Part shown: positions 1-64,000 of the stretch, in pieces
Position numbering within the stretch: position 1 is the stretch's first letter
Layout of the letters: the number at the start of each line of letters is the position of its first letter
NCBI GenBank assembly: GCA_965262725.1
Contig: OZ253555.1
Span: forward strand, 2,368,001-2,432,000
Direction: 5' to 3'
From: Dehalococcoidia bacterium
Lineage (GTDB): Bacteria > Chloroflexota > Dehalococcoidia > UBA2979
Length of the DNA: 64,000 bases
Position numbers and translations under genes: made by a program
Notes under the pieces: generated by a model
What the model saw: only the letters and a program-made list of their open reading frames with translations
Database searches by the model: none
Told to the model about the DNA's origin: nothing

Positions 1-276
1 GCTCGTCGGCGAAGGGGTTGTCCTTCAGTACGACGTCGATGCGCAGGGCGCCGCCGGCGGCGGAGACAAAGCGCGCCGCGGCTCCCCGCGGCCCACCCGG
101 CGGAGCACCCGTACTGAAGGGCCGGCTCGGTCCGGATGCGCTCGCGACGGTCGGGTATTCGGCGGACGCGGTCGTCAGCGCGTCGAGCTGCTCGAGTGGA
201 AGGCGAACAGGCCCGCGATGAGTAGCGCCAGCGCCGCCATCGTGGCCGCGAGGGGCTCGCGCCGCCACCGCAGCAT
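1..276 (-). pseudogene. 5' part of a probable exported protein running off the window edge, with an apparent frameshift near 197
   Basis: ATG at 276 gives signal-like MLRWRREPLAATMAALALLIAGLFAF, then a stop at 175. An alternative frame from ~197 stays open to position 1 (LEQLDALTTASAEYP...LRIDVVLKDNPFADE). Confidence 0.35.
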
Positions 277-399
277 GACGCCGCCGGCCGTAGATGCTGC
301 GCCGCCAGTCCTCGCGGGTCGGCGACCTCTCGCCCGCCGCCGGGTCGAGTAGCCCGGTACCATGCCGACGCGCGCCGGCACGCGGATGAGGGTAGACAC

Positions 400-1569
400 G
401 TGCTCGATATGCGGTCGCGGAAGCCAGCACCGCAACTCGCTGTCATCGACTGCGAGACGACAGGCCTGGGCCGACATGACCGGATTGTCGAAATCGCCGT
501 GCTCACGCTCGACCCGCACTCATGGGAAACACTGGACGAGTACGACACGCTCATCAACCCTGAGAGGGATGTCGGTCCGGTGGAGTTGCACGGGATCACG
601 GCCTCGATGGTGGAGGCAGCCCCTACGTTCGCCGAAGTCGCGGCCCCACTGGCCCGTCGACTGCACGGGGCGGTCCTGATCGCGCACAACATCAGCTTCG
701 ACACGCGAATGCTCGGCTACGAGTTCACGCGGCTCCATGTGGAGTTTGGTGCCGGTTCGGGTCTGTGCACGCTGAGGGCGACCCGGGAGAAGCTCGGTGC
801 CGCATGCCGCAGGCACGGCGTCGCGCTCGACAACGCGCACCGGGCGCTTGCCGATGCCCGTGCTACTGCTGCACTCGGGCGGAAGGTATTGACAGGCGAG
901 GAGCGAGACGCCGCGGCAGCGACGGTCGGATACCTCTCCCATAGCCCCGCTCCGCGGACCCTCAGGCGCGCAGGGGCGGATGCGGGGATCAGCGAAATGG
1001 CGCGCATCATTTCGCTCGCGCACTACCCATACTCCGACGAAGCCCTGCTCCAATACCTTGATGCACTGGACTGGGTGCTGGACGACCACCATATCGACGA
1101 GGAGGAACATGCAGCGATCAGAGACCTGGCGAAGACACTAGGCATCTCCGACAAGGCGCGCGAGGATGCTCACCGTTCGTACCTCGCCTCGATCATCGCT
1201 GCCGCCGAGCGCGACGGCATCGTCACGGAAGCCGAGCAGCGACTCATCAGCCGAACCGCAGCCGCACTGGAGATCACGGACGTAGCCATTCCCGACGTGA
1301 CCGGCCTGCCGTCCGGTAGCCGGTTGCGTCCGGGCATGCGCGTCTGCTTCACGGGCAACGCTCCCGAGACCCCCCAGGCTTGGCTGGAGGAGCATGCGGC
1401 GTTCGCCGGTCTGCAACCTGTTGACCGCGTGACGAAGCGGGGCTGCGACTTGCTGGTAGCGGCGGACACCGCCAGCCAGTCGGGGAAGGCACGTGCAGCA
1501 CGGAGTTACGGCGTTCCTGTGCTGGCGGTATCTGACTTTCTGGCTCAGATCGGGGCGGCAGTCCCATGA
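400..1569 (+). CDS. DEDDh 3'-5' exonuclease (DnaQ-like) fused to TerB-like helices and a C-terminal BRCT domain
   Basis: Exo motifs VIDCETTG, AHNISFD, HRALADA. Two DxxIxExE TerB-like segments. BRCT-like RVCFTG...CDLLVAAD..SGKARAARSYGVPV. ATG at 409 is a possible start. Confidence 0.85.
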   Translation: MLDMRSRKPAPQLAVIDCETTGLGRHDRIVEIAVLTLDPHSWETLDEYDTLINPERDVGPVELHGITASMVEAAPTFAEVAAPLARRLHGAVLIAHNISFDTRMLGYEFTRLHVEFGAGSGLCTLRATREKLGAACRRHGVALDNAHRALADARATAALGRKVLTGEERDAAAATVGYLSHSPAPRTLRRAGADAGISEMARIISLAHYPYSDEALLQYLDALDWVLDDHHIDEEEHAAIRDLAKTLGISDKAREDAHRSYLASIIAAAERDGIVTEAEQRLISRTAAALEITDVAIPDVTGLPSGSRLRPGMRVCFTGNAPETPQAWLEEHAAFAGLQPVDRVTKRGCDLLVAADTASQSGKARAARSYGVPVLAVSDFLAQIGAAVP

Positions 1570-1798
1570 CCACACGAGTGCGCTGACCGGCACCGACGGA
1601 GCGCGTGCTGGGCAGCAACACGACGTTCGACCCGGACGTAGCGACGGGCAGGGGTCTGCGCCCGGAGCCGCGGTCCTACATCGCCAGCGCGCCCGGCTTC
1701 GTGGGCGAGCCGGAGTGGACCGCAGGCAGACCTCCGCTCGCTAGCCCTGAGCCGGCAGACCAGGCGGGGCGAGACGGGTCGTGCCCGATCCGTGTCAC

Positions 1799-2176
1799 TC
1801 AGCGGAGCGCCGCCTGGACGAGCGCCCCACAGGCATCAAGTGCCTCGGACACCGGCAGCTCACCAACGCTGAACCAGCGTACGTCGGTGTGCTCCGCGGG
1901 TGCCGCATTCGCGGGCTCGCCGTCCCACCAGAGGACCGCGTAGACATGGATGACCGCGGGCTCGATCGGGCCGTGTATCTGCCCGAGTCGCCTGCACGTC
2001 CGCACGTCAGTGCCGAGCTCTTCGCGGGCCTCGCGGCGCGGGGCCTCCTCCAGGTCTTCACCTCTCTCGACGTGCCCGCCGAACAGGTCCCACACGTCCG
2101 GGAGGACACGAACCCACGGGGCCCGGTGTACGAGCAACAGCGAACCGTCCCTCACCACGGCTCCCGCGCGACACAC
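1799..2176 (-). CDS. NUDIX hydrolase
   Basis: Nudix box GGHVERGEDLEEAPRREAREELG and C-terminal EHTDVRWF. Start uncertain. Confidence 0.8.
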   Translation of the reverse strand: MCRAGAVVRDGSLLLVHRAPWVRVLPDVWDLFGGHVERGEDLEEAPRREAREELGTDVRTCRRLGQIHGPIEPAVIHVYAVLWWDGEPANAAPAEHTDVRWFSVGELPVSEALDACGALVQAALR

Positions 2177-2384
2177 ACGGCCGGCGCATCACTCACGGCC
2201 AGGGACTCCTCAGAACGCGAGGGGCGGATGGCTGCGCCTGACCGCGCACGAGAGAGGGCGGCACCCGGCGCCGGGGCCCCGGGAGACGGTCGTGGCTGGA
2301 GGATGGGCGCGGACACGTGTGCCGGGGAGTCATCCTGAGCACCGTCACGTCCGGCCGGCGGGCCTCGGTAGCCAACGGAGATGG

Positions 2385-2562
2385 CAACACCCCGCGTCGA
2401 CCACTCATCGGAGAGGGCCGTCCGCAGCGTCCCCGCATGAACGCGCCGCTCCTGGTCCGCCCGCCCGTCCGTGAAGGCCACGCCCTCCTCACCGAGCAGC
2501 TCCACCGGATCGCGCGTGTCCGAGGCGTCGCCCCAGGTGAAGCCCTCGGCGAAGCGGCCATT
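2385..2562 (-). pseudogene. C-terminal fragment of an Atl1/YbaZ (MGMT-like DNA-binding) domain
   Basis: Reads NGRFAEGFTWGDASDTRDPVELLGEEGVAFTDGRADQERRV, resembling the LLxxEGVxF tail of alkyltransferase-like proteins. It has no 5' part and begins right after the stop of the giant gene. Confidence 0.4.
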
Positions 2563-2586
2563 CTCAGTTATCCGAGGCGTCGCCCC
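2519..2586. repeat. 16-bp direct repeat TCCGAGGCGTCGCCCC
   Basis: Exact copies at 2519-2534 and 2571-2586, straddling the 3' end of the S8 gene. Confidence 0.85.
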
Positions 2587-5500
2587 CGTCCCCGCCTGCC
2601 TGCCCCTCGCTCTTGGTGATGAACGGCGTTGCCGCGGGGACGCCGCTCGCGAACAGCTCGCGGAAGGACCGGTTCACGAACTCGGGCGCGCCGAGGATGT
2701 AGGGAACGTACTCGCCCTCGTGCAGGGCGTAGACGACGGTGACATCGTGGCTCTGTGCGCACGCCTCGAGGTCCTTGACGCTGCCGCCCTCGTAGAGCAC
2801 GAGGCTGAAGCCGACGGCGATCTCGCCGCTCAGGCAGTCCGGCCCGAACTCCGGCACGTCGTCACTCGCAGGCGCGGGGGAGGGCGACCCCTCGTTCTTC
2901 GCAATCAGCGGCGTGAAGGAGGGGAGGCCGTCGGCGTAGAGCTCACGGAAGGACCGGTTCACGAACTCGGGCGCGCCGAGGATGTAGGGCAGGTATCCGC
3001 CGTCGTGCAGGGTGTAGAGGGTCGTGACGTGGCGGCTCTGCGCGCAGGCGACGAGGTCCTCGACGCTGCCAGCCGCGGAGATAACGAGACTGAAGCCGAC
3101 GGCGATGCTCCCGCTCAGGCAGGCGGGCGCCGCCAGTTGCTCCGCCGCGCCGCCGATGCGCACGCGGTAGACGCGCATGCGGCTCTCGTCGGGGGAGGTG
3201 ACGGTGACGGTGATCTCCTCGAGCCCGTCCAGCGCCACCTGGTGGCCGTCGGCGACCTCGTCGGCGTCGAGGGGGTCGATGACGACCCTCGCGCGGCTCT
3301 GCGCGGGCCGGGCCTCGACCGTCGTCTGCGTCGCGCCGTCGGCGGCGACGCCCTCGTACTCGGCCTGGCTGCGTGAGAACTCGCCGATCTCGACATCGCT
3401 GAGCGCAAGCGATACCAGCCGGGCGTCGATCGCGTCGGGCATGTTGTAGGTGTAGACCCTGCCGTCGCTCTCGTCGGCGACGTACATCACGTCGCCGTCC
3501 GACCAGAGGCCGCGCGGGCTGTTGTTGCTGACGCGGGGGAGCTTCCAGAACTCCTCATCGCGCACGCGCTCGAGTTCGAGGTCCTCTTCCTCGTCCGCGC
3601 TCGTGTCCTCCTCCTCGAGCGAGGGCAGGCGGTAGGCGAAGAGGCGCTTGTCGTTGTGGTCGGAGACCCAGACGCTGACGCCGTCGGACCAGATGCCGTG
3701 CGGGTCGTCGTTGTCGGAGTCGAGAGCGTACCCCGCGAGCAGCTCGCCGCTCTCCAGGTCGTAGCCGAAGAGGGCGTTGTCGCGGCCATCGAGGACCCAC
3801 AGCGTCGAGCCGCCGGACCAGATGCCGCGCGGGTCGTCGTTGTCGGGGTGCAGTGCGAGATCGGAGTCGGGGAGGCGCTCGCCGCTACCCAGGTCGTGTG
3901 CGAAGAGCTTGTCCTTGCCGCTGTCGGAGATCCAGATGGTTGTGCGGTCGGACCAGACCCCACGAGGCGCGAGGTTGGCGTCGTCGAGCTCGAACTCGAG
4001 CTCCTGGACGCGCTCGCCGCTGGCGAGGTCGTAGGCGTAGACGGCGTCGGCGGCGCCGTCGCCGTTCTCGGCGAGCCAGAGCGTCGTGCCGTCGGACCAG
4101 GAGCCGGTGGGGACATCGTGGCCGCCGTCGAGCTCCTCGATGTCGCGCGTGACGTTCCACTCGAACTCGATCTCGCTCGGGGTGGGACCGGACGGCCCGC
4201 CGCCGCCGCCCCCGCCGATCACAGTCACGGTCACCGGCGGCGTGACCGGAGTCGCGCTCACCTCGATGGTGACGTCGATCGTCGCCTCGCCGCCGTCCGG
4301 GTCGCGGGCGACGACCGTCACGAGATGCTCGGGCTGGGCTGCCGCATCGAGCACCATCCCGGCGACAAGGATCTGCCCCGTGTGCCGTGCAATCCGGAAG
4401 AAGGGGGCGCCAGTACCGCGCAGCGAGTAGCTGAGTTCCAGTGGCTCGTGGTCGACGTCGCTGGCGGTCACGGGTGCGCCGACGGGGTCTCCGTTCCGAT
4501 CGGTCTCGGCGACGACGCGCTCGGCGGTCTGCGCGTCGAACGACGGCGAGTCGTTGACCGATTCGACCGACACGTGCACCGTCGCGCCGGCACGCGGGTT
4601 GCGGCCGTCGGAGATCGTGTAGGTGAAGCTGTCGATCCCGTTCGTGTCGGGGTTCGGCGTGTAGGTGAAGGTGCTGTCGGCGTTGAGGACGGCTGTGCCG
4701 CTGCGCGGCGCCGACCCCGGCGAGACCGTCAACGTCTTGTCCTCGGGGTCCTCGTCGTTGCGCAGCACGTCGATGGTCGTGGCAACGTCCTCGACCGTGG
4801 CCACCTCGTCGTTCTTCGCCACCGGCGGCTCGTCCACGTCGGTGATCGCGATGGTGACGGTCGTGCTGTCGCTGTCGTCGGACGGGTCGGTCGCGGTCAC
4901 GAAGACGGAGTAGCTATCGCGGGTCTCGTGGTCGATCATCACGCTTGCGGCGACGCGGATCTGGCCGCTGGAGCCATCGATCGTGAAGCTGCCGCCATCC
5001 GTTCCCGACAGGGTGTAGGCGAGCACGTCGTTGTCGTCGTCCGTGGCCCGTACCCGCGCCCCCACGGCTGTGTCTTTGCCGGAGTTCTCGTCGACCGAGC
5101 GCTCCATCATGGAACTCGCGAACTCGGGTGGGTGGTTCGCCGGCGGCGCGGGCTGGGTCTGATGGTCCGTGGTCTCCTCCTCGCCCTTGTTCGGGCCGTG
5201 TCCGTCGGTGTACTCGACGGTCACGCGCAGGCGGCGGTTGAGGTCGTCATCCACCGGCGTGTACTGCCAGCCCGTGGCGCCGCCGATGGGCGTCCACGTA
5301 CCCCCGTCGAGGCGCTGCCAGCTCCAGGACTCCCCGGAGATGCGGCCGTCGAGGTCCGTCAGCGTGGCGGTGAGCGTGGTCCCGACCTGCGGCTGCTCCG
5401 AGGAGAGGGTGAGTGTGCCCGCTTCGTCCTCGTTGGTGACGGTAACGGTGACGCCGAATGTGGCGGTGTTTTCGACATCGGCGGCCTCGATCGTGACCTG

Positions 5501-8500
5501 GTACTCGTTGTCGCGATTGCTGTCGGCGGCTGTTTCGAAGTCGGGGATGTTGGCGAAGCCGAGGACGCCGTTGGTCAAGCTGAAGTCACCGGCGTCGGGG
5601 CCGGAGAGGGAGACGATGACGGTACCGCGTTCGGGATCGCTCGCGGAGTAGGAGCCGAGCGTCCCCCTGTCGTTCTCGGCGAACTCGATCATGCTGTCGC
5701 CCGTGATGATGGGGGCTTCGTCGACGTCTGTGACCGTGACCTTCACGGCGAACGTGCCCGTGTAGTTCTGGTCCGAGGCGCGCAGGGTGACGTCGTAGGT
5801 GTTGTCGCGGCCGACGTCGGCCGGGGCGTCGTAATCGGGCACGTTGACGAAGCGCAGCTCGCCCGACGTGTCGTCGAACTCGAAGGCGGCCGCGTCCGGG
5901 CCGGCGAGTGTCTCCCAGGCCGAGGGCTGTCCTTCCGGGTCGGTCTGCGTGTAGCTGCCGATGAACACCGTGCCGTTTTCCTCGATAGTGACGTGGGCGG
6001 GACCATCTATCTCGGGGGCCTCATCGGCGTCCGTGGGCCTGACCAGCACATCGAGGCTCCCGCTGCCGAAGGCATCGGATGCAAGGACGCTAACCTCGTA
6101 GACGTCGTCCTCATTGTGGTCGTCGACGTCTTCGTAGTTGGGTCGCTGCTTGAATGTCAGCTGGCCTGATTCGTTGATCTTGAAGAGCTCGCCATCGTCG
6201 CCTCCGACGTCGAATTCGACTGGATCCTCAGGCTTCTCCGGGTCGACGCCCACGTAGGTGCCGACGGTCCCCACGCTGTCTTCGGGGAAGTCCAGATCGG
6301 TCGGGCCCGTGACGATCGGCGGTTCCTCCTGGTCCGTCACCGTGATCTTGACCATGAGTTCCCGGCTGGAGCGGATGCCGTCGGAGATGCTCACCAGGAC
6401 CTCGTAGAGGTTGTCCCGGTCGCTGTCCGTCGGGTTCTCGAAGTCGGGCGGGGTGACGAACCTCAGCTCGCCGTCCTCTTCCTCGCCGTTGTCGATGTCG
6501 CCGTCGTCCCCGTGGCTGAAGAGGCCGATGTCCGGCCCCACGAAGGCGATGGTCATCTGGTCGCCTTCGCGGTCCATGCCTACGTACTCTTCCACCTTCC
6601 CCTCAACGTTCTCGGTGACCGTGAAGCTCTCGCGGCCCTGGATGCTGGGAGGGTCGTTCTCATCCAGGACGTCGATGACCACGTCGACGGAATCGTCGAC
6701 TGCCGGGTCGGGCACGCCGCTCCTGTGCCTGTTGTCGCTCACGTGGACGGTGACGCGGTACTGGTTCGTTGTTTCGTAGTCGAGCGCGGTCTTTCTGAAC
6801 AATTGGCCGGTCGACGGATCGATGTCGAGGATGTCGTCGCTGACTCCCGTGAGGGTGTAGGTCAGGGAGTTGTCGTCGGGGTCGACGGCGCCGACAGGCT
6901 CCCCGATGTTCGGGCTGGCCTGGTGCTCGCCGATGCTGCGGACGCCCGACTCGGTCGCGGGAAACACGGAATCGACGTTCACGGGGGCAGGCGTGCCGGT
7001 GCTTGTCGCGGACCAGGGGCCGTCCCCTGCGCTGTTGGCGGCGCGCACCTGCACGTCGTACTTCACGCCATTGGTGAGGTTGGTGACGGAGGCGCGCGTG
7101 TGGACGTCGCCGCTGCGCCACGCTCCAGTCGACACGATCCAGTTGTCGTCGGCCTTGTCGCTCGCATCGCTGCGGATACGGCGAATGTCGTAGCGCTGGA
7201 TGTCGGCGCCGCCATCGCTGGCCGGCGGCTCCCACGCGACGACGAGCCCCTCGTCGCTGTCCGTGACGACGATGTTCGTGGGGACTCCCGGCGCAGCCGC
7301 GACGCTGCCGACGACAGTCTCCGACCAGGGGCCACCGCCTGAGCTGTTGACCGCCCGGACCTGGACGTCGTACCGAACGGCAGGGGTCAGGCCCGTGAGG
7401 TCGTACGAGAGGGTGCCGGAGGTCCAGGCGCTCGTGACCTCGGTCCAGTGGGAGTCCGCCTTGTCCGCAGCGTCGCTGCGGATGTATCGCACGTCGTAGG
7501 AGGTGATGGGAGATGTACCGGTGTTGCCGGGAACGGTCCAACTGACCGCCAGGGAGCCGCCGACGGTGGTGCCGGATGGGGTTGCGAGGAACCCGGGCTT
7601 CTGGCTGTGTCCGTACACCTTCAGGCGGAAGTTCCTGAGTATCCCGTCCTTGTCGGCAGCCTCATCGGTGATGCGCAGTTTCCACTCACCGTCGGGGCTC
7701 TCCCCCAGGTGCTTCGCCGAACCGAAGCGGAGCGCGCCCCAGTGAGGTTCCCGGAGCAGGTCGCCAAAGTAGTCTCGGACCTCTCCGGAGTGCAGCAGTT
7801 GGGACGTGGCGCCCGATGGGGATTCCAACTCGATCTTGAGGTCCCGAATACTCGAGTGATCGAGATTGATGGTGATTTCAACGAACTCGATAAAGTCGAC
7901 ATCACTGTCGGGGAAGGTCACCGTACGCGTATAGGGCGTGTGGAGGGTATCAATGGCCACATCGGGGCCGTCCCACGTCGCCTCGGCGCTTCGCATGGTG
8001 GGCACGTTGGTGGTCCACCCCTTGGCGAGAGTGACCGCGGCGCCGGCATCGACAACGCCGAAGCCGTATTTGTGGTTGAACGAGTAGTAGTCGGTGTCGG
8101 ATCCGTAGCGCAGTGCGCCCTGCTCCCAGCCACCGTCGCCCGCATGGTTCTTGCGCGCCGAAGCGGCCAGGATCAGCTTCACGTCGCGCCAGGTCAGATT
8201 CGGGCTGGCGGACCGCATCAGTGCGACCACGCCGGACACGATGGGCGTGGCCGCCGAGGTACCGCCGAAGTTGTCCCTGTAGAGCCCCGGCCTGAAATCA
8301 CTACCGTCGCTACCGAAGCCGAGGGTGGCCCCCTCGGCCGTCGTCGTGATGCCCGGCTGACTCACTCCGTTTGACGGGGCGCACACCCACAGGTTGGCGC
8401 CCGGTTCTGAGTAGATGCTCCTCACGTCGTTGTAGTTGACCGCGCAGACAGCCGTCACGCCATAGAAGTTCACGTACCCGTCCAGGTTGGAGTTGTCGTT

Positions 8501-10627
8501 GGCTCGCGAGCTGTCTCCCCCGTTGCCACCGGCCCAGATGTAGGAGAGCCCGCGGCCGCCATCCCCCTGCCGGAGGCCTGTCTCGATCGCGGCCCGCCAG
8601 ACGCTGGGGGAGGGGTGTGGGAGGCCGTCGTCTTGCGGGCCCCAGCTGTTGGACGATATCTGGGTCGTGACCCTGTTGCGGGTCATCGCGTCCACCTCGT
8701 AGCGGAGATCCTGTCCCTCGTACGCTAGATAGTCCACGTAGTTGTAGCTGTAGATCGTCGCTCCGGGCGCGACGCCGCGGACGCCGACGTCGTTGTGCTC
8801 CGCGGCGATGAGCCCCGCAACCGCAGTCCCATGGTTCACAAAGAAGAGCTCAAAGACTTCTGATGGGGTGCCGTATGCCTCAGCCCAGTAGTCGAAGTTG
8901 CGGCTGGTATCCACGTTATTCTTCAGGTCCTCATGTCTGTAAAATAGTCCGTCATCCACGATGGCGATGTTCACGCCCGCGCCCGTGGTCCCCTCTTCCC
9001 ACACCTCCTCGACATTAATGTCCTGCATCGCCCCGCCTGAAAACTGGCCGGTGTTGTTCAGGTGCCACTGGCAGCCGTAAAATGTATCGATGGCGGCATC
9101 CGTGGTGAGCTCCATGCACCGCTCAAAAAAGCTCTTATACGCCCCCTCGGGCTGGACGAAGAGGAAGTATGCGCCCGTCATTCCACCCCTTCCCTTCACA
9201 CGGAGTTTGTACGTCCTTCCGGCCTCGAACAGGCCAAACGCGTAACCGGCTATGTAGTCGCGCGCGTAACTATCCCACCGTGCGTGATCGATCGTATAGA
9301 AGTCGAGGCGCGTGTTCTGATCATCGTAGGCTGTTATTTTCAGGTCAGTCTCTTCGTACTCGACCGTTACGGCGACGACGGATGCATGAGTGTCCTCATC
9401 AAAGGAGATACTGAAGTAGTCGGCATCTGACGAAGATGAAATACGCCCCGGCACCCCGGCGCCCGGAGGCATGGGAGTAGCGGTGTTCAGGGAGTTGCCG
9501 GGGTTCGGCGCCTCCCCCACCTGCATCACGTACCCTCCCGTGAAGTAGGACTGGGTGCCCTCGACCTTGATGTAGTACGTTCCGGCTGCGCCGGTGCCGC
9601 GCAACATGAACCCCTGGGCAATATGACGACCTCCTAAGGTCTGGTGAATGAACAGATCATCCTGAAGAAAGAATTTGAAGGATGTAGCCAGTGTGTTCCC
9701 GCTGGCATCGAGGAGTTTCGCGTTGACAAAGGTCTCGCTGAACGCCACGACGTAGAAGTCGGTCGGCGAACTGAACTCGAGCTTGTAGTAGTCAACGTCG
9801 TAGCTGTTGGTGTCTCCGGGCCGCCCGATCCGCCCAGCGGTCACGAGGCCGGGGTAGGCGGCGGCAGCTGAAGGGCGGCTGTTTCCGATATCGGCGGGCA
9901 GGATCTCCACGTGGATTTCGTACGGTCCCGTCGCGCCGGCGTTGCCCGCCACCGAGGCGTAGTAGGTTCCGGCGGCAAGGTACCCATGCAGGATGAAGTT
10001 CCAGGGGTTGTCGGGAAGGATGGTGTCGTTGCTTGACTCCTGGGACTGGTCGTTGTCGTCCAGCAGTTCGCCGACGACATCGACGGGCCCGGTGCTGCGT
10101 ACCAGGATGTCGGAGTCTTCGGCCAGGACGAAGCTGAAGAAGTCCTTGTCGGTCTCGGAACCAATTCGCCCGGCTGCCACCGCGGGAGTCGAGGCGCTCA
10201 CGACCAGCGCCGTGGCCGTGGAGGTCGTACCGCCGTAGTCGTTGGTCGTGCCCGTGGAGGTGGCCGACCAGTCGCCGTCGCCGGTGGCGTTGACGGCCCG
10301 GACCTGCACGTCGTACCCCGTGCTGTCCCTGAGCCCGGAGACGACGTACGAGAGCGAGCCCGACGTCCATACCTCCTCGTCCAGTAGGGTCCAGTTGGAG
10401 TCGGCCTTGTCGGTCGCGGCGCTCTCGATGTAGCGCAGGTCGTAGGCGCTGATCGCCGCCCCGCCGTCATAGAGCGGCGCGCTCCAGGTGACGGTCAGCG
10501 TGTTCGTCGTGGCCGCCACCGCGTCGATGGTCGGAGGATCGGGAGCGGTGGTCTGCGCCGCGGCGCGCTCGGTACCGCCCGCGAGAGCGAGCGCGGCGCC
10601 GAGGGCGAGCAGCGCGAGCCACCTCAC
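2564..10627 (-). CDS. Giant exported kexin/furin-like S8 protease-adhesin (~2687 aa): signal, FN3, 3 PPC-like repeats, S8, P-domain, 2 FN3, ~7 cadherin-like plus Ig repeats, shared C-terminal module
   Basis: Triad IAIVDDG, NHGTAVAG, GGTSAATP and oxyanion WAGGNGG. P-domain LKIELESPSG...GEWKLRITD. FN3 YDVQVRAVN. GTG at 10627 overlaps the upstream TGA (GTGA) and gives signal peptide MRWLALLALGAALALAGG..AAAQ. Confidence 0.9.
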   Translation of the reverse strand: MRWLALLALGAALALAGGTERAAAQTTAPDPPTIDAVAATTNTLTVTWSAPLYDGGAAISAYDLRYIESAATDKADSNWTLLDEEVWTSGSLSYVVSGLRDSTGYDVQVRAVNATGDGDWSATSTGTTNDYGGTTSTATALVVSASTPAVAAGRIGSETDKDFFSFVLAEDSDILVRSTGPVDVVGELLDDNDQSQESSNDTILPDNPWNFILHGYLAAGTYYASVAGNAGATGPYEIHVEILPADIGNSRPSAAAAYPGLVTAGRIGRPGDTNSYDVDYYKLEFSSPTDFYVVAFSETFVNAKLLDASGNTLATSFKFFLQDDLFIHQTLGGRHIAQGFMLRGTGAAGTYYIKVEGTQSYFTGGYVMQVGEAPNPGNSLNTATPMPPGAGVPGRISSSSDADYFSISFDEDTHASVVAVTVEYEETDLKITAYDDQNTRLDFYTIDHARWDSYARDYIAGYAFGLFEAGRTYKLRVKGRGGMTGAYFLFVQPEGAYKSFFERCMELTTDAAIDTFYGCQWHLNNTGQFSGGAMQDINVEEVWEEGTTGAGVNIAIVDDGLFYRHEDLKNNVDTSRNFDYWAEAYGTPSEVFELFFVNHGTAVAGLIAAEHNDVGVRGVAPGATIYSYNYVDYLAYEGQDLRYEVDAMTRNRVTTQISSNSWGPQDDGLPHPSPSVWRAAIETGLRQGDGGRGLSYIWAGGNGGDSSRANDNSNLDGYVNFYGVTAVCAVNYNDVRSIYSEPGANLWVCAPSNGVSQPGITTTAEGATLGFGSDGSDFRPGLYRDNFGGTSAATPIVSGVVALMRSASPNLTWRDVKLILAASARKNHAGDGGWEQGALRYGSDTDYYSFNHKYGFGVVDAGAAVTLAKGWTTNVPTMRSAEATWDGPDVAIDTLHTPYTRTVTFPDSDVDFIEFVEITINLDHSSIRDLKIELESPSGATSQLLHSGEVRDYFGDLLREPHWGALRFGSAKHLGESPDGEWKLRITDEAADKDGILRNFRLKVYGHSQKPGFLATPSGTTVGGSLAVSWTVPGNTGTSPITSYDVRYIRSDAADKADSHWTEVTSAWTSGTLSYDLTGLTPAVRYDVQVRAVNSSGGGPWSETVVGSVAAAPGVPTNIVVTDSDEGLVVAWEPPASDGGADIQRYDIRRIRSDASDKADDNWIVSTGAWRSGDVHTRASVTNLTNGVKYDVQVRAANSAGDGPWSATSTGTPAPVNVDSVFPATESGVRSIGEHQASPNIGEPVGAVDPDDNSLTYTLTGVSDDILDIDPSTGQLFRKTALDYETTNQYRVTVHVSDNRHRSGVPDPAVDDSVDVVIDVLDENDPPSIQGRESFTVTENVEGKVEEYVGMDREGDQMTIAFVGPDIGLFSHGDDGDIDNGEEEDGELRFVTPPDFENPTDSDRDNLYEVLVSISDGIRSSRELMVKITVTDQEEPPIVTGPTDLDFPEDSVGTVGTYVGVDPEKPEDPVEFDVGGDDGELFKINESGQLTFKQRPNYEDVDDHNEDDVYEVSVLASDAFGSGSLDVLVRPTDADEAPEIDGPAHVTIEENGTVFIGSYTQTDPEGQPSAWETLAGPDAAAFEFDDTSGELRFVNVPDYDAPADVGRDNTYDVTLRASDQNYTGTFAVKVTVTDVDEAPIITGDSMIEFAENDRGTLGSYSASDPERGTVIVSLSGPDAGDFSLTNGVLGFANIPDFETAADSNRDNEYQVTIEAADVENTATFGVTVTVTNEDEAGTLTLSSEQPQVGTTLTATLTDLDGRISGESWSWQRLDGGTWTPIGGATGWQYTPVDDDLNRRLRVTVEYTDGHGPNKGEEETTDHQTQPAPPANHPPEFASSMMERSVDENSGKDTAVGARVRATDDDNDVLAYTLSGTDGGSFTIDGSSGQIRVAASVMIDHETRDSYSVFVTATDPSDDSDSTTVTIAITDVDEPPVAKNDEVATVEDVATTIDVLRNDEDPEDKTLTVSPGSAPRSGTAVLNADSTFTYTPNPDTNGIDSFTYTISDGRNPRAGATVHVSVESVNDSPSFDAQTAERVVAETDRNGDPVGAPVTASDVDHEPLELSYSLRGTGAPFFRIARHTGQILVAGMVLDAAAQPEHLVTVVARDPDGGEATIDVTIEVSATPVTPPVTVTVIGGGGGGGPSGPTPSEIEFEWNVTRDIEELDGGHDVPTGSWSDGTTLWLAENGDGAADAVYAYDLASGERVQELEFELDDANLAPRGVWSDRTTIWISDSGKDKLFAHDLGSGERLPDSDLALHPDNDDPRGIWSGGSTLWVLDGRDNALFGYDLESGELLAGYALDSDNDDPHGIWSDGVSVWVSDHNDKRLFAYRLPSLEEEDTSADEEEDLELERVRDEEFWKLPRVSNNSPRGLWSDGDVMYVADESDGRVYTYNMPDAIDARLVSLALSDVEIGEFSRSQAEYEGVAADGATQTTVEARPAQSRARVVIDPLDADEVADGHQVALDGLEEITVTVTSPDESRMRVYRVRIGGAAEQLAAPACLSGSIAVGFSLVISAAGSVEDLVACAQSRHVTTLYTLHDGGYLPYILGAPEFVNRSFRELYADGLPSFTPLIAKNEGSPSPAPASDDVPEFGPDCLSGEIAVGFSLVLYEGGSVKDLEACAQSHDVTVVYALHEGEYVPYILGAPEFVNRSFRELFASGVPAATPFITKSEGQAGGDGGDASDN

Positions 10628-11610
10628 CTCAGGACGACCTGGCGCCGCCAGTTGGGGCTGGAGATGACCACGCCGTCCTCGGCGGCCAGCGCATTGGCGA
10701 GCTCGAGCGAGGGAAGGCCGGGAGCAGTGTCGATGAAGAACGCGTTGGGAGCGAAGTCCATCGTCTCGATGCTGCCCTTGGCGATGCCGTTCGTGGCGAC
10801 GAAGGTGTTGATCCGACGCTGGTCCCACTGCTCGTCGAGCACGAGCAGCACGCCGCCGGGGAGGGTCATCAAGGAGCCGGACTCGGTGCGGAAGACGGGG
10901 AGTGTGTCCTGCTCGTCGTGCCGCCCCGTCCGCTGGACGATGTTCTCCCTGCTACCGGCCCTGACGACGACGTCCTCGACGGTGTTATCGGCGGTGTTCT
11001 GGATGACGAGGTTGGTCTGCAGGTAGACGCGCCTGGTGTGCTCGCCGTCCTGCCAGGTGTGGAGTACGGACCCGCCGGTCGAGCGGGCCGACGCCCCGGA
11101 CTCGGTGGGGCTCGGCCCGACGGCGCCGACCTGTCCGGGCTGCGGGGTTGGCGAGGCGGGCCACCCGCGAAATGCGGCGCCGCTGCTCGCCGGTGTGGGG
11201 TCCCGGGTGTTGGCGCCCGCGGCCGCAGTTCGCCGATCCGGGTCGCGGGCGGGCAGGGGCGCCGGGGTCGCGGGCGCTGCGGTGGCCGTGGGGGGGCCTT
11301 CTTGCCCGCGGAGCTCGGGTGTCGGCGTGCTCGTCGAGGTCGCGCTCGCCGAAGACCGAGCTTCGCTGCCAGCAGTTGGGGAGGGAGGCGCCGGCGCCGT
11401 GGCCGCCGGTGTGGGGTTAGCCGTGCCCGTGCTCGCCGGAGCGCGCTCGCCGCCGCTGTCCTGCAGGGAGGGTGGCGCCGTGGCCGTCGGAGTTGTCGCT
11501 GCCGGTTCGGGATCCGGGCGGTTGCAGCCGGTGAGGAGCATGGCGGCAGTGGCTATGAGAGAGACGACTGCGACGGCGGCGGGGAGTGTGAATCGCGTCC
11601 GCATGGGCAC
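10624..11610 (-). CDS. Lipoprotein with Pro/Ala/Thr linker and a C-terminal domain resembling a subtilase propeptide/external chaperone
   Basis: Lipobox LLTGC. C-terminal PVFRTESGSLMTLPGGVLLVL...SLELANALAAEDGVVISSPNWRRQVVLR. Stop overlaps the protease start. Confidence 0.75.
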   Translation of the reverse strand: MPMRTRFTLPAAVAVVSLIATAAMLLTGCNRPDPEPAATTPTATAPPSLQDSGGERAPASTGTANPTPAATAPAPPSPTAGSEARSSASATSTSTPTPELRGQEGPPTATAAPATPAPLPARDPDRRTAAAGANTRDPTPASSGAAFRGWPASPTPQPGQVGAVGPSPTESGASARSTGGSVLHTWQDGEHTRRVYLQTNLVIQNTADNTVEDVVVRAGSRENIVQRTGRHDEQDTLPVFRTESGSLMTLPGGVLLVLDEQWDQRRINTFVATNGIAKGSIETMDFAPNAFFIDTAPGLPSLELANALAAEDGVVISSPNWRRQVVLR

Positions 11611-11724
11611 TTTCCCACTTGGCAGATGGGGGACGACAGTCCCACGCGCACCAATAGTAGTGTACCGCTGGGATGCTTAGCGCACGGGAGACTATCCAGT
11701 ATTCGACGCCATCGGCCTCGAGTC

Positions 11725-11788
11725 GGCGCGACCTGTTCGCCGACGGAGTCCCCGCCGTCACGCCGCTGATCGCCAGGAGCGACGGGTC
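11725..11788 (+). pseudogene. Short remnant of the shared C-terminal repeat
   Basis: Encodes RRDLFADGVPAVTPLIARSDG, matching the termini of the giant proteins. Confidence 0.7.
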
Positions 11789-12272
11789 GCGCCGGGTCAC
11801 CGGCCAGCACCGCTCCACGCAGCGCCGCCTCCCGGCGCGCGGCCGCGGCGACGACGCGCTGCGGACGGAGTTGCACGCCTTCTCACGTGGCCACCCCCGC
11901 TGGGGTTACCGCCCGGCCTGGGCGGCCTTGCGCGAGAAGGGATGGGGCGTGAATCGCAAGCGGGTGCAACGGCTGTGACGTGAGGAGGGGCTGCGCGTCC
12001 CGGTGAGACGACGCAAGCGTCAGCGTCTCGGGGACTCGGCAGTGCCCGCCGTGCGGCTGCGGGCTGAGCGGCCGAACCACGTCTGGGCGCTGGACTTCCA
12101 GTTCGACCAGACCGCGGACGGGCGGGTCTTGAAGCTGCTCAACGTCGTCGACGAGCACACACGGGAGGCGCTGGCGGTAGTGGCCGCCAGGAGCATCACC
12201 GCCGATTCCACGGCCTCAACGCTCGACCGGATCGTCGCCGGGCGCGGAACGGCGCCTGTGTACCTCCGCTGC
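11789..12272 (+). mobile_element. IS3-family orfB fragment (HTH_21 plus first half of rve), pseudogenised
   Basis: GQHRSTQR, HPRWGYR, VNRKRVQRL*REEGL (TGA at 11976), PNHVWALDF, VVDEHTRE. Truncated just before the DNG motif. Confidence 0.85.
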
Positions 12273-12417
12273 GGGTTGTTCGACCAGACCTGTCGCCAGT
12301 GCGCGACCGGGAAGGCCGCGAAGGGCGGGACCTCTGGCGCAGCGTCGCCGAGCACCGCCGCGGCCTCGGGGATGCGCGCCGGAGGCAGCCGGGGCGGGCG
12401 ACATGCCCGCGGAAGCC

Positions 12418-13100
12418 ATGAGCTGAGCCGCGCCAGCAACAACAGCCCGCGCGGTCTCTGGTCGGACGGCGACATCATGTACGTGGCCGACGCCAGCGAC
12501 GGCAGGGTCTACAGCTACAACATGCCCGACGGCGTCGACGCCCGCCTCGCTTCGCTCACCCTCAGCGATGTTGAGATCGGCGAGTTCTCCCCCGGCCGCC
12601 TGGAGTACGAGGGCGTCGCCGCCGAGGGCGTGGCGGAGACCACAGTCGCGGCGTCGCCGGTCCAGCGGGGGGCGACGATTGGGATCGGGCCAACCGACGC
12701 CGGCATGGACGCCGCGGGGCACCAGGCCACCGTCGAGGACGGCTCGGAGATCACCGTGACGGTGAGCTCGCCCGACGGCAGTCGCACGAAGGTCTACCGC
12801 GTGCGCATCGACGCGGAGGAGCAGAAGCCCGCGCCCGGTTGCCTGCGCGGCGATGTCGCCACGGGTTTCAGCCTTGTCGTCTACGAGGGCGGTAGGGTCG
12901 ATGAGCTCGAGATGTGCGCGCAGGGCCGCAACATCACCGCCGCCTACGCCCTGGTCGACGGCGAGTACGCGCCCTACATCCTCGGAGCTCCGGACTTCGT
13001 GAACGAGGCGTTCGGGGCGCTCTTCCCCGAGGGCCTCGCCCCGGCCACCCCGTTGATCGCCAGGAGCGCCGGACTTCCCGCAACGACGTCCAGCCAGTGA
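12418..13100 (+). pseudogene. Orphan 3' part of the shared C-terminal module (last blade, cadherin-like domain, one terminal repeat)
   Basis: ELSRASNNSPRGLWSDGDIMYVAD...CLRGDVATGFSLVVYEGG...YILGAPDFVNEAF. No signal peptide or start of its own. Confidence 0.85.
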
Positions 13101-13220
13101 CGTCAGGGCGGACTGCCTACGCGTCGGGGTTGCTCCGCGGGCCTGGTAGCGGTCGTCCGTGCCGTTTGGACCGCTCCTCGTCGAATGTTCTCGGGCGCGG
13201 GTGCCAGGAAGGTTCCGGAC

Positions 13221-13666
13221 ATGCCGCCAGCCGTTCTCGCGTGGATCGACTATTCCGAGTCCGACCAGCGTCGGGCCCGGGAGATCGTCGCGATGTTCTC
13301 GCAGCACGAGAGTCGCGACGAACTGGGACTCGGCGGGATTCGAGACGTGCTGAGCGACACGCTCTTCCCGGGAACCTCCGTGCTGCTCACGCGCGCCCGG
13401 CATCTCCTCTTCGTTCCCTGGCGATTACATGACGGCGCGCGCCGCGGCTACCGTGGCCCACAGCTCGCTTCGTGGGTGGACGGGCAGGAACGGAGTCTCA
13501 TCGGCGCGCTCCGGAAGGGCGGCGATCTCAGAGGGCTGAGCGGGCGCAACGTGGGGCGTGACGTCCGGATACTCCCCTCCACCATCTACTGGAACAGCCT
13601 CAGGCGCTTTGGCATCCTGCGGCACGAGGGGACGGCGGCCCAGATCGCCGGTCTTCGGCAGCTCTC
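13221..13666 (+). pseudogene. N-terminal fragment of a DUF6361-like protein, truncated by an IS3 fragment
   Basis: LAWIDYSESDQRR...ESRDELGLGGIRDVLSDTLFPGTSVLLTRAR..LFVPW...PSTIYWNSLRRFGI; family recognised from memory. Confidence 0.65.
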
Positions 13667-13909
13667 AGCGGATGTCGCCGGGCGCTGCCCCGCGCACGGC
13701 GACGACCCGGTCGAGCGTTGAGGCGGTAGCGTCGGCATTGATGCGCCTGGCGGCGACGATCGCCAGCGCCCCCCCGTGTGTGCTCGTCGACGATGTTGAG
13801 CAGCTTCAGGACGCGCCCGTCCGCGGTCTCGTCGAACGGGAAGTCCAGCGCCCGGACGTGGTTCGGCCGCTCAGCCCGCAGCCGCACCGCGGGCACCGCC
13901 GAGTCCCCG
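13667..13909 (-). mobile_element. Second IS3 orfB fragment, a diverged inverted copy of 12029-12270
   Basis: GDSAVPAVRLRAERPNHVRALDF..ETADGRVLKLLNIVDEHTR, with frameshifts. Confidence 0.85.
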
Positions 13910-14599
13910 CGAATGGCCAACGTGTGAGCGTACTCAGAGGCACGTGTCATCCGCCTAATCGTTGTCCAGCAGCCCGCTGCGCACGCACCAGAGCACCATC
14001 TCCTGCATCGTCCCGACCCTCAGCTTTTTCTGGATGCCGTAGATCGCTTGCCGGACGGTCACGGGCTTGATCCCCCGCGCCTCCGCTATCCGAGCGTAGG
14101 ACATCCCCCGCGCGAAGGAGACGAGTATGTCCCGCTCCCTCGGAGTCAGCCCGGCGGTGGTAGCGGCATCAGCCGTCCTTCCGCCGCCGCGTATCGCCGC
14201 GAATGCCATCCTCACCGTGTCGGCTGGCAAACGAAAATCGCCCAAGGCCACGTTCCGCACGGCTGACAGCAGTTGCTCCCTGTCAGTCTCCTTTTTCAGG
14301 TATCCGGTGGCGCCGGCGGCCACGGCCTCCACGACGGCGTCCTCCTCCGTCGAGGCTGTGAGCATGAGCACGCGGGTCTCGGGCGCGGACTCCATGATCT
14401 CCCTGCACGCCTCCACTCCATCCTTCTTCGGCATCATCACGTCCATCACCACCACGTCCGGCGACACGTCTGCGGCCACCCTCACCGCCTCCTCGCCATC
14501 CGCCGCCTGTCCCACCACCTCGAACTCGCCGGACTGATCAAGAACCTGCTTCAGGCCGACCCTCACGACTGAATGGTCGTCAACGATCATCACCCTTAT

Positions 14600-16258
14600 C
14601 TCGAATCCACCGAACGAAGCTTGACGAGGCGGGGTGCCGGGCTGCCGGAGAGTTCGACGGGTGTGTCGGCGTTCGCCGGGCGGCGCCGGGGGCGGGCCGG
14701 AGCCAGGAGCCGTCGCTCAGCACCGCTCGGGGGCGCTGAGGGTGCGGGCGCGAGGGTGCGCGAGGCGTGGGCGGGCATGCTGGCGCGAGCTTCGGCTCCG
14801 GTTCGGCGCTGTGAGCGGGCGTCAGGTCGGGAGCGGTATCGCCCGTAGTCGCGCGAGCGCGGCTGCCAGCTGCCCGGCCCAGGGCCAGCGCTTCGGGAGG
14901 TGCAGGGTCCACCGCCGGGCAGAGTGGGTGAGCCGTCCGGCGAGAGAGAAGTAGCGCCGCCTGAGCGTCCTGGTCGTCACGATCCCCTCGCCGAGCCCGA
15001 GGCGTGCCGTCCAGCGGGCGAGGTTGTGCGCGATCACCTGCACCGCGAGCCACGCCGCGTTCGCGGCGAAGCGGCCCGAGGGGAGATGGTTCAACCCGAC
15101 GCCGTACTTGAGGTCGCGGATCGCGTTCTCGATCTCGGCGTGACGGCGATGGTCGGCCTCCAGCTCCATCATCTCCCCCGCGCGATCGGTGATGAAGGCG
15201 TGGTAACTGTAGTTCACGAAGAGCGCGAGCTGTGAGCCGGGCGTCGGCTTGACGCGCCGCACGATGAGCCGCACCGCGGTGGCGTCCCTCGTGTGCTGGA
15301 ACGGCGTGTAGGTCGTCTCGGCGACAGCGGCGCCGTCGTCCTGCCAGTACGGGATCGGCGTCCAGTCCTCTTCCGGTATCGCCTCGATCAGCCGGCGTAC
15401 GTTCGGCTGCTGGCGAATGGTGATGGAGAAGCGGACATCCTGCTTGCGACAGACGGCGACGACAGCGTGGTTGTAGAAGCCGCTGTCGGCGCGCACCGTG
15501 AGCTGCCCGCTCGCCCCGGCGTCGCGCACCCGGCCCACCGTCTCACGCAGGAAGTGGGCGGCCCCCCGAGCGGTGTTGGCACGGCCCCCGCGCAGCCGGG
15601 CCATCAGCACCTCACCCGTCCCGGCCGCCACCGCGAGCAGCGGGTGATAGCCGCGCACGCCCGTGTAGCCGTGGTGCCGGGCGCCCTCTTTCGCCAGTCC
15701 GTAGGTCTCGCAGAGCGTCGAGTCGAGGTCGATCGTGAACGGTGCCGCGCCGGGTCCCGCCCCGGCCGCCCAACTGCGGGCCAGCAACTCGCGGCTGACG
15801 CGGTCGAGCTGGCGGACGTGGCCCCAGCGGAAGCTGCGCAGGAACGTCCCGAGGGTGGACGGCGCCTTCACCGTGCAGCCGAGCACGCGCCCGGCGCCGC
15901 CTGAGCGCATGGCATCGGCGTCATCGATGCAGTCGCCGCCCGCGAGCGCCGAGGCGATGAGAGTCATCAGCTTGTCGCCGACGTTCGCCCGCCCCGCTGC
16001 GTCACCGAGGTCGAGGTGGGCGTCTGCCAGTTCACGGAGGCCGAGCCGGCCAGCGAGCGTGGCCGGGAGCAGCAGGCCCGCGTGGTCCACGAGGCGGTCG
16101 TCGTCGAAGGCGATGTGTATCCGGTCGGGGCTGCTCGTTGCTAACATCGAATGGGTGCTCCCTGTGGCTGTGACGTGATTCGGTCAAAAACCATTGTCCC
16201 AGCTACAGCGGAGCACCCAACCCCAGCCGCTCGCGCACTCTTCTTCGGTGGATCAGGG
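14600..16258 (-). mobile_element. Complete IS1380-family element (1659 bp)
   Basis: Terminal IRs CTCGAATCCACCGAA / CCCTGATCCACCGAA (12 of 15 match). 5-bp target duplication CTTAT at 14595-14599 and 16259-16263. Confidence 0.92.
14822..16147 (-). CDS. IS1380-family DDE transposase
   Basis: TIDLDST, GYHPLL, LRGGRANT, VRADSGF, HAEIENAIRDLK, LPSGRFAANAAW. Confidence 0.92.
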   Translation of the reverse strand: MLATSSPDRIHIAFDDDRLVDHAGLLLPATLAGRLGLRELADAHLDLGDAAGRANVGDKLMTLIASALAGGDCIDDADAMRSGGAGRVLGCTVKAPSTLGTFLRSFRWGHVRQLDRVSRELLARSWAAGAGPGAAPFTIDLDSTLCETYGLAKEGARHHGYTGVRGYHPLLAVAAGTGEVLMARLRGGRANTARGAAHFLRETVGRVRDAGASGQLTVRADSGFYNHAVVAVCRKQDVRFSITIRQQPNVRRLIEAIPEEDWTPIPYWQDDGAAVAETTYTPFQHTRDATAVRLIVRRVKPTPGSQLALFVNYSYHAFITDRAGEMMELEADHRRHAEIENAIRDLKYGVGLNHLPSGRFAANAAWLAVQVIAHNLARWTARLGLGEGIVTTRTLRRRYFSLAGRLTHSARRWTLHLPKRWPWAGQLAAALARLRAIPLPT

Positions 16259-16297
16259 CTTATGCGCTCGCCCGCCGGCATCCCGGGCCTCCTTTCT

Positions 16298-17548
16298 CTA
16301 TCGTTCCCGTGGTATCAGGCAGGTCACGGTCGCGCCGCCCAGGGCGCCTCTCTGATCCACGACAAGACGCCCGCCGAGCCGCTCGGCGGCCCTGATCATG
16401 TTCGCGAAGCCGTTACCCCGCTCGGCGTAATCATCGGGCAGCCCGACACCGTCGTCCGACACAGACAGGCGACTACCCTCCTCGGAGAACTCCAGGTCGA
16501 TGGCGACAGTGCTCGCCTCCGCGTGGCGGTATGCATTGGTGAGCGCGTTGTGCGCTATCGAGAAGAGCAGGCTCTTGGCCTCTATCGAGAGCGGCGGCTC
16601 GGCGCCCGTGCGAGTCATCTCGGCGGGCACGGAGGTGACGTTCGCAAAGCTGGTCGCGTGCGACCTGAGAGCACTGCCCAACTCCCGGCCCTCGTAGATG
16701 CCACCCATGTTTATGGGCTGTCGCAGCTCCCATATGATCGAGCGGGCCAGCTGGGACGTCGCCTCAAGCGTGGCGGTGAGCTCCGGATTGGCGTTCCCGG
16801 CAAGTACCTTCGCCGAGTCCATGCCCAACCCGACCATGTACGCGGACTGGGCCGCGGTGTCGTGAATGGCATGGGACAGATCGACCCGCTCGCGCTGAAG
16901 CGCCCGCTCGCGCTCCATCGCCTGTCTCCACCTGATCCGCTCGAACCTCGTTGCGAGGTTGACCGTCGCAACGACCGTATACATGACGGCTATCCTGGCC
17001 AGCAACGCCTTCTCGTCCCCCGTCTCGATGGATATTCCATCCGCGACGGTGAGGCTGATTGCCACATAGACGAGGGACGCCATCGTCACCCAGGCCATGT
17101 TGAACCTGAAGGAAGTGAATAGCACCGCCATCCCGCTGAGCGCGGGATAGTAGAACAGGTGGAGAAAGTCGTGGTCGAAGCCGTTGCTTAACGCCGCCGC
17201 TGCCGAAAGTAGGACGACATCCAACGCGTAGAGACCGAGAAGCCAGTGCCATGTAATCGGCCTGTTCGACAACAGACGGTAGTGAAGGTACCCGTTGAAC
17301 CCGATCAACAGCCCGAGCAGCAGCACATAGGTGGTGTACCTGCCCACCCCGAAGCCGAGATAAGGGCGATACGCCAGTTCGAAGAGCAATACGGCGACGA
17401 TGAACCAGTGCCCTCTGGCCGACATCGTCGCGACGTACCGAAGTCCGTCAGGATCGATCTGGTCCAGCCTCCAGTCGGTTCGCCGCAAGGTGTCGGTGGC
17501 CCTGGTGGCGAGCTGCCGGATCCGGCTGTACTCAGGCGCGTGAGGCAT
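16298..17548 (-). CDS. Membrane sensor histidine kinase (HisKA_3-type)
   Basis: Several hydrophobic segments; H-box AIHDTAAQ, N-box ALTNAYRHA, G-box SDDGVG, GGATV. Confidence 0.9.
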   Translation of the reverse strand: MPHAPEYSRIRQLATRATDTLRRTDWRLDQIDPDGLRYVATMSARGHWFIVAVLLFELAYRPYLGFGVGRYTTYVLLLGLLIGFNGYLHYRLLSNRPITWHWLLGLYALDVVLLSAAAALSNGFDHDFLHLFYYPALSGMAVLFTSFRFNMAWVTMASLVYVAISLTVADGISIETGDEKALLARIAVMYTVVATVNLATRFERIRWRQAMERERALQRERVDLSHAIHDTAAQSAYMVGLGMDSAKVLAGNANPELTATLEATSQLARSIIWELRQPINMGGIYEGRELGSALRSHATSFANVTSVPAEMTRTGAEPPLSIEAKSLLFSIAHNALTNAYRHAEASTVAIDLEFSEEGSRLSVSDDGVGLPDDYAERGNGFANMIRAAERLGGRLVVDQRGALGGATVTCLIPRER

Positions 17549-17820
17549 CTCGTCTCCCGAGCGCCCGTGCGTCTATGAAGCGCTCCACTGGTGACAGGCG
17601 GGCGTTCCCGGCGCGTCTTCGTCAATCTAGCCAGTAGGGGCCGTGTATAGAAGGAGCAAATGTATATTGCGGACATAGCGATAGTACCTGTGGCGGAGTT
17701 GTGCCCCGGGGATGGCGTGCATCGTGGACAAGCGCCCGTATCACTTGTGGAAATGTTTGTGTTGTCTCTTAGCAGGGCCAGAGCCCCCTGGCAGAACAGG
17801 GCACTCTGTTTCCCCCGCAC

Positions 17821-17857
17821 GCGCAGGCGATAGACCCCGTGCGCAGGCGATAGACCC
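17821..17857. repeat. 17-bp direct repeat GCGCAGGCGATAGACCC with 20-bp period
   Basis: Exact copies at 17821-17837 and 17841-17857, upstream of the kinase. Confidence 0.8.
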
Positions 17858-18135
17858 GCTGTGCCGCGTCTCATCGTCGGCGAGGACGGGCACTCCTCGC
17901 CGGTGCTCGATGTCGACCGGCGCCGGCGGACGATGTCCGGCGCCTGCTCTTCTCGGCCACGCACACGGATGCGCCGTGCCCGCGCGCGGATCGCGAACGT
18001 CCCGTCGACCACCGTCACATCGACGGCACTGGGCGCGGACGCGCACACGGAGGATGGACGTCACCACGACACCGCCGAGTGGTGGCTCCACCCCCGGCTC
18101 CGATGGCGGACTGGGCCAGGGCCAAGGGCAAGCAA

Positions 18136-18171
18136 GTACAAATGTACCAGGCTAAGAAGGTACAAAAGGAC
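18136..18171. promoter_or_regulatory. Two tandem GTAC-N4-G(T/G)AC boxes, putative operator
   Basis: GTACAAATGTAC (18136-18147) and GTACAAAAGGAC (18160-18171) in an AT-rich patch between divergent kinase and MarR genes. Confidence 0.4.
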
Positions 18172-18320
18172 CTCGCCTCCACTCCGTCCAGGCAGTAGCC
18201 TCCAGATGTGTCGGTACATCGCCTGCGGCCATCTGTGTTTCCTTGGGGGCCGGGTGCGGGAGACGGCGCCGTGACTTGCTGCGACGGGAGTCGCCGCCCG
18301 AACGGCGTTCGACCTGTTGA

Positions 18321-18845
18321 ATGGTGAGTCCGGAACGCGGCATGGACACGGGAAACGGTGAGCAGGCGTTGCACGACGAGCACAGGCGAGACCTGGTCGA
18401 CCGCTTCTTGCGAGCCGCCGAGCTCCTGAACCGCCAGCTACACGCCGACCGCCTGGATGAGTGGCAACGGTCGGACCTGAGCGTGCCTCAACTACGAACG
18501 CTCCTCCTGTTGCAGCGGACTGGGCCGTTGCGGATGGGCGGTATCGCGCGCCAACTCGGGAGGGCACTGTCCGCGACGACAACGGTGGTGGATCGACTGG
18601 TGGAGCAGGGACTCGTTGGCCGCGGCTCGGATCCGCACGATCGGAGGGTCGTGGTCTGCCAGCTGACCGACCGCGGACAGGAGACGATCGAGCGCTTCTG
18701 GAGCATCGGCCCGGAGCGCGTCCGGCCACTTGTGGATAGCCTCGGCCTCGAAGAGCTGGAGAAGGCGGTGGCGGGGCTCGAGATCATCAGCCGGGTGGAA
18801 CCCGATAGCCAGGCCGTGGCGTCGCCCGACGGACCGTCCGACTAG
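18321..18845 (+). CDS. MarR-family transcriptional regulator
   Basis: LSVPQLRTLLLL, TTVVDRLVEQGLV, DPHDRRVVVCQLTDRG. Confidence 0.9.
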   Translation: MVSPERGMDTGNGEQALHDEHRRDLVDRFLRAAELLNRQLHADRLDEWQRSDLSVPQLRTLLLLQRTGPLRMGGIARQLGRALSATTTVVDRLVEQGLVGRGSDPHDRRVVVCQLTDRGQETIERFWSIGPERVRPLVDSLGLEELEKAVAGLEIISRVEPDSQAVASPDGPSD

Positions 18846-19205
18846 ACCGGCAGGACTGCCGCATCCTGGGCGAGCCCGGGGCGGTCGCGGCCCGAGCCAG
18901 CACGAGGTTCGCTCACCAGCGAACCACCCCTGCCACACGATGTGTGACACCCGCCGCGCGGGGCGAGTGTGCCGTCGGGGCGATGCAGGAGGGCCGGGAT
19001 GTCTCCCATGGCCGCCGGCGCCGCGCGGTCGCAGCCGCCCGAAACGGCAGCCAGCCCGGGGAGCGCCCGCGACCGCCGGCACGCTTCCGACCGGGATCGT
19101 CCGGCCGGCTGGCGGGCACGGAGAGGCGTGCCGCCGGCGAAGTCGCTCGACTGCGAGACGCTGCGGCACGCGTGAGCTCGAGCCATTCGATGCGCGGCGG
19201 GTGTG

Positions 19206-19862
19206 TCAGCTCCCCGACGCCGGCTCGTCGAGCAGGCCGTTCCGTACGGCCCAGACGACGAGTTCCTGCTTCGTCCCCGCTTCCAGCTTGTCCTGGATGC
19301 GGTAGAGGGCGTTCCGGATGGTCACCGGACTATTCCCTCGGAGTTCGGCAATCTGGCCGTACGACTTTCCGCTGGCGAACAGCTTGAGTATCTCGCGCTC
19401 CCGCGTGTTGAGCGCCGCCGAGGAGGCGTCACCGCGGATGGTCCCGAAGACACGTTTGACGGTGTCTGCCGGCAACCGCAGCCCGCCGGCGGCAACCTCC
19501 CGCAGGGCATCGAGCAGGTCGTCCCTCCCGGAGTACTTCTGCAGATAGCCTGTCGCGCCGGCCGCCACGGCCTCGATCACCGCGTCCTCGTCCGTCGAGG
19601 CCGTCAGCATCAGTATCCGGGTATCGGGGAGCAGAGCCATGATTTCGCGGCAGGCCTCGACGCCGCCCTTCCCCGGCATGATCACGTCCATGATGATCAC
19701 ATCCGGCGCCAGACCCTCTGCCGTGCGCACCGCTTCGACGCCGTTGCCGGCCTCCCCCACCACCTCGAATTCGCCCGAGTGCTCGAGCACCACCCGAAGA
19801 CCGTCCCGGACGATGGGATGGTCGTCGACGAGCATGACCCTGACCTTCTCGGTCGAGGACAT
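19206..19862 (-). CDS. NarL/LuxR-family response regulator (paralogue of 13955-16281)
   Basis: VMLVDDH, IIMDVIMP, GATGYLQK, LNTREREIL. Confidence 0.93.
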   Translation of the reverse strand: MSSTEKVRVMLVDDHPIVRDGLRVVLEHSGEFEVVGEAGNGVEAVRTAEGLAPDVIIMDVIMPGKGGVEACREIMALLPDTRILMLTASTDEDAVIEAVAAGATGYLQKYSGRDDLLDALREVAAGGLRLPADTVKRVFGTIRGDASSAALNTREREILKLFASGKSYGQIAELRGNSPVTIRNALYRIQDKLEAGTKQELVVWAVRNGLLDEPASGS

Positions 19863-19874
19863 CTCCGGTTCCCC

Positions 19875-21068
19875 TCAGCCCGTGCTCCGATACGGGACGA
19901 CGCAGGTCACGGTCGTGCCGCCCTCCCGTCGACCGGTCGCCACGATGAGCTTACCGCCCATGGCTTCGGCATCCCCCTGCATGCTCCGGAATCCGTTCCC
20001 CCGCTCCGCGTAGCCGTCGGGGAGGCCGACCCCGTCATCCGAGATGGACAACTCGACGCGTTCGGCCGTGAAGTGCAGCCTGAGGTCGACCCTGCTGGCA
20101 CGGGCATGCCGGAACGCGTTCGTGAGCGCGTTGTGCGCGATGGCGAAGAGCTGGGTACGAGTCTCCGTCGTGAGCGGAGGCTCGGTGCCCGACTGCGCCA
20201 TCTCGGCCGGAACCGACGTGATCGTCGTGAAGATGGCCGCATGGGACCTCAGCACCTGCCCCAGCTCCCGGCCGCCCATGATATGACCGATATGGATCGG
20301 TCCTCTCAAGTCCCACATCACCGATTTCGACAGGTCGGACGTCGCCGCCAGTGTTGCGGCGAGCTTCTCGTTCGATCCGTTGGCCAGTTCCATCGCGGTG
20401 TCGATACCGAGGCCGATCATGTAGGCGGTCTGCGCGGTCGTGTCATGGATGGTCTGGGACAGCTCGACGCGCTCGCGCTGCAGGGCCCGCTGCACCGCCT
20501 CCCGCCTCAGGAGGCGTTCGAACCGCGCGATCATGCGGATGGATGCAACGACGGTGTACGCCACAACGATTCGCCAGAACAGGTCCTTCTCGTCACGGGC
20601 GGCTACATCGAGGCCGGAGCCCACGGTGAGGCACACGCCCGTGTAGACAGCGGCGACGAACGTCACCCAGACGAAGGCGACGGTCGAGGATCCGATCAAC
20701 GCGATCGTGCCGAGTGCCGGGTAGTAGGCCAGGAATATGAACGAGACGAATCCGCCGTGCGCGACGACGGCGGCCGTGATCATGACGATGTCGACCGCGC
20801 TGATGCCCAGGAGCTGGTGTCGCGTGACGGGACGATTCGTGATCAACCTCTGGTGCAACGCGCCGTTGAGCGCCCCGAACGCAAGGAGCAGCGCAGCGAG
20901 GACCGCGTACATGGGCGGGGTCCGATAGACGATCTCGACGACCGCGGCGGCACACACGAACCAGCGAACCCAGACCGACATCGCCGCGAGGTGTCGCACC
21001 TCATCCGGATCCGGTCCGTGAGTTCGTCGGATGAGCCAGCGAACCGCGTCGGCCTGCACCACGCCCAC
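19875..21068 (-). CDS. Membrane sensor histidine kinase (paralogue of 16298-17548)
   Basis: TIHDTTAQ, ALTNAFRHA, SDDGVG; same TM layout as the first kinase. Confidence 0.9.
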   Translation of the reverse strand: MGVVQADAVRWLIRRTHGPDPDEVRHLAAMSVWVRWFVCAAAVVEIVYRTPPMYAVLAALLLAFGALNGALHQRLITNRPVTRHQLLGISAVDIVMITAAVVAHGGFVSFIFLAYYPALGTIALIGSSTVAFVWVTFVAAVYTGVCLTVGSGLDVAARDEKDLFWRIVVAYTVVASIRMIARFERLLRREAVQRALQRERVELSQTIHDTTAQTAYMIGLGIDTAMELANGSNEKLAATLAATSDLSKSVMWDLRGPIHIGHIMGGRELGQVLRSHAAIFTTITSVPAEMAQSGTEPPLTTETRTQLFAIAHNALTNAFRHARASRVDLRLHFTAERVELSISDDGVGLPDGYAERGNGFRSMQGDAEAMGGKLIVATGRREGGTTVTCVVPYRSTG

Positions 21069-21496
21069 TCCCCCTACCGTCGCGCCACGGCCTCAGAAGC
21101 CTCTGAGACCGGGAAGCGGGGCAGCGTCGGCATGGCTCGCTACCGCCTGTCGCGGGCGACCGCCCGGGTGGTGTTGCCACCGGCGCTGATCGGTGCGCGA
21201 GTCACTGATGGGGACATGCGGCCTGATCGCTGACTCGTCGGGTGGATGGCGGCACGGTAGCGTCCCGGGAAGTGGTGTCACAAGCAGGGAGACGGTCTCT
21301 CCAGGGGGCACCTGCGACCCGTCACAGTCCCCATGCAGGTGGAAGCGAGCGACCACCGCGCCATCCGCACGAAGGTCGACGTCACGCCGTCCAGTTCCAC
21401 CCGCCCGCCGAATCCAACAATCCGTCCATGGCAGATTGGATACGAGCGCGACGACCCCGACGGGTTCTCCGCCGCGTCGCCGCGTCGTGGCGGGCT

Positions 21497-21535
21497 ACAG
21501 CCCGTCGCTCTTGGCGATAGGCGGCGTGACGGCGC
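21497..21535 (-). pseudogene. Tip remnant of the shared C-terminal repeat
   Basis: Encodes AVTPPIAKSDGL* (compare ATPLIAKSD*). Confidence 0.55.
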
Positions 21536-21537
21536 GG

Positions 21538-21626
21538 TCAGGATCTGCGCGTCGATCGTGATGGTCGTGCCGTTCGGGAAGCCGGCGTCCCTGAGGTACT
21601 GCTTCGCGAGATCCGGGTCGTAGGCC
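21538..21626 (-). pseudogene. Short fragment of a family-5 ABC substrate-binding protein
   Basis: AYDPDLAKQYLRDAGFPNG matches the YDPxxAKxLLxxAG motif; no surrounding gene. Confidence 0.5.
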
Positions 21627-21720
21627 CTCAGGGTCAGCCGCGCGGAGGGAGAGCGCAGCACGCACTCCTCGTGGGCGGTCCGTCCTGGCGTCACTGGCTG
21701 GACCGCCTGCGGCGAGAGCG

Positions 21721-24700
21721 TCAGTCGCTCTTGGCGATCAGCGGCGTGGCCGGGGCGATGCCCTCGGGGAAGAGCTCGCGGAACGCCTCGTTCACGAACT
21801 CGGGTGCGCCGAGGATGTAGGGCACGTACTCGCCGTCGATCAGGGCGTAGACGGCGCTGACGTTGGTGCCCTGCGCGCAGCTGTCGAGGTCCTCGACGCT
21901 CCCGCCCTCGTAGAGCAGGAGGCTGAAGCCGCTGGCGATCTCGCCGCGCAGGCAGTCCGCCCCGAACTCCGGCACGGCGTCACTCGCTGGCGCCGGGCTG
22001 GGCGGCCCCTCGCTCTTGATGATGAGGGGTGTCGTGGCGGGGACGCCCCCTGCGAACAGCTCGCCGAAGGAGCTGTTCACGAAGTCGGGTGCACCGAAGA
22101 TGTAGGGCACGTAGCCGCCGTCGTTCAGGGTGTAGAGGGCCGTGGCGTGGCGGCTTTGCGCGCAGGCCACCAATTCCTCGACGCTGCCGCCCGCGTAGAC
22201 GAGGAGGCTGAAGCCGACGGAAACGGCGCCGCGCAGGCAGGCCGCCGTGGACGGCACGCCGGCCGCATCGCCGAAGCGCACGCGGTAGATCTTCGTGCGG
22301 CTCTCGTCCGCCGATGTCACGGTGATGGTGATCTCGGTGCCGCCGGCGACGGCGGCCTGGCGCCCGTCGGCCGCCTCGTCGCTGTCGGGGGGCTCGATGG
22401 CGACCGTCGCTGCGGGCTGGACCGCCTCCGCCTCGACCGTCGTCTCCGTCACGCCGTCTGCCGCGACGCCCTCGTACTCGGTCTGGTTGCTGGAGAACTC
22501 GCCGATGTCGACGCCGCCGAGGGTCAGCGAGGCGAGGCGAGCGTCGATGGGGTCGGGGATGTTGTAGCTGTAGACCTTGCCGTCGCTGGCGTCGGCGACG
22601 TACATCACGTCGCCGTCGGACCAGATACCTCGAGGGCTGTTGTTGCGGGCGCCGCTCAGCTCCTTGAAGTCCTCATCACTGACGCGCTCGAGTTCCTTGT
22701 TTTCCTCATTGGAGGCTTGCTCGTCGTCGGGCAGCGTGGGCAGCCGGTAGGCGATGAGCCGCTTAGCTCCGTCGTCGGAGACCCAGACGCCGACGCCATC
22801 CGACCAGATGCCGTGGGGGTCGCCGTTGGAGGCGTCGAGGGCGTACTCCGCGAGCAGGTCGCCGCTGCCGAGGTCGTAGGCGAAGAGGCTGTTCTTCCCA
22901 TCGTCCAACACCCACATCGTCTTGCCGTCGGACCAGATGCCGCGCGCGTCGCGGTTGCGTTCGGCGAGCACGAGGTCGCGCGCGCGGAGGCGGTCGCCAG
23001 TCGCGAGGTCGTGAGCGAAAAGGCGATTCTGGCCACTGTCGGAGACCCACACCGTCACGTCGTCCGACCAGAAGCCGCGGGGCGCGCGGTTGGCGGTGTC
23101 GAGGGCAAACTCGCGCTCCTCGACGCGCTCGCCGGTGGCGAGGTCGTAGACGTACACCGCATCGTCGGCGCCATCGCCGTTGTCGGCGATGTAGAGCATG
23201 TTGCCGTACGACCACATGCCCGTCGGCCGGTCGTTGCCGGGCTCGAGCGCCTCGATGTCGCGTGCAACGTTCCACTCGAAGTCGATGATGCTCGGAGCGG
23301 GCCCGGTGGGACCGCCACCGCCGCCGCCGCCCGTTCCGATCGCAGGTCGCGGCTTAATCGTGACGACCGCCTCGTCTGGACTGCCCCCGGTGACCCGATG
23401 CGGTAACGAGCCATTGAACGTGATCGTCACGATCTCACCGTCATCGTCGTCGGTGTCCTGGGTTGACGTGAATGTGAACGACTGCTCCGTCCCACCCGGT
23501 TCAAAGGTCAGCGTGAGCGGATCTGTGTCCGGGTCCATGGAGTAGTCATCTGCGGTGGCCCCGTCAGCCTCGGTCGTGAACTCCAGGGCGATCGTCACTT
23601 CCCGCTCTGGATCAGCGCTCAGGTTGATCTGGATTGCCTGGCTCATTCCCTCCGGGACCGTGTACTCCGCCTGTTCGAAGCCGACGGTCACCTCAGGATC
23701 GTCGTTATCGGTGATGCCGATGGTCGCTTCCGATGGTGAGCCTGCCGAGACCCTTGATGGCAGCGTGCCGAGCCCGATCGTCAAGCCCTCATCGTCGTCA
23801 TCGATGTCGTCGTCCTTGGCATTGATCGTGAAGGACTTCGAGCGTTGGTTCTCCGGGAATTCCACGCTCGTGGGCAATGGCTCGTCCACGTCGTCGGCGC
23901 TGTAGGTTCCGACGGGCGTAATCGTCAGCGGGACCGTGACGGCGCGCTCCGGCGCCTGGTCCAGGGTGACGGTCACGATCACCGATTCTCCTTCGGCGAC
24001 GGTCTCTGACGCAGCTTCGATCTTGACCATGACGTCCGGCACGTTGCCGTCAACGATTGCAACGGTCGTCGTCGACGGGTCACCCGTCGACGGATCAGGG
24101 GCGGTTACTCCATCCGGCAGCTCTCCGAACCGGATCTCAACGCTCTCGTCATCGTCGTCTTCCTCGTCCGCTGGCGCGGTCACGGTGAACATCGCCTCGG
24201 TCTGGTCGACGGCGAACGCGACGTTCGTCGGCACGCCGTCGTAGTCGCCATCCGAGATGCCGTTCATCGGCGTTTCGGTCAGTGGAATGGTCACCGTCCG
24301 CTCGGGCGCCGCGCTCAAGTGGACGGTCACCGACGCACTCCCGCCCTCGGGGACGATGTACGTGGCGGCGCCGAACTTCACCGTCACTTGCGGGTCGTCG
24401 TCGTCGGTGATGCTGATTTCCGTCGAGGGCACGTCGCCTGCCGAGACTCGGTCATCCGGCATCGTGCCGAAGCCTATCGTGACCTGGTCGTCGTCGTCGT
24501 CCTCGCTGTCATCGACGGTCATGAAGGTGATCGTCTCGGACCTCTTGTCGGTCGAGAGCGTCACGCTGGTGGGCACCCCGGTGTAGTCGGCGTCCGTGGC
24601 GCCGCCGTCGAACTTCGGCACCAGCTGGATGATCAGTTCCCGCTCGGGATCGACATCGAGCGAGACCGTGAGGTCCACCGCCGCACCCTCTGCCACGGTG

Positions 24701-27700
24701 TGCATGGCGTGCGAGAAGCTCACCTTGACGGACGGGTGGTCGTCGTCCGCGATTGCTACCGTGGTCTCGGCCGGACTGGCCTTGCTCACCCGAAGATCCG
24801 TGATCGTCCCAAACTCTATCTTGACGCTCTCGTCGTCATCATCGACGTCGTCGCCCGCTGCGGTGAGTTCAAACGTCTTCGATGTCTCGCCCGGACCAAA
24901 GGTCACGTCGTCCGGGATCGTGTAGTCGGCCGGGTCAGTGGGGTCGGGCGGGTCCGCCGGGTCAGTGGCGCCGTCCTGGCCGGACGCAGTCAACGGGACC
25001 TCGACCGTCCGCTCCGGGTCAGCGCTCAGCAACACCTTCACTGTGACCTTGTGCTCTTTCACGTCCGGGGTGTCTGGATCGTCGCTCTCGGCGACCGTGT
25101 ACGAGTCCTTTTCGAAGCTGACCATGACCATGGGAACGTCGTCGTCGGTGATATTGACGGTCGTCTCGGCGATGGTCCCCGCTGTGACGCCGGTAGGCAG
25201 CGTGTCGAAGCCGATGACCACGCTCTCGTCGTCATCGTCCACATCGTCCGAGTCCACGGTGAAGGCGAAGGTCTCTGAGGTCTGGCCGACGATGAAACTC
25301 ACGCTTGCCGGGAAGTCCGAGTAGTCGTCCCCGGTCGCGCCATCCTGGCCGCTCGAGGTCAGCGGAATGCTGACCATGCGCTCCGGGTCCTTGTTCAACG
25401 TCACGGTGATGGCGACAGTGGCGCCTTCGGCCGCTGTGTAGGTGGCAAGTTCGAAGTCGGCGACGACATCAACGATGTTATCGATGATGGTTACCGTCGC
25501 CTCGCTCGGGGTGCCGGCGGTCACGCCGGCCGGCAGCGAGGACCCGAAGCCGATCGTCACGCTCTCGCCGTCGTCACTGACGTTGTCGTTCGCCGCGGTG
25601 AACGTGATTCCCTTCGATGTGTCGGTAGCACTGAACGTGACGCTCTGGTCCACCAGGGTGTAGTCGGCAGCCGTGGCGCGGTCTGGAGTCGCGGTCAAGG
25701 GGATGGTGACCTGGCGCTGCGGCGCCGGGCTGACCAAGACCGTGACGGTGATGTCCCCGCCTTCGGGGGCGTCGTAGGTCGATGGGTCGAACTTGACCGT
25801 CACATTGGGGACATCGTCATCGGTGATGCTGACGACGGTCTCGGGTGTGTCGCCCGCGGTGATGCCCGTTGGCAAAGATGAACTGAATGCGATCTTGACG
25901 CTCTCACCCTCGTCGTCCGTGCTGTCGTGCTCTGCCGTGAACGTGAACGTCTTCTCCATGTCATTGGCTTCGAATGTGACGCTCATGGGGGTCGAGTAGT
26001 CGGTGCTGCCGGCGGTGTCGCTTGTGATCGTGAACGGAATCGTCACCTGGCGTTCGGGCGCAGCGCTCAGCTTCACCTTGACCGCGACCTCGTTCTCTTT
26101 CACCGGCGTGGTCGTATCGTCGCTCTCGGCGACCGTGTACGAGTCGCGTTCGAAGTTCACCTTGATGGACGGGAAGTCGTCGTCGGTGATGGAGACCGTG
26201 GCTACATTTGTGGTGCCCTCCGTCACGCCGTCGGGCAGGTTGTCAGTGTCGAAGCCGAGTGTGACGCTTTCGCCGTCGTCGTTGTCGGTATCGTGAGTGG
26301 CCTTGAACGTAATCGTCTTCTCGGTATCACCACTCGCGAAGGACACAGTCATCGGCACGCCCGAGTAGTCGCCGCTGCCGATGTTGGCCTCCGACCTGGA
26401 GATCGGGATCACCACCGTGCGCTCCGGAGCCGCGCTCAGCTTCACCTTGACCGCGACCTCGTTCTCTTTCACCGGCGTGGTCGTATCGTCGCTCTCGGCG
26501 ACCGTGTACGAGTCTTCTTCGAAGCTGACCGTCACCGCGGGAACGTCGTCGTCGGTGATCGAGACCGTTGACTGGCTGTAGGTTCCCAGCGAAACGCTGT
26601 CGGGCAGCGGGAGCGGCCCGAAGCCGAGCAGCAGCGACTCTCCATCGTCGTTTTCGGTGTCCTCCGTCGCAATGAAGCTGATGATCTTCTCGGTCTCACC
26701 ACTCGCGAAGGACACAGTCATCGGCACGCCCGAGTAGTCGCCGCTGCCGATGTTGGCCTCCGACCTGGAGATCGGGATCACCACCGTGCGCTCCGGGTCC
26801 GCGCTGAGCTTCACCTTGACATCGACGCTCTCACCCTCGTCGACAACGTACGTCGCATGTTCAAAGCTGACCATGACCGCGGGAACGTCAGTGTCGTCAA
26901 TGGTGACAATGGTAATGAAATGATCTCCCAAGCCGACTCTGTTCGGCAGTCCCAGGTCGGGCTCAAGCTCGACGAACTCACCGTCGTCGTTAAATGAGTC
27001 ATTGGCCGCGGTGAACCTGACGGTGGCCAGCGTTGCAGTCGCAGCGAACTCCACCACGACCGGGTCGACGGTATAGTCGTCGATTGTGGCAGTGGTCTCG
27101 GCGGTTGATTGCAGTGTGATCGTGATCAGGCGCTCTGGCGGGGCGGTCAATTCCATCATGAGATCTATATAATCGCCCTCAGACACCGAATACGTACCCT
27201 CTTTGAAGCCCACCTTGAGCACCGGATTGTCGTTATCCTCGATGCTGACCGTGGTGGTCGCGTACGTAGTGCCTGCCCCTACCCCCGCCGGCAGCGTTCC
27301 GAACTCGATCAATACCCACTCATCGTCGTCGTCCACATCGTCATTATTCGGAGTGAAGATGACCGTCTTCGCTGTTGCACCCGCCTCGAAGGTGACGCTG
27401 GTGTCGGACAAGCTGTAGTCCGCCACGGTTGCTCCGCCCTTACCGGTCGCCATGAGCGGGATGGTGACCGGGCTGCCCAGGGCCGGGCTCAGCGTGACGG
27501 TGACCGTGACCTCGGTCTCATTCAGCGGCGTGTTCGGGTTGTCTCTCTCTCCGCCCTCGTAAGTGGCGGCGCCGAAGTTCACCGTGGCAGCGACGTCGGC
27601 AATGCTCACTGCGGTCTCGAACGTGGTGCCGACCGCATAGCCGGGTGGCAACGCGCCGAGTTCGATCTTCACGCTTTCGCCGGTATCTCTCACCGAGTCC

Positions 27701-30700
27701 AGCCTGGCGCTGAACACGATCATCCCCGATGTGTCGCCCGCATCGACGGTGACGCTTGTGGGCACGTCGTAGTCGGCGGTGGTCGCGCCATCCTGCCCCG
27801 TGACCGTCAGCGGAATCACAACCGAGGTGCTCGGCGCCGCGTCCAGGGTGACCGTGATCGATACGGTGCCGCCCTCGTCGACGCTATAGGTGGACTGCCC
27901 GAGGTTCACCGCCACCAGCTGCGTCGCTTCGACGTCGTTGATAGTGATGACTGTTTCGTCCGGGCTGCCCTTGACCAGGCCGGCTGTCAACATATTCATA
28001 CTGAACGTGACGGTCTCGCCGTCGTCGGTCTCGGAATCAGTTCTGGCCCGGAACTGAAACGTCCTGGCGACTTCCCCGGCGGCGAAGATGACATTGCTCG
28101 GCACGCTCCCAAAGTCCGCCGCCGTCGCGCCGCTTACGGTTGCAAGCAGATCGACGCTGACCTGTTGCCCAGGGTCACCGCCGAGCTCGACCGACACTTC
28201 CACCATCTCGCCTTCGTCGACGGTGTAGGTGGCTGATCCAAAGCTAACTTCGAGGTTGCGGGTGGCGAGGACCGAGTAATACTGCGTCGTTGTGCCGTCT
28301 TCGGCCGTGACGGTGATGCCAATCTCGGACTCACCGGTCCAGGCGGCCTCTGTTGCCACGCCCGACATGGTGTCCGGCCCGTGGGTGTTCGACATCGTCG
28401 CGCCGCTAAAGCTCGTCATCCCGGTCAGCGTGACGCTTGTCGCCGCGGCGCCGATCGTGGCCGTGTAACTGGTCGTGGCCGAGTCGAACGCGGGCGACAG
28501 CGTGATGGCGCCGTTGTTGTCGACGAAGGCCAGGGCGCCCAATGTCGCGTCGGTTGAGGCGGCCTTGTCGACGTGAATCTTGTAGATCTTGGTCCGGCTC
28601 CCATCGGGCGAGGTGACCATGAACTTGACCAGGTTGTCGCCCGGGACGAGTGGCCAGACAGCGTCGTATGCCGCGGTGTTCGTGTCCTCGTGGCCGCCGA
28701 CGTAGAGGATGCTGTCCACGGTTCCGCTGGTGCTCGGCGTCACGACTCCGGTGAGGGAGTCGATCTCGCTGTCCGCGGTTGCGGTGTAGAGGAAGCTGTA
28801 CTTGTCGAAGGTTGGAGTGAGGGCGACCGCGTTTCCGTCGGAACCGGTCAGCGTGATCGAGCTCAGCGTGCCGTCGGTCTGGGTCGTCTGGTCGTTGTTG
28901 ATAATCAGACCGGACGCGGCAGTGACGAAGCCCAGTTGCGCGTTCTCGGATGGACTGCTGAGTTCAACATTGAAGGTCTCGTCGTCCTCGTCGACAGAGT
29001 CGGCCGTGGTGGTGATAGTGACGGTCTTCTCGGTCTCGTTGGCGGCGAAGGTCAGTGTCGCGGCGGATACGCCGGTGTAGTCGGAGTCGGCGGTGGTGGC
29101 GCTGTCGTCGGCCGTGCTGTATTCGACCGTGACTGCTTCACCCAGCGCCGAGCTGAGGCTGACCGTGAACTGGACGCCCGAGCCCTCGACCGCCTGCGAT
29201 CCGGTGATCGACAAGTGAGGCTTGCCGGCTTCCAGCGGCGAATTGAGCACCATCACCAGCGCCGCTGTCAGCCCATTGGTTGATTGGCAGCCTTCATTTG
29301 GCAGAGCGGCGGAGTGGATGACACGACAGCGGTCGGCGATGCTCCAGCCCTCGTCGCTCGACGGATCTTCGTCGTCATCCTTCGTATGAAGCAGACCCAC
29401 TTCTCCCTGGACTGATTCGACGTACACGAGATAGGTCGTGTTGGCGGCCAATGTGATCGTTTCACCGGCCGGCGCGGTGAAGGTGACGGCGCCCACTCCC
29501 GTGCCGAGGCTCGAGAAGTCGGGCCGCGTCAACGTATGCAGCCTGGCGCCGGGATCGACTCCACTCGCCGAGTAGATGTGAACGTCTGCCTGGGCATTGT
29601 TGGTTCGCTTTTGGAATGACGGAAGTGTGACGCTGCCCAGGACGGCGGGCTCGGAACCAGTGGTGAATGCTTGAGTGCGTGCCTTGAATTGGCTGCGCCC
29701 GAGTGAACCGATCAACAGCCGTTCGGTCCCCGGAATCAATTGCGTGGCATTGCCGACCAGCACCGTATTGTTGGCGGTGGGCGCGCTGATGGGTGTTGCG
29801 TAGGCGTGGCTCTCGCTTGTGGGTTCCTTGTTGGACTGGCCGGCTCCGTTGTACGCCACTACCTGGACGTTGTATTCCACGCCGCCGGTCAGCCCGGTGA
29901 TGGTATGAATCCGGGTCTTCCCACCGACGACCACGTCGCGGCGCCCGGCCGAGCCATCAAGGTCATGGACCTCCGCGCCCGACTTCCACATCACGTGATA
30001 GCCGTCGGCAGCGGCGACTTCACCCCAGCGGGCCTTGATCGATTCGACTTCTTCTTCAGCGGTCACGTCTCTTGTGAGCGCGGGGTCCTTCATTGTGAGG
30101 ACGATCTCGGCGATCCTGTTGTCACTGAATTTGCCGGTGTTGCGCAAGCTCGCGATCGTGCCTTGCGGCGAAGTCGCGGTGGTGCTGCTCTCGAATTCCG
30201 TGCCGTCCAGGGTGCCGGCATCGAACGGGAACAGTTCAATGGAGATTCTGTTATTTGCGTCTAATGTGGGCCAGGTTCCACCTTGATGTAGATCGTATGC
30301 GCTGACGCCGGCGAACCAGTCCGAGGACGGATTGATCTTGACGAGGATCGTGACGCAACTGAACTCTTCCTCTATGGCGAGGTCCGGCCCCCCCTTGCCT
30401 GTGGTAGGTCCGTTTGGCGGGTTTATCGTCCAGAAGTCCTGCGCATTGCCTGCCGCGACCGCCGCGTCCAGTTCTGCCTCGAAGGCAGCGGTAGAGCCCG
30501 TCTCAGCCAACGCCTGAACACCAGCGCTGGCCGTGCCAGCTACGCTGAAGAATGACACGTCGCACTTGTGAGCCACGATGATCGTATCGCCGAATCCGGC
30601 GTCGGACGGGCGCGTGACGCCCGTAGCGAGGGCCGCCACGTTGAACTTGCCAATGACTCGTGCTTTGAACTTTCGCAGCTCCGACGGGCTGGCGGCGTCC

Positions 30701-30810
30701 GCCATGCCGGCAGTGCCCGCCAGCACGGCGAGGACCGCGAGCACGGTCGCCACCAGGAGGACCGGGAAGCACCACCGGGAGCAGACCCGCGCCAGCGTTC
30801 GACTGCTCAT
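21721..30810 (-). CDS. Giant exported adhesin (~3029 aa): signal, spondin_N-like domain, FN3, beta-sandwich domain, Calx-beta, 2 cadherin-like domains, long Calx-beta-like array, shared C-terminal module
   Basis: ATG at 30810 with GGGGAG RBS and a hydrophobic leader ending ADA. Spondin motif INPSSDWFAGV...LFPFDAGT. About 15 repeats of VxFxxxxYxVxEG...DDxDDDxESVxIxF...ITDDD. Confidence 0.9.
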   Translation of the reverse strand: MSSRTLARVCSRWCFPVLLVATVLAVLAVLAGTAGMADAASPSELRKFKARVIGKFNVAALATGVTRPSDAGFGDTIIVAHKCDVSFFSVAGTASAGVQALAETGSTAAFEAELDAAVAAGNAQDFWTINPPNGPTTGKGGPDLAIEEEFSCVTILVKINPSSDWFAGVSAYDLHQGGTWPTLDANNRISIELFPFDAGTLDGTEFESSTTATSPQGTIASLRNTGKFSDNRIAEIVLTMKDPALTRDVTAEEEVESIKARWGEVAAADGYHVMWKSGAEVHDLDGSAGRRDVVVGGKTRIHTITGLTGGVEYNVQVVAYNGAGQSNKEPTSESHAYATPISAPTANNTVLVGNATQLIPGTERLLIGSLGRSQFKARTQAFTTGSEPAVLGSVTLPSFQKRTNNAQADVHIYSASGVDPGARLHTLTRPDFSSLGTGVGAVTFTAPAGETITLAANTTYLVYVESVQGEVGLLHTKDDDEDPSSDEGWSIADRCRVIHSAALPNEGCQSTNGLTAALVMVLNSPLEAGKPHLSITGSQAVEGSGVQFTVSLSSALGEAVTVEYSTADDSATTADSDYTGVSAATLTFAANETEKTVTITTTADSVDEDDETFNVELSSPSENAQLGFVTAASGLIINNDQTTQTDGTLSSITLTGSDGNAVALTPTFDKYSFLYTATADSEIDSLTGVVTPSTSGTVDSILYVGGHEDTNTAAYDAVWPLVPGDNLVKFMVTSPDGSRTKIYKIHVDKAASTDATLGALAFVDNNGAITLSPAFDSATTSYTATIGAAATSVTLTGMTSFSGATMSNTHGPDTMSGVATEAAWTGESEIGITVTAEDGTTTQYYSVLATRNLEVSFGSATYTVDEGEMVEVSVELGGDPGQQVSVDLLATVSGATAADFGSVPSNVIFAAGEVARTFQFRARTDSETDDGETVTFSMNMLTAGLVKGSPDETVITINDVEATQLVAVNLGQSTYSVDEGGTVSITVTLDAAPSTSVVIPLTVTGQDGATTADYDVPTSVTVDAGDTSGMIVFSARLDSVRDTGESVKIELGALPPGYAVGTTFETAVSIADVAATVNFGAATYEGGERDNPNTPLNETEVTVTVTLSPALGSPVTIPLMATGKGGATVADYSLSDTSVTFEAGATAKTVIFTPNNDDVDDDDEWVLIEFGTLPAGVGAGTTYATTTVSIEDNDNPVLKVGFKEGTYSVSEGDYIDLMMELTAPPERLITITLQSTAETTATIDDYTVDPVVVEFAATATLATVRFTAANDSFNDDGEFVELEPDLGLPNRVGLGDHFITIVTIDDTDVPAVMVSFEHATYVVDEGESVDVKVKLSADPERTVVIPISRSEANIGSGDYSGVPMTVSFASGETEKIISFIATEDTENDDGESLLLGFGPLPLPDSVSLGTYSQSTVSITDDDVPAVTVSFEEDSYTVAESDDTTTPVKENEVAVKVKLSAAPERTVVIPISRSEANIGSGDYSGVPMTVSFASGDTEKTITFKATHDTDNDDGESVTLGFDTDNLPDGVTEGTTNVATVSITDDDFPSIKVNFERDSYTVAESDDTTTPVKENEVAVKVKLSAAPERQVTIPFTITSDTAGSTDYSTPMSVTFEANDMEKTFTFTAEHDSTDDEGESVKIAFSSSLPTGITAGDTPETVVSITDDDVPNVTVKFDPSTYDAPEGGDITVTVLVSPAPQRQVTIPLTATPDRATAADYTLVDQSVTFSATDTSKGITFTAANDNVSDDGESVTIGFGSSLPAGVTAGTPSEATVTIIDNIVDVVADFELATYTAAEGATVAITVTLNKDPERMVSIPLTSSGQDGATGDDYSDFPASVSFIVGQTSETFAFTVDSDDVDDDDESVVIGFDTLPTGVTAGTIAETTVNITDDDVPMVMVSFEKDSYTVAESDDPDTPDVKEHKVTVKVLLSADPERTVEVPLTASGQDGATDPADPPDPTDPADYTIPDDVTFGPGETSKTFELTAAGDDVDDDDESVKIEFGTITDLRVSKASPAETTVAIADDDHPSVKVSFSHAMHTVAEGAAVDLTVSLDVDPERELIIQLVPKFDGGATDADYTGVPTSVTLSTDKRSETITFMTVDDSEDDDDDQVTIGFGTMPDDRVSAGDVPSTEISITDDDDPQVTVKFGAATYIVPEGGSASVTVHLSAAPERTVTIPLTETPMNGISDGDYDGVPTNVAFAVDQTEAMFTVTAPADEEDDDDESVEIRFGELPDGVTAPDPSTGDPSTTTVAIVDGNVPDVMVKIEAASETVAEGESVIVTVTLDQAPERAVTVPLTITPVGTYSADDVDEPLPTSVEFPENQRSKSFTINAKDDDIDDDDEGLTIGLGTLPSRVSAGSPSEATIGITDNDDPEVTVGFEQAEYTVPEGMSQAIQINLSADPEREVTIALEFTTEADGATADDYSMDPDTDPLTLTFEPGGTEQSFTFTSTQDTDDDDGEIVTITFNGSLPHRVTGGSPDEAVVTIKPRPAIGTGGGGGGGPTGPAPSIIDFEWNVARDIEALEPGNDRPTGMWSYGNMLYIADNGDGADDAVYVYDLATGERVEEREFALDTANRAPRGFWSDDVTVWVSDSGQNRLFAHDLATGDRLRARDLVLAERNRDARGIWSDGKTMWVLDDGKNSLFAYDLGSGDLLAEYALDASNGDPHGIWSDGVGVWVSDDGAKRLIAYRLPTLPDDEQASNEENKELERVSDEDFKELSGARNNSPRGIWSDGDVMYVADASDGKVYSYNIPDPIDARLASLTLGGVDIGEFSSNQTEYEGVAADGVTETTVEAEAVQPAATVAIEPPDSDEAADGRQAAVAGGTEITITVTSADESRTKIYRVRFGDAAGVPSTAACLRGAVSVGFSLLVYAGGSVEELVACAQSRHATALYTLNDGGYVPYIFGAPDFVNSSFGELFAGGVPATTPLIIKSEGPPSPAPASDAVPEFGADCLRGEIASGFSLLLYEGGSVEDLDSCAQGTNVSAVYALIDGEYVPYILGAPEFVNEAFRELFPEGIAPATPLIAKSD
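26063..26796. repeat. Recent intragenic duplication with 369-bp period
   Basis: 26063-26145 equals 26432-26514 (83 bp), and 26327-26427 equals 26696-26796 (101 bp). Confidence 0.85.
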
Positions 30811-31374
30811 GCATGCTCCCCGACGGTGCTCACAGCGCGCAATCCACCCCGGGGCCGCGAGGGCTGCTCCGGCCAGAACGGCGTTATCAACGTCGCGATT
30901 CTCAGCAGCGGCGAGGTGCAACCCAATCGATATCCATGACGCGGTGTTCTTCGCAGTTGGCCGCTCACGCCCTCTCTTCGAGAGCACTCACGGTTCTGGC
31001 GGCCCGAGCGTCCGAGGCGACTCGCACACGACGGAGCGGCTCGACCGAACCTGGTGGGTGGCTGAGCCGGTGCGAATCCGCATCGGATCGGCCCTAATCG
31101 TACGGCTATGAGGGATAGCGTCAATCCGGCGTACTATCATTTCGCAGCGTACTGTGAGGTCGGCTTTCACGGACTCGAACCGTGGGCCTACCGCTCACCG
31201 GCCGACTGAGCGAGCGCTCCGAGTCACGGCGCGGCATGGGAGGCGGCGCGCCGCTTACCCGAGGGCGTCCCACAGTTGCGATAGGCGAGGCATCAGGGGT
31301 GAGGCTCCGTTCGGCAGGCGCATCACCGGCGGCGATCCCCTGGCGTCCGCAGCGCAGGGGAGTGGGAAGAACCC

Positions 31375-31562
31375 TCCGACGAGGACAGAGCACTCGGGCG
31401 CGTCGCTGATGAGGATTTCAAGGAGCTGAGCGGCGCAGCAACAACAGCCCGCGCGGCATCCGGTCCGATGGCGACATGATGTACGTCGCCGACCAGAGCG
31501 ACGGCTGGGTCTACACGTACAACATGCCCGACACCATCGACGCGCGATGGCGATCCCTCGCC
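31375..31562 (+). pseudogene. Orphan frameshifted fragment of the shared module (last blade)
   Basis: DEDRALGRVADEDFKELSG / NNSPRGIRSDGDMMYVADQSDGWVYTYNMPDTIDAR. Confidence 0.8.
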
Positions 31563-31922
31563 AGTCGCTGTGTCCGCCGCAGCGACGTCCGAGCCGGTGC
31601 CGACCGCGACACGCGAGCCCGCGACGACGCCGACTGCGGCGCCGGAGCAGCGCCAGCGCCTCGCTCCGATGCCTCCTACGCGGTCATCCCGTCCGCCAGC
31701 CCGCCGGCCTGGGGAAGAAGATCTCAATGCGATGCCCCGGTCTCGGGCCCGCGGAGCTTCGGAGGTTCACCTGTCGCTCACCGTCTGCCTGACGCACGAG
31801 CGGGGGAACAACTCCTGCAAGGTCTACTGTGAGCACACCTTCGTTGTGACTCCCCTATATCGTGCTGGCAGATAGTCCGTCAGCCGGAGGCATCGTCCCT
31901 CCGCCTGCCCGGAGGTACCGGC

Positions 31923-34900
31923 ATGGGCGTGGCTCGCGCATCGCTGTGGCTGCTGGCCCTGGTCGCGCTCTCGGCTGCCCTGCTCACCCTCCAACCCCGG
32001 TCGGCCGCCTTCGCCGCTCACTGCTCGGGGACCAGCTACCACCCGGATCCGACGACCGTCACGGTGGATGCCGTGCCCATCGTGGCCGAGTCGACCACCG
32101 ACGGGTACTTCGCGCTCTACGTGAAGCACGACGTGGACGGCACGGAGGTGGAGCTGCCGGTCTTGGTCAAGCGGGGCGAAGCCGGCACGACCACACTCGC
32201 CGAGAACGTGGAGGCGCTGCCCGCCGAGCGCTACCGCGTGGAGAAGTACCTCATCGCCGATCCGGCCGACGTCGACGGTGACTGCATCGACGACATCACC
32301 GAACTTGCCGATCCGGTCGGGATGAACCCGGTGAACCCTGCCCCCGCCGTCGCACTCAACGACGGTGCCGTGGTCATTTCCGATCGGGACACGTTCGAGG
32401 CGTTGGCCGTTTCCTCGCGCCTGAAATTCATTGCGTTCGACGTAGCAACCGACCGACCGGTTCTCTATTTCCTGAACACCAAGACTCACGACAACCACAT
32501 CAGCTTCCTGGATGCTGTAGGTTTGGATTTTGATCTTGACGCGTACCGGGGGGACATCTCCTATGACCCCACACAGGTTGCCTCTGATGGCAGTCTCGGA
32601 GCCTACTACTACAACAGCACCCTAAATAAGAGCTATCCTCTCAACGTCGAAACGCGTCTCTATACAATACTGGCCGCCAGCCTGCCACTGATCGAGAAGA
32701 ATATCTCTCTCTATATACCCAACCAGAAGCTTCCGACGACTCGGCACGTCGTGCCATTGTTGAGGGAATCCCGTATTCCGCTTCTGTTCACCGAAGACGT
32801 CATTCCCGGAGGGAATTTTCTTGCCTTGAACCCGGGTGAAGGATACGGGCGACTGCAGGTCCTGAACCCGGACGACCGGCCCCACCCGCGCGACGTGGTG
32901 ATCTACGAGGCGCTTCCCAACGAACTGCCCCGCGTCGCCGGCATCATCTCCACAGTGCCCCAAACCCCGTTGTCGCACGTCAACCTGCGCGCCATCCAGG
33001 ACGGCGTGCCCAACGCCTTTGTCCGGGACGCGCTCGACGAGCCCGGCATCGACGGCCTCATAGGCAGCTACGTCCGCTACGTGGTGACCGACAGTGGCTG
33101 GGATCTGCGTGCGGCCACGCTTGCGGAGGTGGAGGCCCACTACGAGGAGTCACGGCCCGCCCACACCCAGACCCCGGAACGCGACCTCGCCGTCACTGAG
33201 ATCACGCCCTTGAGTGAGATTGGCTTCGGCGGCTCGGATGCCTTCGGCGTCAAGGCGGCCAACGTTGCCGTCCTTGGGAAGCGCGGTCTTCCCGAGGGGA
33301 CGGTCCCGGACGGCTTCGCCATCCCGTTTTACTTTTATGACGAGTTCATGAAGCACAACAACTTCTACGAACGCATCGAAACCATGCTCGCCGACCCCGA
33401 CTTCCAGTCGGACTTCGACGTCCAGGACGACATGCTCGACGATCTGCGCGAAGACATCGAGGGCGCGGACACGCCCCAGTGGATACTCGCGGCACTGGCG
33501 ACGATGAACGAGGGGTTCCCCGCGGGCATCAACCGTCGCTACCGCTCCAGCACCAACAACGAGGACCTGCCGGGGTTCAACGGCGCGGGACTGTACGACT
33601 CCAAGTCCCAGAAGCCGGATGAAGACGAGGACGACGGCCTCGACAAGTCGCTCAAAGAGGTCTACGCGAGCCTCTGGAACTTCCGCGCCTTCACCGAGCG
33701 CGAGTTCCACCGCATCGATCATCTGGCGGCCGCGATGGGGATCCTTGTGCACCCCAGCTACCAGGACGAACTGGCCAACGGCGTCGCCGTCACCTTTGAC
33801 CCTCTGTCAGTCAACTACGACAGATATTATGTGAATACGCAGCTTGGCGAGGATCTGGTGACCAATCCCGAGGCCCACTCGACGCCCGAGGAGCTCCTGC
33901 TACGAAAATCCGGTTCCCTCTACGTCGTCCTGGCCACCTCCAACCTGTTGGACCCGGGGGAGCTCCTGATGAGCTACACGCAGCTGCGCCGGTTGCGCGA
34001 TCACCTCACCGTGATCCACGACGACTTCCACGGGCTGTACAACCCCGGCCCCGGCGACCCGTTCGCCATGGAGATCGAGTTCAAGATCACCAGCGAGGGT
34101 GTCCTGGCGATCAAGCAGGCCCGGCCCTGGGTCTTCGGCGGCGCCTCCACGGTGGTGAAGCCTCCCGTCACGCCGGTGTCGGTCGGCTTCGGGGCCAGCA
34201 GCTACACCGTGGCGGAGGGCGAGAGCGTGCCGGTGGTCGTCTCGCTGAGCGCCGATCCCGAACGCACCCTGACGATCCCGCTCACCCCGAGGGAGCAGGG
34301 CGGCGCCTCCAGCGCCGATCACTCGGGTATCCCGGCGAGCGTGACGTTCGTGAGCGGTGTGACGTCGCGCATGGTCGATGTCAGCGCAGCAGCGGATGGC
34401 GAGGCGGACGCCGGCGAGAGTGTGTGGATCGGCTTTGGCGCCCTGCCGGCAGGCGTCACGGTTGGCGGCAGGCCCACGACCACAATCGCCATCACGGACA
34501 GTGGCGCCCCCCCTGTCGAGCCCCCCGTGACGGTGATTCTCGGGGGAGGTGGCGGCGGTGGCGGACCGTCCGGACCAACGCCGAGCGACGTCGACTTCGA
34601 GTGGAACGTCACCCGCGACATCGAGGAGCTCGACGGCGACCACGGTTCGCCCACCGGCGCCTGGTCCGACGACACGACGCTCTGGCTCGCCGAGAACGCC
34701 GACGGCGCCGACGACGCCGTCTACGCCTACGACCTCGCCACGGGCGAACGCGTCGAGGAGCTCGAGTTCGAGCTCGACGACGCCAACCTCGCGCCTCGTG
34801 GGGTCTGGTCCGACCTCCGCACCATCTGGATCTCCGACAGCGGCAAGGACAAGCTCTTCGCACACGACCTGGGTAGCGGCGAGCGCCTCCCCGACTCCGA

Positions 34901-36152
34901 CCTCGCACTGCACCCCGACAACGACGACCCGCGCGGCATCTGGTCCGACGGCTCGACGATGTGGGTGCTCGATGGCCGCGACGACGCCCTCTTCGGCTAC
35001 GACCTCGTAAGCGGCGAGCTGCTCGCGGGGTACGCCCTGCACGACGACAACGGCGACCCGCACGGCATCTGGTCCGACGGCGTCAGCGCCTGGGTCTCCG
35101 ATGACGGCGCCAGGCGCCTCTTCGCCTACCGTCTGCCCTCGATCGCTCAGGAAGAGGCGGGCGAGGACGAGGACCTCGCGCTCGAACGTGTGCGCGACGA
35201 GGAGTTCTGGAAGCTCCCCCGCGTCAGCAACAACAGCCCGCGCGGTCTCTGGTCGGATGGCGACGTCATGTACGTCGCCGACGAGAACGACGACAAGGTC
35301 TACAGCTACAACATGCCCGACGCGATCGACGCGCGGCTCGCCTCGCTCACCCTGAGCGATGTGGAGATCGGCAAGTTCTCAGGCAGCCGGGCGGAGTATG
35401 CGGGAGTCGCCGCGGACGGTGCGACGGCGACGACGGTCGAGGCGGAGGGGAGGCAGTCCGGCGCGACGGTCGTGGTGGGGCCCCCCGACAGCGACGGGGG
35501 CACCGACGGCCACCAGGCAACCGTGGACGCCGGCTCGGAGATCACGGTGACCGTGACCTCCCCCGACGAGAGCCGCATGCGCGTCTACCGCGTGCGCATC
35601 GGCGGCGCGGCGGAGCAACTGGCAGCGCCCGCCTGCCTGAGCGGGAGCATCGACGTCGGCTTCAGCCTCGTCATCTCCGCGGCCGGCAGCGTCGGGGACC
35701 TCGTCTCCTGCGCGCAGGGCCGCGACGCCACCGCCGTCTACGCGCTGCACGACGGCGGATACGTGCCCTACATCCTCGGTGCGCCCGAGTTCGTGAACCG
35801 GTCCTTCCGCGAACTCTACGCCGACGGCCTCCCCTCCTTCACGCCGCTGATTGCGAAGAGCGAGGGGCCGCCCTCGCCCGCGCCTGCGAGTGACGGCGTG
35901 CCGGAGTTCGGGCCGGAGTGCCTGCGCGGCGAGATCGCCGTCGGCTTCAGCCTCGTGCTCTACGGGGGCGGCACCGTCGACGAGCTGAAGACGTGCGTGG
36001 AGAGCCGCGACGCCACCGCCGTCTACGCGCTGCACGACGGCGGATACGTGCCCTACATCCTCGGTGCGCCTGAGTTCGTGAACCGCGGCTTCAGGGAGTT
36101 GTTCCTCGAGGGCCTCGCCCCGGTCACCCCGCTGATCGCCAAGCGCGACTGA
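31923..36152 (+). CDS. Exported PEP/pyruvate-binding (PPDK_N, ATP-grasp) dikinase-like protein with Calx-beta and the shared C-terminal module
   Basis: GGAGG RBS; signal peptide ending AFA. His motif QTPLSHVNLRA. ATP-grasp motifs FGVKAAN, VPDGFAIP, RSSTNNEDLPGFNGAGLYDS, MEIEFK...KQARP. Confidence 0.88.
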   Translation: MGVARASLWLLALVALSAALLTLQPRSAAFAAHCSGTSYHPDPTTVTVDAVPIVAESTTDGYFALYVKHDVDGTEVELPVLVKRGEAGTTTLAENVEALPAERYRVEKYLIADPADVDGDCIDDITELADPVGMNPVNPAPAVALNDGAVVISDRDTFEALAVSSRLKFIAFDVATDRPVLYFLNTKTHDNHISFLDAVGLDFDLDAYRGDISYDPTQVASDGSLGAYYYNSTLNKSYPLNVETRLYTILAASLPLIEKNISLYIPNQKLPTTRHVVPLLRESRIPLLFTEDVIPGGNFLALNPGEGYGRLQVLNPDDRPHPRDVVIYEALPNELPRVAGIISTVPQTPLSHVNLRAIQDGVPNAFVRDALDEPGIDGLIGSYVRYVVTDSGWDLRAATLAEVEAHYEESRPAHTQTPERDLAVTEITPLSEIGFGGSDAFGVKAANVAVLGKRGLPEGTVPDGFAIPFYFYDEFMKHNNFYERIETMLADPDFQSDFDVQDDMLDDLREDIEGADTPQWILAALATMNEGFPAGINRRYRSSTNNEDLPGFNGAGLYDSKSQKPDEDEDDGLDKSLKEVYASLWNFRAFTEREFHRIDHLAAAMGILVHPSYQDELANGVAVTFDPLSVNYDRYYVNTQLGEDLVTNPEAHSTPEELLLRKSGSLYVVLATSNLLDPGELLMSYTQLRRLRDHLTVIHDDFHGLYNPGPGDPFAMEIEFKITSEGVLAIKQARPWVFGGASTVVKPPVTPVSVGFGASSYTVAEGESVPVVVSLSADPERTLTIPLTPREQGGASSADHSGIPASVTFVSGVTSRMVDVSAAADGEADAGESVWIGFGALPAGVTVGGRPTTTIAITDSGAPPVEPPVTVILGGGGGGGGPSGPTPSDVDFEWNVTRDIEELDGDHGSPTGAWSDDTTLWLAENADGADDAVYAYDLATGERVEELEFELDDANLAPRGVWSDLRTIWISDSGKDKLFAHDLGSGERLPDSDLALHPDNDDPRGIWSDGSTMWVLDGRDDALFGYDLVSGELLAGYALHDDNGDPHGIWSDGVSAWVSDDGARRLFAYRLPSIAQEEAGEDEDLALERVRDEEFWKLPRVSNNSPRGLWSDGDVMYVADENDDKVYSYNMPDAIDARLASLTLSDVEIGKFSGSRAEYAGVAADGATATTVEAEGRQSGATVVVGPPDSDGGTDGHQATVDAGSEITVTVTSPDESRMRVYRVRIGGAAEQLAAPACLSGSIDVGFSLVISAAGSVGDLVSCAQGRDATAVYALHDGGYVPYILGAPEFVNRSFRELYADGLPSFTPLIAKSEGPPSPAPASDGVPEFGPECLRGEIAVGFSLVLYGGGTVDELKTCVESRDATAVYALHDGGYVPYILGAPEFVNRGFRELFLEGLAPVTPLIAKRD

Positions 36153-37668
36153 CGCCCTCGCCGCACACGGTCCAGCCCGTGACATCAGGGCGCACTGCCT
36201 GCGAGGAATGCGCCCTGCGCTCTGCCTTCGCGCGGCCGGCAGGGGCGACGCTCACCACCACTCCTGCCTGGCGAGTCACACTGATGGAAGACCGTCGTGA
36301 GACGGGTTGTCATTCCCATAGTGCGGGGATTCCGCGAGTAGACCGTCTGGCCACCGGCGCGACGAATGTCAGCGTCGCCTCTCCCGCGCCTAGCGGGGGA
36401 CCGCCGCCTCTCGCCGACTTGCCAAGTGGCGTATCGACTGATCTTCGACCAATTCGACCGAGATCTGGTGGTCGCTATTGTATAGACCGAGTTCGATCAC
36501 TGGCTCAGGAGCTGCTTCCGCAACGGCCGAGGGGGAGGCCGCTGTCTACGGCGCCCCCGCGCTCACGCCGTCGCTCTTCACGATCAGGGGCGCGGCGGCG
36601 GGGAGCCCGTCTGTGAACAGCTCGCGGAAGGACCGATTCACGAAGTCCGGGGCACCGAGGATGTAGGGGACGTAGCCGCCTTCATCGAGGGCGTAGATGG
36701 CCGTGATGTTGCGGCTCTCCGCGCAGGTCGTTAGTTCCTCGATCGCACCGCCCTGGTAGAGGACGAGGCTGAAGCCCGTGGCGACCTCGCCACGCAGGCA
36801 CTCCGCCCCGAACTCCGGCACGTCGTCACCCGCCGGCGCGGCGGACGGAGGCCCCTCGCTCCTGGCGATCAGCGGCGTGAATGGGGGGAGATCGTCGGTG
36901 TAGAGCTCGCGGAAGGACCGGTTCACGAACTCGGGCGCGCCGACGATGTAGGGCATGTACACCCCGTCGCTCAGGGCATAGAGGGCCGTGACGTGGCGGC
37001 TCTGCGCGCAGGAGACGACGTCATCGACGCTGCCTGCCGCGGAGATGAGGAGGCTGAAGCCGACGGCGATGCTCCCGCTCAGGCAGGGCGCCGCCGACCG
37101 CTCTGCCTCGGCCGTGTCGCCGATGCGCACGCGGTAGACGCGCATGCGGCTCTCGTCGGGGGAGGTCACGGTCACCGTGATCTCCGAGCCGGCGTCCACG
37201 GTTGCCTGGTGGCCGTCGGTGCCCCCGTCGCTGTCGGGGGGCCCCACCACGACCGTCGCGCCGGACTGCCTCCCCTCCGCCTCGACCGTCGTCGCCGTCG
37301 CACCGTCCGCGGCGACTCCCGCATACTCCGCCCGGCTGCCTGAGAACTTGCCGATCTCCACATCGCTCAGGGTGAGCGAGGCGAGCCGCGCGTCGATCGC
37401 GTCGGGCATGTTGTAGCTGTAGACCTTGTCGTCGTTCTCGTCGGCGACGTACATGACGTCGCCATCCGACCAGAGACCGCGCGGGCTGTTGTTGCTGACG
37501 CGGGGGAGCTTCCAGAACTCCTCGTCGCGCACACGTTCGAGCGCGAGGTCCTCGTCCTCGCCCGCCTCTTCCTGAGCGATCGAGGGCAGACGGTAGGCGA
37601 AGAGGCGCCTGGCGCCGTCATCGGAGACCCAGGCGCTGACGCCGTCGGACCAGATGCCGTGCGGGTCG
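35054..37668. repeat. Large inverted repeat formed by the convergent 3' modules of two genes
   Basis: 35054-35604 is the reverse complement of 37118-37668 with no mismatch seen (the shadow ORFs translate identically). High similarity continues outward. Confidence 0.9.
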
Positions 37669-38040
37669 TCGTTGTCATCGTGCAGGGCGTACCCCGCGAG
37701 CAGCTCGCCGCTTACGAGGTCGTAGCCGAAGAGGGCGTTGTCGCGGCCATCGAGGACCCACATTTTCGCGCCGTCGGACCAGATGCCGCGCGGGTCGTCG
37801 TTGTCGGGGTGCAGTGCGAGATCGGAGTCGGGGAGGCGCTCGCCGCTACCCAGGTCGTGTGCGAAGAGCTTGTCCTTGCCGCTGTCGGAGATCCAGATGG
37901 TGCGGAGGTTGGACCAGACCCCGCGAGGCGCGAGGTTGGCGTCGTCGAGCTCGAACTCGAGCTCCTCGACGCGGTCGCCCGTGGCGAGGTCGTAGGCGTA
38001 GACGGCGTCGTCGGCGCCTGGGCCGTTCTCGGCGAGCTAG

Positions 38041-39248
38041 GGGTTCTCTGAACAGGTCGCCGCGTCGTTACTGGAGCACATGCACACTCCGATGACTATA
38101 TGCGATCATGGCACTCCTCCGGGAAAGGGGAGCGCTGCCATGCATCAGCCGACATTCGCGAGAGTCGAGTTCGAGCGGGATGGCTACAAGACGCGCCGCC
38201 AGAAGTTCCTCGAACGGCTGGATGGCCTCGTCCCGTGGCAGAGGTTCGAAGCAGCCATCGAGCCCCACTACCCGAAACCGGGCCGCGGGCGGAGGCCCTA
38301 CCCGCTCTCCGTGATGCTGCGCATCCATACCGTGCAACTCTGCTACAACCTCAGCGACCCCGGCATGGAGGATCTGCTCCACGAGGCCGAGTCGGTGCGA
38401 GCCTTTTGCTTCCTCACGCTCTCCGAGCCCATCCCCGACGAGACGACGATCCTCAACTTCCGGCACCTGCTCGAGCGCCACTCCCTGGGTAGCAGGATCC
38501 TCCAACTCATCAACGAGCACCTCACGAGCAAGGGATTGAAGCTGAGCGAGGGCAGCATCGTGGATGCGACCATCATCTCGGCGCCATCGTCGACGAAGAA
38601 TCGCGGGCGGGCGCGGGACCCGGAGATGCATCAGACCAAGAAGGGGAAACAGTGGTTCTTCGGGATGAAGCTGCACATCGGCGCCGACAGGGATACTGGA
38701 CTGGTCCACAACTTCACGACCACGCCTGCGAACGTGTCGGACGTGTCTGAGACGCACCGCCTGCTGCACGGCGAGGAAGCCGAGGTCTACGGCGACGCCG
38801 GGTACCGGGGCGTGCAGAAGAGACCCGAGAACGCGGACTCCAGGGTCAAGGACTGGAACGTGGCGATGCGCCCGGGCCTCCGGCGTGCGCTCGACCCGGA
38901 GAGTCCTGAGGCCGTCGAGGAGAAGCGGAAGGCATCGGTGCGAGCGCTGGTGGAGCACCCGTTCTACAGCGTGAAGCGGCGCTTCGGCTACGCCAAGGTG
39001 CGGTACCGGGGTCTCTTCAAGAACCACGAGCGGTGTGCGGTCTTGCTGGGGTTCCACAACCTGCTCACCGCGAAGCCGCACCGTGCCTGACCGTGGGTGG
39101 AGTGCGCCCTCCCCGCCCCACACGGGGCGAGGAGGGGAGCCACAGGGGCCCGCGAGGGGGCGGATATGACCACTGTCATCGGGAATCCGCCTGAGAGCGC
39201 CTGACCGCGGCGAAACTGGGTCGCTAGACCCACCTGATCAGACTTGCC
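38041..39248 (+). mobile_element. Complete IS5-family element (1208 bp)
   Basis: IRs GGGTTCTCTGAACAGGT / GGCAAGTCTGATCAGGT (12 of 17 match). CTAG duplicated at 38037-38040 and 39249-39252. Confidence 0.92.
38140..39090 (+). CDS. IS5-family transposase
   Basis: PDETTILNFRHLLE, IVDATII, RDPEMHQTKKGKQWFFGMKLHIG, GDAGY, RALVEHPF, KVRYRGL. Confidence 0.95.
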   Translation: MHQPTFARVEFERDGYKTRRQKFLERLDGLVPWQRFEAAIEPHYPKPGRGRRPYPLSVMLRIHTVQLCYNLSDPGMEDLLHEAESVRAFCFLTLSEPIPDETTILNFRHLLERHSLGSRILQLINEHLTSKGLKLSEGSIVDATIISAPSSTKNRGRARDPEMHQTKKGKQWFFGMKLHIGADRDTGLVHNFTTTPANVSDVSETHRLLHGEEAEVYGDAGYRGVQKRPENADSRVKDWNVAMRPGLRRALDPESPEAVEEKRKASVRALVEHPFYSVKRRFGYAKVRYRGLFKNHERCAVLLGFHNLLTAKPHRA

Positions 39249-39809
39249 CTAGAGGGTCGTGTCGTCGGACCAGAGGCCGGTGGGCGAACCGTGGCCGCTG
39301 GCGAGCTCGTCGATGTCGCGGGTGCCGTTCCACTCGAAGTCGACGTCGCTAGGGGACCGGCTGGAGGGCGCGCCGCCGCCGCCGCCGCCGCCGAGAATCA
39401 CCGTCACCGGGGGGTCGACAGGGGGGTCGGCACTACGATCCCTGATGGCGACTGTGGTCGCGGGCGTACCGCCAACCGTGACGCCTGTCGGCAGGGCGCC
39501 AAAGCCGATCCACACACTCTCGCCGCCGTCGTCATCGGTGTCCTCGGTCGCGCTGAAGACAAAGGTCTTCGAGGTCTCGCCGCTTGCGAACGTGATGCTC
39601 GTGGGCACGGGCTCGTAGTCGGCGGACGACGCTCCGTTCTGGTTGGCCGTCGTCAGCGGGATCGTCACCGAGCGCTCTGGGTCCGCGCTCAGCGAAACAG
39701 TGACCGCTACCGTGTCGCCCTCCGTGGCGGTGTACATGGCCGAGCCGAAGCTCGCCGTCACCTGGGGGTCGTCATCGTCCGTGCCGCTCACCCACCGCAC
39801 CCCCCCGGG

Positions 39810-41552
39810 CGACCCCGGCCAGCAAGCGACAGCCCCTTCGGTCCTGATGGCGCACCCGTTATGGGATCTGACGGCAAGGGCGGCGAAGGTTCCCGCGGGC
39901 GTGTCGGTTTGACCTATACCGTTGTTCCCCCAGCAGGCGATGGTGTTGTCGCTCCTGATGGCGCAACTGTGAAGGGTTCCGAGCAAGAGGGCGATGAAGC
40001 TGCCGGTGGGTGCGTCGGACCGCCCGTGGTCGTTGAGTCCCCAGCAGGCAACGGTGTCGTCGGCCCGGATGGCACACGTGTGATCTTCACCAACGGCAAC
40101 TGCCTCGTAGGCGCCGGCGGGCGCATCAGCCTGCCCGTCGTCGTTGAGTCCCCAGCAGGCAAGGGAGCCGTCGGTCTTGATGGCGCACGCGTGATCGTCG
40201 CCAACGGCAAGTGTTTTGTAGCTGCCGGAGGGCGCATTGGTCTGCCCGTCCTGGTTGCGGCCCCAGCAATCGATGGTGTCGTCGGTCTTGATGGCGCACG
40301 TGTAGAAGTTGCTGGAGGCGAGGGCTTTGTAGGCGCCGCTGGGCGGGTTGGTCAGACCATGGTGCCCGTCTCCCCAGCAGGCGATGGTGCCGTCGGTCTT
40401 GATGGCGCAGGTGTGGAGGTCGCCGGGGGCGAGGGCTTTGTAGGCGCCTGCGGGCGCAGCGGTCTGCCCCTGCTCGTCGTATCCCCAGCAGGCAATGGTG
40501 TCGTCCGTGGCGATGGCGCACGTGTGATCGAAGCCAGCCGTGAGGGACTTGTATGCGCCCGCGGGGGCGTCCGTCTCGCCGACATCGTTGTGCCCCCAAC
40601 AGGCGATGGTGTCATCGCCGGCGATCGCACACGTGTGATCGTCGCCGGCATCAATGGCCCGGTAACTGCCGGCGAGTTCGCCGTTCAACGCAAAGGGGCT
40701 TCTCCCCCAGCAGTCGACCGTTCCGTCAGTTGCGACCGCGCAGGTGAGCTCAAGACTGAGGGACAGGGCCTGGTAGGTGCCCGCCGGTGCGTCGGTTTCC
40801 CCGTTGCCGCCGCGTCCCCAGCAAGCGACGGTGTCGTCCGTTCGGATAGCGCAGTATCGATGGGAGCCAGCGGCGATGGCTTTGAACGTGCCCGCCGGGG
40901 CATCTGTCTGCCCCGATGTGTTTTGCCCCCAGCAGGCGATCGTGTCATCGGTGGCGATAGCGCAGGTGTGATAGTGCCCGGCGACAACGGTCTTGTAGGT
41001 GCCTGCCGGAGCCCTTCTCTGACCCTTGTCGTTCCATCCCCAGCAATCGATGGTGTCGTCCGTTGCGATGGCGCAATTGTGAACCTCCCCAGCCACCAGC
41101 GCCTTGTAGACGCCGTTCGGCGGGTTCACCAACCCCCTGTCGGGGTAGCCCCAGCAGGCGATGGTCCCGTCGGTCCTGAGGCCGCAGGTGTGCTCCCAGC
41201 CGATGGTGAGGGCTTTGAAGGCACCCGTCGGCGCCTGGGTCTGCCCGAACGCGTTGTACCCCCAACAGTCGATGGAGTCGTCAGTCGCAATGGCGCACGC
41301 GTGACGATCTCCCGCGGTAACGCTCCGGTACGTGCCGGCCGGCGAGTTCAACTGCTCGATGTCGTTGCTTCCCCAGCAGGCAATGGTGTCGTCCGTGGCG
41401 ATGGCGCACGTGAAACGGCCACCCAGGGCGATTGATTCGTAGGCACCCGCCAGCGGCCTGCTCATTCCGCTGTCGTTGCTGCCCCAGCAACTGATGGTGC
41501 CGTCGGTGGCGAGGGCACACGTGTGCCAGATGCCGGCGCTCACGGTCGTGTA
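39810..41552 (-). repeat. 16 tandem 111-bp (37-aa) RCC1-like repeats
   Basis: Consensus YKALxAGxxHTCAIxTDDTIACWGxNxxGQTDAPAG. Confidence 0.9.
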
Positions 41553-41799
41553 GGTTCGGCCCTCGTCGGCGGCAGCGACAGACGGCCGGGTGGCAGCGCT
41601 GCCTAACCCGAGTAACACCACCGCAGCGAGGAGCAGCGTTACGGCGCGACGAGCGCCGAGGGTCCGTCTGGAGGAGGATATCCTGGCGCTCGTTTCACAG
41701 TGGTTCACCACCTGCTCGGTGTTCATGCAGTCCGCGGGTCTCGTGACCACCTCGGGAGCCGCGTCCGCCACGGCTGAGGGTGACCCCTCCACCTGCGGG

Positions 41800-42450
41800 G
41801 AGGGGTCACGCCCGCCGCGCTCACGCCGTCGCTCTTCACGATCAGGGGCGCGATGGCGGGGAGGCCGTCTGTGAACAACGCGCGGAAGGACCGATTCACG
41901 AAGTCGGGGGCACCGAGGATGTAGGCGACGTAGCCGCCTTCGTCGAGCGCGTAGATGGCCGTGATGTTGCGGCTCTGCGCGCAGGTCACGAGTTCCTCGA
42001 TCGCACCGCCCTGGTAGAGGACGAGGCTGAAGCCCGTGGCGCCCGTGCCGCGCAGGCACTCCGGTCAGGGCGGAGGCCGTCTGTGCTGCCGTCGGCGTCG
42101 GTGAGGGGGTTGTCGCTGCCGTCGAGGAACTCGAGCGTGGCGTTCGCATCGTTCCTCGTGGGCGACACGGTGATCTGCGTGACCGTGTCGCCCACGGCAG
42201 CCGCGTAGGACGTGATGCCGCTGGCGAAGGGCGGATCCAGCCGTCCCTCGCTCAGCTCAAGGCCGCTCAGCGTGGCGTCGGTGCTCGGCGGGGTCTGGGC
42301 GGCGACGGGCGAGGCCAGCGCCCCAAGCAGGCCGAGCAACGCCACCAGGGCACAGGCACTCAGCCGGGGCGGCGCCCAGCGAGGAGAGGGTGCACACCTG
42401 GCACCGGCCTGCCCACCGGCCAACTGCGAGCATCGAGGACGATTCTGCAC
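41800..42450 (-). pseudogene. Internally deleted fifth family member: signal peptide and cadherin-like domain joined out of frame to the last terminal repeat
   Basis: ALVALLGLLGALASPVAAQ, STDATLSGLELS...FASGITSY, then PECLRG..GFSLVLYQGGAIEEL...YILGAPDFVNRSF, nearly identical to 36555-36785. Confidence 0.8.
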
Positions 42451-42744
42451 TGATGAACAGTAGTGGTCACGATGATGCTAGTTCAAGCGGTGAGCATACG
42501 TGGCGAAGCGCCCGCACAGCAGCCTCGGCTGGCTCTCCCCGGCCGCCTCCGCCGAGCACTGGAGGGCGAAACAACTGGTTGGACTCTCATAAGCGGTGGT
42601 CTCGTGAAGGGGGTCCGGTCAATCGCGGTGGCGGTGGCAGTGGCGATGCTGCTGCAGGCTGCCGGCTAACAAATGATAAGGATGGTGCACTGTGACACCA
42701 GCTTGCGGGACGTGACCGAAGGAGATGGGCCCTGCTCATCGTGC

Positions 42745-42835
42745 GACCGGTAGCTCTTGAGCGGGGCCCACGCCTCGAGCAGCGTTCCCCTCGACCGTGA
42801 AGTGCTCGGCCGAGAGCAGCCTGCGCCGAGGTCGC
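42745..42835 (-). mobile_element. Small frameshifted IS5-like transposase fragment
   Basis: RRLLSAEHFTVEG / LLEAWAPLKSYR resembles the LLSDEHFTVDGTLIEAWAS motif. Confidence 0.6.
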
Positions 42836-43451
42836 CGTGTTCCACGGGGACTCGCAGGAGAGCGGGGACGTGATTGACAGGGGTCCCACGGGCAGGCGCC
42901 TTTCAACGCGGTCAGATCCCCGCGCGTTCGTCTGCAGCTGAGACGGAGGGGCATGCGGCAGCGCACGTTGCGAAGCCCGATGGTTCTTGAGTTCGCCGCC
43001 AGCCGTCCCAGCCTGTGCCACTACCTCGTCTTGGAGCCCTCTCGGAACCTGATATGACGGGCTCACGTGACGTTCCGTCCTGGCTCATCCCACTCCCTTG
43101 CGCCACGCATGCCTACGAAATGCCTACGGAGACGAGGCCCCTTGGCCCTGGCTCTGCCGCTGCCGTCTGGTCTCACCACCGGGCAAACATGGGCATGAAT
43201 GTTCAGCTGTGCGTAACGACGAACGGCGTGGTGTGCACTTGCGGTACACGTTCGCGCCCACGATCGGGCGTAGACCATAGGCGAGAAAGTGCTCTGGGGC
43301 GGGCGACTGCGATGGCCTTCACCCGGACGTGTGGCGATCCGCGGCTCAGGCGAGCGTAGCTGGGAGTCGGGCCGCGCTCACCATCGGCAGGTACGGTCAC
43401 CTGTTCGGCGAGTACACCTGGCTCGCCGCCGTGGACTCTAGATTCCGACTG

Positions 43452-43498
43452 TGGTCGGGGAGACAGGATTTGAACCTGCCGATCTCCTGACCCCCCAG
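43452..43498 (-). tRNA. 3' half only of tRNA-Pro (probably GGG); att-site remnant, not a functional tRNA
   Basis: Minus strand CTGGGGGGTCAGGAGATCGGCAGGTTCAAATCCTGTCTCCCCGACCA has a T-arm, acceptor strand and CCA. No D-arm or 5' acceptor strand upstream. Confidence 0.75.
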
Positions 43499-43975
43499 AT
43501 TGGCTTGCCACGCGCACGGACGCGCAGGTCTGCGTATCGGCGAAAGGGACTACGAAGAGGACCATGAGGGTCTGATTCTCTCCAAGAATCGCCGTCGATC
43601 TTCCGTTCTGTCAGTGGGCGATCGAGGCTCTGGCAACCGGCAGCGCCGGGCTGCTCTGGTGAACCGTTCATGAGTGCAAGAGAGGCGTGCACACCTGAGT
43701 CTTTCCCTGCAATGCCCCGCGAACCTCCCGGCGTAGGGGGCGTGGAACGTGTGGAAGGTGGGGGCGGGAACAGGGGAGGCCCTCTCCGGCCCGGCACGGA
43801 GGCCGTAGTTGCCGTCCCGGACGCCTACACCGCCATCCTCTGCCTCCAAAGGATCGCCTCCGACACGGCTGGGCGCGGGTATCGCATGGCGACAGCTGCT
43901 CTCTGAAAGCAGTATGAAGGACGGATGTCCGGCGGGGTCAAGTAAGGCAGTACGACGCGAGAAGCAAGGTAAGCC

Positions 43976-45697
43976 ATGGGGAGTGTGGTAGTAGCGGTCG
44001 CAGCCCTCGCCACAATTGGGTTGCTGTTCGCGGTGGACCCGGGCGGGGTCATCGCCGAAAGCGGCTTTCCCGACTATCGGGCGATGGACTGGCAGCAGCT
44101 GACGGCATGGGGCTTCCGAACGATAGGCGTAATCGCAGCGCAACTGCTTATTGTCGTGCTGTGGCTGTGGCCCAAGTACCGGGCCCCGCAAACGCTCGAG
44201 GAGCATAAGCGCCCATGGTACTCGGGGACTCCGCAGCTCCGTTCAATGCCCGCCGCGGCGGTATCTGCGCTGGAAGGCCACGCGATATGGTACCCAGCGA
44301 TACTGGCCTCCATCATCGAGATGTGCCAGCGCGGCACGCTGCGAATCGAGGCCGTGGAAACGAGGGTCGGCTTCCTATACCGGCTGTCCCGGCAGGGTCC
44401 CACGCAGCATGACTGGGAGCGGACGATATGCGACAGCCTGCCGTCGCGTTTCACAACGATTGATGCGCTGCATGAAGCGCTCAGCAAGCGCAGAGACGCC
44501 ATCGGTGACCAGCTGGGAGAGTACCTGCAGCAGCGTGGCCTGTTCCATGACAACCCGGTACGAGTAAGGAGGGAGAATACCGGGGACGGGATCGAATGGG
44601 CCATGTTGGCCGGGGCTCTGATGGGCGTTGGCAGCGGGCTCTGGACGGCTCTCTGGCTGGCCCAGTGGTGGGCGAACGCTCTGATCGGCGCGCTCACGGG
44701 CCTCGTATATCTGCTGATGGCGACAGAGGTACGAACGGGCATGCTGACGCCAACGCCGGCGGGGGCACGTGAGATAAGCCGGTGGCTTGGTTTGAAAGAG
44801 ACCCTGACCGGATCTGAACGGACGGGTGCTCGGGACCAATCCGATTCCATGCTGGCCTACGGCGTCGCCCTGGATGTGGCCCAGCCGTGGCTCGGCGTTG
44901 CGGCCTCGGCTCCACCGTGGTTCGGATCCGACGGGGCATCCTCCGTACAGGGCGCCGACCTGGACACGGCCTATTCCGGCTTCATGCACGCTCTGCAGTG
45001 GGGCCTGACCGGACGGTCGGGCGACGCGGCGAACGCGGCTGCGGGGCCAGGTTATGAATTAGAGCTCGAACTGCTCGAATTGGAGTCGCCGGATACCGAG
45101 GAGGCTGCTCACCGCGGGACTGCCGACGAAACTGGAGAGCTTGCGCGTGAGTTGAAGGCGCAGAGCAGTCCTCCGGCAGCCCCGGCGGGGGCGCTGTCGA
45201 GGGAATACCAGACTCAGTGGTGGGAGGGGCCGGCTGAGGAGGCGAAAGGTGGCGGATGCCTCCGCGGGTGCCTCACATGGATCGTGAGCACGGTGGGCAT
45301 AGGGGTGATGGTCCTGGTCGTCCTGTTCAGCCTCGACGTGGTCTCGCCGCGCGCCAAGCCGTGTCCCCTGGAATCTCCCGGGATCCCGTCGCCCGCGCAG
45401 ATCGCGGTGGCCGGTGACCTGTTCCGCGATGCCTGCGTGAGGGTCAGCGGTACGGTCGTGTTCCAGGACATCGACGAGCTACTGCTTGAGATGGACCGGG
45501 GGGAGTATGTGCAACGGGTGAGCGTCCGCGGACCTGCGGACGTCTTCGAAGCAGCCTCCCCTGGCGACGCGGTGACCCTGGCCGGATGGCTCAGAGTGGA
45601 GGAGGACGGGACATACGCAGTCCATTTCGTACCGGATTTCGGGTCGGACCGGGGGTGGTGGCGGAACCTCCGGGAGAACCTCGAAGGATTGTTCTAG
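43976..45697 (+). CDS. DUF2207-like membrane protein with an extra C-terminal TM and OB-fold-like domain
   Basis: ASIIEMCQRGTLRIE, TM pair, TPAG..W.GL, MLAYGVALDVAQPW, PPWF; then GGCLRGC, a TM and VRVSGTV...GDAVTLAG. Confidence 0.65.
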   Translation: MGSVVVAVAALATIGLLFAVDPGGVIAESGFPDYRAMDWQQLTAWGFRTIGVIAAQLLIVVLWLWPKYRAPQTLEEHKRPWYSGTPQLRSMPAAAVSALEGHAIWYPAILASIIEMCQRGTLRIEAVETRVGFLYRLSRQGPTQHDWERTICDSLPSRFTTIDALHEALSKRRDAIGDQLGEYLQQRGLFHDNPVRVRRENTGDGIEWAMLAGALMGVGSGLWTALWLAQWWANALIGALTGLVYLLMATEVRTGMLTPTPAGAREISRWLGLKETLTGSERTGARDQSDSMLAYGVALDVAQPWLGVAASAPPWFGSDGASSVQGADLDTAYSGFMHALQWGLTGRSGDAANAAAGPGYELELELLELESPDTEEAAHRGTADETGELARELKAQSSPPAAPAGALSREYQTQWWEGPAEEAKGGGCLRGCLTWIVSTVGIGVMVLVVLFSLDVVSPRAKPCPLESPGIPSPAQIAVAGDLFRDACVRVSGTVVFQDIDELLLEMDRGEYVQRVSVRGPADVFEAASPGDAVTLAGWLRVEEDGTYAVHFVPDFGSDRGWWRNLRENLEGLF

Positions 45698-45940
45698 ACG
45701 GACGAAGGAAGTCGGGCCCTCCTTTCGACTCTTGAAGGCCCAAAGTGCTCTCAAGAGTCCGCTCTCGCCGTCGTAGCAGACCTGATCGCGGCGATCGCAC
45801 AACGGGGGCTACCCGTACAGTAGGAGTCGCTACTCGTCTCTCGGTGGCTGGCGAAAGCCAGAGTTTGCCGCTCGGGGGGACCCTCTCCGGTAGAGAGTGA
45901 CAGCAGCGTCGGCCCTGCGCGCCGTCAGCGATTCTAGAGC

Positions 45941-46215
45941 TGACCCGACCCCCTGAAACGGGACCGCTGTTGCGGGAGGCGGAGCGGCTGCTCGGCGAAG
46001 GGCAGACGATCGCCGAGGCGGCGAAGCAGGTCGAGATCTCGGAGCAGACCTACCACCGCTGGCGCAACCAGTACGGCGGGATGAAGGCCGACGACGCCAG
46101 GCGGCTGCGCGAGCTGGAGCGCGAGAACGCGCGTCTGAAGCGGATCGTCGCCGACAAGGAACTCGAGATCGACGCGCTCAAGGAGATCGCCCAGAGGAAA
46201 CTGGTAAGCGCGTGA
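45941..46215 (+). mobile_element. IS3-family end plus truncated orfA
   Basis: IR-like TGACCCGACCCCCTGAAACGGGACC; ISEQTYHRWRNQYGGM...LERENARLKRIVADKELE. Confidence 0.85.
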
Positions 46216-46552
46216 CGCGGACGTCACTGGGGCCGGTCACCGTGATCGGCGTCTGCATTCCGTGGTTCGGGTCGCGGACCGAGGCGAGACGCGGGGGGTA
46301 CCGCAAGCGGCGGTGGGAGGACCATGCACAGTACCTGGCGAGCCACCGAAGTGGGCGGATGTAATGAGGGGCCTGCCACCGGAGACGCAAGCGCACATCA
46401 ACGCGACAAGGGACCAGCGGGATCACTGATCTCGGCGTTCGGCGTTCCCACTCCCCGGTTGGCATACAAGATCAGTGCCTGGGTGCACACGACGGCCGAG
46501 AGGCTGAGCGGGTGCTCCGTCTTGCAAGGTGGCGCGTAGACTGGTACGGTGC

Positions 46553-46580
46553 CGGTGGAGGGTCGGGGAATCGAGCCCCG
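46553..46580 (-). other. Degenerate tmRNA/tRNA 3'-end-like sequence
   Basis: Minus strand CGGGG-CTCGATT-CCCCG-ACCCTCCACCG: 5-bp stem with a 7-nt T-loop-like loop and a CTCCACC end. Confidence 0.4.
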
Positions 46581-46630
46581 CAGGTGCGGGATCCACAGGC
46601 CAACGTGTGCACTAGCCAAGGCCCACAACG

Positions 46631-46665
46631 AAGCGGCCCCGCGGTGTGACGCTGCGGAGCCGCTT
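46631..46665. terminator. Stable hairpin, possible terminator
   Basis: AAGCGGC-C-CCGC...GCGG-A-GCCGCTT. Confidence 0.4.
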
Positions 46666-46770
46666 ACCGCAGCGGAACTGCCAATGCCGTACCACTCAGC
46701 GCAGCACGAATGCGACACCCGGCGCCACGAGGCCCGCGAGGCCCGCTGGTGGCGGTCGCGTTCCGTGCTC

Positions 46771-47202
46771 ATGGGGGGACCGCTCGCGGCGCTGGTGGTG
46801 CTCAGCGTCGTCATTGTCGCGTGCTCCGGCGAGGGAAACGTGTTCTCGCTGAAGGTGGGAGACTGCTTCAATCAGGGGAACGAGGAAGAGGTCGAGAACG
46901 TCGCACTCGTCGACTGCGACGAGCTGCACCAATACGAGGTATTCGCGGCTGCCGATGTCGAGGCGCCCAACGATGCGCAGTTCCCAGGGTCCGCCCAGCT
47001 CGAGTTCGTCGCGTTCAGCCTTTGCCTCGATTACTTCGACGAGTACGTGGGGGAAACCTACGAGAACTCGCTGCTCGACATTCAAACGCTGTCCCCCAGC
47101 CGGGACTCGTGGGAGGGCGCCGGCGATCGCGAGGTGGTCTGCACGCTCTTCGACCTCGAGGATCTGTACATGGAGGGGTCGATGAAGGGGAGCCGCCGGT
47201 AG
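46771..47202 (+). CDS. Septum-formation-domain lipoprotein
   Basis: Lipobox IVAC; LKVGDCFN, VDCDELHQYEV, PSRDSWE.GDREVVC. Confidence 0.8.
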   Translation: MGGPLAALVVLSVVIVACSGEGNVFSLKVGDCFNQGNEEEVENVALVDCDELHQYEVFAAADVEAPNDAQFPGSAQLEFVAFSLCLDYFDEYVGETYENSLLDIQTLSPSRDSWEGAGDREVVCTLFDLEDLYMEGSMKGSRR

Positions 47203-47903
47203 GCGCGTTGGCCAGCGCTGACAGCCGCTCAGCTCGTCACGGCTTCGTCGATACCGAGTTCCGCACAAGGAGCAAGCCCGCCGGACGCTTGGCTGTCGTG
47301 TCTGTAGCCCACTACAGCGCCGCCGCCTACTCGATGCTAGCTCGGCCTCCAGTGCTGGTGGACGCGCAGGCCGCCTCCCTTCCTCCGTGAGTCTGTCGCG
47401 GACTTGCGCGATCACGGACAGCGGGGACGTGGTCTGCTGGGAAGAAGCAGAGTACAGGACCACGATGTTCCTCTGATCACTGGCCCCACGGCGTTGGGCG
47501 TCGTGGAGCTCGACGAGACGCCGGTCGGTGGCGAGGCTACCCGGGTAGGGGACACGGTCACCGTCGCAGCGAGACTTGGATCGCCGGCGCCGATCTCGGC
47601 GAGGATCCGGCCGTCGTCTCTCGATCGGCGTCAATCGCGCCGTTGTGTTGCCGTCGTTACTCGCTGCTGCTCCGGGACGCGTTGCCGCCGGCGCCGCCGG
47701 GGGATGGCCATCTCGGCCGCCGACCCACCCGTCGGAGCTGGCCGCCGCGACGGCCTCGCCCGCGGCCATGGCGCCCACCGCCACCCCGCCCCGGCATCCG
47801 CGTGGTCTGCGCCGCGCCTGCACAAGCGTCCGGCCGGGTCCGGCCGGGTCCGGCCGGACAGATCGGACCTGCCCGGCCGGACCCCGTGACGGGAGCGAGG
47901 CTC

Positions 47904-48221
47904 CTAGATTCGCCAGGCCGGAGGCTGACCGTCGTTGAGGGCAACGAGCGCGTCGCGGATCGGCTGCGGCAGACTGGCCCAGGACGGCAACTCGTAGCCG
48001 TCGAACTCGGCGACGCGCGCCCACTCCTCCGGGGCGACCTCCTCCTCGATGATTTCGATCCCGTAGTTGTGCAACCCCCAGATCTGTGTGCGGCAACGGT
48101 AGGGGCCGGCCGCCTCGATGGCGGCGGCGACCTCGTCGGTGAAGTTGGGACCATCGCCGTCGTCGAAGCCGAACTTCGAAAACGCGTCGGTGATCTCCCA
48201 GCAGATGATCCGTCGTGGCAT
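47904..48221 (-). CDS. Small acidic hypothetical protein (105 aa)
   Basis: GGGAGA RBS; WEITDAFSKFGFDDGDG...WGLHNYGI; co-oriented downstream of ardC. Confidence 0.65.
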   Translation of the reverse strand: MPRRIICWEITDAFSKFGFDDGDGPNFTDEVAAAIEAAGPYRCRTQIWGLHNYGIEIIEEEVAPEEWARVAEFDGYELPSWASLPQPIRDALVALNDGQPPAWRI

Positions 48222-48343
48222 CAGGTTCTCCCTCTCTCTCAGTGCTGTCGTGTGTGGCGAGGCGGGACCGGGGCGGCGGTCCGGCGTGACCTCCGGCGGT
48301 GCGCACCAGGCGCCGCCCCGCCGTGTGCCCGGTCTCGACCGGG

Positions 48344-49324
48344 TCAGGCCTCCGCTTCCGGCGGCTCCGGCGTCTCGGGACTGCGCCGGAGGATGTGATC
48401 GGCGGCGCGTTGTCCCTGCGCGGCGGCGACCACGACCAGGCGTCGGTCGTCGTCGAGCACGCGCAGCCACGAGGCGATGTACGCAGCGGACTGCTCAACC
48501 CGGGAGGGGTCGATGCCGACCTCGCTCCCGAGGAAGGCGGCCGCGAACTCCGCCACGAGCTCCTCCTGCGAGTAGCGCTCGGAGCCGAAGCGGGCGGCCG
48601 TCCGGTAGCCCTCGCGCGCGAGGCGGCTCGGGTGCCCGGTGGAGTGGGCGAGCTCGTGGAAGAGCGTCGCGTAGTAGCCGTGCGCATCCGAGAAGGCTGC
48701 GCGCGGCGGCACGTGCACCTCGTCGTGCTCGGGGACGTAGTAGGCGCCTGCGGCGTCCCAGTGGAGCGTCGGTGGGTCCCGGTAGCCCGCGATCACCGCC
48801 TCCGCGCGTTCCAGCGGATCCGGGCAGCCGCCGTCCACCCGTGCGGGCAGCGTCACGCCCTCGCACTGGTCGACGTTGAAGACGGAGTAGAGGCGGATGA
48901 GCGGGAAGCGCTCGACGCGCTCGGGATCCTCCCGATCCCTCCGCTCGAGCCACTTCCAGAGCACGACCCGGGTGCCGTGCTCGCCGCGGCGGACGTGCCC
49001 GCCCGCGGCTTCGGCCTGGCGGTAGGTGAGCCAGCGCGGGTCGCTCCAGCCCCGCTCGAGCGCGGTCATCTGGAGGACGAGCGTGTTGATGCCGCGGTAG
49101 GGGCGGTTGGAGCGGGCGTTGCGATGCCCGCGTGCGCGCCACGGCGTGCGCCACGGCACGGTGCCGCGCTCAAGCGCGGCCATGATGCGGCCGGTGATCT
49201 CCTGGTAGGGGTCGGTCCGGCCGCCCGGCTGTCTACGCCGCACCGGGGTCGTCCCCGCGAGGGCGCGGCTCGAGACGCTCGTAGAGCGTGAGACGGATCG
49301 CCCGCGCCTGGGGGCGATCGGCAT
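48344..49324 (-). CDS. ardC: ArdC-family ssDNA-binding antirestriction protein with zincin-like domain
   Basis: VPWRTPW, YRGIN, WLTYRQA..GGHVRRGE, VFNVDQ, YYATLFHELAHSTGH..RLAR, YSQEELVAE. Start uncertain. Confidence 0.92.
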   Translation of the reverse strand: MPIAPRRGRSVSRSTSVSSRALAGTTPVRRRQPGGRTDPYQEITGRIMAALERGTVPWRTPWRARGHRNARSNRPYRGINTLVLQMTALERGWSDPRWLTYRQAEAAGGHVRRGEHGTRVVLWKWLERRDREDPERVERFPLIRLYSVFNVDQCEGVTLPARVDGGCPDPLERAEAVIAGYRDPPTLHWDAAGAYYVPEHDEVHVPPRAAFSDAHGYYATLFHELAHSTGHPSRLAREGYRTAARFGSERYSQEELVAEFAAAFLGSEVGIDPSRVEQSAAYIASWLRVLDDDRRLVVVAAAQGQRAADHILRRSPETPEPPEAEA

Positions 49325-49442
49325 CGACGGCCTGGATGAGGCAGGCCCGGAAGCCCGGGATCGGGCATTCGGGCAGCGGGATCCGGGCGACGTCGTAGCG
49401 TCCGTGGCGCGTCTCGATGACGCGGCTGGGGCGGTAGGCCAT
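49233..49442 (-). CDS. Small hypothetical protein (69 aa)
   Basis: ATG 5 bp after the Rad52 stop; fills the operon gap. Confidence 0.4.
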   Translation of the reverse strand: MAYRPSRVIETRHGRYDVARIPLPECPIPGFRACLIQAVDADRPQARAIRLTLYERLEPRPRGDDPGAA

Positions 49443-49447
49443 CTGCG

Positions 49448-50122
49448 TCAGGCCGCCCGGGCCCCGTTGCGGCGGTGGAGTCCGCGCGAGAGCGCGTCCA
49501 CGCAGGCGAGGAGCGACGGCGCGTCGAGCTCTGCGAGCGGGCGCCCGTAGCGCTGCTCGACCCAGGCGCGCGTGCGCGCCTCGTCGGCGCCTGCTCCGGC
49601 CGCGATCTCCAGCACCCGGCGGCGAAGTTCGCCGGGCGCGGCCCCGGCTCCGACCGGGGATGCGCCGCCCGGCACGGCGCCGAGCCCGTTGCCGAAGCGC
49701 GCCCCGAAGTGCCGGAGCGCGCGCTTCAGCCCGTCGGTGACGGCGGCCTTGGAGGCGGCCGCGTGTTCCTGTGCCGTCTGGTTCCGGGCGGCGGCCGTGC
49801 CCACGTCGCTGTGAGGCGGGCAGTCCCTGACGGTGACCCGGACGGTCGCCGTGTAGATGCCGGCAGGAGCGTTGCCGCCGCTGCCTCCCGCGGGCAGCAG
49901 CCGGTAGGCGACCTCGCCCACCACTTCAGCACCCCAGCCGTCGTGTCCGAAGACCGCGTTGGCCTGCTCGATGGCCCGCCAGCCCTCGAGGTAGCGGAGT
50001 ATCTCTCCCTCCTCGGTGATGCGCTCCGACACGAGTTCCGGGTCGAGCGGTCGTGCGAGCTGCTCGAGCGCGGCCCGGCTCAGGCGGCGCGTGCGCGCCG
50101 CTCGCCGTCTGACTTCAGCCAT
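49448..50122 (-). CDS. Rad52/Rad22 (Sak-like) single-strand annealing protein
   Basis: LRYLEGWRAIEQANAVFGHDGW, HSDVG, KAAVTDGLKRALRHFG.RFGNGL; AAGGA RBS. Confidence 0.9.
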   Translation of the reverse strand: MAEVRRRAARTRRLSRAALEQLARPLDPELVSERITEEGEILRYLEGWRAIEQANAVFGHDGWGAEVVGEVAYRLLPAGGSGGNAPAGIYTATVRVTVRDCPPHSDVGTAAARNQTAQEHAAASKAAVTDGLKRALRHFGARFGNGLGAVPGGASPVGAGAAPGELRRRVLEIAAGAGADEARTRAWVEQRYGRPLAELDAPSLLACVDALSRGLHRRNGARAA

Positions 50123-51168
50123 GATTCCTTCTCTCTTTCGCGTGCTTCGTGGAGCGAACGCAGGAACGCCGCGCGTCCATCGCGGCGCCGTCCCAGTTCG
50201 CTGATGTCGTGCGCCCCACCGGGGAGCGGCACGACGATCGCCCTCGTCTTGAGTGCGGAGACGAGGCGGTCGGCGGCCAGTCGACCGGGGTCGTCGGCGT
50301 CGAGCGCGAGGTAGACGCGCCCGAGGGAGCGGAGGGCGTCGAGCGCCTCCCGCGAGACGTGAGTGCCGAGCAGGGCGACAGCCGGCAGCCGCCACGCGCA
50401 GAGGGTCAGCCAGTCGAAGGGACCCTCGGTCACCACGACGGCTGAGGCCTGTGCCCGGCGTACCTGCGCGAGGCCGAGCAGCGGCGACGGCAGGCGCAGG
50501 TTGAGGTAGCGGGGCTCCCGGCCATCAAGTGACCGCGCGGTGAGCCAGGTCGCGAGACCCCGAGCGTCGAGGTCCGGAACGACGATGCGGCCTGAGAGCG
50601 TGTCGCGATCGCCGGTCAGGAGGCCCAGCCCGCGGGCCGTCTCGAGCCCGAGCCTCGAGCGCTCCAGGTGACGCGCGAGCCCACTGCCCGCGAAGCCGAT
50701 GCGCAGCCCGGCAGCGACGCCGTCGTCGATCCCGCGGCCGTGGAGGTACGAGCGAGCCTCGCGGCTGCGCCCGCACTGCCCGGCGTAGAGGGAGGCGGCG
50801 GCCTCGATGACCGCCGCCTCCTCCGCGGCCACCGCCCGGATGGGTCGCCGAGGCGGGGACTGCGGGGCGGCGGCGGGCGGTGGGCGCCCTCCACCGGCTC
50901 TGCCCGCAAGCAGCGCGGCCGTCTCCCGGAACGCGGTTCCGTGCAGCCGGCCGATGAAGTCGAACACGTCGCCGCCCGCGTCGCAGCCGAAGCAGAAGTA
51001 GCTGCTCGTCTCCTCGTAGACCACGAGGCTCGGGGTGCGGTCCTCGTGGAACGGGCAGAGCCCGACCAGGCGGCGGCCCGAGCGCCGGAGCTCGACTCCG
51101 GAGCCCGATACCGCGTGCGCGATCGGGTGTGCCGCCCGTATCGCCTCGATGTCGAAGAGCTCAGCCAC
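50080..51168 (-). CDS. DnaG-like primase (CHC2 zinc finger plus TOPRIM)
   Basis: GLCPFHEDRTPS..YFCFGC..GGDVFDF, YLN, VTEGPFD, LALDADDPG. GTG start overlaps the upstream gene. Confidence 0.9.
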   Translation of the reverse strand: MAELFDIEAIRAAHPIAHAVSGSGVELRRSGRRLVGLCPFHEDRTPSLVVYEETSSYFCFGCDAGGDVFDFIGRLHGTAFRETAALLAGRAGGGRPPPAAAPQSPPRRPIRAVAAEEAAVIEAAASLYAGQCGRSREARSYLHGRGIDDGVAAGLRIGFAGSGLARHLERSRLGLETARGLGLLTGDRDTLSGRIVVPDLDARGLATWLTARSLDGREPRYLNLRLPSPLLGLAQVRRAQASAVVVTEGPFDWLTLCAWRLPAVALLGTHVSREALDALRSLGRVYLALDADDPGRLAADRLVSALKTRAIVVPLPGGAHDISELGRRRDGRAAFLRSLHEAREREKESWLKSDGERRARAA

Positions 51169-51463
51169 CGCGCGTGAGCTCGAGCAGGCGCCGCCAGAAG
51201 CAGACCTCCTCGAGCGTGAGCCTCTCGTCGGCACCCCAGCCGCCCGGCAGATGCCGCCCGAGCAGCACCCCCGGCGGGTCGCCGGACTCCCAGTAGCGGA
51301 GATGGAGCTCCGCCTCGCTGCCGCACTCGCCCAGCCGGGCGAGCAGTGCCGAGACGGCGGGCCTCGCCGCCTCGCGTCGCTCCTCGGGCCAGCCGAGGTA
51401 CTGCTCGTAGCTGCGCTCCCAGACGGCTCGCACCGCCAGCCGGAAGCGACTCTCCTTCTGCAT
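51161..51463 (-). CDS. Hypothetical protein (100 aa)
   Basis: GAAGGA RBS; overlaps the primase start. Confidence 0.65.
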   Translation of the reverse strand: MQKESRFRLAVRAVWERSYEQYLGWPEERREAARPAVSALLARLGECGSEAELHLRYWESGDPPGVLLGRHLPGGWGADERLTLEEVCFWRRLLELTRGG

Positions 51464-51558
51464 GTCGCACGTCCTTCCTCGGACACTCGCTGGACACACG
51501 CCGATCGCTTCGCGCCCGCGGGCGGGCGCACGCCATCCCACGGGTGGGCATGACGAAG

Positions 51559-51584
51559 TCGGGGCCGCCCGAAGGCGGCCCCGA
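51559..51584 (-). terminator. 11-bp stem hairpin with UUCG loop on the minus strand
   Basis: TCGGGGCCGCC-CGAA-GGCGGCCCCGA between 51617-52603 and the primase operon. Confidence 0.65.
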
Positions 51585-51616
51585 AAATGACGGCGGTGCC
51601 GGTGATGGAGAGGGGG

Positions 51617-52603
51617 TCAGGCGAGCGGGCGAGCACCCCTGAGCGCCTGCGGGGCGAAGCGGCGGCCGCGCTCCCAGCGCCTGAGGCCGAGCGCCGAGAC
51701 GACCTCCCAGCCGCCGTCCGCGGTGGGGATCAGCACGGCCCCCCGGCCGAAGCCGGCGCGGTAGTGGATCGCCGCCAGCAGGTCCAGGCGGCGGCAGGCG
51801 GTGAGCCAGCAGCCGTAGAGGTGGCGTGCCAGCTCGTCCGGCAGCCCGTCCAGGTCGGTAGCTTCCAGCAACTCGATCGCGCGGACCGGCTCACGCCGGT
51901 GCACACGCCGCGCCTCGCGGAGCGCCGCCTCCGCGGCCCTCGTCTTGACTGCCTGCTCGCGCCGCCGTAGCGTTGCGAACGTACGTTCGAGGTCCGGTGC
52001 GCTGCTGATCTTCTTGTGCAGGGAATCCAGCAGCCGCCGGGCCTCACTAATCCTTCCGCCGTCCAGGTGGTCCCCGGCCAGCTCCAGCTCGCCCTGCATC
52101 CGCACCTCCTCTTCATGCGCCTGCTCCTCCGCCAGCAGCCGGGCGATGCCCTCGCGCTCGGCGAGCGCCGCGGCCTCGCGTTCCAGCACGGCGGCGTGCG
52201 CCTCCGCCTGGTTCACGAGCCGGCCCGCCTCCGCCGCCACGCTCTCGGCCCGCCGCCGGGCCGCGGGCTCGAAGGCCGACTGAGCGAGCACGCCGGCACG
52301 GCCCGCGGCCTCACCCAGCTCCGAGGCGATCTCTCGCAGGCGAGCGGCTTCGCCCTGGACCGCCCGCAGGCGGCCGAGACCCTGCTCCGCCTCGAGGCGG
52401 CGCTCGCCGTCACGCGCGAGCAACTCCTGCAGCTCATCCAGCGCCCGCCGCGCCGCCTGCGCGACCGCCTCGATCTCCTCCGGACCGGTGTTCCGGATCA
52501 CGGGCACGAGCGCCCGTGCCTCGGGGACCGGCCCCACCTCCGCGAACAGCCCGCGGACTCCTGCCAGCTCACCCAGACTCGTGAGCACCACTTGCTGCGT
52601 CAC
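51617..52603 (-). CDS. Coiled-coil hypothetical protein
   Basis: Ala/Glu/Arg-rich helical N-part, globular C-terminus, purine-rich RBS. Confidence 0.7.
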   Translation of the reverse strand: MTQQVVLTSLGELAGVRGLFAEVGPVPEARALVPVIRNTGPEEIEAVAQAARRALDELQELLARDGERRLEAEQGLGRLRAVQGEAARLREIASELGEAAGRAGVLAQSAFEPAARRRAESVAAEAGRLVNQAEAHAAVLEREAAALAEREGIARLLAEEQAHEEEVRMQGELELAGDHLDGGRISEARRLLDSLHKKISSAPDLERTFATLRRREQAVKTRAAEAALREARRVHRREPVRAIELLEATDLDGLPDELARHLYGCWLTACRRLDLLAAIHYRAGFGRGAVLIPTADGGWEVVSALGLRRWERGRRFAPQALRGARPLA

Positions 52604-52612
52604 CTTCCATCC

Positions 52613-53212
52613 CTACCTTTCCTCCGCAGCGGCGAATGCGCCGTTGCGGCCCTCGAGCGCCTCCAGGGGCGATCGTTCCTTCTCGAATGGCCCGACCCAT
52701 GGGCCCTGCTCGGCCGGCGTCGGCTCCGACTCGGGCCGAACCGCCGCCAGCTCCTGCGGCGTGCTCAGCAGCGTCCCGAGCTGTGGGGCGACGACTCGCT
52801 GGAGCTGCTGCCTGAGCGTCGCCACCAGCTCCTCGTCGTCCACCTCCCGCTCGCCTGCCGTCAGCGCGAGGAACAGCACGTGCCGCCGTCGGCCCCCTGC
52901 GTCCTCGAACACCTGCAGCAGCGACTCCGTTGGACGCTCCTCGAGCACGACCGTGCGCTGCACCACCACGAGCAGGTGCCCGGGCGGCGCCACGCCGAGT
53001 CCTCGGAGGTGACCCTGCGTCACGCGCGTGATCGCCCGGCGCAGGAGCCGCCCGTGTCTTCCTTCCACGTCTGCCTCGACCGTCGGGCGCCACGGCCGCT
53101 TGCGTGCGGCACACGCGCGCCGCATCGCCCTGAACCGCCCGGCACACCAGCTCCGCATGCGGACCACCGGCCCCGCGGCCCGGCGGCTCCGCCTCTTCTT
53201 CCTGCCTGCCAT
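52613..53212 (-). CDS. Hypothetical protein with basic N-terminus
   Basis: GGGAG RBS; MAGRKKRRSRR...HLLVVVQRTV...HVLFLAL; 9 bp from the next gene. Confidence 0.6.
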   Translation of the reverse strand: MAGRKKRRSRRAAGPVVRMRSWCAGRFRAMRRACAARKRPWRPTVEADVEGRHGRLLRRAITRVTQGHLRGLGVAPPGHLLVVVQRTVVLEERPTESLLQVFEDAGGRRRHVLFLALTAGEREVDDEELVATLRQQLQRVVAPQLGTLLSTPQELAAVRPESEPTPAEQGPWVGPFEKERSPLEALEGRNGAFAAAEER

Positions 53213-53741
53213 CCGACTCTCCCTTCCTGTTGCTCCGTCCCGACTCATCGCGGCGGGCCGGTCCTGCACTCGATCGCCCTCTTCTCCCCGGCACAGAAAA
53301 ACCCCGTGGCACGGGTGCCGTACGGGGCCGCTTCGTCGCCGACACCCGACCCGTGGCACGCGCGCGGCGATGCCGCACCTCGCCTCTACGGGGCTCGGGT
53401 CTCAGCTGTCGCTCCTGGTCGCCTCTACGCGAATCGGCGTGGGCCGGCTCGCTTCATTCGTCTTCCTCGGTTGTCCTCCTCTGCCTCCCGAACCTCACGG
53501 TCCGACGCGTGGTTGCCTTCCTTGCTGTTCGTGCACCTCCTCTACCGTGTCTCGTCTCTGGGTTGCCCTGTCTGCTCGATTCGACGCCTGCCGCGGAGAG
53601 CGTTGCTCGTTGCCTCGGGTGAGGGTGATCCGTGCCGGTGTCCCGGTTGAGCGATCCGTGCCGGTTTCTCTGCTCCCTGGAGTTGGCGATACCGGCGAAA
53701 CGCACTGCTGACGGGGGGAAGGCTACGCCCGGGCGTTCACA

Positions 53742-53790
53742 GAAAGTTCCGGCTGCGTTCCATGAGAGTTCCGAAAGTTCCGGGATTCTT
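53742..53790. repeat. Cluster of GA(A/G)AGTTCC repeats in a non-coding region
   Basis: GAAAGTTCC, GAGAGTTCC and GAAAGTTCC within ~40 bp, plus further (G)TTCC units. Confidence 0.5.
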
Positions 53791-54865
53791 CCGATTTCGT
53801 TCCTTTCCCACCGCGCGGGGGCGATTGGCGCCGCCGGCCCGTCCCGACAGGCTCCCCGACTCCCGGACTGCGGGAATGACTCAGAACGATTGGCACGGTG
53901 GCAGCCGCATGGCCGCGAACGCGGCTCGATCCCGGCCCAGCTGGATCGCGCGAGCGATCAGCCGCGTTCCGACGGCCCGCTACCTCATCAAGGCATGGAT
54001 TGAACCCAACCACGCGACTGGCGGCACCTCCCCCGGAGCCGTCGCTTGCGGCCGAGCCCGGCCGATCCGGGCCATGTGGATCTGCTCAGGCGCCCGCGCT
54101 CGGGCCAGCCGCAGGCCGCCGGTCTCGCCCGGCCGAGCGACTCAGCCCTCGGGCCGCAGGAACGCCGTGTGAACAAATTCGGAACGAATTAGGAGCGGAT
54201 ATTTGTATTCTGTTTTCTTGAACGGGGTGTGCAGGTCACGTTCTGGCTCGCTCACGGACCATCCGCGCATCCCCACAGCGAGGAGCACCTCCGGCAAGTC
54301 GGCTCTCTCCGCAGCAGTGATGATCTTCGCCTCAGCAGACATGCGGCCTCTTGTGAATTCACGGGTGCAGCACGAGTTCGCCGCCTGAGTTGGTACCGGT
54401 CGGTCGCATGGCGACTCCCGGTCACGGGCAGGCACGCTCGGCAGAGTGCCCTTCTCGAAGCGCCCACGGACGAGATGTCGGGAGCGGCGGCGACCCTCGT
54501 CCTGCTGCGCGAGCGCATCCAAGGCGTGTCGGAACTGCTGGCCGAGCAGCGCCGCCCACCGAAGGCTCCGCAGGGGTGCACGACGCCGGCCTGATCCCCC
54601 GAACGGGGACCCGTGCGCGCGGTGCACTCCATCCTCGTCGCCCAGGCCGCCGCCGGCAGCACCTGCCGGCACGGCTCCACCGAAGGCCCGGATCGACGTG
54701 GGTGCCCGGAGACGCACAGAGGTGCCTCGCTGACTCTGGGATAATGATGTCTGACGGCCTTCCGCCCCTGACGCCGCTGACCGCCAGGAGCGGCGATCCG
54801 TCGGCCACACCGGGTCGGGAGCACCGCAGTACCGCACACCGGGATATATGGAGAGGGAGGATGGG

Positions 54866-55123
54866 ATGCCCACATTCACGAAGATGGACCCTGCTGATGT
54901 CGCCGTCGGCCGCGGGCGCGCCGCCGCGGAGATGCGGAAGCCGTACATCGAGGCGCTGAACGCGGGCGACGCGGGGAGCGTGGAGCTTGAGCGCGGCGAG
55001 AAGCCGGCGACCGTGAAGCGGCTGCTTCAGGAAGCGGCACGTCAGGCGAACGTCCGCATCCGCTGCTCGTGGGCGGACAGCCAGCAGCGCATGCTGGTGT
55101 GGAAGAAGGTTGGCACGCGCTGA
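54866..55123 (+). CDS. Small basic hypothetical protein (85 aa), possibly DNA-binding
   Basis: GGAGG RBS; ELERGEKPATVKRLLQEAARQ. Confidence 0.7.
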   Translation: MPTFTKMDPADVAVGRGRAAAEMRKPYIEALNAGDAGSVELERGEKPATVKRLLQEAARQANVRIRCSWADSQQRMLVWKKVGTR

Positions 55124-55499
55124 CGCGGCGCGCGCGGCACCGGAGGGGCTCCAGCGGATCCCGCCTCGCGGTCGGGACTCCGCCCCGACCTTGCCGCGCG
55201 GGGACGTTACGTACATTCCTCTTCACGGCGCTCGCCGGCACGATCGTCCGACGCCGTTGATCCAGGCCTATGCCCGGCCCAGTGGAGCGCGTGCAAGCGC
55301 GCTCGATGACTCGCGACCTGACGCCCCCCGGTGCGGCGCGCGCCGCTTCAGCACTTGGCGGGTCGGGGACGGTGCCGGGTGCGTTGCTCCGGCGGCCCAC
55401 CGATCGTGCGGGCGGGGCACCGAAGGGATCGTGTTTCTGAGTGCCGCCCACGAAGAAGATGGCGACCGCCCGGGAGGACGAGAACGGGGAGGCCGGAGG

Positions 55500-55703
55500 A
55501 TGACCGGGGCCTTCTTCGTCAACGAGGACAAGCCGACCGGCTCGGCGACGGTCCACCAGGCGGGGGGCCCCTGCCGTGTCCCCCAGCGGAAGCGGGCACG
55601 AGATGGGCAATGGCACGGCCCGTTTCGACTCAAGGAGGGGGCCCTGCGAGTTGCCCGTGACGTCGGCCGCGACGTCTACGAATGCCAGCGCTGTAACCCC
55701 TGA
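55500..55703 (+). CDS. Small putative Zn-binding protein (67 aa)
   Basis: GGAGG RBS; H-x5-C ... WHGPF ... CQRCNP. Confidence 0.6.
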   Translation: MTGAFFVNEDKPTGSATVHQAGGPCRVPQRKRARDGQWHGPFRLKEGALRVARDVGRDVYECQRCNP

Positions 55704-55840
55704 GGCCGCGTCCGCCGTCCTCCCGTGGGCGCGCCCGGGCGGGGTGCTCGGCTGCACATGGCGATTCGTCGTTCCCGCGGTTGCGTCCGTTGCTCTCGAC
55801 GCGACACGTCCGGTGGCAGGCAGACACGAGGACTGGCGGG

Positions 55841-56734
55841 TCAGCGGCCGGCCATCCGGTCGCCGCCGGCCGCCGCCACGTCGAAGGGCACATCGATCGT
55901 GACGGCCGGCCACAGTCCGATCGAACGGAGGTAGCCGACCACCCGACGCCAGGCCTCGTCGGCGCCGACGGTCAGCTGCATCATCGCGTTCTGCGGATTG
56001 GGAAAGTGCACACCGAACAGCTGGTTGATGAACGGCCGCGCAAACCCTGTCATCTGCGGCGCGCGGAAGGGTGTGCACGGCACGAACGAGAACGGTGCGG
56101 TCGTGATCTGATCGAGCATCCGCCCGTTGTACAGAACCCGGTGCCCGAACTCGACGGAGGCGTTGCCCCGCATGAGCGAGGTCTCTACGTAGAACCCGTC
56201 GATTGCGGCCTCGTCGGCGATGTCGCAGCCGCGACGGCTCATGCCGTACGGGAAGCGCTCCGCAACGACGAAGGCGGTATCGAGCATGAAGTCGAACCCG
56301 GCCTCGCCCGCGCGGACCGAGCCGAAGAAGATGACATCCCCGTCATCGAGGTCCCGAAGTACCGGTCGCGCCTCCTGCCGGCAGATCGCGTACCGCATCT
56401 GCGACCCGAAGACCCACGGGTCCGTGTTCTGGGCACGCGGCGGTGGCTTTCCCGGTGTGACGAGGCGGTGTAGCTGCGTCGGTAGTCCTGACTCGCGGGC
56501 CAAGAGCGACGTAACGCTCGTCGGAGCTTCCCACTCGCCCCAGAACCCGATCGACTGCGCCGCGGGCCGGCGCATCCACCGGCCGTCGTCACCGACCGGG
56601 ATCGCGAGTCGGGCGTCTGCGTTGATGAACTTGCGTGTATGACCGCGACCCGTGTTCCAGGCGCACCGATCATCCTGGAGGGAGCGTGCCGACGGCTCAC
56701 CGCCGGGATGATTGAAGAGGATCGCGCGTCCCAT
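55841..56734 (-). CDS. Globular hypothetical protein (~297 aa), loosely like nucleotide-modification-associated domains
   Basis: NHPGGE, HTRKF, FWGEWE, QNTDPWVFG, YAICRQ, GDVIFFGS, LDTAFVV; GGAG RBS. Confidence 0.65.
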   Translation of the reverse strand: MGRAILFNHPGGEPSARSLQDDRCAWNTGRGHTRKFINADARLAIPVGDDGRWMRRPAAQSIGFWGEWEAPTSVTSLLARESGLPTQLHRLVTPGKPPPRAQNTDPWVFGSQMRYAICRQEARPVLRDLDDGDVIFFGSVRAGEAGFDFMLDTAFVVAERFPYGMSRRGCDIADEAAIDGFYVETSLMRGNASVEFGHRVLYNGRMLDQITTAPFSFVPCTPFRAPQMTGFARPFINQLFGVHFPNPQNAMMQLTVGADEAWRRVVGYLRSIGLWPAVTIDVPFDVAAAGGDRMAGR

Positions 56735-56783
56735 CTGCGGGCTCCCTCCGCGCCGTCCCGGGGACTCTACTCGTCCGGGGGAG

Positions 56784-56965
56784 TGACCGGATTCCCTTCG
56801 CGACACCACCGCTGATGAGAGTCCAGCTAGTTGTTCCGCCCTCCATTGCTCGGCGTAGGGAGCCGGGGCGAGCCAGCCCGGGCTGCTGTGCAGGCGTCTC
56901 GTGTGCACTCGATCCGCCAGTTCTCGATCAGCACCTGCGCATTGAGCAAGCTGTCGAACTGCTCA
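56784..56965 (-). mobile_element. IS3 orfB C-terminus plus right end
   Basis: QFDSLLNAQVLIENWRIE..TRRLHSSPGWLAPA, followed by an end reading ...GAATCCGGTCA. Confidence 0.7.
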
Positions 56966-57234
56966 AGGTCGCATCCCATGGCTCCCAACCGCACCGACCT
57001 CACCGTAACTCATGGACATTTGCCCGATTACTCACCGTTCCCTCACGCGCACCGGCCGTAGTGTTCGGGGACAGTTGCCGCCGGTATCGCGTGGAGGGAC
57101 GCCGTGTGCCGATCGTAGGGACAGAGACCGTCAGGGCACGGGACCTCGGCGAGCACCCTCGTGGTACCGCGCCGGCGGCACCATCGGGTGTCCTGGTCTC
57201 CCGAAGAACCCTGTAGCCGTCAGCCGTCTGGAGC

Positions 57235-58137
57235 TTGCTTCGTTGTGCACATCGCACACCGGTCCGCATCCACCGGCGGAATGGAGATGGCGGGCCCCTC
57301 ATTAGAGATCCGAAACGGCTACACAGATTCGAACAGGCCACCGAGCTTCCTCTGCTCGCGCTGGCCCTGCTCATGGTTCCCCTGCTCGCCGCCCCGTTTG
57401 TGTTCGCCCTCTCGCCGGCCGCAGAGAGGGCTGTGCTCGGGCTCGACTGGCTCATCTGGGGTGTGTTCGCTGCCGACCTTGCCATTCGCACGTACCTGGC
57501 GCCGGACCGCCTGAAGTACCTCGCACGCAACTGGCTCGACGTGCTGATCGTGCTTCTGCCGTTCCTCCGGCCGCTGCGCGCGGTCCGGGCGCTGCGCGTG
57601 GTGCGGGTGATCGTGTATGTGCTGCGGGCGTCTCGCACGGCGCGGATTCTCATGGCGCGCAGGGGCGTGCACGGCTCGTTGATGTTTGCCGGCGTGGCGC
57701 TCTCCGTGTCCGCCCTCGTTGTGTTCTACGTTGAGCGGGATGCAGCGGGGACCATAGACGGGCTGGATGCCGCCGTGTGGTGGGCATTGGCCACGGTGAC
57801 GACGGTCGGCTACGGCGATACCTATCCCGTGACCATGGCGGGTCGGGGAGTGGCGACGTTCCTCATGCTGGTTGGAATAGGGCTGTTCGGGGTGCTGACG
57901 GCGCAGGTCGCGGCTTATTTCGTCGAGTCGTCGCGTGGCGAGCCCGACAACAACAAGATGGACGCAGTACTGACAGAGCTGAGAGAGATACGACGCCGCC
58001 TCGACGCGCAGCGCGACGACCGCCAGCTGGACACACCGAACCTGCGGCCGCATGGCGAGTCTCCCGAGCCCACCCATGCCGGACGCGCCGGAGAGTCTCG
58101 CCTCGGCGACCGTACAGCCAGTGAGACGGGGAGTTGA
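57235..58137 (+). CDS. Potassium channel (voltage-gated-like)
   Basis: Filter TTVGYGD; S4-like LRPLRAVRALRVVR. Start uncertain. Confidence 0.9.
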   Translation: MLRCAHRTPVRIHRRNGDGGPLIRDPKRLHRFEQATELPLLALALLMVPLLAAPFVFALSPAAERAVLGLDWLIWGVFAADLAIRTYLAPDRLKYLARNWLDVLIVLLPFLRPLRAVRALRVVRVIVYVLRASRTARILMARRGVHGSLMFAGVALSVSALVVFYVERDAAGTIDGLDAAVWWALATVTTVGYGDTYPVTMAGRGVATFLMLVGIGLFGVLTAQVAAYFVESSRGEPDNNKMDAVLTELREIRRRLDAQRDDRQLDTPNLRPHGESPEPTHAGRAGESRLGDRTASETGS

Positions 58138-58514
58138 GGCCGTCGCTGTGCTCGTGGGCCGGCTGCATGGGCGAGGGGTCGGCGGCGCCGAGGCACCGCA
58201 GCCGTGTGCTGATCAGTGGTCGGGCACGACTGCGACACCAGTAGTCGCACAGGGCCGGGAGAGATGACACGGGCGAGGGCCCGGCGCCGGCACCGGGGAG
58301 CTGCGGAATGAGGAGGCTGGCCGATGCGGTTGCCCCGATGCTCGCTTCCCCCTTTCCGTTCCGCACAATAGCCGCCGGCCGGGTGCCGTTCCCCGACCAC
58401 GCCGGGCGCCCGGCATGGCTGCGGTCGGTGTCGTCCGGGACCATCACGCACTCGGCACCCTCGAGTGCCTCGTGGAAGCTGGCGAGCAGTCCACTGGACT
58501 CTCCAGGCACGAGA

Positions 58515-59363
58515 GTGTCGCGATACTTCACGGGCGCTCTCGCCACACTTCTCCTGTCAGCGTTCCTGGCCCTCCCGTCAGCCTGCACACCGGAAGTGGA
58601 TGAACAGCCAGCACCAGCACAGTCGACGCTTCCCGCCGCGGCAGCAGCACCCGCCACCGCTACCGCCCCCGCAACGGCTACCGCAACCACTCAGCCGACC
58701 TCAGAGCCTGCGCCTGCATCGCCGACAGTGACTCGGCTGGAGGTAGCTGACACGGATGGGGACGGCGTATCGGTTCGCGATGCCTGCGATGATGCTCGGC
58801 GCAGCTCGGCTCCCGGAGACGGCATTCCTGAAGGCACGGCGGTGTTGCTGATCGCGCGTGGCGCGGGTCCTTGCATCGAGTGGATGCTGGTTCAGGCTCC
58901 CGACGGACGCGAGAGCTGGGTGCGGTTGCGTTACCTGGCGCCGCCGCTCCAGGAAGCCTCAGCCACACGGACGCCCGCCGCGACGGCCCGGCCGACGCCC
59001 TCGCCCTCGCCCACGGCCACACAGACGCCCGCCGTGACACCCCGGCCGACAGCCGCGCCTGCGGACACACAGACGCCAAGCGCGACGCCCGAGCCGACAC
59101 CCTCGCCCACAGCCACACGGACGCCCGCCGTGACACCCCGGCCGACGCCCTCGCCCTCGCCCTCGCCCACGGCGACACGGACGCCAACCGCGACGCCGGC
59201 GCCGACGGCGGTTCGAAGCCCCGAGGCTTTCCATTGCCATTGCCGACGCGTGATCAACGACCGAACGCGTTGTGACCAGAGATACACTGCCCAGGGAGGC
59301 CCCGGTTACTGCCACACAGGCGAGACACATGGCTCCTTCAATACCTGGCCCCCGCGCCACTAG
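58515..59363 (+). CDS. Lipoprotein with SH3-like domain, Pro/Thr stalk and Cys/His-rich tip
   Basis: LLLSAFLALPSAC; DGVSVRD...WMLVQAPDGRESWVRLRYL; HCHC..C..CH..H tail. Confidence 0.65.
   Translation: MSRYFTGALATLLLSAFLALPSACTPEVDEQPAPAQSTLPAAAAAPATATAPATATATTQPTSEPAPASPTVTRLEVADTDGDGVSVRDACDDARRSSAPGDGIPEGTAVLLIARGAGPCIEWMLVQAPDGRESWVRLRYLAPPLQEASATRTPAATARPTPSPSPTATQTPAVTPRPTAAPADTQTPSATPEPTPSPTATRTPAVTPRPTPSPSPSPTATRTPTATPAPTAVRSPEAFHCHCRRVINDRTRCDQRYTAQGGPGYCHTGETHGSFNTWPPRH
58960..59210 (+). repeat. Imperfect tandem repeats encoding the Pro/Thr linker
   Basis: Recurrent GCCACAC(G/A)GACGCCCGCCG and CCGACGCCCTCGCCC units. Confidence 0.75.
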
Positions 59364-59779
59364 GCGGGTGCCGGGATCCCGGTGCCGAGGGGGCCGCGTC
59401 TGGCACTCGGTGCTGGGTCCGAGGAGGGATCGCTCGGCTCGCGTAGGAGAGCCGCATGGCGAACATCGACCGTCGATCGGGACGGCACCGTTGCGGTTCC
59501 CGTTCGCGTGAACCTCGACGACCACCGGCTCCCGCGCGTGCCACCCGCCGCCGCCGGGCAGCGCCCCCGCCCCGAGAGTCCGTCCCCCGTAGCCATCAGT
59601 TCGCCGTCCGGCCCCTCCCCTACAGGATCCACAGGCCCGACCCATCCGGGGCAACCGTGGACACGATGGTGTCGATGTCGTGATCCAAGGCCCTGGTCAC
59701 GCTATTCGGCGTGACCCGGCGGGTCCGCTGACGGCGCGGAGGGACGACCTGGTGGCGTCGTTCACGGTGCCCGCAGCGA

Positions 59780-60030
59780 TCACGGAGGGCGAGACTGGCG
59801 CCCGCGCTCACGGGTGTGCTCGGGGAGCTGTCCCCGGCGCGGGTCATGCTCGAGGCGGGACCGTGTTCGCCGTGGCTCAGCCGCCTGGTGGCAGGCCTCG
59901 GCCATGAGGTGCTCGTCGCGAACGGCGACAGGTCGCGCTCATCGCCCGCAGCCACCGCAAGGACGACCACCTCGACGCCGAGCACCTGGCGCGCCTCGGC
60001 CGCCTCGACCTCGAGTTGCTCGCGGCGACG
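59780..60030 (+). mobile_element. IS110-family transposase N-terminal fragment, frameshifted
   Basis: RVMLEAGPCSPWLSRLVAGLGHEVLVAN / IARSHRKDDHLDAEHLARLGRLD. Confidence 0.75.
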
Positions 60031-60276
60031 GCTCGCTGCCGACCGCGTACCAGCGTGCGGCCACCCGGACCGCCCGGCTGCGAACCTCGCCGGCCCGTTC
60101 GGCAGAGCACCCGGGCAACTCGACCTCAGCTGAGTCACCGCCGCCGAGTCGGTCTGTCCGGCGTCGTCGGGATCGTGATCCGTAGATGCCCACATGCGCC
60201 GGGAGGACGCAGAGCGCCTTCGCCTCAGTGAGCCTCTGGTAGCCGACGAGCGTGCTTCCGCGGTTGTCCCGAGCAG

Positions 60277-60684
60277 TTAAGTGACTGCTAGTGGCACCCC
60301 TTCGGCGACGGCAGCCCGACCGAGTGCGCCGTCCAGTGTTGCGAGCCCTGCGCTCTCCCTCTTGGCTAGTTCCAGGTAGAGGGCGTCATAGAAGGACAGG
60401 TCATGGGCCCGTGCCAGGTCGAAGGCGGACTGAAGGTCGGGTTCCTCATCGGTTCGGATGGGCAAGCCCCTCAAGGCGTCCACGCGCTCCTTGACCCCTC
60501 CCCTGGAGAGACGCCCACGTCGCTCCGCGATCAGCAGCGCGTTGCGGGTTTCCAGATGCCACAGGTGCGGCACCAGTGCCCCGTCTTCTTCGAGAAGCTC
60601 CAACGCGCCATTTGCGCGCGGCTCCTCCTCATCGTCGAAGAGCCACGCCACGACAACCGATGCATCGACAACCAGCCCGCTCAT
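60277..60684 (-). CDS. vapC: VapC PIN-domain toxin
   Basis: VVDASVVVAW, LETRNAL, LSFYDALYLELA, LATLD. Confidence 0.92.
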   Translation of the reverse strand: MSGLVVDASVVVAWLFDDEEEPRANGALELLEEDGALVPHLWHLETRNALLIAERRGRLSRGGVKERVDALRGLPIRTDEEPDLQSAFDLARAHDLSFYDALYLELAKRESAGLATLDGALGRAAVAEGVPLAVT

Positions 60685-60944
60685 AGGCGGTGGCCCTCAT
60701 GGCGCGCGGCGAGTATCTCCTCGGTGGAGAAAGCCACGCGCTCCCACCCGGCGCGGCGCTGCCGGAAGCGCTCTACCGCCCGTTCGCGGTTGGCGCGGTC
60801 CTGCGCAGGAGCGGGAACCAGATGCGCCACCGGCTTGCCGTGCCGCGTGATGGCAACGGTCTCTCCGTGCTCGACCGCTCGGAGGAGTTCTGCCAAGCGC
60901 GCCTTGGCTTCGGTGGCTTGAATCTCACGCACATCTAACTCCAA
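60681..60944 (-). CDS. Phd/YefM-family antitoxin
   Basis: TEAKARLAELLRAVEHGETVAITRHGKPVAHLVP; ATGA overlap with vapC. Confidence 0.92.
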   Translation of the reverse strand: MELDVREIQATEAKARLAELLRAVEHGETVAITRHGKPVAHLVPAPAQDRANRERAVERFRQRRAGWERVAFSTEEILAARHEGHRL

Positions 60945-61034
60945 CCCGTTGTTCTGACCATACTACGCGATCGATTGCCCACGAACCAGGTGAACGAGGA
61001 GGACGCGAAGCCGATCAGTCGATCACCAAGGCGT

Positions 61035-61048
61035 CGAACAGGTGTTCC
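61035..61048. promoter_or_regulatory. Putative LexA (SOS/Cheo) box
   Basis: CGAACAGGTGTTCC fits CGAACRNRYGTTYC at every position; ~90 bp upstream of the antitoxin. Confidence 0.55.
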
Positions 61049-61054
61049 GCCCCG

Positions 61055-63427
61055 TCATGCGCCCTCGGGCATGCGGTAGCCGACGCGGGGCTCGGTGAAG
61101 ATGTATCTCGGTGTGTTCGCGTCGTCTCCGAGCTTGCGGCGGAGGTTCCGCAGGACGGTGCGCATCGGCCGCCGGTCGGCGGTGGGCGTCCGGCCCCACG
61201 CCCGTTGCAGCAGGTGGTCGTAGGTCAGCACGACCCCGGCATGGACGGAGAGCTCGCGGAGCATCCGGTACTCCATGGCGGTCAGGGCCAGCGGCTGCCC
61301 GGCCACGGACACCGCGCGGCGGGCGTAGTCGATTGTCAGATCTCCGAGTACATAGGGCCTGGCGGGCTCGGGCGGATCGGGCAGCACGCGCCGCCTCAGC
61401 GCCGCCCTGATCCTCGCCACCAGCTCGGTGGGCGAGAAGGGCTTGACCACGTAGTCGGAGGCTCCGTTCTCGAAGGCCTCGGCGATGGTCTTGTCGCGCC
61501 CGTACACGGACAGGAAGATGACGGGGATGTCGGCGACGGCGAAGATCTTGCCCATCACGGCGATGCCGTCGCTGTCGGGCAGGATCAGGTCGAGCAGCAC
61601 GAGATGCGGCTCCACGTCCTCGATGAGGCCGGGTACGTCGTCGGGGTCTCCGGTCACGACGGGCGCGTAGCCCGCGTTCGAGAGCACGTCCCGGACGTAG
61701 CGCAGGGTCTCGGGGTCGTCGTCCACCACCAGGATGCGCTCGTGTCCGGCCTTGTCGGTCCCTTCGTTGTTGGGGAGCCGGGTCGGCTGCGGCAGGGTTG
61801 CCTCCACGGCCGGGACGGTGAAGGTGAAGCGGGTGCCCCGGCCGGGCCCGTCGCTCTCGGCCCAGATGCGACCCCCGTGTGCCTCCACGATCCCCCTGCA
61901 GATGGCGAGGCCCAGCCCGGAGCTCTCGGCGGGATGGTCATGGTGCTCCGACGCGATGCGGGTGAACTTCCGGAAGAGGTCGGGCAGGCGTTCCTCGGGC
62001 AGGCCCGAGCCGCGGTCGACGACCGAGAACGCGACGTGGACGCCATCCTGCACGGCGGTGATCCGGATGCCGGAGCCCGTGGGCGAGTACCTGGAGGCAT
62101 TGGCGAGGAGGTTGCTCAGCACCTGCACGATGCGCCTCCTGTCCGCCATGACGTGGGGCAAGTTCGGAGACAGGTCGACGTGGAGGTCGTTCTCGCCGGA
62201 GGCGCTCGCGAACCGGGTCCGGGCTTCCTCGATGACGGTCCTGACGTCCGAGGGTTCGAGGGTGACCGGGAGCGTGCCGGTCTCGATGCGCGCCACGTCC
62301 AGGAGGTCGCTGATCAGGTAGCGCATGTGCTCGGACTGCTCGTCGATGATCCGGAAGAACTGGTCCGCTTCCGCGGGGTCGAGGTCGGATGAGGAGTCGA
62401 GCAGGGTCGCGATGGAGCCCTTGATGGATGTGAGCGGCGTCCTGAGCTCGTGGCTCACCATCGCCAGGAACTCCGCTCGCAGCCGCTCCAGTTCCTTGAG
62501 CGGCGCCAGGTCCTGCATCGTGACGACGTAGGAATCCAGTGCGCCCTCCGCGGTGTGAATCGGCGTGGCATTGAGCAGGACGCTGATGTTCCGCCCGTCC
62601 GGGACCGTCACGAGGACCTCCTCGGCCCGCACGGTCTCGCTCGCCGAGTACTCCGCGAGAGAGTGGTCGAGCGAGAACTCCCGACCGTCCGCTCGCCGGA
62701 CGGTGACGGTGCGGAGGAGATCCTCCACCGATTGAGAGTCCGTCAGCAGGCCGGCGCCGATCCTCATCGCCTCGCGATTCACCGATCGGACCGCCGGGTT
62801 CCTGGCGTCGAGCACGACCACTCCCACGGGGGCGGTGTGGACGAGAGTCTCGAGGTCGGCCCGTGCGCGCTGCTCGTCGCGGTACGTGCGGGCGTTGACG
62901 ATGACGAGCGCCGCCTCCGATGCGAACATCGCGAGGGTCTCCTCGTCCTCCCCGGTGAACTCTCCTCCCCCCTGCCTCTCGAGGAGGTAGAAGTTGCCGA
63001 CGGTCTCGCCGCGGTGGCGGATCGGCGCGCCGAGGAAGGCCGGGGCGGGACTCAGCCCGATCGGCCACGTGAGGTCGGGCATGCCCCAGCCCCGCAAGTG
63101 GGCCCGGAAGTCCTTTATCCGCCGCAGCGCCTGCGTCAGCTCGCCGAGTTGTTCCGCGACCTCGGCGCCGCCGGGGATGTCCCACAGCTCGCGGGCCTGT
63201 TGCTGCTCCATCCCGGAGGCGAGGAAGCGCGGCACCTCTCCCGTCGCACCGAGCACGCTGACGACGCCGTAGGTGGCCCCGGTCAGTGACCGGGCGCTGT
63301 CCAGCACACCCTGCAGCACCGTCTCGAAGTCGAGGCTCTCGTTGATGCGGAGGCTGGCCTCGCTCAGCCGCGAGAGCCGTGCCCGCAGATGCGCCACCTC
63401 CCGCTCCAGGTCACCGGTGTCCGTCAT
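61055..63427 (-). CDS. Soluble hybrid sensor: GAF-PAS-HisKA-HATPase-REC-OmpR winged helix
   Basis: VSHELRTPL, NLLANA, GLGLAIC, ILVVDDD, LLDLILP, KPFS, YIFTEPRVGYR; GGAGG RBS. Confidence 0.92.
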   Translation of the reverse strand: MTDTGDLEREVAHLRARLSRLSEASLRINESLDFETVLQGVLDSARSLTGATYGVVSVLGATGEVPRFLASGMEQQQARELWDIPGGAEVAEQLGELTQALRRIKDFRAHLRGWGMPDLTWPIGLSPAPAFLGAPIRHRGETVGNFYLLERQGGGEFTGEDEETLAMFASEAALVIVNARTYRDEQRARADLETLVHTAPVGVVVLDARNPAVRSVNREAMRIGAGLLTDSQSVEDLLRTVTVRRADGREFSLDHSLAEYSASETVRAEEVLVTVPDGRNISVLLNATPIHTAEGALDSYVVTMQDLAPLKELERLRAEFLAMVSHELRTPLTSIKGSIATLLDSSSDLDPAEADQFFRIIDEQSEHMRYLISDLLDVARIETGTLPVTLEPSDVRTVIEEARTRFASASGENDLHVDLSPNLPHVMADRRRIVQVLSNLLANASRYSPTGSGIRITAVQDGVHVAFSVVDRGSGLPEERLPDLFRKFTRIASEHHDHPAESSGLGLAICRGIVEAHGGRIWAESDGPGRGTRFTFTVPAVEATLPQPTRLPNNEGTDKAGHERILVVDDDPETLRYVRDVLSNAGYAPVVTGDPDDVPGLIEDVEPHLVLLDLILPDSDGIAVMGKIFAVADIPVIFLSVYGRDKTIAEAFENGASDYVVKPFSPTELVARIRAALRRRVLPDPPEPARPYVLGDLTIDYARRAVSVAGQPLALTAMEYRMLRELSVHAGVVLTYDHLLQRAWGRTPTADRRPMRTVLRNLRRKLGDDANTPRYIFTEPRVGYRMPEGA

Positions 63428-63562
63428 GCGTCCCTCCTCCTGCTTGTGCCGTGGACGGCTGGAGGCGCGTCCCGCCTGAGCCGGCCCCGGTTATACGCGC
63501 GGATCGCGAGCGTGGAGGGCCTCCGGCGTCGTCGCGGGCCGGAACTCACCCAACCTCATACC

Positions 63563-63579
63563 GATTAGAACCACTAATC
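63563..63579. promoter_or_regulatory. Palindrome GATTAG-N5-CTAATC, putative operator
   Basis: Perfect 6-bp arms in an AT-rich patch ~135 bp upstream of the hybrid kinase. Confidence 0.4.
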
Positions 63580-63675
63580 ACACTTAGCTGATGATGGAAG
63601 TACTCAAGACTATAGGCCGAGGAGGCGACTGTGAAGGAACGAGGACATAGAGCGATGAGCAAGAACACCCGCTGT

Positions 63676-63935
63676 GAGTAATCTCGAAGTCGTCGGCGTC
63701 AAGGTCGATGTCGGCGCAGTCGGTCATCGTCCAGTACGTGTGATCGCCGAGAAAGAGATAGCGCCGCGACTGCCCGAAGAAGCGGCACTCGACGCCCTCC
63801 CCACGCGCGATTCGGGCACAGAAGACATCGAGCAGCGCCTGCTGCCTATCGCGGCGAACGACGACTTACTCGTGGGGCCAGGTCTCGCGGTAGGTCACTG
63901 CCTCGCGCCACGGGCCCGTGCGATCAACGTCATGA
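63676..63935 (-). pseudogene. Degraded small hypothetical gene
   Basis: PWREAVTYRETWPHE*VVV...YLFLGDHTYWTMTDC, with an internal TAA and a 5' frameshift. Confidence 0.5.
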
Positions 63936-64000
63936 TGTCCGGTGCGTCCGCGGCGACCATGCGGCGCATTCTGTCAGGCCGCGAGCCGCACCTCCATACG

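Follow-up and report, generated by a model that had tools for sequence, protein, structure and literature searches.

A duplicated C-terminal Cys-GAPxFVN domain of giant secreted proteins in Dehalococcoidia, a probable surface-retention element

SLH, CWB2 and choline-binding proteins combine a constant wall-binding end with a variable functional end, the same logic as in the proteins described here. SLH domains are mainly helical, come as three copies in tandem and recognize pyruvylated polysaccharide of the wall, and CWB2 (PF04122) consists of three tandem alpha/beta repeats. Many modules with anionic wall polymers as their ligands are basic. Dockerins, the calcium-binding helical duplications of ~70 aa found in cellulosomal enzymes, work by docking onto a common surface scaffold. 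The peptidoglycan-binding SPOR domain (PF05036, RNP-like fold) has the order strand-helix-strand-strand-helix-strand.

The Dehalococcoidia are abundant and mostly uncultured, and the construction of their envelope is still being worked out. In the sections of PMC10284905 that deal with the envelope they are described as monoderm, with no outer membrane, and cultured Tepidiforma is reported to have a membrane, a peptidoglycan layer of 20-30 nm and a tetragonal S-layer that bears unexplained, ~9-nm-spaced protein complexes on both faces. According to the same sections, peptidoglycan and S-layers were documented in Dehalococcoidia only recently. Parts of a preprint describe a new S-layer protein class in the Tepidiformales (10.1101/2024.05.28.596244). 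Here we present a duplicated terminal domain from this lineage, its constant sequence context and its probable role.

A sequence-only reading of the window (the 64-kb stretch of DNA analysed here) had placed a twin terminal repeat of ~80 aa at 2564..3125. This segment encodes the C-terminal 186 residues of a minus-strand protein of 2754 aa. The repeat is real and in frame: two 80-aa copies, 69% identical, are joined by a Pro-rich linker in ORF 2564..10828(-). The start at 2564 was correct, as 2564-2566 is the stop codon, and the end lay one base too far, the first base of the Ala codon preceding the first Cys being base 3124. Copy 1, linker, copy 2 and tail thus span 2567-3124(-) in frame. The pair of copies is referred to below as the twin. 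The features of this gene are as follows.

2564..10828, minus strand: whole gene, with signal peptide, FN3, S8 subtilase with P-domain, FN3, cadherins, Big_9 and the constant module
4196..4216, minus strand: poly-Gly hinge at the border between variable passenger and constant module; same hinge in paralogs
3494..4165, minus strand: five 'WSDG'-type repeats, starting with a FEWN motif, with a beta-propeller look judged from the repeat pattern
3155..3403, minus strand: Cadherin-like beta-sandwich (PF12733, from Pfam), directly N-terminal of the twin
2885..3124, minus strand: copy 1 of the terminal domain, residues 2569-2648; predicted strand-helix-strand-strand-helix-strand
2840..2884, minus strand: 15-aa Pro-rich linker from copy 1 to copy 2; pLDDT 78-85 in the twin model
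2600..2839, minus strand: copy 2 of the terminal domain, residues 2664-2743; pLDDT 96.7 in the single-domain model
2564..2599, minus strand: acidic, Gly-rich, non-hydrophobic 11-aa tail and stop codon; pLDDT <50

The likely start codon of the gene is the GTG at 10627, just ahead of the signal peptide. No TM segment or sorting motif was found in the 11-aa tail. In the 2754-aa protein, PF12733 reaches 20.4 bits and so stays below its cutoff of 24.2, which it passes in paralogs; its match covers the ~85 residues immediately ahead of the twin and not the twin itself. The WSDG repeats matched no Pfam family above cutoff, with NCH3 matches below threshold only; going by their repeat pattern, they would form a beta-propeller.

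A six-frame motif scan found 10 copies of the domain at six places in the window. Besides the twin above, these are:

12837..13076, plus strand: single copy at the end of the gene-fragment ORF 12003..13100, fused to an rve integrase piece
21724..22242, minus strand: twin (22003-22242 and 21724-21957) at the end of the 3088-aa Spondin_N / Calx-beta protein 21721..30987
35631..36149, plus strand: twin (35631-35870 and 35916-36149) at the end of the 1409-aa PPDK_N / Calx-beta protein 31923..36152
36564..37088, minus strand: twin (36849-37088 and 36564-36803) at the end of ORF 36546..37763(-), in the back half of a transposase-split gene
41822..42061, minus strand: orphan single copy with a stop two codons ahead of its Cys

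The orphan copy is probably the remnant of a lost family member. In the gene split by the transposase, the front half is the RCC1-repeat ORF 39249..42149(-) and the twin-bearing back half is 36546..38036(-). The claim of one or two terminal copies in each family member is true only if this RCC1 ORF is taken as such a front half. In the alignment of the 10 window copies, 57-71% of positions are identical to the first copy and 25 of 80 columns are invariant, including, as had been noticed beforehand, both cysteines and G-A-P-x-F-V-N.

A profile built from the window copies matched 150 representative proteins at E<=1e-30, which shows that the domain is not a chance resemblance, and an exhaustive profile search gave 667 representative clusters at 50% identity. 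Exactly two copies are present in 363 of 379 fetched relatives, with a median of 5 residues C-terminal of the last copy; two copies were also found in 85 of the 94 domain-bearing ORF segments of genome loci, again with a median tail of 5. More than 30 residues lie beyond the last copy in 42 of the 379 relatives, many of which look frameshifted. Internal copies are a minority of the family. A truly internal one is seen in P0340, where a Big_9 domain is located C-terminal of the last copy; Cys-containing repeats take this place in P0338 and P0369, and L021 shows the order four tandem copies, FN3 domains, second twin and LysM.

Both cysteines are kept in 580 of 588 family copies and are jointly absent from the distant five-copy relatives P0360 and P0362; a search started from the Cys-less P0360 returned 13 proteins and no new named lineage. 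The family signature, ~80 aa with Cys2 and Cys27, a GFSL strand and a GAPxFVN loop-helix, was found complete, and two C-terminal copies behind a Cadherin-like domain are the usual, not invariable, position. The domain is acidic (median pI 4.29, with pI >7 in 0.7% of the 588 copies), and the whole carrier proteins are as acidic as the domain (median pI 4.26).

Database searches support the claim of a new domain. Four domain queries had no match in Pfam at E up to 10, NCBIfam was likewise without a match to the domain, the only match among PDB sequences was a designed protein (E=0.27), and the ESM Atlas delivered no usable match. No publication describing the twin was found in a literature search. 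AlphaFold gave two confident models, one of the twin (pLDDT 89.7, pTM 0.80) and one of the single domain with the strand-helix order listed above. Foldseek returned nothing at E<=0.001 for the twin model against PDB or for the single-domain model against PDB and BFVD; the best PDB E-value among the matches listed was 0.68, and a strong match to an enzyme fold was absent. The biotin-carboxylase-type N-domains in PDB (top TM-score only 0.42) and an uncharacterised phage protein in BFVD (top TM-score only 0.49) were not taken as homologs. The twin Cys-GAPxFVN domain is a new domain family.

Pfam, NCBIfam, PDB and Foldseek yielded no sequence or fold likeness to a known wall- or S-layer-binding domain, and wall-binding proteins were absent from the 50 best Foldseek PDB matches listed. 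The likeness to SLH and CWB2 proteins of Bacillus and Clostridium is one of design: in both cases small tandem domains are located at one end of Sec-exported proteins, a genome encodes numerous paralogs whose functional domains are unrelated, a covalent sorting signal is absent, and the hosts are S-layered monoderms. The twin differs in having two copies rather than three, in being acidic and in standing always behind a propeller-like and a Cadherin-like domain. SLH (PF00395) was matched neither by the four domain queries (E up to 10) nor by six whole window proteins, and membership is rejected in view of the predicted alpha/beta fold and the two copies in 363/379 relatives. CWB2 was rejected because it gave no Pfam match and no CWB2 chain was among the 50 best Foldseek PDB matches listed.

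A SPOR domain is about equal in size to one copy of the twin and has the same secondary-structure order, but the twin is marked by a pair of conserved cysteines and by GAPxFVN; SPOR was rejected, with no Pfam match at E up to 10 and no occurrence among the 50 best Foldseek PDB matches listed. LysM, SH3b, PG_binding and choline-binding repeats were not found within the twin (Pfam, E up to 10). Like the twin, the dockerin module is a duplicated, acidic, C-terminal module common to functionally diverse proteins, but each copy of the twin is an 80-aa alpha/beta domain with two cysteines; there was no Pfam match to dockerin, and no cohesin-like partner was identified.

The twin is the last part of a constant module of ~520 aa, which consists of poly-Gly, five "WSDG" blades, the Cadherin-like sandwich and the twin, and the passengers ahead of it are unrelated to each other. 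The WSDG region is present in 148 of the 154 proteins with enough upstream sequence. In a sample of 70 of the 106 complete proteins, pairwise identities average 68% in the propeller-like part, 61% in the Cadherin-like part and 62% in the twin, compared with 20% in the passenger. Passenger domains include protease, cadherin, FN3, Calx-beta, LRR and RCC1, and the partner Pfam families are nearly all extracellular repeats or enzymes. Proteins consisting of signal peptide and module only, which would be candidate S-layer subunits, were sought among the relatives of 480-640 aa; all of these begin within the module or at the poly-Gly hinge and are thus truncated calls or fragments. ORF clustering in the 6-kb flanks of 74 loci yielded only shadow ORFs of the family gene and no recurrent partner gene.

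This even conservation over the module is one of several observations compatible with a purely structural or assembly role, by which the twin would cap or stabilise the module, or drive an oligomer or lattice, without recognizing the envelope. The pTM of 0.80 suggests that the two copies may pack as a fixed pseudo-dimer, and copies of the same protein are about as alike (63%) as like-positioned copies of different proteins (62-65%), which fits a symmetric unit. Identity is 0.646 and 0.618 within copy types 1 and 2 and 0.593 across types; as separate lineages the two are barely distinguishable at the sequence level, and an ancient fixed heterodimer of copy 1 and copy 2 is not claimed. A complex prediction of twin with twin, run without controls, gave no answer (score 0.00) and counts neither for nor against self-association. 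No observation contradicts a structural role directly. Two conserved copies at the extreme end of 363/379 relatives are not obviously needed for a mere cap. We regard a structural role by itself as improbable.

The proteins are secreted in character. The sequence-only reading had raised a restriction to signal-peptide proteins and to one lineage, and the results favour both. N-termini resembling signal peptides were seen in 4 of 4 window proteins with a fully readable N-terminus and in 21 of 30 stop-bounded ORFs of related loci, the other 9 being short or beginning inside a domain; judging by their Ala-x-Ala-type sites, these signal peptides seem to be cleavable. A C-terminal TM helix, LPxTG motif or barrel had not been seen in the window, and the relatives agree: a hydrophobic stretch follows the last copy in 0/379, and an LPxTG-like string occurs in 2/379, neither with a TM segment after it. 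A sortase substrate with LPxTG, hydrophobic segment and basic tail is therefore rejected. The signal peptides and paired cysteines, together with the absence of an LPxTG or TM tail, are compatible with secretion and non-covalent attachment. All 74 genome loci, found in a genome scan with one narrow peptide pattern, belong to MAGs labelled Dehalococcoidia, Tepidiformaceae or "Chloroflexi", and a single chromosome has as many as 13 of them, as would fit a lineage-specific envelope feature.

By analogy with the known systems, the twin probably helps to hold giant secreted proteins on the cell surface, and would be a C-terminal surface-retention module, probably of a new type. In the proposed mechanism, export would proceed by Sec via the cleavable N-terminal signal peptide, a Cys2-Cys27 disulfide would probably staple each copy of this extracytoplasmic pair of small alpha/beta domains, and the constant module would then hold the proteins non-covalently on the S-layer and/or wall, with the unrelated N-terminal passengers facing outward. 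As a whole, this account of non-covalent retention on the monoderm envelope is put forward tentatively, envelope binding being read from the architecture. The anchor could be the whole module instead of the twin alone: the twin is conserved no better than the propeller-like and Cadherin-like parts, and a retention function, if real, may therefore belong to all ~520 aa. The acidity of the domain counts against an anchor, in view of the many basic binders of anionic wall polymers.

Carbohydrate-binding modules are also constant C-terminal binders behind variable enzymes, which counts for a ligand-binding module of lectin or carbohydrate-binding-module type whose target would be external (a glycan, another cell, or the matrix of a host or sponge), with the proteins either released or held by another part. 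The internal copies and the proteins with four or five copies point the same way, as do the few members that carry their own LysM or possibly SH3b-like repeats (the latter at E=0.044 only), which would be redundant if the twin anchors. In addition, three relatives are named from 'Chloroflexi bacterium' MAGs, and passages of PMC8163846 report cadherin and FN3 proteins as enriched in sponge-associated MAGs. Against this, the signal peptides look cleavable and another anchor is not visible, so that a protein with adhesion domains at its one end and a binder of external targets at its other would have no hold on the cell. The module is moreover 62-68% identical over paralogs and genomes, and a constant self target fits this better than varied external ones. 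External ligand binding is judged unlikely.

The C-terminal domain of type IX secretion substrates also comprises ~80 aa at the extreme C-terminus of many unrelated cargos, among them large and varied surface proteins. This resemblance counts for a signal of export or sorting at the C-terminus, which dedicated machinery would recognize and remove. The type IX domain is a beta-sandwich of diderm hosts, and assignment to it is rejected: NCBIfam was without a match, the predicted fold is alpha/beta, the domain is present in two copies that are sometimes internal or four-fold, and the 6-kb flanks contain no conserved machinery gene. The organisms are also described, in the envelope sections of PMC10284905, as monoderms, with no outer membrane to cross. 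We consider a sorting signal very unlikely.

A more specific form of surface retention, which we hold to be doubtful, takes the constant module as a new system for plugging proteins into the S-layer of those Dehalococcoidia that have a wall. The twin would dock, in the manner of dockerin and cohesin, onto one shared protein receptor located within the lattice or beneath it. A single scaffold would then display dozens of exchangeable passenger arrays per genome, and the assemblies could be the ~9-nm-spaced complexes on the S-layer of Tepidiforma. Passenger swaps among paralogs might also use the common 3' module as a homology arm, and this would account for both the mosaic identity and the numerous 3' fragments.

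The domain marks a large family, apparently restricted to Dehalococcoidia, of giant adhesin- and enzyme-bearing surface proteins. Some members abound in cadherin, FN3, LRR and Spondin domains of "eukaryote-like" character, a type of domain that parts of PMC8163846 discuss in relation to sponge symbiosis. If the twin or the module is a retention device, it would represent a new anchoring principle for monoderm envelopes, a handle for the surface proteome in MAGs and a tag for surface display. Due to the confident models without a structural neighbour in PDB or BFVD, the domain deserves a family entry and a solved structure regardless of its function. The NCBI name of one relative derives from the neighbouring Cadherin-like domain alone.

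The segment 2564-3125 is the 3' end of the minus-strand ORF 2564..10828, in which a GTG at 10627 immediately precedes the hydrophobic segment. Its in-frame reading, 2567-3124(-), yields two ~80-aa copies (the twin), which are 69% identical. The sequence-only reading had placed the twin correctly at 2564..3125, except that its end coordinate, 3125, misses the reading frame by one base and should be 3124. A six-frame motif scan delivered 10 copies in the window, and three intact giant proteins have the twin at their end.

Copies of the twin domain and the proteins carrying them

2885-3124 (-): copy 1, in-frame translation
joining copy 1 to copy 2 (-): Pro-rich linker, 15 aa
2600-2839 (-): copy 2, in-frame translation
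after copy 2 (-): Gly/Asp-rich tail, 11 aa
2564..10828 (-): intact protein ending in the twin, 2754 aa
21721..30987 (-): intact protein ending in the twin, 3088 aa
31923..36152 (+): intact protein ending in the twin, 1409 aa
36546..37763 (-): fragment ending in the twin
12003..13100 (+): 3' gene fragment with a single copy at its end, fused in frame to an rve integrase piece
41822-42061 (-): orphan single copy, 3' gene fragment, directly after a stop

Of 80 alignment columns, 25 do not vary across the 10 copies; among them are Cys2, Cys27, the GFSL strand and GAPxFVN. Among 1.84 billion representative proteins, the 10-copy profile matched 667 at E<=0.001, of which 150 reach E<=1e-30, so that the domain lies far beyond chance and the repeat with its conserved Cys and GAPxFVN, as first read, is real. 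Word-index searches delivered 158 relatives between 102 and 326 aa long and 320 between 327 and 2000 aa. Among 379 fetched relatives, a local HMM assigned two copies to 363 proteins, a single copy to 12, three to 2 and five to 2, with a median of 5 residues after the last copy (more than 30 in 42 of the 379). The earlier claim that every member ends in one or two copies describes most proteins, but a minority of copies is internal; the claimed absence of a C-terminal TM helix agrees with a hydrophobic C-terminal stretch in 0 of these 379 relatives. Of 588 full copies, 580 retain both Cys. In P0360 and P0362, distant relatives with five copies, the GAPxFVN core is preserved and both Cys are absent, and because of this joint loss the pair fits a candidate disulfide.

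Against Pfam (E up to 10) the twin gave only scattered matches at E>=0.024, all far under the cutoffs, against NCBIfam none, and against PDB sequences only one designed protein (E=0.27). AlphaFold2 modelled the twin with pLDDT 89.7 and pTM 0.80 (82-row alignment; all five models 88-90) and a single copy with pLDDT 96.7 and pTM 0.85 (42-row alignment; three of five models at 95 or above, two near 55). In each copy the predicted order is strand-helix-strand-strand-helix-strand, the N-terminal strand being short. For these confident models Foldseek delivered no neighbour at E<=0.001 in PDB and BFVD; the best E was 0.53 (twin) and 0.68 (single copy) in PDB and 0.39 in BFVD, with highest TM-scores of 0.42 and 0.49, respectively. 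ESM Atlas yielded no usable match to the domain. No description of it was found in the literature searched, and the NCBI name of one relative refers solely to the adjoining Cadherin-like domain. The proposal of a new domain is upheld by these searches.

Pfam puts the Cadherin-like sandwich PF12733 ahead of the twin in all five ORFs carrying it, and the sandwich is itself preceded by a poly-Gly hinge followed by five WSDG repeats. The parts before the hinge, here called passengers, differ wholly among paralogs in Pfam content.

Passenger types

FN3, S8 subtilase with P-domain, cadherins, Big_9
Spondin_N, FN3, eleven Calx-beta
PPDK_N-like domain with Calx-beta
RCC1 repeats with Calx-beta

In 70 proteins sampled from 106 complete ones, mean pairwise identity is 20% in the passenger (300 residues), 68% in the WSDG part, 61% in the Cadherin-like part and 62% in the twin. 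The constant unit is therefore the whole ~520-aa module, of which the twin is the last piece.

The five ~45-aa WSDG repeats ('P-R-G-I-W-S-D-G...W-V-x-D'; 3494-4165(-) and equivalent paralog regions) look like a beta-propeller in sequence. No Pfam family scores above its cutoff there; NCH3 matches are below threshold and were taken as spurious, and relatives show weak SGL, Lactonase or PQQ matches. The region has the highest conservation of the module's parts (68% identity, see above), occurs in 148 of the 154 proteins whose sequence extends 520 residues or more upstream, and may represent a further family not yet described.

The 3088-aa Calx-beta protein 21721-30987(-) has a Spondin_N domain at its N-terminal end (E=1.7e-22, residues 131-284); Spondin_N is typical of animal extracellular matrix proteins. 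The protein 31923-36152(+) combines a signal peptide, the surface module and, at residues 440-735, PPDK_N (E=1.6e-20), the AMP/ATP-binding domain of pyruvate phosphate dikinase; many relatives ~1300-1500 aa long share this architecture. It would place an ATP-grasp-type domain outside the cell, a puzzling location.

A genome scan by one narrow peptide pattern, GF[SN]LV[VL]Y[EQ]G, delivered 131 relatives, of which the best 80 represent 74 loci. All 74 carry Dehalococcoidia, Tepidiformaceae, Dehalococcoidaceae or "Chloroflexi bacterium" MAG titles, as expected for occurrence in one lineage; at least 13 lie on chromosome OZ244720.1 and at least 10 on OZ253575.1. Two copies are present in 85 of 94 domain-bearing ORF segments, and no neighbour gene recurs in the 6-kb flanks. 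The domain family is genuine, undescribed and apparently lineage-restricted. As to its supposed confinement to signal-peptide proteins, all four N-termini readable in the window look like signal peptides, and so do those of 21 among 30 stop-bounded ORFs (450 aa or longer) from related loci; the remaining nine ORFs are short or start within a domain.

A cleavable N-terminal signal peptide on proteins with unrelated passengers would provide export, the flexible hinge would separate passengers from the constant module, and the module, ending in the duplicated Cys-containing domain, would retain the protein non-covalently at the surface. This reading, given somewhat less than an even chance, is drawn from the combination of signal peptide, variable passengers, hinge and constant end with no membrane or sortase signal. 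The same design is found in the non-covalently retained surface proteins of monoderms, for example SLH, CWB2 and choline-binding proteins. The module logic appears similar to that of SLH, CWB2 and dockerin, but the twin family belongs to none of them, with no profile match, no fold match and another copy number. According to PMC10284905, cultured Tepidiforma is enclosed by a membrane, a thick layer of peptidoglycan and a tetragonal S-layer with unexplained complexes on both faces; on this description, peptidoglycan and S-layer would be suitable retention targets in the class Dehalococcoidia. That the twin is instead a cleaved sorting signal is very improbable: copies occur in pairs and in some cases internally, the fold is predicted to be alpha/beta, and the host is a monoderm, all of which weaken this alternative.

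Against retention speak the acidity of the domain (median pI 4.29; pI >7 in 0.7% of copies), with whole proteins just as acidic, the fact that the twin is not uniquely conserved inside the module, and the minority of internal copies, as in the relatives P0340, P0338 and P0369 and at genome locus L021. The latter encodes, in this order, four tandem copies, four FN3 domains, one Cadherin-like domain, another twin and LysM (E=1.1e-11), and its frame looks like a mosaic. Binding of an external ligand by the module is an unlikely alternative to retention, and a purely structural or assembly role a still less probable one. Surface retention would best describe the family, which we file as a C-terminal module with this inferred function.

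After the twin, P0338 and P0369 carry three to four ~95-aa repeats with two Cys each ('...NTGG.GV..R..C...ARV...GW.DG....C.GW..V...G..SWV...Y'). These reach only E=0.044 with Pfam SH3_3 and may be SH3b-like wall-targeting repeats.

The family gene 36546-42149(-), with RCC1 repeats, Calx-beta and constant module, is split by an insertion. Its front half ends '...WSDDTTL*' and its back half restarts 'LAENG...', the break being the exact spot where an intact paralog has 'WSDDTTLWLAEN'. Comparison of 34560-36152(+), 36546-38036(-) and 2564-4170(-) revealed mosaic DNA identity among 3' modules: the inverted neighbours show 100% identity for some 450 nt and then drop to 80-83% in the twin, and another pair shares 93-95% in copy 1 and 69-80% just upstream. 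Such a mosaic may reflect gene conversion or recombination among the modules. In many database relatives of 480-640 aa, the start falls at the poly-Gly hinge or within the module. The hinge is either a breakage or recombination hotspot or else difficult to assemble. The family genes lie among mobile and regulatory genes (13958-21092, 48347-51729), and the region looks like an island.

Insertion, mobile and regulatory features

about 38037-39251: insertion in the split family gene, ~1.2 kb
38041-39087 (+): DDE transposase in the insertion (Pfam DDE_Tnp_1 plus DUF772)
14825-16183 (-): DDE transposase
within 13958-21092 and 48347-51729: two histidine-kinase/LuxR response-regulator pairs
48347-49447 (-): ArdC-like antirestriction/metallopeptidase protein
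50083-51729 (-): DnaG-type primase

Follow-up and report, generated by a model that had tools for sequence, protein, structure and literature searches.

The first 741 residues of P0001, a protein encoded in a 64 000-nucleotide window (the whole stretch of DNA that was analysed) of contig OZ253555.1 of a Dehalococcoidia bacterium, are best explained as a secreted or surface dikinase of the PEP-utilizing type. Its domains follow one another in reversed order, and it would be driven by ATP and hand phosphate to an acceptor. This N-terminal head, which we consider moderately probable to have this function, consists of a leader, a β-sandwich, a calcium-type loop, a variable α/β domain, a phosphohistidine (His) domain and an ATP-grasp domain, in that order, and most of it corresponds to a mobile cassette. 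The features of the gene are collected in Table 1. The AlphaFold model has an overall pLDDT of 86.6 and a pTM of 0.78.

Table 1. Features of P0001 in the window.
Feature	Position (nt)	Strand	Basis
Whole gene P0001, multi-domain protein, very probably exported	31923..36152	+	1409 aa, ATG start, single intact frame; ORF list and translation
Signal-peptide-like leader, aa 1-31	31923..32015	+	Read from the sequence; low pLDDT
Module start (conserved Cys34) and N-terminal β-sandwich, aa 34-112	32022..32258	+	Model strands 44-110; start of homologue matches
Acidic DxDxDGxC..DD..E loop, presumably of calcium-binding type, with conserved Cys121, aa 113-134	32259..32324	+	Residue conservation
α/β domain, putatively acceptor-binding, aa 135-298 (~165 aa)	32325..32816	+	Model, block-mean pLDDT mostly 71-95
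Swivelling phosphohistidine domain, aa ~299-410	32817..33152	+	Foldseek
His352 codon, presumed phospho-acceptor	32976..32978	+	His in 72/72 modules
ATP-grasp nucleotide-binding domain, aa 436-737	33228..34133	+	Pfam PPDK_N, Foldseek
Calx-beta-like domain, aa 751-843	34173..34451	+	Pfam E 7.2e-4 (whole protein), 1.1e-5 (fragment), both below gathering score
Shared C-terminal tail	34542..36149	+	WSDG-type repeats, cadherin-like β-sandwich at aa 1139-1226, two Cys-containing repeats; Pfam weak or sub-threshold
Two ~95-aa Cys-containing direct repeats in the tail	35627-35863, 35912-36148	+	

The ATP-grasp domain closes the head. Pfam PPDK_N matches residues 440–735 with an E value of 1.6e-20 (74 bits; cutoff 27), and since the match spans nearly the whole profile (positions 3–308 of 328), the domain is complete and lies downstream of the histidine motif, as an initial annotation of this DNA had suggested. 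Foldseek retrieved the ATP-grasp domains of RPH (5hv1; E 1.4e-15), PEP synthase (PEPS; 2ols), HpeI (9goj) and PPDK (1kbl) with E values ranging from 1e-15 to 1e-7, and the RSSxxxEDLP stretch aligns with PEPS and RPH chains. When a profile of the family was compared with PDB sequences, the ATP-grasp domain alone gave a significant match; the last 62 residues of the module gave only chance matches to α-crystallin. Among 72 aligned modules the nucleotide/Mg-site residues Lys444, Arg541, Glu547 and Asp548 are invariant, Glu717 and Glu719 are found in 71, and Gln732 and Arg734 in 66, the other six having gaps at cut ends. We take the roles of these individual residues to be those of their counterparts in PPDK. 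Phage records yielded a single weak ATP-grasp match.

The motif GIISTVPQTPLSHVNLRA, which the same annotation had singled out as a phosphohistidine motif, occupies exactly nucleotides 32940–32993 (residues 340–357) and falls within a true swivelling phosphohistidine fold. Pfam PEP-utilizers has no match in this region of P0001 and the entire Pfam search found nothing at E ≤ 10 over residues 301–440, so that the domain is recognizable only by its fold. Foldseek matched it to the His domain of RPH (5hv2, 5fbu and 5fbt; 110–112 columns, r.m.s.d. 3.0–3.2), to AF_0055 (E 8.4e-4), the phosphoryl carrier domain of PPDK (2fm4; TMt 0.50) and Enzyme I-Ntr; in a BFVD fold search a phage 'PEP utilizing enzyme' matched the His domain and the remaining matches were weak. 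In the model His352 opens a helix (residues 352–359), as the catalytic histidine is described to do in GWD1, RPH and PPDK (PMC13553574). A loosened form of the motif is present in 253 of 267 stored proteins and the exact TPLSHVNLRA in 222, a recurrence far beyond chance. The checks proposed for this reading included a structure model and conservation of the histidine. The model places the swivelling His domain ahead of an ATP-grasp domain like those of RPH, PEPS and PPDK, and an objection from a poorly conserved histidine fails because His352 is kept in every one of the 72 modules. By its PPDK_N ATP-grasp domain, its site residues and its swivelling His domain, the head groups with the PEP-utilizing dikinase superfamily. 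It is very improbable that this fold has been recruited for adhesion and now binds a nucleotide or other ligand without turning it over. Such a role would suit a module that always stands among adhesion-type domains and for which no partner genes were found, but the invariance or near-invariance of the His and nucleotide/Mg-site residues in 72 modules from seven phyla is hard to explain without catalysis, and conservation within the module is highest in the His domain and the ATP-grasp domain (mean pairwise identity 0.70 and 0.74, respectively).

The segment that precedes the His domain is of a different character. Homologue matches start at query residues ∼24–56 wherever the module lies in its host protein, and residues 44–298 contain about 11 strands and six helices in the model. 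Asp116, Asp118, Asp120, Asp124 and Glu127 of the acidic loop are each present in 72 of 72 modules, and we presume from its DxDxDG pattern that the loop binds calcium. Cys34 is found in 67 modules and Cys121 in 71, and 64 have no further cysteine at all, which leaves only two conserved cysteines in ∼700 residues; a predicted Cys34–Cys121 disulfide probably ties the loop. Residues 135–335 form the most variable stretch (mean pairwise identity 0.52, against 0.70–0.74 for the catalytic domains). Conserved residues around the putative pocket of the α/β domain include Lys168, Tyr182, Asn185, His192, Ser283, Arg284 and Asn303. Pfam gave no match over residues 1–440 at E ≤ 10, fold and profile searches of the PDB and BFVD gave no convincing match to the α/β domain, and Pfam, Foldseek and the PDB profile search disclosed neither a recognizable ligand site nor a known fold relative for the N-terminal domain, which counts against the dikinase reading. 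Cofilin (E 0.34–0.48 at profile positions ∼146–229, family profile against the PDB) and ADF, GMF and gelsolin (Foldseek probability only 0.18–0.41) were considered as relatives of the α/β domain and set aside as insignificant. A multicystatin match to a profile of residues 130–340 (PDB; E 5e-5) is summed from three repeats with individual i-E values of 16–39, and we treat it as a helix-plus-hairpin resemblance and not as homology. An Atlas search with residues 40–335 produced Bacteroidota and Verrucomicrobiota clusters at 0.89–0.90, which are leads only.

P0001 is very probably exported, a conclusion drawn from the leader, the sparse conserved cysteine pair, the invariant DxDxDG loop and the extracellular-type companion domains. 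The leader consists of MGVAR, an 18-residue hydrophobic stretch and AFA at residues 29–31, and looks like a Sec signal peptide, a signal peptide having been annotated here; its pLDDT is below 50 at residues 1–11 and 17–29. P0011 has a near-identical leader, although its module is only 68% identical. By a hydrophobicity heuristic, which is not a dedicated signal-peptide predictor, a leader-type stretch is present in 162 of the 265 homologues that start with methionine. The 103 negatives weigh against an exported dikinase, as does the heuristic nature of the score; among 40 listed negatives, many are N-terminally truncated fragments or have their hydrophobic run beyond residue 45. Of the proposal that P0001 is a surface enzyme, export is supported and attachment is not: P0001 showed neither a transmembrane segment nor a sorting motif, and no match to a known wall-binding family. 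The stalk and anchor that had been described lie beyond the segment to which they were assigned, where the only matches are sub-cutoff ones of Calx-beta and cadherin-like type. Comparison of residues 860–1409 of the tail with the PDB, Pfam and the Atlas revealed no family and no anchor. Four copies of the ∼1.6 kb tail lie in the window and others at further Chloroflexota loci; the tail is common to several giant exported proteins of this Dehalococcoidia-like genome.

With RPH, PEP synthase, PPDK and HpeI the module shares the ATP-grasp and swivelling His-domain folds and presumably, by analogy, the chemistry, in which ATP is converted to AMP and Pi with a phosphorylated acceptor. The acceptor domains of the known enzymes, a TIM barrel or a rifampin-binding insert, are absent from P0001. 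PEP synthase and RPH are cytoplasmic and carry the His domain after the ATP-grasp domain. The ATP-grasp domain of P0001, which follows its His domain, aligns to the N-terminus of both NCBIfam models (positions 7–240 of 798 for PEP synthase and 6–218 of 864 for RPH), which bears out the reversed order that had been claimed. These two models are the best NCBIfam matches, and the Streptomyces relatives described below appear to be cytoplasmic. Even so, an ordinary cytoplasmic enzyme of the PEP synthase or RPH kind, with leader and domain order misread, is hardly credible. The PEP synthase model scores 53.3 bits (cutoff 598) and the RPH model 38.5 bits (cutoff 999), and the ATP-grasp domain alone aligns. 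No His domain follows it and no PEP/pyruvate domain is present: PEP-utilizers_C is absent from P0001 and from 16 of 16 relatives, and Pfam detected neither PEP-utilizers nor the PEP/pyruvate TIM barrel in any of 16 full ORFs from seven phyla. The leader, the cysteine pair and the extracellular-type context also contradict a cytoplasmic enzyme.

The initial annotation had likened the domain order of the head to that of glucan-water dikinases, a likeness that holds for a His domain immediately followed by the ATP-binding domain at the C-terminal end and does not extend to any specific kinship. In GWD1 and PWD the acceptor-side domains come first, then the His domain and then the C-terminal ATP-binding domain, which is the order of the module, and the L-S-H-V-x-x-R-A of the module resembles what we take to be the GWD motif. 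GWD1 is described as containing two CBM45 modules and a 444-residue all-helical central domain with 20 helices, followed by a His domain of ∼110–120 residues and a C-terminal ATP-binding domain like those of RPH and PPDK, and GWD is described as acting on starch in plants and algae (PMC13553574). The pre-His region of P0001, in contrast, is β-rich and α/β in character and comprises ∼265 residues, and both the CBM45 modules and the all-helical domain of GWD1 are missing. Neither CBM45 nor CBM20 was found in P0001 (no Pfam family in residues 1–440, in a Pfam copy that may not hold CBM45, and no structural match). GWD belongs to plants and algae, whereas the module is prokaryotic and very probably exported. 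The module is therefore not a glucan-water dikinase; the domain order alone matches, with GWD compared through its published description and not through its sequence.

Nor is the order peculiar to GWD, as had been implied, since a widespread cytoplasmic family of Streptomyces has the same order and is clearly homologous. Its representative here, a ∼670-residue 'PEP/pyruvate-binding domain-containing protein' (P0268; NZ_CP109451.1, locus L077, 7872-9884), consists of an N-terminal region, a His domain with TPLSH and a C-terminal ATP-grasp domain. P0268 and P0001 are 26% identical over residues 182–738 (BLASTP E 3e-35), and hhalign relates the two families with a probability of 99.9% (E 5e-33, residues 274–737). 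These proteins, known by generic names only, are the closest named relatives of the module. They differ in several respects. P0268 starts with MTTTTLPADTPAPG, without a hydrophobic run, and is a stand-alone protein, whereas P0001 has a leader and a 670-residue tail; no homology could be demonstrated for the first ∼180–270 residues; and the cysteine pair, the DxDxDG loop and the adhesion-type fusions are lacking. An ATP-grasp ligase and an MFS transporter are encoded beside P0268, apparently in one operon, and this setting, together with the missing leader, points to an ancestral family that acted on small molecules in the cytoplasm. That the nearest named relatives are leaderless and likely to act in the cytoplasm speaks against an exported dikinase.

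The module (∼710 residues, 34–740 in P0001) forms a conserved cassette, and 1227 clusters match it at E ≤ 1e-30. Its host proteins range from about 800 residues to over 4500, and its position in them varies from residue 1 to about residue 2100. Modules with 55–84% identity occur in Chloroflexota, Acidobacteriota, Latescibacterota, Actinomycetota, Binatota, Thermodesulfobacteriota and a Cenarchaeum MAG, the closest (84%) being located on a Dehalococcoidia MAG chromosome (L011). In a tree of 72 modules the phyla are intermixed, and close cross-phylum sisters lie on multi-megabase contigs (for example Binatia L008 and Latescibacterota L009; 0.09 each). The Pfam companions of the module are of extracellular type in every one of 16 full ORFs, drawn from seven phyla, and include LDL-receptor B, fn3, cadherin, PKD, Calx-beta, dockerin and DUF285. 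The module is best explained, as far as sequence comparison indicates, as a mobile cassette that passed from phylum to phylum and was joined to adhesion-type tails particular to each lineage. Several copies are present in some genomes; the large size and conservation of the family, the repeated adhesion-type and eukaryote-like fusions and these multiple copies suggest strong selection in a shared habitat. For the organism of P0001 we infer that this habitat is a sponge. Several of the relatives belong to lineages that are reported to be sponge symbionts. In a Thaumarchaeota supplement, PF01326 counts, which cannot tell the module from PPDK, are 2–3 in all 11 sponge-associated genomes and 2–3 in most free-living ones (one has 0 and one has 6), so that there is no enrichment in the sponge-associated group. 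No conserved neighbour hinting at a substrate was found among 79 flanking ORFs at 16 loci, another point against the dikinase reading. These were 79 of 93 candidates: 11 (in L004, L020 and L055) overlapped the main ORF or ran antisense to it and were left out, as were L005:763-1383 and the last two candidates of L032.

The company that the module keeps also bears on where it might act. A giant adhesin-like protein could be taken up into host cells or phagosomes, where the head would phosphorylate a host molecule with cytosolic ATP, for instance to prevent digestion of the symbiont. This would remove the problem of ATP supply and would accord with the LDL-receptor B, cadherin and fn3 fusions and the SRCR and animal haem peroxidase neighbours; papers on sponge symbionts tie such eukaryote-like proteins to host interaction (PMC11706023, PMC7848895). 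We nevertheless regard it as improbable, as neither a translocation domain nor a secretion-system signal was found, nor a toxin-like placement at the C-terminus, the position of the module in its host proteins is arbitrary, and no common delivery machine is evident because the module spans very different cell envelopes, including that of an archaeon.

In the preferred reading, an extracellular dikinase, the ATP-grasp domain would bind ATP-Mg, as in PPDK, PEP synthase, RPH and GWD. By the same analogy, His352 would take up the β-phosphate while the γ-phosphate passes to water, yielding AMP and Pi. The His domain, once swung across to the variable N-terminal domain, would hand its phosphate to a bound acceptor. 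Candidate acceptors are a hydroxyl on a macromolecule of the host matrix or cell surface, or a small molecule. Free ATP is scarce outside cells, which makes an ATP-driven exported enzyme energetically awkward and counts against this mechanism. With the identical catalytic machinery, the protein might instead simply remove extracellular ATP, water being the final acceptor (ATP to AMP and 2 Pi) and the N-terminal domain merely regulating or docking the enzyme, and so blunt purinergic signalling of an animal host without release of ADP. A dikinase gives AMP directly, several relatives belong to reported sponge-symbiont lineages, and in Ephydatia muelleri, which has P2X-like receptor genes, canal contraction is reported to be altered by bath ATP or ADP and not by AMP (PMC11883242). 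Simple apyrases or nucleotidases would be a cheaper means to this end, however, the ∼165-residue pre-His domain, conserved yet fast-diverging, suggests a real acceptor, and the habitat of the organism is a deduction; we consider ATP removal as the main function unlikely.

To our knowledge, PPDK, PEP synthase, RPH, GWD and phenylphosphate synthase are all intracellular enzymes, and for an exported dikinase both the source of its ATP and the target that it phosphorylates outside the cell come into question. No mention of the module was found in the literature searched, main texts and supplements included. We suggest, tentatively, that it could be a symbiosis factor spread horizontally among unrelated microbes of sponge tissue, a surface dikinase working on host extracellular ATP that might either silence purinergic signalling (ATP to AMP with no ADP step) or phosphorylate the host matrix or cell surface, with an N-terminal domain that tracks the host target. 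If true, this would amount to a phosphohistidine dikinase that works outside the cell and to a new way of manipulating the host. The module directs attention to the unstudied reversed-order dikinase family of Streptomyces, and it would be a concrete, assayable candidate for host–microbe chemistry in symbioses of the sponge type.

The dikinase gene is a single intact ORF (31923–36152, + strand; 1409 aa, ATG start) in a GC-rich window (62–74% in 2-kb steps). Residues 1–741 (31923–34145) are the part that the initial annotation had described as an exported enzyme with a histidine motif ahead of a complete ATP-grasp. The motif that it quoted, GIISTVPQTPLSHVNLRA, maps exactly to nucleotides 32940–32993 (residues 340–357); it is followed by PPDK_N, the ATP-grasp domain with which pyruvate phosphate dikinase (PPDK) binds AMP/ATP. 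The NCBIfam models of PEP synthase and rifamycin phosphotransferase (RPH) match only within the PPDK_N stretch and by their own N-terminal ends (profile 7–240 of 798 and 6–218 of 864), with scores far under their cut-offs (53 versus 598 bits and 38.5 versus 999). Because the motif precedes PPDK_N and these models align by their N-terminal ends, the order is real and is the reverse of that in PEP synthase and RPH. Residues 1–440 gave no Pfam match at E ≤ 10.

The signal-peptide-like leader (residues 1–31) is likewise present, and reads as MGVAR, an 18-residue hydrophobic run and QPRSAAFA. A homologous protein, P0011, has nearly the same leader, yet its module is only 68% identical. By a simple hydrophobicity test, 162 of 265 homologues with an M start carry a leader-like stretch; among 40 listed of the 103 negatives, many are N-terminally truncated or have the run past residue 45.

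Features of the window protein and its locus (aa, residues of the window protein; nt, positions in the window; conservation as modules out of 72 or as mean pairwise identity)
Feature	Position	Conservation	Remarks
Cys34	aa 34	67/72	
β-sandwich	aa 44–112	0.64	upstream of His domain
Acidic loop DPADVDGDCIDDITE		0.76	upstream of His domain, between β-sandwich and α/β domain
D116, D118, D120, D124, E127		72/72	
Cys121	aa 121	71/72	
α/β domain	aa ~135–298	0.52 (measured aa 135–335)	upstream of His domain
His domain	aa ~299–410	0.70	from model
His352	aa 352	72/72	
PPDK_N (ATP-grasp)	aa 440–735	0.74	Pfam E 1.6e-20, 74 bits (cut-off 27), profile 3–308 of 328
K444, R541, E547, D548		72/72	
E717, E719		71/72	
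Q732, R734		66/72	6 gaps at cut ends
Tail copies	nt 2607–4216, 21706–23340, 34542–36164, 36570–38040		
Tandem ~95-aa repeats at tail end	nt 35627–35863, 35912–36148		two cysteines each; 80% nucleotide identity
Inverted repeat, 934 nt	nt 34682–35615, 37107–38040		98% complementary
ORF with second, truncated tail copy	nt 36546–37763 (−)		tail-to-tail with dikinase gene
DDE transposase gene	nt 38080–39090		beside end of truncated copy
Subtilase S8, giant, exported-type, 2754 aa	nt 2564–10828 (−)		fn3, cadherin, P-domain; ends in the ~1.6-kb tail
Spondin_N protein, giant, exported-type, 3088 aa	nt 21721–30987 (−)		10 Calx-beta domains; ends in the ~1.6-kb tail
RCC1-repeat protein, giant, exported-type, 966 aa	nt 39249–42149 (−)		RCC1 repeats, Calx-beta
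Integrase core (rve) match fused to cadherin-like tail piece	nt 12003–13100 (+)		
Tail remnant, 111 nt	nt 31436–31546		86% to 35225–35335; just upstream of dikinase gene
Hybrid regulator, 790 aa	nt 61055–63427 (−)		GAF, PAS, HisKA, HATPase, receiver, Trans_reg_C DNA-binding domain

An AlphaFold2 model of residues 1–741 (36-sequence alignment; mean pLDDT 86.6, pTM 0.78) has pLDDT below 50 in the leader at residues 1–11 and 17–29; a second model, of residues 40–435, has a pLDDT of 89.2. In Foldseek searches against the PDB, the C-terminal part resembles RPH (5hv1, E 1.4e-15), PEP synthase (2ols), HpeI (9goj) and PPDK (1kbl, E 5e-7). The 40–435 model matches swivelling β/β/α domains bearing phospho-histidine, including the RPH His domain (5hv2, 5fbu and 5fbt; 110–112 columns, r.m.s.d. 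3.0–3.2), AF_0055 (E 8.4e-4), Enzyme I-Ntr and the isolated PPDK phosphoryl carrier domain (2fm4, TMt 0.50). A viral structure library contributed a phage 'PEP utilizing enzyme' as a further match. The modelled helix 352–359 begins at His352; the catalytic histidine also lies on a short exposed helix in GWD1, RPH and PPDK, according to PMC13553574. For the β-sandwich, acidic loop and α/β domain, no convincing relative was found through Pfam, PDB sequence profiles or Foldseek. According to the same source, GWD1 consists of two CBM45 domains, a 444-aa all-helical central domain, a His domain (three helices, seven strands) and an ATP-binding domain. The last two domains agree with the window protein in order and fold, in line with the GWD-like order proposed initially; the CBMs and the central domain do not.

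When 1.84 billion cluster representatives were searched exhaustively with HMMER, 4071 proteins matched at E ≤ 1e-3; 2517 of these passed E ≤ 1e-10, and 1227 passed E ≤ 1e-30. In the best 150 matches the aligned span nearly always runs from query residue ~24–56 to ~738–741. Within the subject proteins this span may be N-terminal or lie as far in as residues 1008–1722 of 1726 or 1808–2535 of 3210; the conserved unit is therefore a cassette of ~710 aa, residues 34–740. The 120 relatives listed in a word-indexed search (63–87% identity) all combine PF01326 with variable adhesion-type domains. A genome scan gave at least 611 pattern matches, 590 of which encode relatives, and the best 80 led to 76 loci. 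Five (L001, L031, L043, L045 and L066) were excluded because an in-frame stop interrupts the first 650 codons of their module; they may be pseudogenes or reflect frameshift errors of (long-read) assembly. Conservation was counted in 72 modules taken from the loci. His352, on whose conservation the initial annotation had made its reading depend, is invariant, and cysteines other than those tabulated are absent from residues 47–737 in 64 modules.

The residues expected for catalysis are thus all conserved in the ATP-grasp and the swivelling His domain, a fast-diverging domain directly precedes these two, and the window protein has export-type features. We consider the module to be probably an exported dikinase. 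In such an enzyme the ATP-grasp would bind ATP–Mg, His352 would take the β-phosphate with release of AMP and Pi, and the His domain would then swing to the N-terminal domain, where the phosphate would pass to an acceptor hydroxyl or to water. The main difficulty for this mechanism is the supply of ATP outside the cell. Extracellular ATP and ADP, and not AMP, are signals in the sponge Ephydatia, which has P2X-like receptor genes (PMC11883242); an exported dikinase acting as an ATP remover would eliminate ATP without making ADP, a variant that is attractive but, in our view, rather unlikely.

In all 16 full ORFs, from seven phyla, PPDK_N is accompanied by domains such as LDL-receptor class B, fn3, cadherin, PKD, Calx-beta, dockerin, NHL and DUF285, and in none by PEP-utilizers or PEP/pyruvate domains. 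The module-bearing proteins are 816 to more than 4500 aa long. LDL-receptor class B repeats (18 and 6 stretches) are fused upstream of the module in the main ORFs of L002 and L009, and a Cenarchaeum protein (L061) bears DUF285 repeats. No conserved partner gene was found among 79 of 93 candidate flanking ORFs at 16 loci; neighbours commonly seen there are IS110/DDE transposases, second module copies, other giant genes of adhesin type, an SRCR protein and an animal-type haem peroxidase. The peroxidase (E 2e-153) and an SRCR domain, eukaryote-like as are the fused LDL-receptor and DUF285 repeats, adjoin the module in other genomes (L017:10181–12841, L058:10121–11083). Several genomes contain two or three module copies, sometimes as adjacent genes (L058:794–3349, L007:1088–5245; multi-copy contigs OZ240239.1, OZ241962.1, OZ240219.1, OZ244809.1 and CBDDEI010000002.1).

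Behind the module, the window protein ends in a ~1.6-kb tail of WSDG-type repeats, a cadherin-like domain and two Cys-containing repeats, which is also found in other Chloroflexota loci. The anchor initially described is not borne out, since the tail has no family in Pfam, the PDB or the Atlas and no recognisable anchor. Its terminal ~95-aa repeats, also without a family in these three resources, may be an element, specific to the lineage, for surface attachment or sorting. The inverted tail copy points to a recent duplication or gene-conversion event at a paralogue disrupted by an IS, and the integrase fusion and the 111-nt remnant look like recombination debris between tail-bearing genes. 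The locus is partly syntenic with another Dehalococcoidia locus, L011 (nucleotide identity 86% for the module, 79% for the upstream giant gene and 85–86% for a two-component pair), where the orthologue of the dikinase gene lacks the tail.

By record title, the 76 loci belong to Chloroflexota (52, of which 50 are Dehalococcoidia), Acidobacteriota (8), Latescibacterota (6), Actinomycetota (6; Acidimicrobiia, including Candidatus Poriferisodalis and Candidatus Aldehydirespirator), Thermodesulfobacteriota (2), Binatota (1) and Nitrososphaerota (1; a Cenarchaeum sp. MAG). A FastTree phylogeny of the 72 intact modules requires 17 phylum changes against a minimum of 6, with the archaeal copy nested within bacterial ones. 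Modules from different phyla pair closely as sisters: L008 (Binatia) and L009 (Latescibacterota), at 0.09 each; L017 (Tepidiformaceae) and L021 (Latescibacterota); and L023 (Actinomycetota) and L026 (Dehalococcoidia). Many loci lie on multi-Mb contigs or in records titled 'chromosome', which argues against binning errors. Transfer between phyla is likely, but is not proven case by case because the tree is a quick one, in which groups are separated by paralogy as well. Cenarchaeum symbiosum lives as a symbiont of a sponge (PMC7848895), and Poriferisodalaceae and Aldehydirespiratoraceae contain sponge-symbiotic lineages rich in cadherin, LRR, fn3 and Calx-beta proteins (PMC11706023). From the lineage names of relatives and the nearby eukaryote-like domains, we infer a sponge link for the organism of the window.

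No literature was found on an exported dikinase or on the module, although earlier mention in bioRxiv supplements or metagenome/viral contig collections is possible. Dikinase, PPDK and PF01326 go unmentioned in the main texts of the papers on sponge-symbiont genomics that were consulted, and PF01326 is absent from one supplement of PMC11706023. In a Pfam table of PMC7848895, PF01326 counts are similar in sponge-associated and free-living Thaumarchaeota, but such counts cannot separate the module from PPDK.

Streptomyces genes annotated 'PEP/pyruvate-binding domain-containing protein' also match the module (tblastn against plasmid records). One product (NZ_CP109451.1, 670 aa) lacks a leader, bears TPLSHTNVLA and is 26% identical to window protein residues 182–738 (E 3e-35); profile–profile comparison aligns its family with residues 274–737 (probability 99.9%, E 5e-33). 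The more than 1100 relatives of this type carry only generic names or 'phosphoenolpyruvate synthase'. On the plasmid (L077, 6511–11191), an ATP-grasp ligase, the dikinase homologue and an MFS transporter form an apparent three-gene unit, with an APH-family phosphotransferase, a NUDIX protein and an ABC transporter upstream; it looks like a small-molecule pathway and merits study of its own. As the Streptomyces family has the same order, the reversed order arose earlier among bacteria, and the window module, probably exported, is an offshoot of it that differs in its N-terminal part.
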